A stretch of 64,000 bases of DNA, from NCBI GenBank assembly GCA_051294905.1, contig CM119372.1, positions 6,078,001-6,142,000 of the forward strand. The letters are read 5' to 3'. Numbering within the stretch: the stretch's first letter is position 1; each line of letters starts with the position of its first letter. This document shows, in pieces, positions 1 to 64,000 of the stretch. A program made the translations under genes and the position numbers. A model generated the notes under the pieces. The model did no database searches, was not told the origin of the DNA, and saw only the letters and a program-made list of their open reading frames with translations. Origin of the DNA: Botryllus schlosseri (lineage: Eukaryota).

Positions 1-115
1 CCTCGTGATTTTCCTAGTTTTGAACCTTACAAATTAGGTTATCACTCATTTTACAAATTTTGAGGTTTCATGGATCCCCTGAGAATGCTTCGCGAACCCC
101 GGTTGAGAACCACTG
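1..115. mobile_element. Terminal part of a hAT-Charlie-like MITE
   Basis: Ends GGTTGAGAACCACTG followed by CTCTATAT (nnnTAnnn). The other end lies outside the window. Confidence 0.6.
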
Positions 116-1473
116 CTCTATATCAATAACCGGACGCATAGATTCGAATAGGAAATCTCTGATATATGTATTCAAGCAATATAGCTCGTAATCATCTATA
201 ACATCATTTATACCTCACGGAACTTTTATGTTTGGCTATCCATAATCGCGAAATTCGCGCGAGGATATAGCATGTCATGGTTTCGCAAACTTATTTTACC
301 TCGCTAATACCTTTTTCACATTCAGTATCGTTTTCGGCTACACACGAGCGACGTGCTATGATAGGAATACGGTTATCGAATGTAGAATCTGCATTCCAAG
401 GAGTGTTGTAGCGTGGCTAAGAATTTCCAGAGAATAGCTATATCACGTTGCGGTATGGATATTAATCACCAAACATATGTGTTTAGTGCACGTGGTTTCA
501 TTACACACGAATCTGTCTATGAATGTGGTGGTGGTTGTTTCAATATCCATGATGCCTCGGCAGCTATGTTCATTTTACACCAAGCCTACACTTTTGCATG
601 AGATTCAGTTTCATCCCATCAGATACTGTTGCATCAAATTCGAAATATTTGTGATCGTAAACTTTCCATATTATTCTAGTTATGCCGGCTGCTCACGCAC
701 GATTCGTGATTATTGATTCTGCTTCTTTCGGTTTGTATACACGTGATACAAATATATGATACTTTATCTAATAACTAATAACTAATAATATATGTTTTGT
801 ATTTTACTTTACGAACTGAACAAAATCGATCAAACAGAATTTACCAACGGTAGCTATAAGAGATCGCTAACATCGTGGTTTCGCGATTGAACGGAGCTGA
901 ATGAAATAATTATTTGAAAAAATGTGACACACATTGCGAAATGGGTCATTATGGAGGGATGATATACATTCGGGAGAACCGCACTATCTTTGCCGTTCTC
1001 GCATTTTTTCATTATATCAAGAACCAGTGCATAGCTTAGTCAATTTACCAGATCAGTAGGCACATTTCAACGATGATATGACAATCGATCAACTTATCTT
1101 GTTACACCTAAATAAGCGCACGATTGCACCCAATTCAATACAATCAAAAGTATTTAACTGGCAATGACTCGACGATATACCATATTTTTCAACAACTCTA
1201 GAATTGCGAGACGTGAATAGCCTACCACATTTCAATAACACAAACAATGCTATGCGTGTAAAGCTGGCTGCTCTTGCTTCTATTTGTGAATTGAAATTCA
1301 AATAAGTATCGATACTTATCGTAAGACGGTTTTATCGGCCCCCGTGTGTTTAATTTTTATTGACGGTGTTTTCCTTATATATGAAGCAAGCACAAATACA
1401 TGTACCCCCTGAAATTATGTCTCCCGAAACTCGACACCATAATATATTATGTTTACTCAATATAGGTCAAGAG

Positions 1474-3065
1474 CAGAGGTCTGAAACACGTGGCCCGCGG
1501 GTCGCATGCGGCCCGCGAGAACAGTTTGTGCGGCCCGCGACGGCATTTTGGGTTTTTAAGTATTCGACAATTTATTCAACTGCCACATATCTTTGTTCGA
1601 TTTGAGAACTTGGAGTTCACTCAAAAACTACTCGAAAACCAAAAATCTCATGAAACTTCACTATATAACATCACTCAAAAAAGCTATTATGCGGTGGAAG
1701 ATCGCTGCTATTATGTCACATTTCTAGTTCATGGCGATAAAACACCATCTACTGATGATTCGTGACTGAAAAGTGTGATTTGGACTTCGGCGCAACCGTT
1801 CGTTAAATTATTCGAATTCGGACTGGGTTATAATATAAAAATGACTCACTCGAGTTGACGTAAACGTTAAAATCAGAGAAGTACTTGTGACTCGGAACGC
1901 CGTGACTTGGTACGACCAAACTATCAAACTCATGGGACATAATAGCATAATATATAAAAAGGTCGTTGCTTGCCTTGCGTAGCGTAAATAGCTTTCTAAT
2001 CAAGTTCACATGGGATCAATTGGTATTAGGTAGCCCTCATTATGTATAGTCAGGTGATCTTTGGTCTCTTTATCCATGTTATTATCGCCGGTGGCGAGTT
2101 AGGTAGTGGTACGCTACACAGCTGTAACACCAATGGAATTCTTCGGTGATTGGACATTTCTACTCAAGGGGTTCTTAACCAGGGATCCGTTGACCATTCC
2201 GGGGTACGAATCACCACATCAGGGGGTGCGAGAGGCATTGCGTTATTATAGTCCTTATCCAGAGCTTAAAATCGTTTTGCAAACCAACCCAAAGTGGATT
2301 ATTTATGGGATAATTTATTCAATTGAAAAATATTCTTCGTGCTACGCACGATCTTACGAGAATAGGCGTTTTGATTTTAATATAGGTACGATCAGAAATT
2401 GTATTGAATCTTATTAAAAGCACAAGGGGTTCGATCGCTAAAAAGGTTAAGAAACACTGCTATTACTGTGACATAATAATTATAATATTCAAGTTGTTAT
2501 TAATTAGTTCCCGTCAAAAGCAAACCTAATGCTGATTCAATTTTACTTTGACTTTGACATGAACAATAGCCTACTTATCAGGACTATTTTAGAAACCCCC
2601 GATTAGGCTATACCAATGATTGCCTATATATCATTGGGCTATACTGCTCAAATGCTCTGATGCCAGATCAATATAGTAGTAAATTCTGAAATATTCTACA
2701 TATAATTGTAACTCGTCAAATGGTCACTAGCTGCAATATTATAACGCGACAGCTTTTACCATGGCATGATGCATATGTCCTCTAGCAAAATGTCTATATC
2801 TCATTATTGTGACAAATTATGCCCTGCACAAAATCAATGTTATTTAATTTTTTGAAAGTGTGATTTTTTCATGCTAATCGTGACTAATACAATAGTAAAT
2901 TACATTTTCACGATGCTTGTGGAATGTCAGTCTCTAAGGTTCCGTCAAAGAGAGCCTATGCTTGGTAATTATACATTGAATACCCCCATTATTGATTGTG
3001 CGACCCGCGGCGTCATCAAAAACTAGGAAATTGGCCCGCGAGCACATTTGAGTTTGAGGCCTCTG
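1474..3065. mobile_element. Non-autonomous hAT (Buster/Charlie-type), family B copy 1
   Basis: TIRs CAGAGGTCTGAAAC / GTTTGAGGCCTCTG; TSD GTCAAGAG/GTCTAGAG (7/8); colinear with 38974-40550. Confidence 0.85.
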
Positions 3066-4080
3066 GTCTAGAGACTATAGATAGAGTAGATAGACAAAAG
3101 AACAAAGAACTAGAATGATAAGGGTTAAACTGCACATGATTTTACAAGGACCAGACGAAATCGACGCTGATAAAGATAAAATCTCAATGGGCTGTCCTTT
3201 ACGCACTCCTGACTACGCCAACGAGATGAGAAATTAGAATCTATAAAAGTGAATTGCAGCAAACTCAAAAAAGAGTTTGGTTTTTAACGTTGGAGGAATG
3301 TCACTATTCTCCCCGAATATAATCACTGAATGGATTCGGCCAATTTCCATACAATGGCCACTAAGGAGCTGTCAAGATCAAGAGTCGGATGCGAACCGTC
3401 AGATGACACATCGTATGGCTACCTTTGCACCAAGTGAATGTCATGAATTTCCTGTTATTTTTGCTTGCGGCATTGCGTTTTTCGCTCGAAACTGAAAGCA
3501 ACGAAGAGACAAAACTAAAACACGAGTGCCAAGTTACGATAGGGCTATTCCTGGTTTACGTTCATGATTTGTATTCACGATGTTTCGACAATACATTGGT
3601 CATTTTACAGCAGGCAGATATTCCCTCTTATAATGACTTTTAGCACGGACCACTTTCCCGTCGAGTTAAAGGCACTTAATCATGTCAGTTTATTTGCACT
3701 GTATTCTACTCTAGGCTATGCCATACTGCGTAAGCCACACCCAATAATCCTTACAGTTAAGTAATTAAACCCCGGATTTATGACCAAACCAAAGCAGTGG
3801 ATGATCCTGACGTTAAAAAGTAGGAATTTCCATGGTAATCTGCAGATGTTTAAATTCGTGATTGAGAGCCCTATAATCTATACACATTGTCCTCCTGTTG
3901 TCACCGACATGATTTTGTCAGACTGAATACCTTTCCAAAACTTTTCTTTGTCGGCTTGAAAATGTATTTATCGTATTATGAATTTTGAAACCATAACACT
4001 CATGATTAGGTAGTGAATGATGCGAGACAATAATGTCAGCAACACTTTTGAAATATTAAGCGTAGGCATTTTATTGTGAT

Positions 4081-5337
4081 GGTTGCCAGTGAATTTGGCA
4101 TGTCGAATTCGGTTCTTGGCCGTCCCTAATCCTAAACATAACCCGAACACATTATACATATCAAGTGTCCGTTGCCCGGCAATTCACCAAGCGCCGAATT
4201 CACCGAATTCACGAATCACAACCCAAGCGCATATTAAGGGGATGGTGTGAACGTGAGGTTCACGTTCGCGTTCTGTGTGTGAACCTCGGAAATTTAGAGG
4301 TTCGCGTTCACAACAGAACCTTGATAGGTTCTGCACTGTGAACCTTTTTCATATATTACAATTTTCACTTCATTATAACATCTTTGGTTGAAAATTATTG
4401 CATTTCAACTGCGGGCCACTCTATGCATGGCGCTGGCAGCATTAAAAATCAACACTAAACGAGCATGCACCTTGACAATCTCAAAAGTTTTACTTGCTTT
4501 GTTACAAAAGTTTGCTCGAAATATCCAGCTTTCCGTTTATGAATATTTAGTGACTCTCTGCTGTGAGTTTGACCCGCAATCACACAACATCACGAGCGAA
4601 ATACATAGTCAGCGAATGATGCTTATCCAACCAATCGATGAGATTGATATCGTTTTCTGATGCAAAAAAATCAAGCAGGCGTACGGGGTCAATCTTGACT
4701 TCATATCTTTACTGCATTATTAAAACCAAATCCTTGCGATTGAGGTGTTGTTAATGGGGTAATATCGGTAGCAAGTATAGAAACCCGTTTTACATTCAGC
4801 TTAATATCAATGTAGCGATACTCAGACGCCGAATACATTGTCCGGTCTGGCCTAGAACGTTCAGGCGTAAGCTTATGTTCCCTGGTAAGTCCTCATCGAA
4901 ATTGTTGGCAAAGCGACGGAAGATATTGATTTTATAGGAGTAGGCTATCATATCCTTTGATTGCCTCAGTTGATACATTTAGCGACGTTTAAAACGCCAA
5001 CATGTACTTCGGTATTGTGGAATGATGTGGCTCGAGTCGTCGCTAGGTATCGTGTACATTAATATAGGCTATCACTTCATTGAAAGATAGGGTTGGAATT
5101 AGCAATATGACGTCACGTGACGTCATGAGGTTCACGTTCGTGTTCACACAGAACCTTGCAAAAAGGTTCGCGTTCACACGAACCTGAACCTTTCAGAGGT
5201 TCACACCATCCCTAATATTAAGCGAAACATTCATTTTCAAATTTGTTATTATAATATTGATGCATTGCTTTCATAATAATACTAGTTATTCATTTTTATA
5301 ATTCCAAATCCACCAAGTGCCGAATTCACTGTTAACC
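4081..5337. mobile_element. Small TIR element (GGTTGCCAGTGAATTTGGCA...TGCCGAATTCACTGTTAACC) interrupted by a family A hAT MITE
   Basis: Imperfect ~20-bp inverted termini and internal CCGAATTCAC repeats. Superfamily not assigned. Confidence 0.5.
4239..5214. mobile_element. Non-autonomous hAT (Ac-type), family A copy 1
   Basis: GGGATGGTGTGAAC ... GTTCACACCATCCCTA with ATATTAAG on both sides (left TIR lacks the terminal TA); subterminal GGTTCAC/GTGAACC repeats. Confidence 0.85.
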
Positions 5338-5340
5338 ATT

Positions 5341-5600
5341 CCCGTGACGTGCGGTCAGGGGAGGCAAGTGAGGCAGTGTTTCACCTGTCGTCAGGATGAG
5401 TAAAAAGAAATTGTGACACCTTCAATGATTATAACACCAATGCTTATGTGCATCTTCCGTCGATGTTCAGGAATGACTAATTTTGAAAATTTTTACATAC
5501 ATAATCACGGAAATCACATATTTTTTGTTCAAAAATATAGCGCGAAAGAAGAGGTGAGGCACAGGCTGGCCAAGGCTCACGTGTGGTAGGGCAAATCATC
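5341..5600. mobile_element. One end of the CAGTGACGTGCGGT TIR family (same family as 37339-38299)
   Basis: Reverse complement of about 38040-38299, with GTGAGGCA motifs. Confidence 0.65.
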
Positions 5601-7959
5601 ATAAACAGCTCAGACTTCGTAGTAATAAAGCCAAAACACTAAAACTTCCTCAAAATCGCCAAGGAATGAAAAATCCCGTACTCTGGTCATCGCGTATGTA
5701 GGTAATGTTGGCTTGCATAATGAGTCGACAATTGAGCTTGGATATTGCGGCATTAGTCCGTCATTTTGTCCCGTATCGTTATCAAGTATATACAATATTA
5801 CTTCGCAGATTGTATTAGCAGGATCCAAAGTGCTAATGGCACTCATATATCACAAGTAGGGAAATTTTTTGACATGTCCAAAAAAGTCAAAATTAGGTCA
5901 GAATTGTAGTGTTAGGTCAAAAAATGTCAGAACCGTTAACAAAGTCAAATGTTTTCTTTTTCTTTCTCCATCCTTGGTAGCGACTTAGTAAGGACAGACA
6001 CTTCAACCCGAGAATATAAGAGAGTGTCTTTCGTTGTACTACAATTTTTTTTAAATTATTTCTACCATAATGCGTGATGTAACTACTGGAATTCTTTAGA
6101 TGGCCAGATTTCGTCTGAATAAAGTTTCTTCATGTAAAACTTGTCAGTTTTTGAGGCAAAAAAATATTTTTCAGGTGAAACTACTTCGTAAGGACAGACA
6201 GTTTCAACCAGAAATGAAGATAAGCAGTACAATTCCAACATTATGTAGGAAACACCTAATTTGCATACCTTAGGTCAAATTTGGTCAAAATTAGGATTTT
6301 TAAGGTAAAAAATGTCAAAATTTGGATTTTTTAGGTCAAAATCTTCCGTTTTTAGGTAAAAAATCGCCGTAATCATAGGATGTGCTGTTCCGGTACTTGA
6401 GATATTAACGGCCGCAATAATATCAATATATGGATAATGGTTCATATTCACATTGGTTAAATTTCCGCTCGTAATGTCGGCAGAGGTGCGTATATCAGGT
6501 TAGACGTGGGTGATTTCGTCTTTGTTTACAAGACCTATGGTAATACGGTTAATACAGGTAATGCTACAAGAACAGAGCGTAAAAGTCCTGGTATGTCTCA
6601 ATACGTGGACGGAACACACCAACTACCACCAACATCCAGTATGTAATTCAAATGTCAAGAATGCACTGATCCAGCCTTTAATACTGGTACCTCGAAGGAT
6701 TAGGATGTGGGGGTTAACACAAACTAAATTCTGGCAGAATCCAGCTGATCCGCGCCTTTCTGGTTGGAGGAATACCAAAGATTATGAAAATCTGCGGACC
6801 AAGTGCATAATCTCTGTTTTGATTATGTTATATATACTATTCCTGTGGTATTTGAAGGATAAAGCATCATGTGCGGTATGATTCCGTGGCGGAAACACCA
6901 TTTTAATAACAGGAACGGGGAGTTGCATTACATCAACTTCGTATAGAAAAAAATATTTATATGGGTGAGCGACTCGTTACGGTATACCTATACTAGACTA
7001 CTGCGTGTGGATTAAACCTAAATAGAAGGATTTAGAATGGAAACAGTGGAGTAATTGACATATCCAACACACATTTGTCATAAAGAAGACGGATGGGCCG
7101 GAGTGTTCTCTCAATCCCGCGCGCCAAGCTACTTTGTGCAAAAGATTAGGGATTTGTGCAATGTACAATTTACGGGATGAAACGCTGCCTTGGGCGTTTT
7201 ATCGTATTTCTAATGTATTCCCTTTATCTAATTTGGCGTGAAATCTATTTTTTCGAGATCTCCAAGACGCCTTTTTCTGTGTAACATTTCCGAATCGGTT
7301 AGTTTCTTTCAAAAGGTCCGACGGCTTTTCATGCTGATGCTGCGTTGCAATACGTATAGGAGTTGTGCTAAAAAGGGCACTGTTCACCTTCGCCTTCGAT
7401 ATATGTGAACCAGCATAACTCAAATGTTCGGTTTCGCGAACGAGCGTTGGCGGGTTCTACTATTGAAACAATTTTTGTGACATACCGCACTATTTCCAGT
7501 GATCTTACCATCAATCATTAAAATCCCCAGGAGTCTAACACGACGACACTAAAGAATATTCGACACGAAACTAACAGAAAGCTTGTGTGCAATAAACTGT
7601 ATATCCTTTTGATGATTTTGTTTGACATGCCACGATATTTAGCAATATAATTACACTCCTTCGTCACAGCTAAGTGCTTGACCCCAGTCAAATCTATTGC
7701 CGTGCTGTGACAGAGTTATATCTATGTTTGATGAGCCGGAAATGGTATATGTGGCTCTATGGGGCCAAAGAGTTCTAGGGCTCGGATTATCTCTCTACAA
7801 TACTTAGTGACTATGAAGGACTGTAGTTTACACAAAGTGATCTGGGATGCATTATGATTTTACCAGCGAGTTATTCTTATGATGGGAAAAGACGTTATGA
7901 ATTTTTGTCCTTGATGCTTTTGCGGTATATAACACACATCGGCTCATATATACATACAG

Positions 7960-8228
7960 ACGATGTGTTTATACTGTATATGCATATCATGGGTGCATGA
8001 TGGGCAATTGGGCATATGCCGCTGGACAAGGAAGGATCATAAATAGCCTTGTAGGCCGTTCTAAGTCTTGCACCACCCCGCACCCATGTTATCCCGATAC
8101 TGAACGCCAAGCGGGGAAGTCACGGATACCAGTGTGACTATTCAGGTCTTTGGTCTGACCCGATCAGGGATTGCACCCACGACCTACAAACCAAGAGGCT
8201 GGACGCATCACCATTACGCTATCTTGTC
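7960..8228 (-). mobile_element. tRNA-derived SINE with Meta/MESC-like core
   Basis: Minus strand: A box TAGCGTAATGG, B-box-like GGTGCAATCCC, then GGGTCAGACCAAAGAC...TGGTA...CTTCCCCGCTTGGCGTTCAG. The 3' boundary is approximate. Confidence 0.65.
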
Positions 8229-8497
8229 GATAGAATTCCATCATACCACATTTCGTATATAAGTGATATCTTTACGGGTGATATTCCATGAATCACATCA
8301 AGGACACGCAGTTTAATGACCATTGCAAATGGCGACCATAAATTTATTTACCAATTTGAAAATACAGATTTCAGCCGAAATTAAGATCTGCTAGGTTAGA
8401 AAAGTTCCGTTGAACCCAAGCATCCTATCAACCGAAACATTCAAGGCCATTACGAGATTCCTGTTAAATTACAGTACAACATCCAAACACTATAGAA

Positions 8498-9307
8498 CAG
8501 GGGTCGTTAACCCTATATTTTTCAATTGCAGTTCCGAAAGAGCCGTGCGATGATTCCAGTTGACTGTTACGTCACAATTGAAGACAAGTGAGGTCATCGT
8601 GGCAAGAAATCGAAGTTCACTACATGTGATACGTCGAGTGCACCATATTTCTGTATACAATACACTGTTATAACGCCTGCCCAGATCCAACGAACGTCCG
8701 ACTTTTTGGCATGCAACATAATGAAAAACGGCAGTTAAGCAGTGGATAGTTTGGTTTAGCTATTCATACAGGCGCCGTCATTTCGTCATGTCTGCTATTT
8801 TCTGATTATCAACGCATTGTACAGTCCAAGATTTCAAGGCGTGCAATGGAGGGTACGGGGAATTATGATATTGGATAAGCTATTGATAGCAACTTTGTTT
8901 TTGCCATCATGTACCTTCGTATCGAACTTGGCGGATTAGATTTGTCCGATGCATTCCACTAAATAACTTGAAGGTAGAGTATTTGCGCTATTGTCGGAAA
9001 ATCTATTATATTGGACTGATGATAACGGAAAATCATCAGCAGTCAATATTCGCCATAAATGCCGAAATGTTGAGTTTTGAACCACTACCCCCTGCCCAGA
9101 ATAATTCACTGTATTGATCTCATGAAGACTTGTCTCATCTACTACAAAAATAATGATGCCAGCCGTTATGGAAAGTTATTAGAAACTTGCGACAGTATTA
9201 ATAAATAAGATGGGAATAGTGTGCCGAATCGGAAATTTATCAAAGAGGCATATTTTATCGTCAAATGGGCCATATATGGCTCGCAAGCCATAGGTTCCCG
9301 ATCTCTG
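8498..9307. mobile_element. Non-autonomous hAT (Buster/Charlie-type), related to 58217-59402
   Basis: CAGGGGTCGTTAACC ... GGTTCCCGATCTCTG; TSD CTATAGAA/ATATAGAA (7/8); shares CTGTTACGTCACAATTGAA with about 58303. Confidence 0.75.
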
Positions 9308-10155
9308 ATATAGAAAGAGTGACTGACATGTTCCGCATAAGAGTAACATCAACGGCGACAAGAGTTTCAATCGAGATTCGTTCATCTTTTTATTTTCAAA
9401 TGTATTTCCAACACTTAGCTCGCTTTTAAAAATGCCTTGAATGAGTACCGTTCACTAGGATCCGTCTTTCGGGTGAACAGATGAAGTGCCGCTACCTTTC
9501 ACACCACTGTATTTAGCTTGCATATCATGTATATACTCGATCAACAAGTCAGAAAAGACCATCATCTCAAGAGAGACGTAACGGTCCATTGGTGGTTATG
9601 AAAGAAGTTGCTAAATAAATTCGTCCGTCGGCCAGCTCATTTTGAATGGGCCGGTCACATACTTGAAGTTCAAAGGAGGTGAATCCGTTTTGTAAATCCA
9701 CAAGCATTTAGATAAACATCAACGACTGCTATCATCGATTGCGGCCAATATTCTTTGCACGGCAAACTAGAAGTGAAAATGAAGATGAGCGTTATGTCAT
9801 TTTCTCCAGTATTCGGGCATGGATGGCATGGTGTGATTTAAAACTATTGCATTGAGCCCATCTCGTTGGAATACGAGTCATCACATAATTTAATCTTTAC
9901 AATTTAGAAACGAATTTATTGACACGGTGCCTCCCTAATCAATATGAACCTGAAGCTCTCAACTGGGGTTGGGATTCAACGTCTGCGTTCGGGATATACG
10001 CCTGAATGTCCAGAATTTTCTACATTGCCACACGCTTTTATAAGTCGCAAACATTCTCAGTACAAAGTAATAATCGTATAGCCACTGTGTGGGTTGACTA
10101 GGATTCAATATGACACATAGGTTACACGTTGTACAAATGTGATCTTGGTCTATAC

Positions 10156-11083
10156 CAGTGGATCTCAACCGCCGGTCTGCGAAGACTTTCCTGTCGGTCC
10201 GCCTGGCATATTACAATTTTAAACCTTAATTTCAAGATGTAATATGTTGAAGGCTTTTCCATTAAATAAATAAAACAAAATTTTAAACTGATTCCGAACT
10301 TCTTGAGGTAACATTAGTTCTGGAAACATGTTCGATTTGATTTGAAGTTCAAGCCGTGTCATTTGACGACATGTGAGCGACAAGTACGAATCGACTCGCT
10401 AAACCGCGCAGTTTGCACGATCATTCATTTTCGATTCATTCATTTTGTGCAGGACCGTATTTCAGCATCCCGAACTCCAATTGAAGGGGGCTCAAAGTTA
10501 TGTCGTGAATGAGCATAAATAACGGAGTAATTTTTTTTAACTTCATTCCACTGATTTCAATTTTTTCCGCGCCTTGCGCGATTTGCTGTCACCAAAAGCA
10601 TTGCTTGTTTAGTGCCATTCCACACGAAATACACATGATCTATAGCCATAGCAATAGCCCTTTTGTCGTCAGCCATTACCGATGATGATCATGAACTTTA
10701 GGCTAGCATGGGACTCCGAAAAGTGTGCCAAAGATTCAGCAGCGAGAAAACCTTGGCCAAAAAGGACTGCCCTCTTTTGACCGAAAATTTCGATATAGAT
10801 ATGTCAAATTGTCCATAGGCGCCTAAAGCACGTTTATCTAGGCAAGGTAAGGTTACCTCGACTCAGCAGACTCACTACCGTAAAATCCCATGGATGCCAT
10901 CATGAACATAATTAATTACAATTGCAACCCGCTAAATGTCACTCTCCAGCACCACATACTTGCGAAACATTGGTTGCATACTTTTCATTTTGGGTTGATT
11001 TCAATTTTTGAAAATCCGGCGGACCGCCAAATATTTTTTGAAATTTTACCGGACCGCGAGGTGAAAAAGGTTGAGAACCCCTG
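10156..11083. mobile_element. Non-autonomous hAT (Buster/Charlie-type)
   Basis: CAGTGGATCTCAACC ... GGTTGAGAACCCCTG; perfect TSD GTCTATAC. Confidence 0.9.
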
Positions 11084-14074
11084 GTCTATACTCAAACATG
11101 GGTCATTTATGGTAGTACTAGGGCACAGTCGTAAACTAATTCCCAACGTTGGAATTCTACTTCAACTTCAAGGATATTTGGCACAACTCATAGTACGCTA
11201 CTTCTATATTGGATAGAAAATTACCCCACTCCTTAAATAACATCAATAATTTTGTCCAGAATTTTGCATTCTGAAATATGGTAACCCTACTTTAGCACCT
11301 ATACCTCGGTGTCAATAACACAAAAGTCACCTCGGCCAAGATTCCGGTAAATAATCCCCGTAAAACAGGAACGATATAGACAAGGCCAAAGATCAGATCG
11401 TAATGAGTTCAGCGCCAAGTAATGAATACAATAAAATACAAAAATGACAGGTAAAATGCTGGGTGTGCGAGGAAGGTGTCCGGGAGCTTCATTTATAAGA
11501 ACCACATAAGCAATACGACAATAATAAGATGTAAATACCCTGTGTGCTTTATTCTAGGTTCTTATGTTACCAGAGTTTTCGATATACAATACATTTTACT
11601 GATACGCCAAACGCTGCTACTTTTTATCGCATCCAGTTATATGTAATCTTCTGTTACTTTTCATTCAGTGAGCATGCCTCTTATGCACGACGCACGCGTC
11701 CTGTGGCACGCGAAGGCATTTAGGGTGGTACGCAGTAAATGCATTTATTTTCAAGTAAAATAGCAGTTTTCGCAAAATCGTAAACGTATTTTTCTGGTGT
11801 GAGAAATGTTGGATGCATACATATAAATATTTCATGCGTCATTCCGACTCACTTGCAGCACACCGAGATCAGCTTGTAAGGAAGAAACGATTGCTGCCAT
11901 CACTTCAATTGTGCCTTGTTCGTGTGTGTTATTAATAATCTAATGGGCGGAATTGCTCGGGGGATGCATTTGTTTCTAAATGTTCGGGCCGATTTATTTG
12001 CTAGTCTTCCCATGTTAATAATCCATTATACGTTTCCTGTATACAATTAAATTTTCCTTTAATTTGTTGGATAATCGACAAAATCATAGCACGGCGAGGT
12101 GGTACGCGGGAAGAAAAGGGTCGAGAACCCCGGCTCTGGGCCAGTGTATAGATGTACGATTTTAAGGCTGCTCCAAGTCGTTTCGACTCCTTCCAATTAA
12201 TCCATTTTACCGCAATCCCGCGGAGTTTTGGGTAGATAGAAGTAATAAAGAACGCATGCATTTCGCCTTTGGGATCGCTCAAAATCCAAATTAGAAATAT
12301 TCATGAATAGATAAAATTACTACTGTGGGTAGTCCATCCTAAGCCTCAACAAAGGTCAACTCATGCTATTTTGATTTACTCACCAGGTGGTTTGTTTGGG
12401 TTGTACCCCACATTACCGCAAACGTGCATATTACCTATCTATAGATTGCCTCGCAACGCTTACGGTTATTACAAAGCCATGACGTTATGACGCACATTTC
12501 GTAAAACAGTCGAGTGAATTTGGGAAGGATGGCAATACTTTATGTTAGGACCACATTCATGGTCGTTAGATTGCTGAGTACTTTCCGCATATATATTTCG
12601 AACATAGGGTGTGGCGGTTACGCAGCGTATCCAACGGGTTTGGTCAGAATTTAAACCGTAATACTCTGTCTAAAACAATCACACGGCTTCCGAGGAATTT
12701 AGTTATTTCAACGAACTGTCGAAATTCAGGAGTGGACATAATTCGGTATTCCAGTAACGTAGAGAATATGTGACTAACGGACCATGGCTCACGCACGCGA
12801 CGTAATAATTTTGCGTCATTGACCTTCGCAACGTTTCCAGCAATCGAAGTATCACATTAAACTTTGAGCTTTTGATCGATGGCGTTTTGATACAGTGAAA
12901 TTTCAGATAGGTTATCATTAGTTACATACGTGCTTCAAGCCTATACGTGCACCTCAACGGAAAGGATTTTTGAATTCATACATGTCATTCAAGCAAAGCT
13001 ATCCATTCTGAAAATCATAAGATTGACAGCTAACGATGATGTCTCAATGGCACATAATTTCAGTTCAATACACCAACACATGTGTTGTGTAGGCAGGAGA
13101 TTATTAGGACACGACATCACCGTGTTTCCAGATAATCCCTCTTCGACAACCCATTGTGAGAGCCGTGTATAACTGTATTGACAATAAATGCGTGTAAAAT
13201 GTGTACACACGCGCGGTCACGCCAAATAGGAAGTCGTTCACCCGCATTCGCATTGCTTGTGCCGATGAAGGTCTTTTGTGTGCGACTGCAAACAGATAAT
13301 GGATTTCATAATAGTAGAGCCCGTTGATTGACAAGTCGTGAATTGAGTGGGATCGATGCAGAATTTTCCAACAATAGGAGATGAAAAAACCTGTATGAGT
13401 GAGCACGAAATCGTGGAATGGATGCATATAGAATATACGCGGTGATGCCAATTCGAATGTTGCCAAAATAGATTACGCTACAACTTCATCGCTGATAGGC
13501 CTGAAATGCGAACCTTTGCTCATTTTGTAATGAGTAATCTGGGCATGGGTTTGTGTTTGCAACCTCGAGAAGAAATGTGCGATAAATTTGTCGATAAATT
13601 TCAAAATCCGCAGTCCCGCCTAAACGTTTAGTCCAAGATCCAAGACTGAGTTTCGATTCTCATTAAAGCAAGACCCATACCAGAGACGTCTGGTTTTCGG
13701 CTTTCGCTGAACACTTCTTAGGGACTGGAGAAATTCCCATGCCCGGTCCGGCGACGGTTGTTGTGGTATTCAAGGTGTTTCATTTTTATTCCGTAGCTGC
13801 CGACTTGTGGCACGGCCCAATTCTAGTTAATACCTTATCTGGCAGGAGGATGGGCTCCTGGCCGTTAAAGCTGACATAGATATACACCTGAATAGCATGA
13901 TGGTATACCGTTTGACGTTGGAACTGCGTACCCACAGACTCAATGCGATAGATTCAATTCACCGTTGAAAATGATATTACCTGGTATACCTGATAAATAC
14001 CTGGTATGTTATTGCGACATCGGAAGCTAATCGTGACCTCATTTTAAACGCGCTACAGGTGTTGCAAATATATG

Positions 14075-14557
14075 CAGTCTATCCTGCTTAATTCGGGCAC
14101 CGGACAACCGCTTTATTCGGTCAAAATGCTGCTCGGGAATAGAACGAAAGTGTAAATTGCATCCCGTAATAAACTCCCGTTCGGACATATTCTCGCAATT
14201 TCTATCGTTTGGTTATGACGCAATAAGCAGCAGTACCTCGTTCGTTTTAACACAAGATGAGTGATTATGGTAAAGCAAAGATGATCCATGTAGTAACAAT
14301 CGACAATGAACTCTTAAAAGACCGTGTCAGTTTCATAGTCACTTTTAATTCGGGACAATTAAATCCATCTTGTAGAACAGAATAGATTATCTCGCTACTG
14401 TTTTCAAATCAAATGCGGAATCATTATACGCAGCAGTTAGTCTAAGTTCACTTGACGCGGTATTTCAGCCATCACCATAAAATGAACTATTGATTTTCCG
14501 GTTAATTCGGTCAAAAGTGAGCGGAACCAAAGTTTTCGAATTGAGCGGAGTCGACTG
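14075..14557. mobile_element. Degenerate Tc1/pogo(Tigger)-like MITE
   Basis: CAGTCTATCCTGCTTAATTCG ... CGAATTGAGCGGAGTCGACTG; the expected TA TSD is degenerate on both sides. Confidence 0.55.
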
Positions 14558-16090
14558 TCTTAGCAGGAGAAATATTAAGTGCGTGATTAGAACTCGCGTG
14601 CGATAGTTTTGTCGTGAAATCAGTGTAACAGTTTAGGTGGGCGATTTTATTGGCATTCCTTTATAATACAATGCGGGAGCCGTTTCTCCTGGTATATATA
14701 TTGGATACGTAAATGCTTGGAATCCCGAGCCCCACAAATCCCACGGCGTTTCGCCGCGAATTCACAATCCCATGTTTTAAACGCAACCTTGTGCATTTGT
14801 AGACGTAATATATAGGTATAGGCATACGTCATGTATGGATACTTCTAGGGCTCAGCTTTGTGATAACCTCATTGGTGTGCTGATCTGCTTATCTTGTGAG
14901 AATTGGATACCGGTCAGTCGCTTGCTCGTGTTTCCTATTCGTTTGATCTGAACTTACCTACCTTACGCTATAACGCGTTCGTAAATCCGGTTACGCACAG
15001 TAGTATTCAGATTGTAAATGTCTCAAACCATATGTATTTATTGTATGCATTAAATTGGATTGAATTGAATTGGATGCAAAAGATTTTCATAACCATGAGC
15101 AAGGAAACAAGAATATATATTCATAATCTCGTAAACAGAGAAAGTATATGTTCTGCGTCCGATGTGGTTCCAGTGTTGGCAGCTTCGCCATCCCTATAAA
15201 TTGGCACCACGAGAAAAATTAGATGCGATATGTCTTGCACCGGTGCCTACGATATTCCCCGATTAAACTGTTGAAAAGCACGACCTCCGGTGGTCCAAAT
15301 AATGCATTTAGTATTAGAATGTGATTGCCCCCTGAAAACTCAAGGTTCGTGATTGTCGATTAAAATTTATTAACACGTCTCGATGTCTTGCAGCAAAAAT
15401 TCATTTCAATGACGGAATTAGGAAATAGGTAGTTACTAAGCTAACCAACTGGTTGGGTGGTCTAAGACAATGTATATCCGTCCCGGTTTTACGACGGTAC
15501 GATCAAGTTAAAGCGGGATACAGCAAACCAAGGTAGTGAACTGGTACTAGTAACATATACCCTGGTAATGGAATGAGGAAGATGTAAGATCGTTGCGGAT
15601 AGTTTACTTCCACTAACTCGTCAGTCGTGAGCTTACATCGAATTTTCTAATCGAAGCTGAATACCCCTCCTAGCCGCCATTACGCTCCATCAAAATTAAA
15701 TTGACCGCGATGTTGCGTCGTTATGCGGTCTTCCCTACGGCGATTGCGTGATTTATCCAGACGTCGGCCTTGGCGCGCAATGGGCATGATGTTATATTCG
15801 AGAGAAGAGTGTAATGAATATTTAGGAGCTAGGCAATGTATATGATTATATAGATCGTCATATGTAACAATTCCAAACCTTTTTTCAACAGTCGCTGTTT
15901 GGCCGTATTGCTGTACCCAATGGGAGAAATCGCATTGACATTGACATCCGTTCCAATTCAATGCCCGTATCGACAGAAGTTATTATGAAATATCCTACCC
16001 CCTTTTTCTTTTTTGTGAGCACTGGACTCATAAAAGTAGACGTACCCCCACATCTTCACAAGACTCAAGCCGCGTCGAACGACTGATAAA

Positions 16091-16097
16091 TATATAA
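16091..16097 (+). promoter_or_regulatory. Putative TATA box of the EGF-SEA-ZP gene
   Basis: TATATAA about 55 nt upstream of the ATG at 16150 (context AAAACATGA). Positional evidence only. Confidence 0.45.
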
Positions 16098-16149
16098 CTA
16101 GGCCCTAAGAACATTACAAAGATCGACGTGTGATATACGAATACAAAAC

Positions 16150-17123
16150 ATGAAGCTGTTGATTTTGCTATCGATTATTTCCGGCTATTTCGTGGTGCCC
16201 TCAACTTCGCAAACCACATGTTCCGTGTGCGACTGGGGGATGGTTGGGCTGAGTAAGTTGTATTTCGATTTGTATTTTATTTACTCAATGTGCTTAGCAG
16301 TGAAAAGCTTATATGTATATTAACATACACGATAACTTTTCTCCAATGACACAGTTATACGTACGCTCAATATGTGTTATAAGATGCTGTGTAGGAATCT
16401 GAAAGGCAAGTGATGCCTACAGGAATCTTTCAACTCATTTCGCTGAACGTTAGATAGACGCAATAGTGCTTGCCATGTTATTTTAACCACGTTTTTATCT
16501 CTTGAGGAGTCAAATCAGATATACGATGATGAAGTGTCATGAACTCATAATGGCATATGGTCACATTGACGAAAGTTTTTAAAAAGTATCGAGCATATCA
16601 GTATTTATGAGTTATGTATTGGGAACACAATATATACAACCCTCATTTTAGTAGATTTACATTACAAAACTATGCAGGGCTGAATAAACTAAATTTGAAG
16701 AAATATTTTCAAGTTATCGGTGTCGATGAATATAACGTGTTTTTTATCCTTTTATTCTGTATATATCAGCGACACGATATCAAAATTATTAATCAATTGG
16801 TTTTCGACAATCTCCAGTATTTCTGATCAGAGGATTTTGCTGAAGAAGCAGTGGAATTGTTACATGATAAGTAATATGTTTTATGCTATACCTTCCAACC
16901 ATGTATACGCGAATTTAAAGTATTTTTTCAACCAAATAATGTCCTACAGTATCCAATGGATACTTTCCATTCATTTGATATGTCGTATCATTCCCAGAAC
17001 TAAATTTTTATCCTTTATTTTGCTATGTTGCAGATGATGGATCTACTGTATTAAAACGTTTCGCAGACGACGAAGCCAGTGCCAACACCACATGGGATAA
17101 TATGATATCGTTTGGTTTAACCG
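16150..17123 (+). CDS. Exons 1-2: signal peptide and short N-terminal segment with a CxxC pair
   Basis: [64 protein letters not shown]. Hydrophobic h-region; phase-1 donors at 16253 and 17124. Confidence 0.8.
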
Positions 17124-20100
17124 GTGGGTGCCGTAATTGGTTATAGATTTTTGTTCTACTGTAACAAATATTATCCTCCCTTTACTCCCAGAAATCGGTA
17201 GACTTTAGCCATTTTTTGAATGGCGTAGCACTTCTAGGATAGTTGGATAATATTCGTGATCAGGTTAATAACAAACACGTGAACAGAGACAATTGATATT
17301 ATGTAGTGACGATAACCAGTGTTTCTGTATAAATTGATGCAAGAACCGGTCAAAAGATATTTGTAGCATAAAACCTATACTTATTCTGGAAGGCAATTTT
17401 TCATAATAATGGCGTGGCGTCAAGAAAATACAATGTGACTATTGAATTATATGACGTCACGTTGGGAATTTGGACGGTTATTGGGGCTTTTACCCTTACT
17501 ACAAAACCAGATTATCCTTTGAGAATGAAGTCGTGAGTGGGACAGTAAATACCTTGTCTATGTCTAGTCACCAGCTATCCTGTTTCGGGCATTGAAACGC
17601 CTAAACAGAGTTAAGCTTTGTGTGATGACCCTCCAGTCATCGGCCTAAGACATTTAGTACGTACGCGTATCTGTCCACAAAACTTGAAGGGGTCCGTGAT
17701 CAAAAAGGTTTAAGAAGTTTAAGAGATATGATGAAAACACTTTGTTATTGCGCAATTTCTTTTTATACCAGCCGTGACCGCGGACGATGCGTGCAATACT
17801 CACAACGCGTGCGGGGACAATTCAACTTGCAACACTCGCACGACCTACTTTTTCCTATGTGATTGCGAACAATCCTTCACCCCAAACAGAACGAGCGTGA
17901 ACTTCAATTGCGCGGGTATGTCAATAGAATTGTAATTTACCACTCCAAATGAACAAGGAACTCTGACAGTTGATTTGAGTCTGTGGCCTACGTACAGAAG
18001 GTTACTAATCAATTATATCTTTGATGCAGACACTGACGAATGTAACGAGAACACGCATAATTGCTCCAACAACGCAACATGCAACAACACAAGTCCTGGT
18101 TTCGATTGCACGTGTAACACTGGCTACACTGGCAATGGAACTTACTGCGAAGGTAAGCTGAGCAGAGACAGACCATAATTTATAGTGGTTTTAGTATTTA
18201 TTAATTACACTATACACGTCATATATTTATTATTAGAATAATAATAAAAATTACTTGTAAACTGGTACATGTGAATGCACCTATACATCCTTTGGTAACA
18301 TTCTACAAAATGCCGATGGAATACAGTAATTCCTGATTGATTTTTGGCATATATATCAAGAGTTAATATCAGATAAGTAATTGTCCATTCTCAACGCATC
18401 TTTTACGGATAGGCAAATTTCAATATTCACAACAACGTTTTCAACGGAATATTATTTGGCCGTAGCTTTTCGGTTGACACTTGGCAGGAATCACCCCTCA
18501 CAATGTAAAAAATAATACAATAAAGTTACTAGAAAGCTTAGCTCGTATTAAGAGAGTCATGAACGATGGATTGAGGAAAGGACATTCGAGAAAGTTTATT
18601 TTCACGCAATAAGGCTAAGTTTGATTCTATATAAATTCGACGAAATATATAATACTCGACGACCTCCATTATATCTCAGAGTTCGGCATATTCGGGTGTT
18701 GTAATTGGAAATATTAAGTAGCCTACTCGAGTGACTTGCAAAACTATTTATACTTGACAAACAATATGCATGTGATTGTTCCAAGCGGTATGGATGGAAT
18801 AGGGTTGGGGTATGTCGTCAGTCACAACAGACGGAAGTGATACCAATTAAGGTTACCAGACTCCCGGGATTCCTCCTCCTTCGACCGATCCGTCATCGCT
18901 TCAAGTTGCGCAACGCTCCCTACACATGTTTTCCTTAATCAACAGATCAATTTGTTTCGCTCGATTCAACCGCGCTAGTCACGGCCAAAGCGTGCAAATG
19001 GCAGAATCGACGATTCCTTTGATAAGTCCTCGAAGCTGAAAGCTACAGATCCAAAAATATGACCTGGCCACGCCTATGATCTAATCACCGTTTGAGTGCG
19101 ATAACAGCGCGTTCAGCGTCACATCCTATGACGACAATGTTCACGCCCTATTGTAGCAACGGTTGATTGATCTATTCATCGATGCGTTCAGTCCGTGAAA
19201 AGAACTTTCGCATTCTCATCTTTGGCGTGATGAGTGCTTTGACGACTGTTTTATTAACAAGACTCCCCGAGAATGCTCACGTTCATCCATATACGTTATG
19301 CGTGTAGTCTTTCAATGAGCTGGTGCTAAATACTTACCATATAACTCGCCAGAGCCACAGACGATTGTCACCGACGCAACTCAAGTGGCGTTGTCATTAT
19401 GACGTCATAAACACGATGTTGCTACAATGGCTGTTGAGCCAAATAGTACCTCAACACAATTCGCTCATAAAATTAAGTTTGTTTGTTTCCTAGATGTGGA
19501 CGAATGCACTAATGGCTCGGACAATTGCGCGGACGTTGGTGGAAACTGCACGAATACCGATGGCAGTTTCACTTGCGCTTGCGACACCGGCTATAGCGGC
19601 GACGGAGTAAATTGCACAGGTTGGTTTAAGTATGCTATTTTGCATTCCTTTCAAAGTGTTGCTCAGTGACTGTTTATAAGAGTTTGCTCTGTGCTTAACA
19701 TACCAAGTGTCTAGTTTGATGTTATATGATATCCAAATATGAGTTGGGTTTAAACTTAACAGGAACGAAGTAAATGTAAACCTTCCATCTCTGATCCTCA
19801 ACCAAATGATGTACCTGCCAACCCATTTGAGCACAATAGTTCGACACTAGAGGATGCTCTTGTCGCAGATGAATATGTGACGCGACCTAAACATTTTGTA
19901 TGCACGATTATTTCAAATGTCTTGAATTCCGATTTAGAAGTTCGTATAATCCAAGGCAAAGGGTTATAGAAACTATATAGTACGCGTACGCCAGTATACT
20001 TGTCCGATACTGTACGAGTTTACGTATAGTCGTATACAGCATACACTGTAAGTGACTTGAATATATATTGACGAACAACACATTCAGACATCGATGAGTG

Positions 20101-23100
20101 CGCTGTCGGGACTGCCAACTGTGACACCAACGCCAATTGTACCAACACCAACGGCAGCTTCACGTGTACTTGCAATACGGGATACAGCGGTGACGGCGTT
20201 ACTTGCGACGGTAAGTTGACAGATATCTGCTATCCTGCTGTGCTGCCTATAGTACCTATATGTTATCATTACCAAAATACCAGAAAGGCGGGTAAATAAG
20301 TATGACGTCAATATTTGTATTCAAAGACATTAACGAATGTACGGATGGCTCACACGATTGCGATACAAATGCAAATTGTACCAACACGAATGGAAGCTTC
20401 ACTTGCGCTTGCAACACTGGCTATACCGGAGATGGCAGGAACTGTTCCGGTATGTAATATTATTTATGTGTCGTCAACAGAGTCCGAGTTATATTTATCA
20501 GCGGTTATCCACACTCTAGTTATAGGCGGTGATGGGCACAACGATTCTAGTATCAATTATACTTATGCTAGTGAAATAGTGAGAGTCGATTTCAGACTAA
20601 GTAATAAGTATATTCACGGGAAGATATTCTGTTAATGATAGCGACCGATCCTCGCAATGGTCACAAATCAACATGTTCCTGATTTGGATGACGTATAATT
20701 GGCATCAATTTGCTAGTGGCCATAATAAGATACATATTTCCAAGTCATTGTCACGGTTATGAAGTCATGATAGGGGTGCTCAATTGCTCGAATCGACTTT
20801 GATTCGAATTTACCATGGACGCCATTTTGACCAGCTCAACAAAATATATTTGATCAGGCGACTATTGCAGCTTTCGATACGGCCGGATTCATATAGTATC
20901 AGCGATTCGGAACACGATAACCTTTTTATAGCATAACACAAGTCTTTACGAAGCTTCCATTTCCCATAGCACTTACCTACAGGCCTATATATCAACGTAA
21001 CTATCAGGGAGGATTTCATCCACACTAAGTTCACCATTGCCGATTTTTCAACCATATAATATTCACATTGGCTTCGACGGCTACCAATGATTTTCAGATA
21101 TCGATGAATGCACAACCGGTACAAACACCTGCGGGACAAACGGAAACTGCACGAACACCAACGGTTCCTACACGTGTGAATGCGATACCGGTTACACCGG
21201 AAACGGTGTGAACTGCACAGGTACGCAAATGTGATCGGTGCCATACGCCGGCCAGGAAGGCATATATAATGTAATAAATATTACCCATGGTCGAGTATGG
21301 ATAAATACTATAGTCAGCCCTCAAGATTACCGGACCTTGATCTGACATATTATCCTCGCCCATAGAAACATGCGTCGTCCATTTTCATTATTCGTTTTAT
21401 GTTATCCCTTGTTTCTTTCGATCCAGTGTGCATGCCTCTTATTTAAATCGCCTAGGCACAGGTGGGTGTCTGATTGGCTACTTTTAGTTGTGTCGATATC
21501 CTTCTATCTTTTCATTATATCGCAGTTTTGTGGCGTTTTGAAATGATAAATGATGTTTTGATTTAGATATCGATGAATGCGCGACCAACACAGACAATTG
21601 CAGCGACACGGGCGCGAACTGCACCAATACTGATGGGAGTTACACGTGTCAATGCGACACTGGTTACACGGGGGATGGCTTCAATTGTACCGGTAAGGCA
21701 TATAAATGCGATCCGGTAACGAAATTATATGCTAAAGTAGCAGAGATGCCACTCCTGGGTTTTTCCACCCAGATCTGGGTTTTCCGAGCATCTCCTGGGT
21801 TTCTGGGTTTTTGTGCTTGAAATCTGTTTTTTTTTCAACATCATGTCTGTCAGGTCAATTTTAGGGCGCAAAATTGATTATTAGCTTAGTAAGATCCTAT
21901 ATTATCGACGGATTCTACTGTGATTGAGTCTAAAGAGATCCATTTACTATTACAATGAGAGGTCTTGGCGTGATGAGAGAGCTTAATTGAATACTGACTA
22001 CTAGGTCGCAGAAAGTCATTTTCACAAGGCAACTCTGGAGCATTTGTTTTGCAATTCAAAACGATTTAGGACTTGAATACTAGCGCTGCAACAAATTCGT
22101 TGTGCGTCAGTAAATAGTATGTAACTGCTGCAAAGTATGCAATTAATGCACATGGAAAGATCGACCAAATGTTGATCTAACTAATTTACCATGTTGACAT
22201 CAGAGTATATTCACTTTGAACAGGGACACTCAAAGAGACAGTTTGGGCACCCGGGCAAGTTATTCAGAGGGAGAGGGGTTTGTCAAATTCAAATGTACCC
22301 TTAATTTCATGATCTGGCATTTTTTTTCGACTAAACATCCCAGATAAAAGTGCTTGTCCCAGGTTTAATGAATCGAAAGATATTTTTAATCTATCTGGTA
22401 AGCTCACAGCCACTGGAACTATACCCTAAAATCATCCTCATCATAGATGGGGATTAGCATTGTGACAAACATTACGAATATATAATAAACTACGTATTGA
22501 CCCCCCCCCCCTCCATACTGAATGCCCGTAGCAATGGATAGAGAGGAAAGCATCATATTTTGATGGATTTGTTCATTTAACTGAGCAAAATGTATATGTA
22601 AATGAACAGCTGGGATTTCAATATCAAGGGCTAAAACTTCCTCAATGTCTGTATAACTGTCATTGATGACTCTCAGTCACTGTTTTGCAGCTATATCATA
22701 TAAATTTGAGTGAAATATAGGATCTGGGTTTTTCTGGGTTTTTCAACGTCCAAATCTGGGTTTTTCCAAGATATCTCAGTGGCATCTCTGTAAAGTAGTA
22801 GCAGTGTGATATTTTCTGCTCACTGAAGTTAACCTATCAATCGGTCTTCTAGCATAAGGACCATTCTGCGAAACGTTTTAATAAATATCTGGGATTTGAG
22901 AGCTGTAGTCCGCTATACGGTATGTCTGAAGGTGGCATTCTTCGCCCGCATACGGTTGACAACAATTATTTACACAACAATATAATGCTAGGATGGGGCA
23001 CTTATAAAAATTGGTGACAGTTGTACCGTAGTAAGTTTACCTTTCTCAACGTATATTATTAGCTATGCCGGTTAGAATTTTCCATTGCGATTTATTGATC

Positions 23101-26100
23101 CCGGAATCGAACTATACACCAATTTCTTTCTACATAGTCCATCTGTCACATTAGTTAAAACTTTTAGATCGCGAATATGATCGAAAATCATCACATGCAA
23201 TAGGCTTGGGGATAAGGAATATCGGCCTGCGGTACAGTGACCATGACCATAGATCTCGAAACATATCGAGACGCGGCTTCGAGGTTTAACTTTGTTGTAC
23301 AAAGTCAGAATAAGGAGTCATATTTTATTCAATTTGTGCGTCAGTGGTCCTCAAATTAGCATTATGCGGGTTATAAAGAAAATTTCATTTTCGCTCTTCA
23401 TTTTCAGATATTGACGAATGCACAACGAATACGAACGATTGTGATCCAAATGCAAATTGCACCAACACAGATGGCAGCTTTACTTGTCAATGCGACACTG
23501 GATACACCGACAACGGTGGTAATTGCACCGGTAAGAACGCGAATGAATATACAGATTAGTATCCATCCACGAACCGTACGACCTGTACGAGCTTGATACC
23601 ACACACCGCTCACAATCCTATATTTAGACATCGATGAATGCGCATTGGCAACGGATAACTGCGACGATACAGGTGCGAATTGCACGAACACGGACGGTTC
23701 CTACACCTGTCAGTGCAATACAGGCTACAGCGGCGACGGATTCAACTGTACCGGTAAGTCACTGCGATCTCCCGAAGCGTGCCTTCCGCGAGTTCTCTTT
23801 GCGAAATCGCGAAGAGCTCAAAATGGCCGTCACAGCTCGGAAATCAGATTTGATTTGAGACGTGAAAGTTAGAATAGACGCGTAGAGACGCCAGAGAGCT
23901 TGAATCTAATCCGAATTTCCTGCGGTCGCTTGTAGTTGGTGATTTTGCCCTGTGAAAATATGACTAGAAGACAAGCTGTAGCTTCAAACTTAAACATTTG
24001 TGCCATTGCATCTCGTGCACGTGAAACAAGATATTGCAGCTTTAGATGTTATTGTGATATGAAAATCAGTGCTGTCAACCATTGGGTCACGAAGCTATTT
24101 CCGAATGTTACAGTTTTTTATCCAATATATCACAGAGAGCTTCTTTGGTTGTCATGTAATGCCAGAAATTTTCTAATTGATATGAAACCTGTTTTATAGG
24201 CATAACTAGCAGCTGTTGGAGTACTGACGATCGTACATGCGGCCGTTTGTCAAAATAGGCGTTGGTTTACCTTAATCTTGGAATAAATTTAGTTATTTCT
24301 CGATAAATTCCTAGTATGAAAAACGAGCCAATCAAGCCTAGACTTGATCTGACAATATCTAATATGCTATCTCAACTTTGTCATTACTAATATACTGATT
24401 GTGTATATTCACTGTTTCTTTTGTCAATATTTTTTGTTTGTTTGGACATATCTCGTTTTGGGTCGCACAATAAAACTTCTGTCTAAAGTGGGTCGCGAAC
24501 TGAAAAGGGTGGGAAGCACTGATGTAGATGATTACGGTTAACATAAAATAGCAAAGCAAACAATAAAAACAAATTTTAAACAAGGATCATGTTACATCCG
24601 TGTATTAAATATATTTTTCATTTCAAAACACTGCTGGTATTTAAATATATACCTGTCGTCTCAGACATCGACGAGTGCACCGACAACACAGCCAACTGCG
24701 CAGCAACTGCGAACTGCACCAACACTGTTGGTAGCTTCGACTGCGGCTGTGATACCGGATATACCGGAGACGGGGTTAACTGCACTGGTAAGTCTTGCCG
24801 AATGGATTTTATATAGTTGCGCAATTGATCTCTAATCAAAAACACTGTGAGAATAATATTCCGTGCCCGATTGCATTTTCAGACATCGACGAATGCGCTA
24901 CCAGCGCTCCCTGCGACGCAAACGCGAATTGCACCAACACGAATGGCAGCTATACGTGCGAGTGTCAAGCTGGCTACACCGGAGATGGTTTGAACTGTAC
25001 AGGTATGGCAATATCGATGGTAAGGCATGCGTCGGCCGAGTTAACAACTAGGACTAAAGTTTATTAAAATTCTGAGTAAGTTTACTTTAATTCGTGTGAC
25101 TCCCAATCCAAAACCATACCCGGAAATTCCACGTCCAATCCCAATCGTCTTCACGCTTCAAAACATTTTCAACTCCAGGTTCGAATCCAGCCAAAGCTCA
25201 AGTACGAAGGGGTGCATAGGGCTGGACAGAATGATTTGACTACTTTTATCGGAATCGAGCAGTAATTTTGATTAATTGGAATTGGAATCGTGTGTACTAT
25301 GGATACAGAAATGAACATCGCAATCATAATTGGACGACTGAAATAATGTCAGCTTTCCCAAAGTACTTAGAATTATAATTATAGCTAAACAGCTTTTTTC
25401 CAAATTAAAATAGAATTAGAATTATTGCTGCACAGTTCTTTTTCTTCAAAATTACATTTTGATTAGAATTATAGCTAAGCAGCTTCTTTTTTTCAAATTG
25501 GATCAGAATTAGGCTACAATTACTGAATGCGCGAATACTTTGTAATCGATTCATTTTCAGTTCATATCTATACGTATACAGCAAGCTTGGCTCGTTTGGA
25601 AAGATACGGTTTTCATGCAGCATTTTCAGAAAAAAACCAAAAATTAGATTAAAATTAAAATTAAAGCATAGAAACATTTTCATAAATTGAACAAGAATTA
25701 GATTGCAGGAATTTCGCTTTAATTAGTCAATTATTAGACGACCAGTATTATCTAGTTGTACGAGTATGATCACTATCTTAACCTGACAACCATGCCGCCC
25801 AATTCTTCCGCAGAAAACGACGAATGCGCCAGCAATCCTTGCGACTCGAACGCTAATTGCACGGATCTAGTAAACGATTTCAACTGCACCTGCAATCCGG
25901 GATACTCCGGAAACGGCACATACTGCGAAGGTGAGCCTAATACGCCCCGCTCACCTGGCCGCTGTAACACCCTGTCGAATTCGATTCCTTGCCGCAGATA
26001 TCAACGAATGCACAGCCAATACAGACGACTGCCACGACAACGCCACTTGCGCAAACACGGCCGGCAGTTTCACCTGCACGTGTGACACCGGTTTCACCGG

Positions 26101-29100
26101 CAACGGCACAGATTGCCAAGGTAACCCAGACCTGCCCCACATAAAACACTGTAGAGTACGAGTGGAGGTAGTCTGGATCTACAACATATACTTGAGTGGT
26201 CCTATAAACTACGCTATCTATCCAGTGTAAAAATAAGTAAAAGCATACATTTTTCCTATATATATCTATATATATATATGTTAAAAAAGCGGAAGTTGCC
26301 TATACCAGCATAATCACTTGACTTTACAAATAGGAAAGAGATTACTTCAATACTCCAAGAGAGTAGCTTTCCCTAAAACAGTTCTAAGTAGTTTGGAAAT
26401 AGTCTGAGAACATTTGATGTAGGTGGGCAAAACTTACTCGACAACTCCTAAAAAGCAGAAGTGTACTTCATTTCTGATGAACTCTGCAAATAAGCTCTCA
26501 GATAATATATTGTGACAGTTGACAGCCCACCCGTTACGGGTGTGCTTGAATAACTAGTATTTGTTATTGCGGTAGTATTGTTATTGCTGAGGCCACCAAG
26601 TGTACAGTACTGAGTACGTAGAATGGACACTTGGTGGACACATGACAATGCATTCACTTGTTATCTGAACCGAACGCCTGAAATACAGCTTTCCGAAAAT
26701 GTACGTTGTATCTCCTATCATCTACAATTATAGGAGGTCTTACACACAAGATCTGATCAATAAGATCTCAGAACACAATGTAAATACTCATGTTACATAA
26801 ACTCACAAACTTATCCTAACTATCTTACAATTATACGTATGTCATAACACCGTCTTATTACGAATCGCAGACGTCGACGAATGCTCCTCGAGTCCGTGCG
26901 ACACCAACGCCAATTGCACCAACACGGCGGGTAGCTTCAACTGTGCATGCAACACTGGATATTCCGGAAACGGAGTGACGTGCGAACGTGAGTCGAGCTA
27001 TACTTTACTCGCGTGGTCTAATATAGTTTATCATTAAACCGATGATGCTTTACAGGCCAACGCCAAACCCTCAACCTCACATTCTACATAACTATGGACA
27101 GCGTCAACTACACCACCACCTTCGCAAATACATCAAGCGCCTACTACATTGACAATATTGCGCTGGCGACGGCGGCAGTAAGTTGTGAACCATTCTCAAT
27201 ATACGGGGCTGAACTTGATTCGTAGCAAAACCGGTAAACCTGTAGAAGTTGTGTATGGAGCATCATTCGATAAAAGGGAACATATTGAAACATATAAATT
27301 CGTAGTAAGAATAGGTGGTCAGTAGTAAGCATTGATAGTCAAGCAGAGGTAAAAGTAAGGCTGTAAATTCCCGCTGAATTACAAGGAAAAGTATCGATTT
27401 CCAAGACATGTCAAAAGCTACTCAAATAAGCATTTTCAAAAAGTAGATTTGGTACACGGGTAGCACACTTGGAGCATGTTAATCGGAGGTGGCTATTTTC
27501 GATATTGCAATCTTCGCGACTAACGCGAAATCACTAATGACGCTACGGATAGCTACCATCTTCGAAAATATATTCGGTTACCTGATACGGGGGCTTTTAC
27601 ACGAGGTCGTCATTAGAATTCCTCTCCTTACAGTATGCAAGCTTATGTCGAAACTGCTGTCTAAATTTTAGAATCCGTAGAAGTTTTGGCAATAACTATT
27701 CAATGACTGTTCAATCGCCCATTTTCCAGTCAGATAATCCAACTTTTGCGATTTGTAAAAGTGTCCTATTTTCCCGATCCCAAAATATGGTAACCGTAAT
27801 TTATGGTCACTGTTCTGATATCAGAGAAAAATACATAATCTTTTCAGATCAGAACATTCGTCACCGGAAGAGACGCTGCTGCAATCGTAGACGATATGAC
27901 TTTTAGCTGCAATACGAGTGCCGACGGTAACGTTTTTGAGGCGATCAGTATCGCCGTATATGTACACGGCTCGTGATGAAATTTTTCGTGTTCAGGTTTG
28001 GGATATGCTGAATGCCAAGTCAATCTCTACCTTAACAACACAAATGTTGAAGAAAATACATACCTCAGCAACGTCAATCTAACGACCGAAAACACGCTTT
28101 CGCTGAGCGCCAGTGAGTAAAGATTTGCGTCGTGTTATCACCGAAATCATAGTGTGATTATAAGCCTACTGCAGTCACAAAATGAGCGAGGTCGTGCGTA
28201 CTAATAAAGAAATACCAAACGAAATCAAAGGAATTATTTCGCATGCATATGCATAATGCAGCATATGCCATGATGCACTCATCGTATACATGTGCAGTGT
28301 GCACATGCAGATCACATGGGTATGTGTTTATGATTAGTCGGTGTATATGCCGCAAACCGTGAAGGAAAAAAATATACAAAGTCCTATGACAGCCCATGGT
28401 AGTTTTGATAATGAAATGTCATCTTCCACATAATGTCAATTTACACGGTGCCGTAAACTACTCAGTGAAAAATCAGTCAGCGACTGCTTCTAAAGACTGT
28501 TAGTGAAATTTGTCACTTTGAATTTTGTCTGTCGTCCAAAACAAAATGTTTTAGTTGTGCAGAAATGAACGATAGGCCTAAAAGTTAATTTCGCGATTCT
28601 TTAACGCAATTCAATCGCAGGTGCCGACGAATGTACGCTGGGAGTCGACGGTTGCGGGGCCGATTACACCTGCGTCGATACTCCGTACCTGTTCTGCTGC
28701 ATCCACGGTAAACAGCGTCTTGTCTCCGATACCAGAAACATGCTGTGACGTAAACGTTAACAAATGTATTACCAGATATCGGCGGAAGGTTTGACATCAC
28801 GGTGGACGAAACCTGGGTGCAGGCCTACCAAGACAGCTCCAACGAAATATTTACAAACAGATCACGTCTAGTCAGCAGTTTTGTAAGTATCATTGGCAAA
28901 GCCTCATCGGGAATTTCTGTAACTAAAATTTGTACAGATTACTGTCTCATAATTCGATGAATATTAGGAAATTACAAAACACGGCTTAATCCAGAGGATT
29001 TCTTATCTAGCAAAATTCGCGATTTGACTTTGTTCTTCTTCTCCACATATTATATATACATACGCAGTACAGGGACGGTAAAACTTTATACTTGAATGGA

Positions 29101-32100
29101 AGTAGTCGAAGCGTCGTAAATTTATAGTAATGTACGATAGAAGCAGAGGTGTTCAAATAAGTACAGAGGTATGTATTCTTGACCACTGGTTCTGTTATTG
29201 TAACAGCCCTTTCTACCGCACCAGTTAATCCAGACGTCTTTCGTAACAGATGAACGACGTACTTCTCCCGCCGATGCAAAACAGAAGCTGCCAAGCTCAG
29301 CTGTCGACCTCTTGCGACGTTGAAAGGATTCTTCAAGGTTCAGTCATCCACGTGCTGGGACTTCTCCTGAACGGCGCTACCTTCTCTCTGCAAGACATAT
29401 CTGACGAGCTGAGAAGACGATTGAACGAAACGACATCTTTCGGAACAATTATTGGTGCCGGAGGTACGGGTTCCCGAAAAACCTTTGCGTCAGCTGTTAT
29501 GGAACACACATTTTATAAAAAATCAGCTTACCGGACCTTTACAGAGTCAGTCACATCAGAACGGGGTCAAGTACCAGTGAGCTTTGCTACTCAAGTAGAA
29601 ATAGAAGGAGCTATTTCAAATACATGCCAAACTATACTTGAAGGACAAATCGAAATGTTTACATTGTACACATGTATGTAGTTTTAAAGTAGGGGTGTCA
29701 AACATCCGACCCGGGAAGCAATTCTGAGTAGATGGAAAAATGCTTGTATTATCCAGCACATTTCTAACAAATGTAAAAGTTTTTAGTACGCAATACTTCA
29801 AACAAATAATCCCTCAATGTTCCAAGGCCGCATCATAACCAGCCGACAGCGTTGTCGTATATTCACTATTGTCGCCATTAGGAACAATTTGGTGGCATTG
29901 TCACCCAATTCTTTAAAGGCAAAAAAGCGCAGACTGAGCTCGGAATTTTATGGAAAAGGACCAAAACGTAGTTATTAATAGTACCGTAAACGCCAACGAT
30001 AAACCTTTATATACAGGTTACATGAAGATTATAATAGTTATACAAAAATAGTATCAAATATCTGTCGACGCACTGCTGTATCGCTTCTGACTCGGAAGGT
30101 TTCCGGCCTCCTGAAAAATCCTAATCGCGGTGTAGTAATAATGAATAAAATTCCGATATCTACGTTTACGGTTAAATCCCTTTTATTCGTCACAATGCAT
30201 ACACAGGACTAAACGCCAGATGACGACCGTAACATATCAAGCATAGAAAATAAGCCAACTTCAGAACGTGATATATAATTATCAAGCCTCTATACACAAC
30301 AGTATATTACTACTGATCATAGTGGTTCAATTCTAGCAATACGTATATATGCAAACAACGGAATCGGCAGAATAACAAGATTGACAGCCTGAATACAGTT
30401 ATAAACCGCCAAAACTGTGGCCCTAACGAAGTTTTTTGGAATTATTTGACTAGTCCGGTCCGCGAGTGATATGCAGATTAAAATCCGACCCGCGGTGTGA
30501 GTTGAATTTCACACCCCTGCTTTAAAGGATAGATTTGGTGGCGTGGAGGTGTCGGATGCTTTTAGTAGGGAATTGGATGGGGGATATCAAAATTACCATG
30601 ATGCAGGGGCTTTTTCGTTAGGTTGCGATGATAATTTAGCCTAGCAGATGTAATGAAAACCAATCCAATAACCACTATCTGCTTTACAAAATCCCAAGTG
30701 TTGAAAGTAAGTAATCTTCCGTTCAAAACTGTAGTATCTACAATAGTATTCAACATACATGCATGCACAACCCCATGTATAACTACTTGAATAAATCGGG
30801 AGAATGAGCAATACCTACTAGGGATGGTGTGAACGCGAGGTTCACGTTCGCGTTCTGTGTGTGAACCTTGGAAATTTAGAGGTTCACGTTCACAAACGAA
30901 CCTTGATAGGTTCTGCACTGTGAACCTTTTTCATTTATTACAATTTTCACTTCATTATACCATCTTTGGATTAAATTTATTGCATTATAACTGCGGGCCA
31001 CTATAGGCATGGCGCTGGTAGCATAAAAAATCAACACTAAACGAGCATGCACCCTGACAATTTCAAATTTTAACCTGCTTTGTTACAATATTTAGTGACT
31101 CTCTGCTATGAGCTTGACCCGCAATCACAAAATTTCAAGACCGAAAAGCGATTGATGCTTATTCAACCAATTAATGAAATTGATATCGATGTCAGATGTA
31201 ATAAATCTAACAAGAGTACGGGGTTCCTCTCGATTTCATATGTTTATTGTATCATTAAAACCACATACGTGCGATTGAAGTGCTGGCTACTGCTGTATGA
31301 CCTGTTAATGGGGTAAAACCCGTTTACACTCTGCTTAATATCAACGTGGGAACACTCAGACGCCGAATACATTGTCCGGTCTGGCTTAGACGGTTAAGGC
31401 GTATGATTATATTCCCATGCAAGTCCTCGTCGAATTGTTGACAAAGTGACGGAAGATACTGATTTTACGGGATAATTATATCATTTGATTGCTTCGCAGT
31501 TGATATATTTGGCGACGTTTAAAAAGTCAGTATGTACTTCAGCATTGTGACATTATGTGGCCCGACTCGGCGCTTGGTATCTTGTACATATATATATATC
31601 CCTTCACTGAAATGTAGGGTCGGAATTAGCAATATGACGTCACGTGACGTCATGAGGTTCACGTTCGCGTTCACACAGAACCTTTCAAAAAGGTTCACGT
31701 TCACACGAACCTGAACCTTTCAGAGGTTCACACCATCCCTAATACCTACACGATCACTCTAAAAATTCAGAATTATGTAGTTACCAACCGCCTCCGCTAA
31801 TATTTTGATCGACGATGTGACATGTCTTCATTCCAGACTTCGACGAGTGCATCGAGAGCTACGCCGAGTTCCGTAATTGCAGCGCGCTGGCCGAATGCCT
31901 CAATTTTGCTGGTACTTTCACGTGCCAGTGCAACGCGACCTATTACGACAACGGGACGAGCCCAGGAGAAATCTGCAGTAAGACATTTACTCTTCGTTTA
32001 AGGGAAGGAGACGAACATTTGTGCGTGCACGTCACCAGTGTCATATAATTTCATGAATATACAGTAGGCATGTCGCAAAAAAGCTCTGTTGCCGAGAAGT

Positions 32101-35100
32101 ACACCCTTCCCCTTGGCATACCGATACATATATCATTGATTCTGTCCCTATCTATCTATCTATGGAAAGACTCTTGTTCTCAAAACGCCATGCGATTGCT
32201 TCATATATAATAGCCTATAACATTTATGACATGGCAAACAAGGCCCTTTCTGTTTATTTCGCCAATACCGATTGGTAATTGTCACTAATCACTTAATCAG
32301 TAATCATTCACTTGAGCAGTAGCTGCATTTCGGGCTGCGGCGATGATTGTCGGCGCTTATTTAATCATTGCTAATTGGTTGATTGCATTTGAATGTTGTA
32401 TTATGTAGGCCTGGCTGTGTAGACCAATTTCTGTTGTTTGACTTCACTGTAAAGCATTGGTTGTAAAGAGGTGTAGTTTATCACAATTGCTCTAGTCTTG
32501 GGTAATAAAATGTTTGATATCTTGTTTAATATCACGAATTCTGTTGAACAACGTGTAATTTTGCATCCAAATACCGCCAACATAGAACAGTCCTTGATAA
32601 CAGATGACGTCTCAATTCTTAGCCAGACAGTCGCACACACCACGAGCATCGTGGCATAAGCTATGTTTGTTTTTCGTCAGTAAACCCGATCTCCGTGGAC
32701 TGCGCCGGAAACATCATGAATGTCTCAATCCTGAGCGACTACTACAGCCAACAAAATATCAGCCTGGACGCTTTGCATTTGGCCGACGAAACTTGCAACA
32801 GGACCACACATTCCAGTATCATAGGAGACTCGATCGAATTCAGCGTCAACATCAACGAGTGTAACACGTCTTTGGCTTATTCGGCGGTAAGATTCGTCGT
32901 CGGGCTAGCTGTCGTTTTAGTCGAGTTTTTATTCAATATAGCTCTGCTACATCCATTGATTGATCCAACATAACAAGCTGCCACTATAATACTTAGAGTG
33001 CGTTAGATGTGATGGTGTTTATTAATACGAAGGTCTTTTACACCAAAATTAATTTCATCAATCGAAACATGCGAATTGATTAGTTTTGTAAAGGACTATA
33101 TAAGGCATTCACAATATTAAGGGAATGAAGCTCGTTAAGAATTGGTAACGGTGATGGTTCGATTCGATATGGTGCTACACACAATGATCGTGAATATAAG
33201 GTATTCAGGTTATTAAATAAATGTTATATCAAACATATTAATGTGCTAAGTCAACAAATCTATCTCTTGGCGTTTTCTTGGCCTTGGTTTAATGCATTTA
33301 TGCGATTTCGAGGGCCCATACATTATTGAAACTTGACACTTCTTCAGGGGTCACAAATCTCACTCTCATGGCCTCAGGAAGATCACCATGGCCTTATATC
33401 ATATTTTTGTCTAGCCGTGTATTTTTAACAAAGCCACTAATAGAGATCATCATTATTGTGTCTTTTACGCCTGGCGTTTGGTCGTACGCTAATCACATAG
33501 TGTTCGGCTCTAAGCCAACTTCGAGTATACGTAAATTCTAAATACTACAGGTGTTCATGTAGCTTTTCGTCTTGATATTCAGGACAATACCAGCATCGTC
33601 GCAAGCAATTACATCACCAATCTCCCGTCATCCGGCGTCTTCACTGGGCTGGAGATCATGGTGCCATTCGAATGTGCCATGCCAGTCGACTTGAACCTTA
33701 CCGTTGGATTGAACGGATCAGTGGAGTAAGAAATAAATAAGTCCAAAGGGGATTAAAGCAAGACGATAACACCGCGCGTTCTTTACAGCACCGTGGTACT
33801 GCCTAATGTGGTAGCGTCCGGCGAGTTCGACCTGAGGTTCCAGATGTACACAAACAACTCTTTCTCGTCTGCCTACGACACGTCGAAGACATACGGAAGT
33901 AGTGACACGCTATATGCGCAGGTAACCTACAGCTCTCTTTGAATTCGACTAGGGGTAGTCAAAATAATTAGTGTTCCTACTCCAGTATAAATTTACAAGG
34001 CATGGAAAAACTATAAGTAGACCAGAGATAGGAAAATTACTGGAGGAACTTGTTTCAAAAAATCGATTTTTTGGTGAGATGGCATACTTTCATAAGTTAA
34101 TAGCACGTGCCTAATTTCGTAATTGTGAGCGGTATCTTCGCGACGAGCGCAACACGACGCAGAGTAAATATGTGCACTCTCCGAAAATGTATACAGTTAT
34201 CGCGAAACAGAGATGTTTCGCGCGGTTCTTGTTCCAAATTCACACACAAAATAGACCCGCGACTTATTACAATGATATTTTCTTATTTTCAATGTTCAAA
34301 GATCAAAAAGTAGTTTTGTGCACAACACAGTTTAAGTATAGACACTACAAATCGGTGCAATCTTCGAAAATATATTCAGCTACCGTGAAACAGGGCTGTT
34401 TCGTGCTGCTCTTATGACAATTTCACCTGTAAAATAGATGCAAAATATTTTGCAAAGCTGCTTTCTTCATTTTAAAATCCTGTGTTTAAAAAATAACCGG
34501 TTTTGATGTAGAAGTGTAATTACTTTGAAACCTAACCAGTTTAGTAAGTGGTGCAGGATATTTACTACTTTAATACTTCGAAAACGAACTAAAAGTTATT
34601 CGTTACCGACCGCCTCTACGTTTGACGCGCGTATTCACGGTGTTCAGGTATCAGTGGAGAACAACATCAACGGCATTAGCGTGAAGGTCGACAGATGTTA
34701 CGGTACGCCAACAAGCTCACGAACCGACAGCGATCAGTTTTCTTTCCTGGAGAATGGGTGAGTAACCGACATAATTGAAGTTACCGCGATATCAATGCCC
34801 CAACATATAATACTTTACAGATGCTCGAACGGGCAAGCGGCACAGTTCAACATGATCAACAACGGTGACGGAAGCGCCCAGTTTTCGTTCAAGATGTTCT
34901 TCTTCCGTCAAGTGAATGCGGTTTACTTGCATTGCGAAGCTCAAGTTTGTACGCCAAGCTGCGCTCAGGTACAGGGTACATTGTTTGATTTATCTCGCTA
35001 TAAAACTGGGCTAACTGTATTCCTTTTGCGCTTAGACGTGTAGCGGCAGAAAACGGAGAAACGTACCCGACAGCACTACGCCACCAGCGTGGTTGTCGCT

Positions 35101-36251
35101 TTTAATCAGAATCGATCCGAACGACATCACGTACGATGGTGAAGGAAACGTAATCGGGGTCAATGTTCCGGGAGGTAACAACAACGTGAATGACGGTGAG
35201 AAGACTATTAATTTCTTACCTTTTGACGAGTTGTCATCTAACATCCGTATTTCCACGGTATTGCGTCGTGTATAACCGAGCATGTCCGTATAGAAATCGC
35301 AATACCAGCAATTTATGTATAAATAAGGTGTAAATACTTGTCAGTCCTCAAGATGACTAAACCCCCCATTTTTCATATCCACCTCGCCTACCGACACATG
35401 TCACATTTTTTTTCGTCGCTTTTCTATGTTCTCTTTTATTACTTTTTATAAAGTGTCCATGCCTCTTATATATTGGTTTGAGTCAAGGTGGTGTATCATT
35501 AAAAGAGTACTTTAAGTCATTTCGGCATCCTCTTATCTTTTCATTTATCCTAATCTTGCGGTGTTTTGAACTGAATAAATCTTATTAAAATCATTTCTGA
35601 GGAGCCCCGTGCGGGCGAGATATTTTATCTACCTCGTGTGACGTTATATATGCTTCATAACAAATATTACCGACATAGATATAGGTATGGCCAATTGGCC
35701 ATGCTCCGTAATTGCATGCTCGCACAAAATAACATTACGTGTTCTCGCCAACTACTTTTCATTCAAGCCTACATTTCTCAGAGGCAAAATATACATAGGG
35801 TTGTAGCATTTTGCTTACAGATTAATTCGATACTCTGCAGTTAGGCTTATCGTTATTCCAAATGGCTTGGTACAATCTCCCTCGCTGGCTGCGTAGAGGC
35901 AAATCTACTCGGGATTGCATGTGAATTTGCGTTGACATAATAACTGTATGACAGTATCTGCATCGTTTTAACTTATGTAGCAGCAATATAAAATCCATAT
36001 ATTGCCATCAAACATCACTGGCGCAGTTGGTATAGTGAGACTATAACAATACTAATTCAATTTCATTTTCAGACACGTCAACGCAGGATATTGCTCTACC
36101 GATTATGGCAGCCGTGCTGGCATTCGTCCTCATCGTTCTACTAGCCCTTCTTGTATTTGTGCTTGTCAGAAAGCGCAGATCGTCAAAGGATAAGCAAGAC
36201 TTGTCCCACGTTAACATGCACGCTATCGGAGTCCAACCGCCCGCGTATTAA
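16150..36251 (+). CDS. 30-exon gene: EGF-repeat/SEA/ZP-domain type I membrane glycoprotein (uromodulin-like/UMODL1-like), about 1291 aa
   Basis: Hand-spliced with all introns GT-AG and consistent phases; total 3876 nt ending in TAA. Exons: 16150-16252, 17034-17123, 17772-17915, 18030-18152, 19494-19619, 20088-20210, 20327-20449, 21098-21220, 21567-21692, 23408-23530, 23628-23753, 24665-24787, 24883-25002, 25814-25930, 25998-26120, 26871-26987, 27056-27177, 27848-27926, 27996-28112, 28621-28707, 28776-28882, 29250-29463, 31837-31977, 32681-32886, 33583-33725, 33789-33921, 34648-34757, 34821-34968, 35036-35195, 36073-36251. Begins [21 protein letters not shown] and ends [27 protein letters not shown]. 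Confidence 0.92.
17772..26987 (+). CDS. Exons 3-16: 14 tandem EGF-like modules (13 calcium-binding type), one per phase-1/phase-1 exon
   Basis: Each exon is 117-144 nt with 6 Cys. Consensus D(I/V)DEC...NC..NANCTNT.GS(F/Y)TC.C.TGY(T/S)G(D/N)G.NCT, e.g. 21567-21692 [42 protein letters not shown]. Confidence 0.95.
21741..22790. mobile_element. Non-autonomous 8-bp-TSD (hAT-like) element in intron 9
   Basis: TIR CAGAGATGCCACT/AGTGGCATCTCTG; perfect TSD TAAAGTAG; subterminal CTGGGTTTTT repeats. Confidence 0.9.
27056..28112 (+). CDS. Exons 17-19: divergent SEA-like domain 1
   Basis: [83 protein letters not shown]. The beta-strand plus 'Y...fan.sS..y' pattern is typical of SEA N-termini; recognised by eye. 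Confidence 0.6.
28621..29463 (+). CDS. Exons 20-22: truncated EGF module and SEA domain 2
   Basis: [73 protein letters not shown]...[17 protein letters not shown]. Contains the SEA motifs 'W..ay.dss...F' and GSVI. Confidence 0.75.
29690..30519. mobile_element. Non-autonomous hAT (Buster/Charlie-type) in intron 22
   Basis: TAGGGGTGTCAAAC ... TTTCACACCCCTG; TSD TTTTAAAG/CTTTAAAG (7/8). Confidence 0.75.
30819..31741. mobile_element. Non-autonomous hAT (Ac-type), family A copy 2, in intron 22
   Basis: TIR TAGGGATGGTGTGAAC; perfect TSD ATACCTAC. Confidence 0.92.
31837..35195 (+). CDS. Exons 23-29: cbEGF plus ZP module (ZP-N/ZP-C, 10 Cys), furin site and external hydrophobic patch
   Basis: ZP-N Cys in VDCAG, ETCNR, NECNT, FECAM; IHP-like [12 protein letters not shown] motifs [45 protein letters not shown] at 35048-35059; EHP-like AWLSLLIRI. 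Confidence 0.92.
36073..36251 (+). CDS. Exon 30: transmembrane helix and 28-aa cytoplasmic tail
   Basis: [32 protein letters not shown] followed by the stop-transfer RKRR and a tail ending QPPAY-TAA. Confidence 0.9.
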
Positions 36252-37338
36252 CCCGCTGTTCGATTCCAAGCCGTCAGCGAAATATTCAGGACTCAAGTCA
36301 AATTCCAATTCCTTATAGTTAGTCATTCCGAATAGAGAACACAGTGACGATGAGACGGGGAAGTGCCGGTACGCGCTGAACCGTTTGAGTCATTTGACCC
36401 GAATCGGATTGATCTGAAAAACTACCGCATCGACACCTCCTTTATGTCTTGATTATTAACTTCCGTTATGCAATAGTTGGCGTACTGCTGCAGCAAAAAA
36501 TGTATTGTACTTTACACCCGCCTAATTTATTCCGCCGTGCCAAAACGTATTCCCCTAAATTAGAAACGATGTAGCAAGCCATTCGGCACAGTCTCGAGTC
36601 CGCAACCGTAATTAAGATGAACAACCATGCCCGCGCATGTGAATGACTGCTGAAATTACGGCGGTGCATATTTTCAATATGATATGCACTCGCTTTGTAA
36701 GAATTCTTATCGGCCGAAATATATCCTTCCGTAGAAATATATTTATCGGCATGTTTTATTCAATGTTCCGTTTTTCCGTTCGGATATTGTGGGCGGAAGC
36801 CCCAGAAAGCTGTATCACAGGATTTTGCAGCAGTAAGATGTCACATCTCAAATAGACCAAATACAGATCAAGGTCAGGGCGAGTACATTGCGGTCGGGTT
36901 AAATCCAGGGCTGACAGGGCACTTCGAATACTTGAGTGATTCGATACTGAATCGAGTATAGGCTATGACTCAAGTGAAATATTAACGACGTCAGAACAGT
37001 ATACTATATGATTTGAAGGGTTCTTCAAATATACCTATGAATCATCATAGGCTGCGACCACATGGAACACGATGCCAGTTTGCCTACATCACATTAAGAT
37101 ATTTGGGTATTATGCGGTTTTGTGTAAATGTGTATCACTACTTCGGATAAAGGACGTTTCGATTGACGTATGTAACTTTATGCTACATATTTTGGATGCT
37201 CTGATAAAAACAACCCTGGTTTCGGAGCTTCTAAGGCGGGAAGGAAGTATCGATACTGCGACTGCTGACCGAAAACTTCTATGCATATTCCATATACATA
37301 TTATTCATCTATGTTTAATTGCCATAGGAGCCTAAATG

Positions 37339-38299
37339 CAGTGACGTGCGGTGAGGTTCATGGCTGGTGAGGCACCCCCCCCCACACACACACACATACA
37401 CGCATGCACGTAAAGTAGCCTGCCTGCTAAATAGATCCAAAATGTGAATAACAACAGCAACGGGTATGGAGAGCATTTTCTTTGCACACTGATAGCCGTT
37501 GCAATTCCACATTATACAATACATGCAGGACTGGTCGCTATTGTGCTAAATGGGCAAGTGTAGATGGATAATAATTACTATCTCTTCAGGTACCGGTATA
37601 AATTATTCGAAGCATAAAGCAACGACAATTCAGCCTATGCATATGCCTATCACATATACCACAATTTAACGTAAAATGAACAACAGCTTCAAAAGTAAGG
37701 GAATGTATTTGCTCCGCATTGCGTATTGGCCGTCGCTACTATATAATTTCTACAAGACAGTTAAGACTGTTGTATTCCGAAATTGATAGCTCAGTGGTTT
37801 CACTGTGCTGCGATTGTCCAATTGTTAGCGAATAGTGCATGAGGCTGATTCGTTTGTGCCTCACCTGGCCATTGTTTCTCTGCGATGGCATTGTCTGTAA
37901 TAAAGCCGAATGTCACCTTCCTTGTCGAGGGAGGTTCTGGTGGTCTGACACTGTTAATATTTGGATTTTCGGAATCAGTGTGACGATAGCATTTGATTGA
38001 CATCATTTGTTATGAATTCCGAGCTATTTATGATGAATTGCATTGTCGCAGGTGAGGCACGACCCGCCCGTGCCTCACCTGTGCCTCGGCAACTCTCCTT
38101 TCGCGTTGTATTTTTGAATAATAATTATGCAAATTGATGATGTTGCGTGAAAAAATGTTCAAATTTAGGTATTTACGAACATCGATGTAAAATATCAACA
38201 ATCATCGACTCATGGAGGGTTTTCACAATTTTCACTTACTCGCTCTGACGACAGCGGTGAGGCACTGCCTCACCTGCCTCACTGGACCGCACTTTACTG
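37339..38299. mobile_element. Non-autonomous hAT-like element (CAGTGACGTGCGGT TIR)
   Basis: CAGTGACGTGCGGT ... ACCGCACTTTACTG with GTGAGGCA/TGCCTCAC subterminal motifs; no TSD. Confidence 0.75.
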
Positions 38300-38533
38300 T
38301 ATGCCCGCATAAAAACAATTATGATCAAATATTTGAAAATATGATTTTTTCCGTGTCAAGCGTGAATAGTACATTTTCATGATGTTTGTTGAATGCCTGT
38401 CTTCAAACTCCCGTCAAATAGGCCTACTTGGAAATTCTGCGTTGAATATTCCTATTATTGATGGTGCGGCCCGCGGCGTCATCAAAACTAAGAAATTATT
38501 GGCCCGCGAGCACATTTGAGTTTGAGACCTCTG
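38300..38533. mobile_element. 3' fragment of family B hAT
   Basis: Matches about 40300-40550 and ends GAGTTTGAGACCTCTG. Confidence 0.8.
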
Positions 38534-38730
38534 GCTTTATCACGATATTGGTGCGCATTCTGCGCAAGACAATCGTTATTTTAGGGGGCTGACGAAGTGC
38601 TGTTACGGCCCTCCCTCTTACCCATTGTCTTTATTGCAGTCCTTCCAATATAAGGTGGGGGCGCTGGAGCACGATAACTTTTGAAAGGGGGCGCTGGAGG
38701 AAAAAAGATTAAGAACCACTGGTCTATTCC

Positions 38731-38815
38731 TTAATGGTGATGCGTCCGGCTTCTCGAGCGGTAGATTGTGAGTTCGATCTCCGGCCGGGTGATACCAAAG
38801 ACTCGAAAATTGATA
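38731..38815 (+). mobile_element. tRNA-derived SINE head (same family as 7960-8228)
   Basis: TAATGGTGATGCGTCC...GAGTTCGATCTCC (B box)...GGGTGATACCAAAGAC. Confidence 0.6.
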
Positions 38816-38973
38816 GGCGCTCAGGAGAAAAAAAACTGGATGACCTGACGGCCGTATAGCGAGCATTCCCATGACATGCAGCCCTATTTCTTGTCGCTTT
38901 CTTTTCTATACTATCTTCTTTACTTTTATTCTGTGTGCATGTGCAATGTGCATGCCTCCTAGATCGCCTACGC

Positions 38974-40550
38974 CAGAGGCCTCAAACACGTGGCCCGCGG
39001 GCCGCATGTGGCCCGTGAGAGCATTTTGTGCGGCCCGCGACGGTCTTTTGGAATTTCAAGTATTCAACAATATATTCAAGTGCCATATATCTTTTTTAGA
39101 AATAAGAACTTAAAGTTCACCCTAAAACTACTATTGAAATCACTGAAATCTCAACATACTTCACTATCACATCACTTTTAAAAGCTATAATGCGGTAGAA
39201 GATCAGCTATTACGTCACATTCCTAGTTCATGACGATAAAATATGACCCGTTGATGATTCGTGACTGAAAATTGTGATCTGGTTTGGTGCGACCTTCTCG
39301 CAAAATTACTCGATTTCGGTTTGACTCGGTTATTAAATGAAAATGACTCGAGTTGAGTCGGGTCAAACGATAAAATCAGAGAAGGACTTGCGAATCGGAA
39401 CGGCGACTCTTTAATCCTACGGACGCAACAATCTATGCAACTGTCATGGAGAATAGTAACATATCAAAAGGTCCTAGCTTACGCTGCGTGGGGTATATAG
39501 CTATCTAATCAGGTGAGTATGGCAACCATTGGCATTCTATGACCCCGTAATGTATAGTTGGTTACATGCTGGGTGCTGTTTGCTCTCGGTATCCATGTTA
39601 CTATCGGTGGCGAGTAGGGTAGTAGTAGTACGCTACACAGCTGTAACTAGTAATACCAATGAATTACTCGCCGATTGGCCATTTCTATTCCAGAGATTCT
39701 TAACCAGGGTCCGTAGACCCCATCGGGGTACGAGGCACCACATCAGGGTGTGCGAGATGCATTGCTGAATTAGGTCTATATGCTGTGGAATATTTTCTTG
39801 GCCAATTTATTTAACTAGAAAATAGTCATCGTGCTACGAGCGATTTTATGTGAATGGGCTTTCTGATTTTAATATAGGTATCATCAGAAATTGTGTTGAA
39901 ATTGGAAAGGGGCTACGAGAAATATCATTGGAAGCACCAGGGTTACGATCGCTAAAAAGGTCAAGAAGCAATGCTATTACTATGACTCAATAATGATTAT
40001 ATTTAAGTTGTTATTGATATGTTCCAATAATTATCGAAGGCGAAATCTAACGCTGATTTAATTTGTCTTTGGCAATGACAATAACAATTGCCTATATACT
40101 TATCACGACTTTCTCAAAACCAGGATTAGGCTACACCGCTCAAATGCTTTGATATCCGATCAATCTACAGTAGATTTTAAAATATCCTACATAAAATTTT
40201 GGCACGTCAAAGGTCCACTAGCTGCAATATTTTAACCCGACAGTTTTACGATGTCATGATGCATCCTCTCGTATGAATTCTATAACTCATTAATTAGAAA
40301 AATTATGCCCGGCATAAAAACAATATTATTCAAATATTTGAAAATGTGATTTTTTTTCGTGTCAAGCGCGAATAATGCAATGGTAAATTACATTTCCACG
40401 ATGTTTGTGGAATGCATGTCTGCAAGGTCCCGTAAAATAAGGCCTACTTTTAAATTATACATTGAATGTCCCTAGAATTAATGCTGCGGCTCGCGGCGTC
40501 GTAAAAAACTGCGAAATGGCCCGCGAGCACATTTGAGTTTGAGACCTCTG
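38974..40550. mobile_element. Non-autonomous hAT (Buster/Charlie-type), family B copy 2
   Basis: CAGAGGCCTCAAAC ... GTTTGAGACCTCTG; perfect TSD GCCTACGC. Confidence 0.92.
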
Positions 40551-41048
40551 GCCTACGCCAAGGTGGGTGTCCGATTCATTGTATCGCATTTTTGTGGTGA
40601 ATTGAACTGATACAAATTGCTAGTAAACCAATGATGAAGCATCTCAATGGTGCAGGCGAAAAAGAATATCTCTCTCTCTCCATGGCATTGCTTGTTAACA
40701 GTCCACCCGGTGTTGATCAAGTTTACTGAAATAAAGAAAGTTTTCCTTCAAAAGAACCGAATAAATGCAGAACTAGTGACAGCAATACACGATCATGCAC
40801 ACTACGGTCCTCTTGTGGCATTTTCAGGAAAACCATAAATTAGATTAGAATTAAAATAAGAGCACTTCAGCATTGTCACATTTCACCAAGTAGATTAGAT
40901 TCAACAGGATTCATTAGCTGCTGAAGGTGTTTTACACACTTTTGCCCTTGATGTTATACCACATCATATTCAGAATGCGGTACACTTTTAATGTTCAATT
41001 CGACAGGCAAGTAAAACCAGAACGAGGGTTTCTCATTCGCTATGCATC

Positions 41049-44000
41049 CTAGGCCTTAGACGCAGTCAATCCAGGTGGAAGAAGCCTTGGTCTCTTTGCG
41101 GAAGTCTCGGTTGCACCGCTGGGAAGCTTCTTTGTTCTCTTGGAGAAGGCCCGCGACGTCTGTGGGGCTAGGCTTTCTTGAGTAAGTGTCGGTGTTACAG
41201 ATGCACTGAAAACATGAGGTCCTTTCAGGTACAGAGAGGGGCATCCAGGTGAAATATACAGGTGTCAAGGGTGTGTCATAAATATCGGTTTGCCGATAAT
41301 ATCGAGTCGATCCTAAATCTTGATAGAAATATAGGTATTGGCAATTAGAGGTAAAAAAAATATTGCTTATTTTCTCTACGTAACAGCATGGTAGTGGGAG
41401 TCAGAAAGCTTAAATCTGCGACTGACAGAATGGGAATATTGATATGTTTCTCAAAGCTTACAGGTGTCCAGAAGTAGCCATTCTAGTTTATTACATGTCC
41501 ATTGTCCACACATAGCAATCGTCGTAAAGCTGTTCAAATAAATGCTCTCAAGTTGTGGAACTGCACCCTAAGCTAGATGTCATATCTTTTAAATATTGAC
41601 TGAATATATCGGAGTTATCATGTCGAAAATCTGATTTGCTACTCATAATAATAGTGATTCATTGCATACCCTTATGATTAGAGCATAGGCTCTTAAACTA
41701 GGTTTTATGAGCCCCTTGGAGGTTCACGGGATAGTTCAAGGGGTCCATGAAAGGTATGGATGAAAATCCTACGATCTAGTCCAGTGGTTCTTTAGAGGGG
41801 TTGTAAATCCCCCTGAACGGTCCGTGGAGCCCAGTTTGAGAACCCTTGTGCTAGAACTTGGAGTAGAATTAGACACTCATTCTTTTAGCATTTGCTAGTT
41901 TGACCGACTCTATTGCGAATGACACTCTGCTTTGATATGCCCGTTCTTCAATAACTCACTACTTTCAATGCTTAGCAAATTTTAATATAATAAATCCAAA
42001 TTCGAATAAAAGCAACATTATTATTATATTAGTTATTTTTTAACAACCCTAATGCACATACCCGTCACTTAATATTGGTTTACAACTGCTTCCCTACAAA
42101 CATTAAAACACTTTTTACTGAGCTAACTTACAAGGATGATTAATTCAAACGGAAGGTTAAATTAATCACGGAATGTATGTATTGAGAAAACAACCGTAAG
42201 TTTAAAAATAGTGACTTGGTAAATAGGGAAAAATTCCTTCTTAAAATACACCACCACATAACATCAGATTTTGAATCTCATGGTTAGTGTTCAATATGCA
42301 GGAGAGAATTTTAAAAAAAACATAGTGAAAGTGCAATGGCAAGAATGGATTACAAAGCAGATTTGTAGATACATAGGTTTAGGTCAGGGCTGGCCAACCT
42401 TCGAAAATTTTTCTAAGTTCATAGCTCAATAATATTGTCACTTGACTATATTGCGGGCCTGCAGTATATCGCTGGGCTCAGTTTGCCAGGACTGGACTAT
42501 TCAGCGCCTGGACATATCAATTTCGAAAGCTTCGACCAACATGCGTCAATCATTTTGTGCCTAGGTTTCATAGTCGACAGTCTTTCTGCCAGCGCAAACG
42601 CTAGGTCCCATATGTAGAACGACACTTTGTCTCGTAATCGATGATATAGTTAGACTCAATCTGATACATTAGGCGTTCTTTCATTTTCACAAAGGGGTAC
42701 CAATATTAAAAGCAAAAACCGAGTGACAACATGTTGCGCGAAGCGTGTAGAAAATATTTACTTTTGATCAATTTATCGCAAATTATTCTGCTTCATTGTA
42801 GTGTACGAAAATCTACCAAAGTGTGACTGGCTCATGGAAATGCCAATGCGTCGTAACTGATATTTTAGCCATCACATCTCAAGTGTTGCCTCCAGACTAA
42901 TCAAATTTTGGTTGGCCTTGCAAGTTCACAATCCGTGCAATCCATTTTTTATAGCATTGCCAATTTCGGAAAATACCTCGCGGGCCACCCAAAACCTTCT
43001 CTGGCCGGCCCTGGTTTAGGTGGATAGACCTACAGACATTCATAATCCTGACCCACATACCTTTTTTCCGAATGTGATGGAATGGCTTTGGCTTTTGGCA
43101 GAGCTTCCAATACCTGGAAAAGCATCAACCATTCCAGCATAAAAACACATAGAAAACAGTTCTCCAAACATAACTCCCATATAGAAGACATTATGTACCA
43201 AATAGAAGATTGAAGCGAACAAGAGCAATGCAATCATCAAACACAATGTCTGAAATAATGACTAATAAACTAGTGAAAGACATATGACAACCCGTTTGTG
43301 GGAAGTCATTTACGATGAGAAAACCAACAACGCAGTCCCCAGGGTCATATGCCAGGCGTGGGATGCTAGCATGGCATGGCAGATTTTAAATCCATGGATT
43401 GATTAACCAAGTACGAAAATACACATGCATCCAACCGAAACCACATTGATTTATTGAAATACAGGAATTGGTTACTTGGTTAAAGTAAGGAAACTGTATA
43501 GACCAGACTTATTAGTTCTTTGCCTACCCAGTTTCAGACAAATTTTTCACTGTGAACTGCACTGGTTAAACCTTTGTAACACTGATTGAAGTGCAAGACA
43601 TGAAAACCTATGACTTGTGAAAGATATAACATTTCTTCAGCATGACATAAGTGGACATGCCTAGATCAAAGCTCTTATGAATAGTTCATGTAGATCGCTT
43701 CAATTCAAGTTAGATCTGCATTCGATGAATTTCTTGACAAGCGAGGAAAGTACTGCCATCAGTGCCATCCTAGTTGGAATTTTGGCACATGGCATCTGAT
43801 TCGTTTCTAGATATATGGAGACTCATATAGTATAGTATAAAATACTGCCACTCAGGCGCGTAGTCAACCGAAAAATATGGGAGGGGTTTGAAATAAAATG
43901 GGCGGGGTTTCGATTTTTATAGCATCAAATCATTAGGGTTAAGTAATGCGTAAATGACGATTATACAATCGCTTCGCGTTGACGAACTTACGCGTATGAT

Positions 44001-47000
44001 GAGCTTGCCAACGGAAGTGCTGCCAATTAACGAGTCCCTGATCTATCGCGAACAAATAAATACGCGAGCTTTCGCAACGTCTGTTACGCGCATATCAACG
44101 CATATTACGTAGCCTCGGCGACGATTTGCACGAGTCAAAATGTCCGAGTTGTTATGGAATCTGTTCTATAATGGCACTGATTTCAGGTGGTTCAATTTCA
44201 AACCTTTCTCATCTTTTATAACTCAAGCATGGACTTGACACACATCTTCCGATGTTATGTTCAAGTATTAGTGAAAATCAACTACGTATGTACGAACGCA
44301 CAGGCAAATGTTTGCGGTCGATTGCGGACATTCGATGTCATTCAGTTTAGCGATGTCACTCTTTAATCACAATTGCAAATCCGCATACAATCCATCGAGA
44401 GATAGGAGCCAAAGCATGCTAGGCCCGAGACAGGCAGGCATATCAGGCATATTGCAGATGCGATTGTTGTGTAGGCCAACGATGATATGATGCGCACCAG
44501 GCAAAGCCAACGCGATTGTGCAGACCACCGATGGTATAGTTCGCACCGGGCCTATTGCAGATGCGATTCTTCAAGCCAGCGGAACTAGGCTTGTTGTAGA
44601 CGTGATAAATAAGGCTAGCAACGATTAAAGAGCGCGCGCCGGCGCGACAATCAAGAACTTATTTCGCAATCATCTCAGCTAGATCGAGTCTCGTTAGTTT
44701 TTGCAGTGCACACTGCACAGTCAAATCTCGCTAATTGGCAACACGCTTGTTGCCAATTGGCCACGCGCAAGCATGGCCTGGCTGTGTTAGAGGAATTTAG
44801 CAAAAAATGTTCGCGTAGATTTAAGATTGCCGTTTGAATGCAGTGTTCTTCAGACAACCTGTTGCTATTTCTTTGTTCATATTAAACCGGCAAATTGTAG
44901 ATCAAAGTTGTGTTGCCTTGTATCGGTGAATGCGTGAGATTAAGCATCTAATTGTTGAAGCATAGATCTAATAGAGTTGTAGATTAGACCCGAAAATTAC
45001 GAATTACGCGTCACCAGTGAGGTGAATACTGCAATATATCCGATATCATTAGTATTGATTACGCGCGTTCAGAAAATCGAGTTGAGTATAGTGCCCTACC
45101 ACTTAACTACAGAGACACTGCGAACAGATTTTACGAGATAATTACCTTGTCTCCCTTGCACGCACATGAAAAAAGCTCTCTCGCATGTACTGTACACACG
45201 AGAGAAGACGCGAGAAAAAAGTCACCATATGTATCGGTCATATCATTGCGCAAGAGCGTGCTGCAAATTAGCTAGTGCTAACGACCGACGAAATATTGAA
45301 ATGAATCGAGGGGGGTTTCGCGTTTCAAAAGGAGGGGGTACCGACCCCTGAAACCCCACCCCACTGGCTACGCGCCTGCTGCCACTTCACTTGATGCGAT
45401 TCTATTCTTCTGGCGTACTCAAATCTGAGTATTTGTATCACCGAGCACGAGCGTTAATAAACCTTGCATGTTTCCTTTAAAAAGTATCTAATGCGCCTGT
45501 TGAGAAGTGATTCAAAATGAAGTGGACCTATTAAATCTGAAGCTGTACGATGCTGAAGAACGGTGAGAGTATCATATATAAGGTGATGACAATTATTTTC
45601 ACTGGTATGGCATCATAATTCGAGTGAACGATTACAAAGACCCATTTGATACTTGTGTCAAGTACTTGCGAGAATGACGGTGGGTTGAGTGAAGCAACAA
45701 AATCTGGTTGGTCAAGAACATCCGCGAAGAATTAACATAAACGAGTTACCTTCTTCACGTCTATGGACAATGGTGAAATTGTCTTCCGCGATCCATCCGC
45801 GATTGCATGCAAAATCTCTGAGAATTTTTCACGCACGGACTTTTGATTCTGTCATTAAAATGAAAAAATAATCATCAAAAGGCAAGGTTCCCATATGCAG
45901 TCACAGGCTCACACAACACTTGTAAAAAATTCAAAAATGCTGAGCCTCAATTGAGCTGCCACAACACAGCGGAATGTAATATCCGTCCGAGGTGGGGTCG
46001 CGGAACATTTCAAAATCGCTATTTGGGGTCGCGACCAATGTTCCCTCTAAGCTGCGCACGTGCGCAAATGCGCAGTGCTGACACGGTCTCTGCGCACAGA
46101 ATATCTAAGTTGCGCACAAAAAATCAGAAGTGATGACCTTTTTTTAGTCGTTACGCACTGTTGTCCAAGGGTCTGCACAGTGAGTTGGTGAGTATGCGCA
46201 CACTCGTCAATAATTAGAGGGAACATTGGTCGCGACCATAATCAAACAGAATGAACCTTGTTGTTGACTCCTCGAAATGCCAATAAAATTCTTATGGCTT
46301 ACTCTCCACTTGATTATAAGATTATGATAGGCTTGTCTCAATACATCCAACTCCTCGCATAATTCGTCCATTTTATTTTTCTTTGTTAACAAACAGCATT
46401 CCAGACTCTTCACCAGCGATTGAGACTAGGAATAGAAATCATTATTATAACACTGCGGGGGCAGCGCCGATATTTTCGGACCTTTTGCAATTGCTTCTTG
46501 CACTCAGCCAACTCGTCTGCTTTGCCATTGTTGATGTAAATCTTCCGAACCACCTGTCAAATATATTGGATAAAATTATTTAGTTAGTGGAGGAGATAGC
46601 ATAGTGGTGACGACAAGCGCCTATGGCCTAGGCGGCCCGATTCGCCTGCGCGTAGGAGATTATTCCGGGCTTTTTTTTCCGCGTGTCGCTGTTCTTACCA
46701 GGGCTTTGGAGCAGTCGTAACTGCTCCAGCTCCGGAGCTCTCTTCTGTGATGAATAGGGTTGACCAAAATTTGGAAAATCTCAAAAATGATGGGTATCAA
46801 TGTCTCATTCTTTAGATTACGGTATTGATGAAAAAAACAGTCAATGAGCCTGCAACAAGCTCATAGGAAAGTCGTTAAGATTTGTCGCAAAGCGTTTGAA
46901 AGTTGCTCGCAAAGCGTTTGAAAGTTGCTATCGGTGAGTGGGCGTGCCAGCAATCATAGAACGGCGACAAGACCAGTAATCACGAAATCACGGCTCTCGC

Positions 47001-50000
47001 TAATCGGCTATGCTTCAATGATCACAAAGGTGGTTGCTTGCTGATTAGTTGGTAAAGGAGTCTGCTAACGGCGCTGATTCCGTAAGCGCATTGTAGGTTG
47101 GTTGGCAGATAATGATTCAGGATTAATTCAGGACATGTTGGGTTACGAAATACATAATGATTAACAAAAAACAGCTGCTTCACTCAAACTTTTGAAGCAT
47201 GACTGGCTTATTGTGAAGGAAACCACCGTAGCCTAAATGTCTGTTGTGACCTAGGGAAAGCACAGAACACATGGAGTAATATTGCAAAGGCGCTTATGCG
47301 AGAGGCGAACAAATGTCTCGTTTCAGAAGGGATGCAGCATCATTGAATACAAATATAATGCTTAACAATGACACTACTTTGTCTGATCTTATTGGGCTAC
47401 AGTCATGGTGCATATTTGAAGACTTGAATGCTCCGAGGATCGGCTGAATCAGCCATTTATGCTGGGGACTCTTACAGCAAAATGGATTCACTTGTAAGTG
47501 CTGTCAAATTCGTCAAGGATGACACAGAAAGAGGTGTGAAGGTAAGCAGAGACTACGCTGGTGTGACCAGCAAAAAAAAACAGTTTGCTGATATAGCTTA
47601 ACATGTCCTGAATGAGTCTTCAATCATAACAGGCTGCAACACCACAGATGCTGGAATCAAACCAGACATGGATATAAAAACAAGCTAAAATGTATTGAAG
47701 CGGTGCGATAGTTACACTTCTTCGGGGTTCCAATATCTAAGCTACCTGGTCGTCCCATGTAACATCTTCCTAGCAGATAAGATTTTATGAGGCATCCATC
47801 TCACATATGGTGAGCTGCACCAGTTTGTGATGACTAATATACTTTACCTACACCCAGAAAAGTAGGACACCACTGACGTAATTGCAACCATATCCGACTA
47901 GGTATTTCTCAGATTTATATTTAGTTCTAAAAGTGCACAATTATTCGCCGTTTCACCTCTGTCATGCCTGCAATTCTCTAAGCTATACAAGCGAACTGTA
48001 TTTTTAATGGTCATACCACCTACGAGTGAATTCATTTTGCTGTAAGAGTCTAATAAGTCCCCAGCATAAACAGCCGATTCAGCCAATCCTCAGCATTTAA
48101 GACTTCAATCATATACCACGACTGGAGCCTAATAAGATCAGACTAGTGTCATTGTTAAGCTTTATATTTGTATTCAATGATGATGCATCCATTAAACGAG
48201 ACATTCGTTCTTCACTTGCATAAGCGCCTCTGCAATATTTCTCTGCGGGTTTTGTGCTTTCCCTCAATCAAAACAGGCATGTACACTACAGCGGTTTCCT
48301 TCACAAAAAGCCAGTCATGCTTTAAAAGTTTAAGTGAAGCAGCTGTTGTTTGTTCATCATCATGTGTTTCGTAACTCAACATGTCCTGAATTAATCTTGA
48401 AAATCATTGTCTGCCAACCAACCTACAATGTGCTTACAGAATCACCGCCGTTAGCAGCCTCCTTACTAGACCGCGACTGTTTAACGCAGAGGAGTCGATA
48501 TTTAATCCAAGATAGCTAGACCTGTATTGGTCATAAACTATTGCAATCGGTTTGTATGTATGTATGTATGTATTTATGTGTGTATGTATGTATAGCTCTT
48601 ATAAATACGCATACATCAGACATTTTGAGTGTACAAGTTTTTGGCGGGCCGGAATTTTTCCTAATACTATATTTTCCGCTTACTTCGGAATATTATCCTA
48701 CATTGCTGCAATCTCAATCATACCAATCATAAAACACATGTAATTACACTTCAACAACGCAGAATGAATATTGCAATTGACATAGCTTGCTTTGTGAAAG
48801 GTTTTCAACTTCTGGTAACATTCAGATGAAGCAAGAATCAGGCCATATTCTAAATGGGCGTCCGAGATACGTGTTACCAAAAATCGATGCGATGTCTTTT
48901 GCATCGTTTGATGAGCTGGGATAGGCTAAAGATCAATTTCAAGAACGTACTCTTTGTCAAAGTCATGCAGCGATATGCTCTTTGTATGAAATTTGTCATT
49001 CAATTCAACTGCATCGCATTTCAAATAGGCATATTTGAAATTTTCTGACAATGGTATTAGCGTCCACATTAAATGGAGTAGGCTACTGAATAATCAGAAT
49101 TTATTTTGTATAGAAGGAATCTCAGAAAAGCGGGTGAATATTCAGTAATTAAATTTCGTATCACAGTTACAAATATAGTGTTGGTACTAGGTTTTCTCTC
49201 CTCCGGTATAGGAAAATGAGCATAGTTTACTCTGTACTGTTGACATCACGGGAGTCGCAGATTTGTTTCAAATGCGCCTCAACATCTCATGTATTCAGTT
49301 GTCCCCCCGAAGTTGCAAATTCAATTTGTTCAGATGTGACGTTAAATGTACCAGGAGAGCAAGATTAGATAACCATTTTCGATTACAAGACTATGAGTCG
49401 GCGATATTTGTATTTTCGAGGAAAGATGCTATTTCATTTCTCAGTTCATAGACTCGTGCGAGCATAGGTGCTCGACTTAATGCGCGAACATGGCAGATAT
49501 GCATTACATCGCCATATTGATTCTATGCTTCTAGTCATCGGTCGTAACAATTTTGGATACTCAGTTTGTGAGACAAAATCATATTTACAGTTTTAATGTA
49601 TTTCGTACGGCCTTTCGTATGTCTTTGTTATATATTTGTGATTATTATATATTTGTGATAATTATTTTCTTCCATTTGTGATTAATATTTTCTTCTATTT
49701 TGCAGACTGTCCACTGTTATATTTATTGGGATGAGTGCACTTGATTACTTCACTGCCATGGAGGTGATGAGTAACAAGGCCTTTATAGGCCATATCGTCA
49801 CCTCCAGTCAACTTTTTATGTTTGATGAAGCAATAAAATGTTTGTCTGTAAATGTCTGTTATTGCAGACGCAATTATGTATGCCATCGATGGTATAGTGT
49901 GCATTAGGGTTGTCCAAAATTTGGAAAATCTCAAGAATGATGGGTATCAATGTCTCATTCTATAGATTATTGATAAAAAACCGCAATGAGCCTGGATTAA

Positions 50001-52842
50001 GCTCACAGGAACGTCGTTAAGATTTGTCGCAAAGCGTTTGAAAGTAGCTGCCGACGAGTGGGCGTACCAGCGACCATAGAACGGCAACAAGACTAGTAAT
50101 CACGAAATCACGGCTCTCGATTGGCTAATCGGCTATGCTTCAGTGATCACGACGGTAGCGGCTTGCTGTTCTGAGTCAAGTGTACCTGTTTGATGCTGGT
50201 GTGATCAGACTAGATGACCTTCACGGTCTTATCGATCATTCCTATCTAATACCGAATACTGTGCACGCATATTTTCTGTACCACCATCACTGCCGTTTGT
50301 TATGTATTTTGGTTCGATGAAAATAAAGACTCTCTCTCTCTGATCAGTTGTCAAAGGAGTCTACTAACGGCGGTGTTCTGTAAGCGCATTGTAGGTTGGT
50401 TGGCAGATAATGATTTAAGATTGATTCAGGAGATGTTGAGTGACTAGATACATGATGATGAACAAAGAACAGCTACTTCACACAAACTTAAAGCATGACT
50501 GGCTTACTGTGAAGGAAACCGCCGTAGCCTACACATGTCTGTTTTGACCGATGGATAGCACAGAAGATGCGGAGAAATATTGCAAAGGCGCTTATGCAAG
50601 AGGCGAACGAATTTCTTGTCTCAGAAGAGATGCATCATAGTTGAATACAAATATAAAGCTTAACAATGACACTACTTGGTCTGATCTTATTAGGCTCCAG
50701 TCGTGCTGTATAACTCAAGTCTTGAATGCTTTAAGGATTGGCTGAATCAGTTTTATGCTGGGGACTTATTAAACTCTTACAGCAAAATGAATTCACTCAT
50801 AAGTGTTGTCAAAGTCGTCAATGAGGCCTGAGAAAGAGGTGTAGAGGTAAGCACAGACTATGCTGGATTGCTGGTATGACCAGCAAAAATACAGTACATC
50901 TTAGCATGTCCTGAAGAAATCTTGAATCATTACCGGCTGTAACACTACAAATGCTGGAATGTAAAACGAACTTAAAATGCAATGAAGCAGTGCGATAGTT
51001 ACATTTCTTCGTGGTTCCACTAAGCTATATGGTCGGCCAATATAACATCTTCTGAGCAGATAAGATTTTGTGCGGCATCCATCTCACGTATGGTGTGCTG
51101 TACCAGTTTGCGATGACTACTTTACTTACGCCCAGTCTGACGTATCTGCAACCATAACTAGGTATTTCTTGGATTTATATCTAGTTCTCAAAGAGCACAA
51201 TCATTCGCCGTTTCACCTCTGTCATGCCTGCAATTCTCTAAGGCTAAGTTAAGCTATACAATCAAACTGTCTTTTTAATGGGCATAATAGCAATGCTATA
51301 GCTATAGCATAGTCTGTGCTTATACCTTTTAACTCTTTGTGCGGCATCACTGACGACTTTGACAGTCCCCAGCATATACGGCTGATTCAGCCAATCCTTA
51401 GGGCATTCAAGACTTCAAATATACCACGACTGGAACCTAATAAGATCAGACAAAGTATAGTGTCATTGTTAAGTTTTATATTTGTATTCAATGATGATGC
51501 ATCCCTTCTGAAACAAGAAATTCGTTCACCACTTGCATAAGCGCCTTTGCAATATTTCTCCGCAGGTTTTGTGCTATCCATCGGTCAAAACAGACATGTA
51601 GGCTACGGCGGTTTCCTTCACAGTAAGTAAGCCAGTCATGCTTTAAGTTTGTGGAAGTAGCCGCTGTTTGTTCATCATCATGTATCTAGTCACTGAACAT
51701 GTCCTGCATCAATCTTAAATCATTATCTGCCAACCAACCTACAATGCGCTTACAGAATCACCGCCGTTAGTAGACTCCTTTAACAACTGATCAGCAAGCC
51801 ACTGCCGTCGTGATCATTGAAGCATAGCTGATTAGCCAATCGAGAGCCGTGATTTCGTGATTACTAGTCTTGATTCCGTTCTATGGTCGCTAGCACGCCC
51901 ACTCGTCGGTAGCTACTTTCAAACGCTTTGCGACAAATCTTAACGACGTTCCTGTGAGCTTATTCCAGGCTCATTGTTGTTTTTTATCAATAATCTATAG
52001 AATGAGACATTGATACCCATCATTCCTGAGATTTTCCAAATTTTGGACAACCCTAGTGTGCATGTGCACCGGGCCTATTGCAGACGCGATTCTTCAAGCC
52101 AGCAGAACTAGGCTTGGTGGAGACGCGATAAATCAGGCCAGCAGCCGTTGCAGAGTGCGCGGCAATCAATGACCATATTTTGCAAGCATCACGTAAAACT
52201 TCCCTATTTGAGAATAATAATTCGTATTAAATGCATTTATAATGCAAAATAGATCAAGGGCCGAATTTACCGAGGCCGAATTTACCGCGGTGGCCGAATT
52301 TACTTGCAAGCCATCAGGGATGTCGGATACCTAGACTAGCCTGTAGGCGAGGTTGATGTGTCAGATTAGTCCGGTAATCTTGACTCTTGAAGGCTGACTG
52401 TTATCGACTATAGTTAACACCAACATAGGTAGACAGGTAAGGTAGATCAAAACTAGATCATGAGATATTTCAGAAATATGGAGTGTGAAAATCATGTATC
52501 AACAAGCTGAAGCTCACTACCATGTTTCGGTTACCAAGTTATCCATTACCGAGATTACTGGCAAGAACAGTCATCGTCTCCAAATAAATGCTGTACCTGA
52601 CTGTCGTTTAACTGGGTTCTGCATTCGGGACAGGTTTTACGTGGTATGCAGTACTGGAACCATTTCGAAATACAGTCTCCGTGGAACACATGCCCGCAAG
52701 ATGTTACACTGATTCTCTAGATTCAATAGAAAAGATGGGCAATTAGAGAGCACACAGTACAATGACCAACTACGTTTAAAAAACATACCTGATCAGATGA
52801 AAAACAATAAGTTACAGTGCAGATTGAGCATTCTCCATCCAT
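41049..52842 (-). CDS. Multi-exon RING-H2 / coiled-coil E3 ubiquitin ligase-like gene (TRAIP-like N-terminus); 3' half tentative with a predicted TM helix
   Basis: Well-supported phase-0 exons: 52789-52842 (MDGECSICTVTYCFSSDQ), 52597-52716 (RISVTSCGHVFHGDCISKWFQYCIPRKTCPECRTQLNDSQ), 46482-46553 (VVRKIYINNGKADELAECKKQLQK), 46303-46425, 45750-45848, 45653-45703, 45463-45552; 203 open codons. Tentative downstream chain: about 45380-45409, 43754-43795, 43528-43556, 43314-43365, 43199-43249, 43061-43113, 41462-41482, 41049-41205 (TAG). Confidence 0.7.
41684..41848. mobile_element. Short degenerate Charlie-like MITE
   Basis: CATAGGCTCTTAAACT ... AGTTTGAGAACCCTTG; both flanks are nnnTAnnn-like but not identical. 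Confidence 0.45.
42385..43013. mobile_element. Non-autonomous hAT (Buster/Charlie-type)
   Basis: CAGGGCTGGCCA ... TGGCCGGCCCTG; perfect TSD GTTTAGGT. Confidence 0.88.
43853..45378. mobile_element. Non-autonomous hAT-like element inside the RING gene
   Basis: CAGGCGCGTAGTCA ... TGGCTACGCGCCTG; perfect TSD CTGCCACT. Confidence 0.9.
46036..46228. mobile_element. 193-bp hAT-like MITE
   Basis: Perfect TIR CAATGTTCCCTCTAA; perfect TSD GTCGCGAC; internal GCGCA repeats. Confidence 0.9.
46755..48465. mobile_element. Foldback element copy 1 (right arm truncated)
   Basis: Starts TAGGGTTGACCAAAATTTGGAAAATCTC; colinear with 49905-51780; the right arm stops at about 48465. Confidence 0.85.
48463..49290 (+). 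mobile_element. Possible Helentron-associated (HINE/DINE-1-like) non-autonomous element
   Basis: 5' short inverted repeats (CGACT..AGTCG; GACC..GGTC), a (TATG)n tract at about 48552-48592, and a 3' GAGTCGC plus hairpin ATTTG-TTT-CAAAT. Boundaries approximate. Confidence 0.35.
49905..52055. mobile_element. Foldback element copy 2 (complete, ~700-bp inverted arms)
   Basis: TAGGGTTGTCCAAAATTTGG ... CCAAATTTTGGACAACCCTA; perfect TSD GTGTGCAT; arms about 49905-50770 and 51365-52055. Confidence 0.92.
50169..50340 (+). mobile_element. 3' end of a non-LTR retroelement inserted in the left foldback arm
   Basis: Absent from the right arm and from copy 1; ends AATAAAGA(CT)n; no clear TSD. Confidence 0.6.
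52597..52842 (-). CDS. RING-H2 (C3H2C3) finger split over two exons
   Basis: C-SI-C ... C-G-H-VF-H-GD-C-ISK-W ... C-PE-C-R, joined through a 72-nt GT-AG intron (52717-52788). Confidence 0.9.
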
Positions 52843-53102
52843 AGTTGCCGTACAATACAAACCAGCTCCAGATAAATGTTATCAACAAATTGCAAAAACA
52901 ATAAGTTCGCGCGGCGAGACAGACGGGGCCTATGTTGCCAGCTCCGGATGGAAGAAAATCGCTAAAACTTGTGTTAAAATGTCGCTAAATATTGAAAAAG
53001 GCACTAAAAAGCGCTAAATCTGCTAAAGGTTGTTAAAGGTCAACAGCATGTTCATAAAGACTTTTGCGTAGTTCGTACATTATGTGATGTGGCTAGGAAT
53101 AA

Positions 53103-53465
53103 GGTAAAATTATTAAAAATTCAAATTACGTGACCTTTGACACGGACCAATCAACCCTGGAATCTACGATCATAAAGCTACGAAAGCCGATTCTCTGTCG
53201 CCAGAAGGAACGCCTCTACACTCTTGGAATATTTCATTAATGTTATGTGTTGTGTTTTCGGTTATTTATAACCGAATATGTACTCGTTAACGTTTGTTTT
53301 GTACCGTTACTACCGTATCTTGCTCGTCCACTAGTTGTTTGTTTTTGTTATTATTACGTCATACACACAAAATAGTTCTTACATTTCGAATTTGATTCAC
53401 CCTATCACTGACGTCAGTCAGTCACTGATGAGAGTCAGTCGAAAAGCTTTTAGCGAATAAATAAA
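53103..53465 (+). mobile_element. 5'-truncated Penelope-like retroelement: GIY-YIG C-terminus plus pLTR-like tail with hammerhead-like core
   Basis: 53103-53240 reads GKIIKNSNYVTFDTDQSTLESTIIKLRKPILCRQKERLYTLGIFH*, matching the PLE endonuclease end 'E..lI..lkP.L..Q....L.lf'. Followed by a T-rich UTR, CTGATGA-N9-GAAA (53425-53444) and AATAAA (53456). Confidence 0.7.
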
Positions 53466-53492
53466 CAAAATGAAGTTATTGTTTCGCGTTAA

Positions 53493-54051
53493 ATTAAACA
53501 TGGAACGGCAACGACCGATTTTGCAGCTTGGTTCCGCTTCGCCGAGGCTGGAATGGAGAATTGTTTTGAGTGAGCGACTGTCGGATTTCTGGCAATCCAA
53601 AAGCTATCTTCCCGAGAGCCGAAATTACTGAATCTGGTCTTGATCGAAAACTACTGTTGCACCGATTCCGAAAATATAAATTAAAATAATGATCAGGCAC
53701 TGATCCACCTAGAATCCGTCCTCCAAGTCTGAAATATCGGAGAGTCGCAACGGTTCATTGTTATGGCCATTGTGTTGCGGTTACCCGATTGTTCTGAACA
53801 ATGCCGATATTTAATACTTGGAAGACAGCTTCTAGGTGGATCAGTGCCTGATCAATATTTTAATTTATATTTTCGGATTCGGTGCAACAGTAGCTTTCGA
53901 TCAAGACCAGATTCAGTAATTTCTGCGTTCGGGAAGATAGCTTTTGGATTGCCAAAAATCCTACAGTCGCTGCCGCAAAACAATTGTTTACTCCAGCCTC
54001 AGCGAAGCGGAACGAAGCTGCAAAATTGGTCGTTGCCGTTCCATGTTTAAT
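53493..54051. mobile_element. Palindromic MITE (~250-bp arms, ~60-bp spacer) bounded by TTAA
   Basis: ATTAAACATGGAACGGCAACGACC ... GGTCGTTGCCGTTCCATGTTTAAT. Confidence 0.85.
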
Positions 54052-55361
54052 CTCTTATAGTCAAATTGCCTGTAGCCAAATGAAAACTGTGACGTGTTAC
54101 AATTTCACTGAGGCGTGAGATTTGCCTGTGTCGACACCATATAGGACACTATGGTTCCATCCTCTATAGTTCCATGTCAAATTTATATAATATTACCAAG
54201 CCCCGAACTGCTGCTATCTCCGGCTAAGCAAATTTGCGTGACCCCATGCGCAGATGCATTGTTGGTACACGGTTAAATGATTTAGTACAGGTACAGGGGC
54301 TTATGGAAAAGCGGTCAGTGTTTAAATATATTTGATTTGTATTGGGTCTGTACTATTTTATACGTATAGTATGGAGCTTTGAATGACTAATTATTCTAAC
54401 ATTCATGATTTGTTGCAGCCCAATACCTCGTGTCAGTAGGCCTATATTGATATTCTGTGTAATTCGACATGTCGAAGATAGTCCGTTCATCAGGTGCATG
54501 GTATCGGGTGGTAATCTTTGCTGTGCCGGGGTGGTTGCAGTAGAAGGCCGAAGAAAATATCCAATGAGTCGTATGCAAGAAGTAATAGTGACGGCAGTAG
54601 TGATAAAGAGTCGATAGTAAAGCGTCGATACCCCAGAAATTTTCACCGGTAAGTGAGTAACAGAATAAGCATAGCATCCAGACATCTTCAGATCCGCCAC
54701 AGTTGTAATAAATAGGTCATGGTAAAGTGATAGCAGAACATTTCGTTGCCGCTAAATGAATGAAATGACCAGACCAGACTACCAGCAGAAATCCTTGTCA
54801 ACAAATCAGCTATGTAATGTTCATCATCAATATCTGTAATTATGTCCATCTCACTCTTCGCATTTTGTCCATGATCGAATACAAGTAGTTCGGCCAATAA
54901 TCAGTTTAGTATTCAATTCTTGCTTATACTATGTAGGCATGAGCAGGACTACAAGGAAAAGATACAATTAATGACCTATGGGTTTTCTTCGACATAGTTA
55001 AAAAAAGGATATCTTTTTCAGATTAAAAAAAGGATATCTTTTTCAGATGCTTAACAAATACTGCGGAATTTGCAAATTCCATAGTCGAGTTCATCTATAG
55101 TCCTTATATCTATAGTCCTTATAGCGTTGTTCAAAACTGTCAATTTATTTATTCAGAAATATTTTTCAAGGTTTACCTTTGAACTGCTCCAGCTTTAGAA
55201 GGCTGCCTCAATCTTGAATACAATAGCCTATGGAGTGAAAAGTGACAGACGTATAATTTTATCAGACAAGATATTTCATGTCCCATATTCTTTTATCATC
55301 TCATAACAAAGAATTGTCTATTTGGTGTGCTTCGCTTCATACAATGCTCTGTAAAATGCAG

Positions 55362-56265
55362 CTTTCCTACCAATGAATCGCTGAAAGGAAGATGGTTAGA
55401 AAGCATTGAAAGAAAAAACTGGGTTCCATCAAGATCGTCAGTCATCTGCTCCGATCATTTTCCGGAAAGTGCTATTTACCGTGTGGGCCAGTTGATATGG
55501 TTGAGGGAGAATGCGGTGCCAACAAGATTTCTGAACTTTCCGAAATATATAAGGTCAAAGGTACAGTAGACATTTACCAATTTACTCTTAAAGTTTGAGT
55601 TTCTATTAGTTATACCCTTACCCTAGCCTTTGTTGACGTGAAATTCGTGAATTTTAGACTTCCACAAACGGCAAGCGAGACTAGCAACACATCAAGATAA
55701 GAAACGTCATTGTAAAGCACAAACCGGTGAAGCAGTTCTCCACGACCACAGTTACTGTGCACGTACCTCTCCTCAAAAGCACATTCAACAGCAACGCCGT
55801 AGAGTGGTACAAATTGAAAAGAGGTTTCATGCTGCCAAAATGAGGACATGCCACCTGAGAAAAAAAGTGAAAACTCTGGATGAGGTCATTGCATCTCTAA
55901 AAAAAATATTTTGATCAGCGATTTGTGTGAAGAAGTAATGTCACAAAAATTCAGTCCTCTACCAAGTTAGCTGTTGCAGCGCATGAAGCTGCAAGCTGGT
56001 GGAAGAGAAGTCAAATACTCTACAAAACTGCAATCATTTGCGATGACGCTGCAGTATTATTCTGCTAAGGCATAGAATTTTGTGCGTCAAAATTTCAACT
56101 CGCTCTTCCCCATCCGAGTGTGATAAGACGCTGGTATGGAAACTTTCCTCTGAGCCTGGCTTTACTGGTATTGCGTTTTCTGCTATCAGAGGAAAAGTAA
56201 AGGCATCAACAACTATTGTAATATGCTCCATAATGATGGATGAACTGTCGATCCATCAAGGCAAG
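55362..56265 (+). pseudogene. Decayed THAP-domain P-element-type transposase (THAP9-like)
   Basis: THAP C-terminal half FP..RWLESIERKNWVPSRSSVICSDHF...LRENAVPT (55362-55560). P-transposase segment YSTKLQSFAMTLQYYSAKA*NFVRQNF / LPHPSVIRRWYGN / SEPGFTGIAFSAI...CSIMMDELSI has an in-frame TAG (56073-56075) and two frameshifts, and no recognisable continuation after the first catalytic Asp. Confidence 0.85.
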
Positions 56266-57391
56266 GTATATCGATCAATGTGTCTTCAAGTCAACAATTT
56301 CTCATATGGTAATTCATTTGTTTTGAACAGTGCCCCAAAACAACATCGTCGTAGGCCCCTCAGTGGGGTGGCCTTCCACGTCACTGTGCCGCGACAAAAA
56401 AGGAGGTCTATTAAATTGCAACTTCGATCGGAATCAGTTCGTTTATTGTACCTCGTTCGCAGATATTAATTAAGTCCTAACTTATCCCACATTTTACTTT
56501 CAGATCACCCTCAATTACGTCGAGGGCGACGTCAAGTCAATAACAATTGAGTAATTAATTTCTTTTTTATGTTATTTTAATAGAAAAATCATTCAAAACC
56601 TTACCTTGCGTTTCTCATAACTGAAGCTGGTGCTTCTGAAACGAAAGTTTAGGTACGAGGCAGTACAGCGCGGTATTTCGTGTGATCCCAGAAATAGTTG
56701 ATCGAAAGCCAGGTTGGAATGCTTTGTCTAGCAGGGAAGGAAGGGATCAGGTGGAAATAGTTGATCCGTAAAACGCACTAGGTAGGAATGCGTCATCTAG
56801 CAGACAAGGAAAGGATGATAGGCAGCCACTACGGGATTCCTGCCTGATCTGCTATATTGACCTAGCTTTCCGTCGCACGCCATCTCTTTTTTGTCGCTTG
56901 ACCTTATATAGTATCTTGGTTCTATAAGTTTTCATCCAGTGTACATGCCTCCTCTTTTCTTAGCCTAGGCCCAGGTGGGTGCAGATTACCTCAGGTCGTT
57001 GCGTTACCTTGCTATCTTTTCATCGACGATTATTCTGATAAAATCAATAACGATAATAAACTCTTAGAGCGCAGATTGCTGTAACCAACATAGCGTCGAT
57101 TTCAGTGAGCACTAGGCAATTCTACCCCGATCTAAATAAAGACTCGTGCTTTCATCTTGTTTCTCTCATTCAATGATATAAATATATTATTTCTCTCATT
57201 TGATCACCTCTGCAGAAATCGCTAACCCATATTGCTACACATAACTCACATATTTTCACTTTCTAGGATTTATTTGGACTACTTTGACACAATGAATAAG
57301 TAGAACAGCAATTAGATGGTATAAATTTGATTGTAGCTGTGCCTTTGCCATGTCACATGATGCTGAAATTTCCTCCGTCAGTGGTATTCAT

Positions 57392-59545
57392 TAGGGATGG
57401 TGTGAACGTGTGGTTCACGTTCGCGTTCTGTGTGTGAACCTCGGAAATTTAGAGGTTCACGTTCACAAACGCACCTCGGTAGGTTCTGCTCTGTGTACCT
57501 TTTGCATATATTACAATTCTCACTTCATTATAACTTATTTGTATGAAATTTATTGCATTTCAACTGCGGGTCACTTTATCCATGGCGCTGGCAGGATAAA
57601 AAAATCAATACCAAACGAGCATGTGCCTTGACAATCTCAAAAATTTTACTTGCTTTGTGACAAAAAATTGCTCGAAATATCCAGCTTTCCGTTTGTGAAT
57701 ATTTATCGACTCTCTGCTGGGTGCTTGACCCGCAATCACACAACATCAAGAGCGAAATACACTACATGTAGTCAGCGAATGATGCTTATTTATATCGTTG
57801 TCTGATGCAATAAATCTATCAGGCGTACGAGGTCAATCTTGACTTCATAAGTTTATTGAATAATAAAAACCAAATCCGTGCGATTGGGGTGTTGGCTACT
57901 GCTGTAGAACTTGCTAATGGGGTAATATCGGTAGCAAGTGTAGAAACACGTTTTACATTCTGCTCAATATCAACGTAGCAATACCCAGACGCCGAATACA
58001 TTGTCCGGTCTGGCCTAAACCGTTAAGGCGTAAGCTTATATTCCTTTGCAAGTCCTCGTCGAAATTGTTGGCAAAACGACAGAAGATGTTGATTTTATGG
58101 GATTATTATATATCATTTGATTACCCCAGTTCATAGATTTGGCGACGCTTAAAACGTCAGTATGTAATTCAGCATTGTGGCATTATGTGCTAGGTATCGT
58201 GTACATTGATATAGGCCAGGGGTCGGGAACCTTTTTTGTCCGAAGAGCCATATTGGCCCTATTTTTCCATTTTACCTCCCAAAGAGTCATACATGTCAAT
58301 CAACTGTTACGTCACAATTGAAAATTAGTGACCTCATGGTAGCACTAATTCAAACTCACTACATGGGATTCGTCGTGTGCGCCACATTTCCTCTGTAGAA
58401 ACTCGTATGATGATCCTTTGAAATGCGAGCACTCATGACCACATGCGTAGATGGAGCCAAACATGGCCACTACAGAAGTATATAGGCCTATCCATCCAAA
58501 GCTGTGATACATCAGGGACGTGGGGTTATAGGGGAGGCAAGCGATGCAGTGTCTCGAATATTGTGAACTCGTCAATTATATTGGTATTTCTATTGATGTT
58601 CATGAATGACTAGATTTTGAACATTTTTCTCCCAAAATCAGACAATTTGCATATTTAATGTTCGAAAATAAAGCTCGAAACGACACGTAAGGCACATACG
58701 CACCAAGCATCACCATTGATAACGCAATTCATCGTTAATAGCTTAAAAATTATTTATTATTTATTAATATTATTTATTAATCGAATGTAGCTGTCACACA
58801 GATTCCGAAAATCTAAATAGTGATCGACTTCTCAATTCCCAAAGTATTCGGCGGTAACATATAACGTTGCGCTGCACGCCTACATTTTATCGCCGTACCA
58901 CAGAGTTATAGCCTACTTAACAATCAAGAACGTGGATGTCTATGGCGTTCTTTGCAATTGTGAATGTCACGTCCACGGCACTTCAATTCGCGCCGTAGAT
59001 CAGGAAGACAATGTGTATTTGAAAACTGCGTTGTCATATGGGCTTCGCCATGTCTGCTATTCTCTTTGATCAATCAACGTATCGCGCAATCCAAGATTTC
59101 GAGTCGGGCAAATCGAATTAGCGAGTGACATTGGTCGTCGGCACGACAGTAACTGTAATTGGAGGATTTCGATAAAAGGTGGTCCGAGCCCCTAAACCTG
59201 AAGACGGCATTGTATATACCTCTCAAAGACATGTTCATACTGCCACGAGAATAATTATTCTGGCCGTGATGAAAATTTACTAACAAGTCGCTGCAATATT
59301 GATCAATTCAGAACAAAAATATAAATATTTGGCAAAGAGCCATATCTTATACCCAAAGGAGCCATGATATATGGCTCGCGATCCATAGGTACCCGACCAC
59401 TGATATAGGCGATCACTTCACTGACATATAGGGTTGGAATTAACAATATGACGTCACGAGGTTCACGTTCGCGTTCACACAGAACCTTTCAAAAAGGTTC
59501 GCGTTCACACGAACCTGAACCTTTCACAGGTTCACACCATCCCTA
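57392..59545. mobile_element. Non-autonomous hAT (Ac-type), family A copy 3, with a nested insertion
   Basis: TIR TAGGGATGGTGTGAAC; perfect TSD GTATTCAT. Confidence 0.92.
58217..59402. mobile_element. Buster/Charlie-type hAT nested in family A copy 3
   Basis: CAGGGGTCGGGAACCT ... AGGTACCCGACCACTG; perfect TSD ATATAGGC; the empty site is visible in copy 1 at about 5062-5069. Confidence 0.92.
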
Positions 59546-59847
59546 GTATTCATAGCCACCACGTAGCTGGCAGCAATAGCATTGACATAAGCGCCATTGT
59601 AGTGAGATTTCGAATCGAGGCCATAGGGTGATTCCGAGGCAGTCTCCGGTAATAACTTGAGGCTGGTGGTCATAGCTATATATGCTTTTAGTATCTGTAG
59701 ATACAGTACCTGGAAGATAACAATAAAACTGGCATTATCCATTGCAATCATTTGATAGCTTGATTAATTATTTACACTTGAAATGTGCCTGTTTGTTGGT
59801 TTTCAACATTTGTAAGAATAGTAAATTACAGTGTGTGCTCGAGGACG

Positions 59848-60033
59848 CAGTACATAAAACTGAAGCTATAATGAGTAAAAAGACAACATCAGCAAGCTCC
59901 CTCAGGATTATTGGCATTATATCCAAATCAAATTGCCGTACACAGTACCTGAAACTGAAGCTGTAGGGATAAAGAAGACAACATCACCAAGCTCCCTCAG
60001 GATTAACGGTATCATATCCAAATCGAATTATCA
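59848..60033. repeat. Diverged tandem duplication, ~95-bp period
   Basis: CAGTAC..AAACTGAAGCT...GACAACATCA.CAAGCTCCCTCAGGATTA...ATATCCAAATC occurs at 59848 and 59943. Confidence 0.8.
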
Positions 60034-62509
60034 ATGCCATGACAATTGCCTTATCCCAGTAATTGTGAATACAGCACTCAAGGCCAGCAGAAGCATATGT
60101 TTATTTACCTGGATACAACGAGTTGAGCAATCTACATCAGGAAGACATTTGCAAATGAATACATACCCCAGCAAACACCCGATCTCCCACGGACTTACGG
60201 GTACGTCCACAATTGTGCCCAGTCGTCCCACGTCCCACTTTTAGTGACTGAGGACTTGCTCAGTAGGTCACAAATTGACGTCCAATTATGTAACTCCAAG
60301 AGACCCCCAGAGGAAGTAACTTTAAGAGTGCTCCTATGCCAGTCACCAATGACCATTCCAGTGGATGTCGTAATAGTGTGATGCCTGGATGCCACCAACA
60401 CAGGAGTTGATTTGGATGTCCTTACTGGGAAATCGTTTCTATGAACTCAAATGTGCATTATTCTGCAGTCAATGCTGAATAAGTTGTGTTGAATACAGTC
60501 ATGATACAAGTGAAATCTAGTGGAGTGAAGCCGTGAATGTTGATATGGTGTGACTTTCTCATCGCGTGGAACTTCACAAGCCCGGCTGTCGATCATTGCG
60601 GTCGCACAGTGCTAAAGAGGCTCGATATAATGTGCGATACAGAGACACAGTGGCTTATTTTATTGTGACATTACTGGGTCGAAAATGCCCACATCAGGGG
60701 CAAATACTCGTAATGCATGTGAAATATTCCGATATCAGAACTTGATAATCGTCATGATGGGATTGTGATGACTATTCCAATCACGGAACAACGCAGTAAG
60801 CAATCCTCTCGGCTATTTCGATAATGGAGTCGAACACATCTGTTGCTTCAGATTCATCCAACCATAAAACCAGAAGCCTGCCTTCTTCTATTTGGCGAGC
60901 ATCGCGCATGCGCCGCGCGTGTAATTCAATTTGATCACCGTATGTAGCAATGGCGGAGGGACGAATTATCACAGTAATGGTTTAGTTCATAATAGGCCTT
61001 TTGCAGGACTTCGATCACGTGACTAGGTCGCATAGCAACCACAAATTGGGTAGCAAGCTACTTTCTCGCGCACCTGCTTCAGTGCTAAATATCGCATATT
61101 GTACTGTTGATTTCTGGTTGTAAACGTTTCGGAAATTTGTTGTAGAAGTCATCAGAGATTCACCTATGCTAGATGCCAATCCTGTACAAAGCATATAGAA
61201 TGATATCGTCAGAATTACGCAGAAATCCGTCGTTAACGTAGCCGTATTTCGGATACAGTATATTATCGTTTTCGGGCTGTAAACGTTTTATATAAAACGC
61301 AAGTGTCATGGAAATGCGCAAGGATTCAAATATGTTTGATATCTTCGATTCATGAACTATGTAAACTCCTTGCGTCAAAATGATCGACATTGTAGCCGCT
61401 ATATGGTAGTCAACTATGATTTTATGACACAAAATTCGACATTGCAGGACATTGACTGCGTGATATTTATTGCAGCATTAAGTTAGGTGTGGATAGTAAG
61501 TATACTATACTATAGTTGTACTGTAGTGGTATTTGATAATCATTGCAGCATTTTGATGATTGATATCGATTGCAATATATACAGGATACTGCTATTTTTA
61601 AGCCTAGAGACAATGACTGCCAGTGCCAGTACGTTGATGTGTTAGGAATTCATGCCATGTGCTACATACTATATATATATTAAACATCCTATGCTATTTC
61701 ATGGCTTCTCAGTTGAACAATTCAAAATATTTAGACCTCTACACCTATATTACAAGTTATTGATCATTCTGTCATGCTGCCAAGTGCCACTACCCGAAGA
61801 AAAATGATCATCAGCTCCAATTGAGGGCGCAGCAAACTGTCCCGAGGCCTGGATTACTCGATTGATTGCCTGGATTGGATTACTTCACTCTTTGGCACAG
61901 TGCAAATATCTTGAGTTTCAAGACATGGCTATACCACATGTATACGAATTAATGATCTGATGGATTATCCCAAGAGAGCCGAACATAGGAAACTAAGAAA
62001 TTGATGATGCCCTCGTCAAGAATTCAGCCTGGAGCCAATTATTATCACCACATAAAATTTGGTCATGCAGTAGAAGGCAGCGTGGTTTCATGCCAACAGA
62101 AAATGTCAGCAGATGATCTGGCCACTGACTAACTGTCCTGAACTTCTTTCCCGATGTTGATGTCTGCTTCGAAAATGATATTTCATTTGTGTACAGCAAG
62201 ACAAGCGCTCTTCCGTAGATGCTATGAATCTGTCTAGACAAGTGGCTATGGAGGTAGATGAAAATACATAGGCATAAGAGTCTCGGCAGTTATTGAACTT
62301 GATAAGGTTAACATGCATTTTTCTTCGACTATTTCTTATGCTCTGGGTATCGAATGCACAAAAATTAATAAATATCACTTCTTTCCAAGTTTATTTGTAA
62401 ATTCAATGAATCAAAGAATATCATAAGTTCAGAATATTACGGAGTCAATGCAAAAGAAACAATGTTCGTCGTCTTTAGAGGATGTTTCTGAGTTGGTTGA
62501 ACCAATACA

Positions 62510-63023
62510 CAGAGGGGGTCAGCAACGAAGTACTATTTTACCTGAGTACTAGCGTCATTATGAGTTTAGGCTACTTCCACTTCTACTTGACACTTTTTAG
62601 GTAGTACTTTTTTGTCAGTTTGGGGATTTTGTCAACTAGAAAGTAGCTTTGGCGCATGATTGCACCCCCTTCAAGCGTGAGGTTGTCATAACAACTGGGC
62701 AAAATAGCTCCAGTACCACGGTAACTAAATTAATTTTTGAAAATTGCACATATTTGTGGTGTCATCACCCTTTTGCGTTGATCAAGAAGATGCAACATGA
62801 AATGTTTACAGTTGTCACGTGGCATTAATTTCTAAAACTAAGGGACCCAACCAAATCTACTTCATGTAACGAATTTCTTGACCGCTTTTCAGAAATTCAT
62901 TTCTACTTCCACTTGAAGTACTTTGGACATGTCCTGGAAGTAATTATTGCTACTTGTACTGGAGTATAAATTGAGGCATTACTTGTACTCGGTTCCCAAC
63001 AATGACCACGTTGACCACCTCTG
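62510..63023. mobile_element. Degenerate hAT-like MITE with TACTT/AAGTA subterminal motifs
   Basis: CAGAGGGGGTCA ... TGACCACCTCTG; repeated TACTTG/CTACTT; no TSD seen. Confidence 0.5.
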
Positions 63024-63322
63024 GGTATAGGATGACCGATCTTGTCACTGCGTTTGAGCTGTTCTAAGAGTTATTTGATAGTTACTTCCCTTAGTTCGCT
63101 AAATAGCGCACATATGTGACATCAACTATTTATCAAAATCGCGTGTGATTTGCCAAATCCACTTCAATCGCAGTCGTGAAGTAGTGCTAATAAGATCGGC
63201 ATTGTATAAGGCAACAATAAAGTGCACTGCTTTGCTTAGTCTTGATGGCAGGTTCTCCCAAAAGATACTTCCGATGTGTTCAGCGGTTTTATAGCAGCAC
63301 GCCCGATAGGGTTGGTGTTCAT

Positions 63323-64000
63323 ACCTTGCAAATGGGTAACAAATCTTGCAAATGGGTAACGATTTACCTTGCATATGGGAAACAAATCTTGCAAATGGGT
63401 AACGGTTTACCTTGCATATGGGAAACTATCTTGCAAATGGGCAAGGAATGATTTCACCTTGCAAATGACCAACAACGGTCGAAACACAAGGCATGGTGGG
63501 GTCATCCGCCCGGCGCCCACCAGTGGAGCAAGACCCAGATGGGTCCCCCCCCACAAATTCGGCGAAATCCAAATCCAAATTAAAAAATCCAGATGCTCAT
63601 TCAAAACTGACGGCAATTGGTGCTACCATATGACCCCTCCCCACCACCACCACCACCAATTCGAATACATCCAAATCCAGATTTCCATCAAATCCAAATC
63701 TGAAAATCCACGTTTTTATCCAAAACTGACGTCAGATGTAGTTGGTGCTAGCATATATGCCCCCCACCAATTCAGCGAAATCCAACTCCAGTTTCTCATC
63801 ACGATTTACATTGAAATCCATCAGTTATGCAAAGGCAAGGACTTACCTTGTAATAGACGATAAATCAACCAGTTATGCAAAGGCAAGGACTTACCTTGCA
63901 AATGGGTAAGGATTTACTTTACAAATGGGAAACAAATCTTGCAAATAGGAAAGGCTTTACCTTGCAAATGGGATACAGATCTTGCAAATGGGTAACGATT
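63323..64000. repeat. Minisatellite of CTTGCAAATGGG-core units (alternating ~20 and ~23 bp) in two blocks
   Basis: Blocks at about 63323-63467 and 63840-64000, separated by AAATCC/CCACCA-rich sequence; continues beyond the window. Confidence 0.85.

Follow-up and report, generated by a model that had tools for sequence, protein, structure and literature searches.

An intact, transcribed Botryllus schlosseri gene for an EGF–ZP transmembrane protein with two SEA-like units between its EGF array and its ZP module

The EGF–ZP gene lying on the forward strand of the window (the whole 64-kb stretch of Botryllus schlosseri DNA analysed) is genuine, intact, spliced and transcribed, and its product is, judged by the features tested, neither UMODL1 nor VC120. 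A long EGF array on a ZP–furin–TM base is known from FBN-1 and CiVC57, so that the novelty consists of the SEA-like/half-EGF/SEA-like insert.

Gene model and order of the modules

The 30-exon model extends from the ATG at 16150 to the TAA at 36251 (+) and comprises 3,876 nt encoding 1,291 aa, the sole stop being terminal and all 29 introns being GT-AG. Reads were mapped to 16200-36199 (the run search returned no run registered as RNA, and matches of small share were left out) and support at least 19 of the 29 introns, namely at least 14 among the 15 joints listed, four in a second table and one through a loose read end that corresponds to the first bases of exon 29. Furthermore, a 1,488-nt contig has exactly the size expected for the sum of exons 2-13 and a 1,158-nt contig exactly that of exons 14-22, so that nine further introns (2-9 and 18) fit; intron 1, not seen in the reads, has as its backing the alignment with the Styela protein described below. 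The full-length, intact gene proposed in the initial annotation is confirmed by the model and the read joints. None of the 120 tblastn HSPs within the window lies outside this gene. An additional exon inside intron 22 was considered and ruled out, as reads join exon 22 directly to exon 23.

The encoded parts are, in order, a signal peptide, a CxxC/KR tip, one EGF and 13 calcium-binding EGFs (cbEGFs), SEA-like unit 1, a five-Cys half-EGF, SEA-like unit 2 with a GS motif, a cbEGF, ZP-N/ZP-C, RKRR, a hydrophobic patch, a TM helix and a PPxY tail, each of exons 3-28 being assigned to a module:

16150..16252 (+), exon 1: signal peptide (~aa 1-20, by hydropathy) and conserved CxxC (C24, C27), aligned with Styela C27/C30
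17034..17123 (+), exon 2: N-terminal tip with conserved dibasic KR (aa 42-43); read depth in bin, contig size fit
17772..17915 (+), exon 3: EGF-like, non-calcium-binding, 6 Cys; Cys spacing, 33% identity with Styela
18030..26987 (+), exons 4-16: 13 tandem cbEGFs, one per phase-1 exon; consensus, Pfam, read joints from exon 10 on
18030-18152, 19494-19619, 20088-20210, 20327-20449, 21098-21220, 21567-21692, 23408-23530 (+): cbEGF exons 4-10
23628-23753, 24665-24787, 24883-25002, 25814-25930, 25998-26120, 26871-26987 (+): cbEGF exons 11-16
27056..28112 (+), exons 17-19 (27056-27177, 27848-27926, 27996-28112): SEA-like unit 1, aa 644-750; 31% identity with Styela, fold model
28621..28707 (+), exon 20: half-EGF, 5 Cys (C754, 761, 767, 775, 776); 5/5 Cys kept in Styela, 52% identity
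28776..29463 (+), exons 21-22 (28776-28882, 29250-29463): SEA-like unit 2, aa 780-885; 32% identity with Styela, predicted secondary structure
31837..31977 (+), exon 23: cbEGF adjoining the ZP module; Pfam EGF_CA 29.6 bits, 71% identity with Styela
32681..33725 (+), exons 24-25 (32681-32886, 33583-33725): ZP-N, 4 Cys, and interdomain linker; Pfam ZP-N 28.0 bits (exon 24, above the cut-off of 24.7), 55% identity with Styela
33789..34968 (+), exons 26-28 (33789-33921, 34648-34757, 34821-34968): ZP-C with FXF motif; Pfam ZP-C 33.9 bits (exon 28, above cut-off)
35036..35195 (+), exon 29: furin site RKRR (aa 1184-1187, 35048-35059) and a strand resembling an external hydrophobic patch; RRRR and a similar strand in Styela
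36073..36251 (+), exon 30: TM helix, 27-aa tail ending in PPxY, stop; hydropathy, TM 75% and tail 63% identical with Styela

The EGF, ZP, furin and TM assignments hold. Upstream of SEA-like unit 1 there are indeed 14 EGFs, as had been counted, of which 13 fit the cbEGF consensus (D/N-x-D/N-E-C start, six Cys, C-x-D/N-x4-Y/F-x-C); the remaining one, in exon 3, has six Cys at EGF spacing, yet no Pfam EGF match. Together with exon 23 the consensus is matched 14 times, and Pfam EGF_CA is above cut-off in 13 of these 14 exons, exon 14 passing EGF and EGF_3 instead. The array exons are mutually 55-72% alike at the DNA level, and the predicted cbEGF rod is supported by the consensus matches and by the linkers, which are one residue long at all 12 junctions. 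The array (aa 113-642) contains 86 D/E, a single R and no K, lysine being absent altogether from residues 43-1081; this lysine-free kilobase of protein represents an unexplained constraint that merits attention. The 56 N-glycosylation sequons of the protein support the heavy N-glycosylation that had been surmised.

The ZP module has four Cys in ZP-N and six in ZP-C, the last of which is encoded by exon 29, and the six matches obtained in a PDB search with exon 28 were all uromodulin or GP2 (E 0.002-0.01). Since ZP module, furin site, hydrophobic patch (assigned by eye from its position and alternating hydrophobic residues) and TM are all present, the formation of ZP filaments, also foreseen in the initial annotation, appears likely.

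The Styela counterpart and the SEA-like insert

The sole true relative found by the homologue searches is the predicted protein of Styela clava LOC120342773 (XP_039267678, XP_039267680), annotated as "fibrillin-2-like", "Notch-like" or "uncharacterized" and probably the orthologue, since the two proteins are collinear from signal peptide to tail with 44% identity over 1,076 columns. They have in common the CxxC/KR tip (43% identity over aa 21-64), the SEA-like units, the five-Cys half-EGF, which is real and conserved, the furin site, the FXF motif, the hydrophobic patch and PPxY. On the other hand, the Styela array has eight cbEGFs (six in isoform X2) as opposed to 13, its ectodomain contains 16 Lys, and its ZP-C lacks the counterparts of the canonical C1110 and C1168, a joint loss expected if these two form one disulfide. 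Conservation is uneven: ZP-N retains 4/4 Cys at 55% identity and TM and tail rank with the best-conserved regions, whereas ZP-C is the lowest at 23%.

The searches require exact five-residue words, so that relatives in Ciona, amphioxus and vertebrates could be missed. Within this scope, exon 24 yielded no relative among 11 candidates, residues 460-1103 of the Styela protein retrieved only itself among 8,000, and residues 565-860 none among 1,369 shorter proteins; of the four matches obtained in another search, three were repetitive, unrelated proteins and were dropped. A literature search for the LOC120342773 identifiers found no mention, and they were unmatched in the Styela endostyle supplement (one file of ~4 million characters), where other gene names are possibly used. 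Pfam recognizes only EGFs in the Styela protein, with no ZP at E<=0.1 and no SEA either in the whole protein at this threshold or in its 241-aa region at E<=10; annotation-based ZP inventories would miss it. A conserved, unstudied ascidian ZP protein, concealed under a fibrillin/Notch look-alike name, is thereby added to those known.

Are the two 106-aa units SEA domains, as initially assigned? A SEA fold is a ferredoxin-like β-α-β-β-α-β arrangement of ~105-120 aa, and autoproteolytic members carry a Gly-Ser in the β2-β3 loop (GSVVV or GSIVA, in excerpts of PMC6954182). Unit 2 has Gly844-Ser845 (29337-29342) at its predicted β2-β3 hairpin, within GSVI here and GSSI in Styela, and a conserved C828, while unit 1 has GY and no Ser at this position. 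The model of Styela unit 1 is β-α-β-β-α (pLDDT 42) and ferredoxin-like by VIA-align, where at this low confidence the SEA domain of Gpr126 and proteins unrelated to SEA matched equally well; no SEA chain appeared among the 50 entries listed in a second VIA comparison, and Foldseek with a fragment model gave MIF-like chains, none at E<=0.001. Pfam PF01390 matched no single exon (the domains are split across exons in this gene), exon 22 alone had no useful match in PDB, Atlas or NCBIfam, AlphaFold gave a pLDDT of 33 for the full Styela protein and a complex prediction for the two halves of Styela unit 2 scored 0.01, which speaks neither way. The MAFFT alignment of exon fragments with the Styela region came out misaligned and was used solely for the per-member Pfam scan. 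Thus, fold pattern and GS motif fit, whereas a profile match is missing and the model is of low confidence, so that the SEA identity of the units is plausible but unproven. That they belong instead to another α/β fold, which would make this simply an EGF-X-ZP matrix protein with a superficial resemblance to UMODL1, appears unlikely.

Relation to UMODL1, vitelline-coat proteins and other ZP proteins

UMODL1 has the domain order SEA-EGF...SEA-EGF-ZP. In the available parts of PMC8874799 and PMC3542605, UMODL1/olfactorin combines cbEGF, SEA, ZP and TM within a single protein, a combination found here with SEA-like units. In contrast, the Botryllus protein has a 14-EGF array and lacks EMI, WAP and FN3, which Pfam matched in 0/30 exons and nowhere in the Styela protein. 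In Ciona, two gene models bear the names "uromodulin-like 1" (KH.L108.30) and "uromodulin-like" (KH.C13.153), as listed in PMC8495957. With uromodulin and GP2 the protein shares the EGF adjoining the ZP (exon 23 at the position of uromodulin EGF IV), the ten-Cys-type ZP, FXF, cleavage site and patch; it differs in lacking D8C/D10C, in having a TM and tail in place of the GPI anchor and in its much longer arm.

Among the vitelline-coat proteins, HrVC120, which is gonad-only, consists of 12 EGFs, one incomplete EGF and ZP, and CiVC57 of vWF, 24 EGFs, ZP and TM (excerpts of PMC9265791 and PMC8849226). Signal peptide, 12-24 tandem EGFs, ZP and TM are common to HrVC120/HrVC70, HaVC80, CiVC57 and the Botryllus protein, as is allelic variation if the Botryllus versions described below are alleles; HrVC120 shares also an incomplete EGF. 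In the VC120/VC70 family the array runs directly into the ZP, whereas here 243 non-array residues, with joints read in RNA, separate cbEGF 13 from the last EGF and place the two SEA-like units in between. HrVC70 has repeats of ~54 aa (12 ending at Arg668) as opposed to cbEGFs of 38-42 aa, and five potential O-fucose sites and ubiquitination on Lys234 are described for it in these sources; the Botryllus array has no lysine and no strict O-fucose motif (C2xxGG(S/T)C3; zero in both the Botryllus and Styela proteins, with four relaxed C-x4-S/T-C sites in the former). The suggested combination of the UMODL1 and VC120 designs is not supported as one of descent: no homologue search by exact five-residue words retrieved either family, and EMI/WAP/FN3 and the strict O-fucose motif are absent.

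C. elegans FBN-1 has many EGFs, calcium-binding and not, along with a ZP, a furin site and a TM, and it shares the apical-matrix location and alternative splicing, but it is twice as long with long Ser/Thr-rich regions, and the excerpts of PMC4395870 mention no SEA in it. Drosophila Dumpy is an apical matrix protein of the same EGF–ZP type, whose Ser/Thr(/Pro)-rich low-complexity regions are absent here. The likeness to FBN-1 and Dumpy noted here concerns the domain frame.

Possible roles

With roughly even confidence, we regard the protein as a type-I membrane protein that serves, in the manner of uromodulin or FBN-1, as the precursor of filaments in the apical extracellular matrix. A furin-type convertase would cut at RKRR, whereupon the hydrophobic patch would depart and the ZP modules would polymerise at the cell surface, as in uromodulin, whose assembly is driven by cleavage site, FXF motif and patch and whose N-terminal domains form branches (excerpts of PMC7737619). 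Each subunit would project an arm consisting of the EGF, 13 Ca-stiffened, N-glycosylated, acidic cbEGFs and the two SEA-like domains clamped to the half-EGF. At 2.5 nm per module the 13 cbEGFs would measure ~30-35 nm. The arms could space, hydrate or tether the matrix, and the CxxC tip may cross-link them. PPxY motifs function in endocytic routing, and the tail probably sends the leftover membrane stub to endocytosis. Somatic use of ZP proteins exists in tunicates, as indicated by a Botryllus ZP gene expressed along the endostyle and in follicle cells (PMC4523013) and by the ZP protein of the Oikopleura feeding filter (PMC3390340); by analogy, a somatic epithelium (that of the pharynx/endostyle or gut, or the epidermis beneath the tunic) may be placed somewhat ahead of the egg coat as the site. 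The absence of VC70-specific features is in keeping with a somatic matrix, while the ascidian EGF-ZP proteins studied biochemically are egg-coat proteins in the available parts of PMC9265791 and PMC8849226. The protein is thus a candidate for building structural filaments in the feeding net, along the gut lining or at the tunic interface, or else for a second egg-coat protein class.

An egg-coat function, in which a structural or sperm-binding protein like HrVC120/HaVC130, HrVLP-1/2 or CiVC57 would be made by oocyte or follicle cells, polymerised, and present a polymorphic EGF arm toward sperm, is a strong rival to this reading, if the less probable of the two. The EGF arrays and ZP of HrVC120 and CiVC57 and the gonad-only expression of the former speak for it, as does the finding that, in both contig runs, exons 14-22 occur in two versions of about equal depth (~1:1); in exon 22 one of these (an allele or a near-identical paralogue) departs by 11% from the window. 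Coverage of the ZP exons is present in run X21 and scant in X23, indicating sample-dependent expression. However, the failure of the five-residue-word searches to match a VC120-family protein and the O-fucose and lysine differences from HrVC70 argue against this role, and four published Botryllus zp-1 primers mismatch at 6-7 of 20 positions. Of 32 variant codons (from 33 of ~500 variant rows), synonymous ones number 19 and non-synonymous ones 13, and no Cys is affected, a pattern resembling purifying selection against a polymorphic background. The DNA runs have only 0.23 of words in common over the stretch, so that the background may be highly divergent; we hence make no claim of balancing selection.

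The conservation of TM and tail relative to ZP-C also fits a receptor-like role. A non-polymerising tether or receptor, membrane-bound or shed as a monomer, whose cbEGF rod reaches matrix or ligand, with SEA-like unit 2 giving way under force and the TM/PPxY tail signalling or controlling turnover, is nevertheless improbable: furin site, FXF motif and patch persist in both species, ZP-N is well conserved and the tail is short, even if Styela ZP-C has lost two Cys, EGF/SEA transmembrane adhesion proteins such as C. elegans MUP-4 are known (excerpt of PMC13072950) and cleaved SEA domains stay joined until pulled apart by force (excerpt of PMC6954182).

A speculative extension of the filament reading, to which we assign a low likelihood, is a ZP filament with breakaway polyanionic brush arms: unit 2 would cut itself at Gly844-Ser845, the lysine-free, acidic, Ca-stiffened arm then remaining attached by non-covalent contacts until it is torn off by shear or by a microbe or particle bound to it. 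C775/776, C828 and C836 are all upstream of this site, so that no disulfide is predicted across the cut. Arm length would be tuned by gain or skipping of phase-1 cbEGF exons, the array numbering 13 in Botryllus and eight or six in Styela. If the SEA-like units hold, the protein bears on the origin of the UMODL1 design and offers a test of a self-cleaving SEA releasing a ZP-filament arm; were the SEA-EGF-SEA-EGF-ZP base orthologous to that of UMODL1, the tunicate–vertebrate ancestor would already have joined mucin-type shedding to uromodulin-type polymerisation.

Structure and transcription of the gene

The gene is real and conserved. Its model, for which exon boundaries were set from the raw sequence and then assembled by coordinates, extends over 16150–36251 (+ strand) and comprises 30 exons totaling 3,876 nt and encoding 1,291 residues; the only stop is terminal and 29/29 introns are GT-AG, which bears out the intact gene proposed in the initial annotation. 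Exons 3–16 are symmetric (phase 1), each with a single EGF, and since the cbEGF exons are 55–72% alike in DNA the EGF array should be regarded as old rather than as a fresh tandem repeat.

Transcription was analyzed by aligning to 16200–36199 two contig sets (X1 and X3), taken as RNA by guess, and two RNA-seq runs (X21 and X23), of which ~6 in 100 reads were sampled. Among the matches listed, introns 12–16, 20–27 and 29 are spanned in 15 joint rows; a further joint table adds introns 10, 11, 17 and 19, and a loose read end at 34968 agrees with exon 29. Altogether, at least 19 of the 29 introns have direct RNA evidence, and because the joints are spliced X1 and X3 do contain transcripts. Furthermore, exon 12 lies in a 1,488-nt X3 contig at the offset predicted from exons 2–11 plus 13 bases, and exon 22 in a 1,158-nt contig at that predicted from exons 14–21; given this agreement with the model, introns 2–9 and 18 also fit the contigs. 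The summed depths in the four bins covering 33542–36199 are 4.7–7.3 in X21 vs 0–0.4 in X23 (12.9 vs 7.4 million reads), indicating that the expression level is sample-dependent. A short repeat in intron 8 (~21424–21550), marked by numerous loose-ended reads in all four runs, is probably a high-copy element.

Both contig sets contain two 1,158-nt transcript versions of exons 14–22 (25811–29463) at ~1:1 depth (29.6/33.8 in X1, 39.3/26.7 in X3), one differing from the window at 2/212 bases of exon 22 and the other at 24/212 (up to 11%); these are either divergent alleles or the products of the gene and a close paralogue. The 33 exon rows classed of 40 variant rows, among the matches listed, hold 19 synonymous and 13 non-synonymous codons with no Cys lost, a pattern consistent with constraint on the protein within a species that is polymorphic; diversifying selection is not demonstrated by it.

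Modules and the Styela counterpart

In a Pfam scan of the 30 exons one by one, exons 4–16 and 23 were found to be EGFs, 13 of these 14 passing the EGF_CA cut-off, ZP-N was passed by exon 24 and ZP-C by exon 28, exon 27 matching ZP-C below cut-off. Together with the TM helix, these matches confirm both the long cbEGF array and the ZP–TM end that had been annotated. In the PDB, exon 28 matched six sequences, every one of them uromodulin or GP2. Downstream of the ZP come RKRR, a hydrophobic strand, the TM helix and a 27-residue tail with a terminal PPxY, a motif that binds Nedd4-type ligases.

The protein has 56 N-glycosylation sequons, and its cbEGF array has one-residue linkers (12/12) and 86 Asp/Glu vs one Arg. 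Lysine is absent between K42 and K1082 (aa 43–1081, 1,039 residues, exons within 17034–33921), a stretch that includes both SEA-like units and ZP-N and has a probability of ~5e-8 at the rate of the Styela ectodomain (16 Lys/997). As to its meaning, our guess would be that it makes the protein resistant to proteases or to cross-linking directed at lysine.

Of four matches obtained with exon 24 among 1.84 billion representative sequences, one was genuine, namely P0001, the product of Styela clava LOC120342773, annotated as fibrillin-2-like, Notch-like or uncharacterized. This protein can be aligned to the gene model over its whole length (44% identity, 1,076 columns), has an array of 8 cbEGFs, and yields EGF families only in a Pfam scan; its X2 model is shorter by 83 residues, i.e., two modules. 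The Styela protein has few lysines, yet is not lysine-free (8 in the aligned post-array region vs 0 here). The match also contributes to identifying the source organism as an ascidian, probably one near the styelids. Word-based homolog searches, insensitive at this distance, returned no further relatives.

Identity of each module to the Styela protein
Tip (N-terminal CxxC and KR segment): 43%
First EGF: 33%
SEA-like unit 1: 31%
Half-EGF: 52%
SEA-like unit 2: 32%
Last EGF: 71%
ZP-N: 55%
ZP-C: 23%
TM: 75%
Tail: 63%

Known proteins and possible mode of action

The literature describes HrVC120 as gonad-only, with 12 EGFs plus an incomplete one and ZP, HaVC80 with 13 EGFs and CiVC57 with vWF, 24 EGFs, ZP and TM (PMC9265791, PMC8849226), UMODL1 with EMI, WAP, FN3, cbEGF, SEA and ZP (PMC8874799, PMC3542605), and FBN-1, which shields the epidermis against force, with numerous EGFs, ZP, furin site and TM (PMC4395870); PMC3543715, PMC10980280, PMC3390340, PMC9080433, PMC4523013, PMC8495957, PMC13072950 and PMC9953650 were also consulted. 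The frame of EGF array, ZP, furin site and TM is common to the gene and to proteins already known; no description was found of the SEA-like/half-EGF/SEA-like insert on it or of the lysine-free arm. Ciona gene models named uromodulin-like exist (PMC8495957). A literature search, largely outside subscription papers such as the original Ciona egg-coat proteome, found no description of this architecture and no paper with the Styela identifiers; among the papers listed, "SEA domain" occurs in none of 4 in one search and in 2 of 25 in another, both of the latter on receptor shedding. Identity with Botryllus zp-1 was rejected by the zp-1 primers, an argument that is weak if the species differ.

Uromodulin polymerizes once cleavage has freed its hydrophobic patch; this assembly relies on the interdomain linker together with an FXF motif, and the N-terminal domains project as branches (PMC7737619). 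These assembly elements are present in the gene product and in its Styela counterpart, and their retention in both species suggests a filament in which, by analogy, ZP subunits would polymerize with one long arm projecting from each; a non-polymerizing tether or receptor appears rather improbable. The arm is presumably stiffened by calcium and 30–35 nm long, as taken from fibrillin data, and its conserved tip CxxC and KR may represent a cross-link or a propeptide. As to where such a filament would act, we give an even chance to a somatic apical matrix or mucus, the egg coat being possible and distinctly less likely.

Other elements of the window

Intron 22 contains a ~920-bp non-coding element (30819–31741) that ends in inverted repeats of 16 bp and has a target-site duplication of 8 bp, features by which it is classified as a putative hAT-type MITE; in each of the four runs, reads reach a high depth on it. 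Outside the gene, the 145 of 481 ORFs scanned gave no Pfam match other than the pair listed here, apparently a fragmentary P-element/THAP9-type transposase (55246–56466).

4239–5217 (approximate): copy of the intron 22 element
55246–55566 and 56047–56466, + strand: THAP domain (Pfam, E 8e-10) and TNP-like RNase H N-terminal match (E 1e-4)
57392–58189 (approximate): copy of the intron 22 element
59412–59548: partial copy of the intron 22 element
63320–64000 (window end): short tandem repeats with periods of 20, 23 and 43 bp
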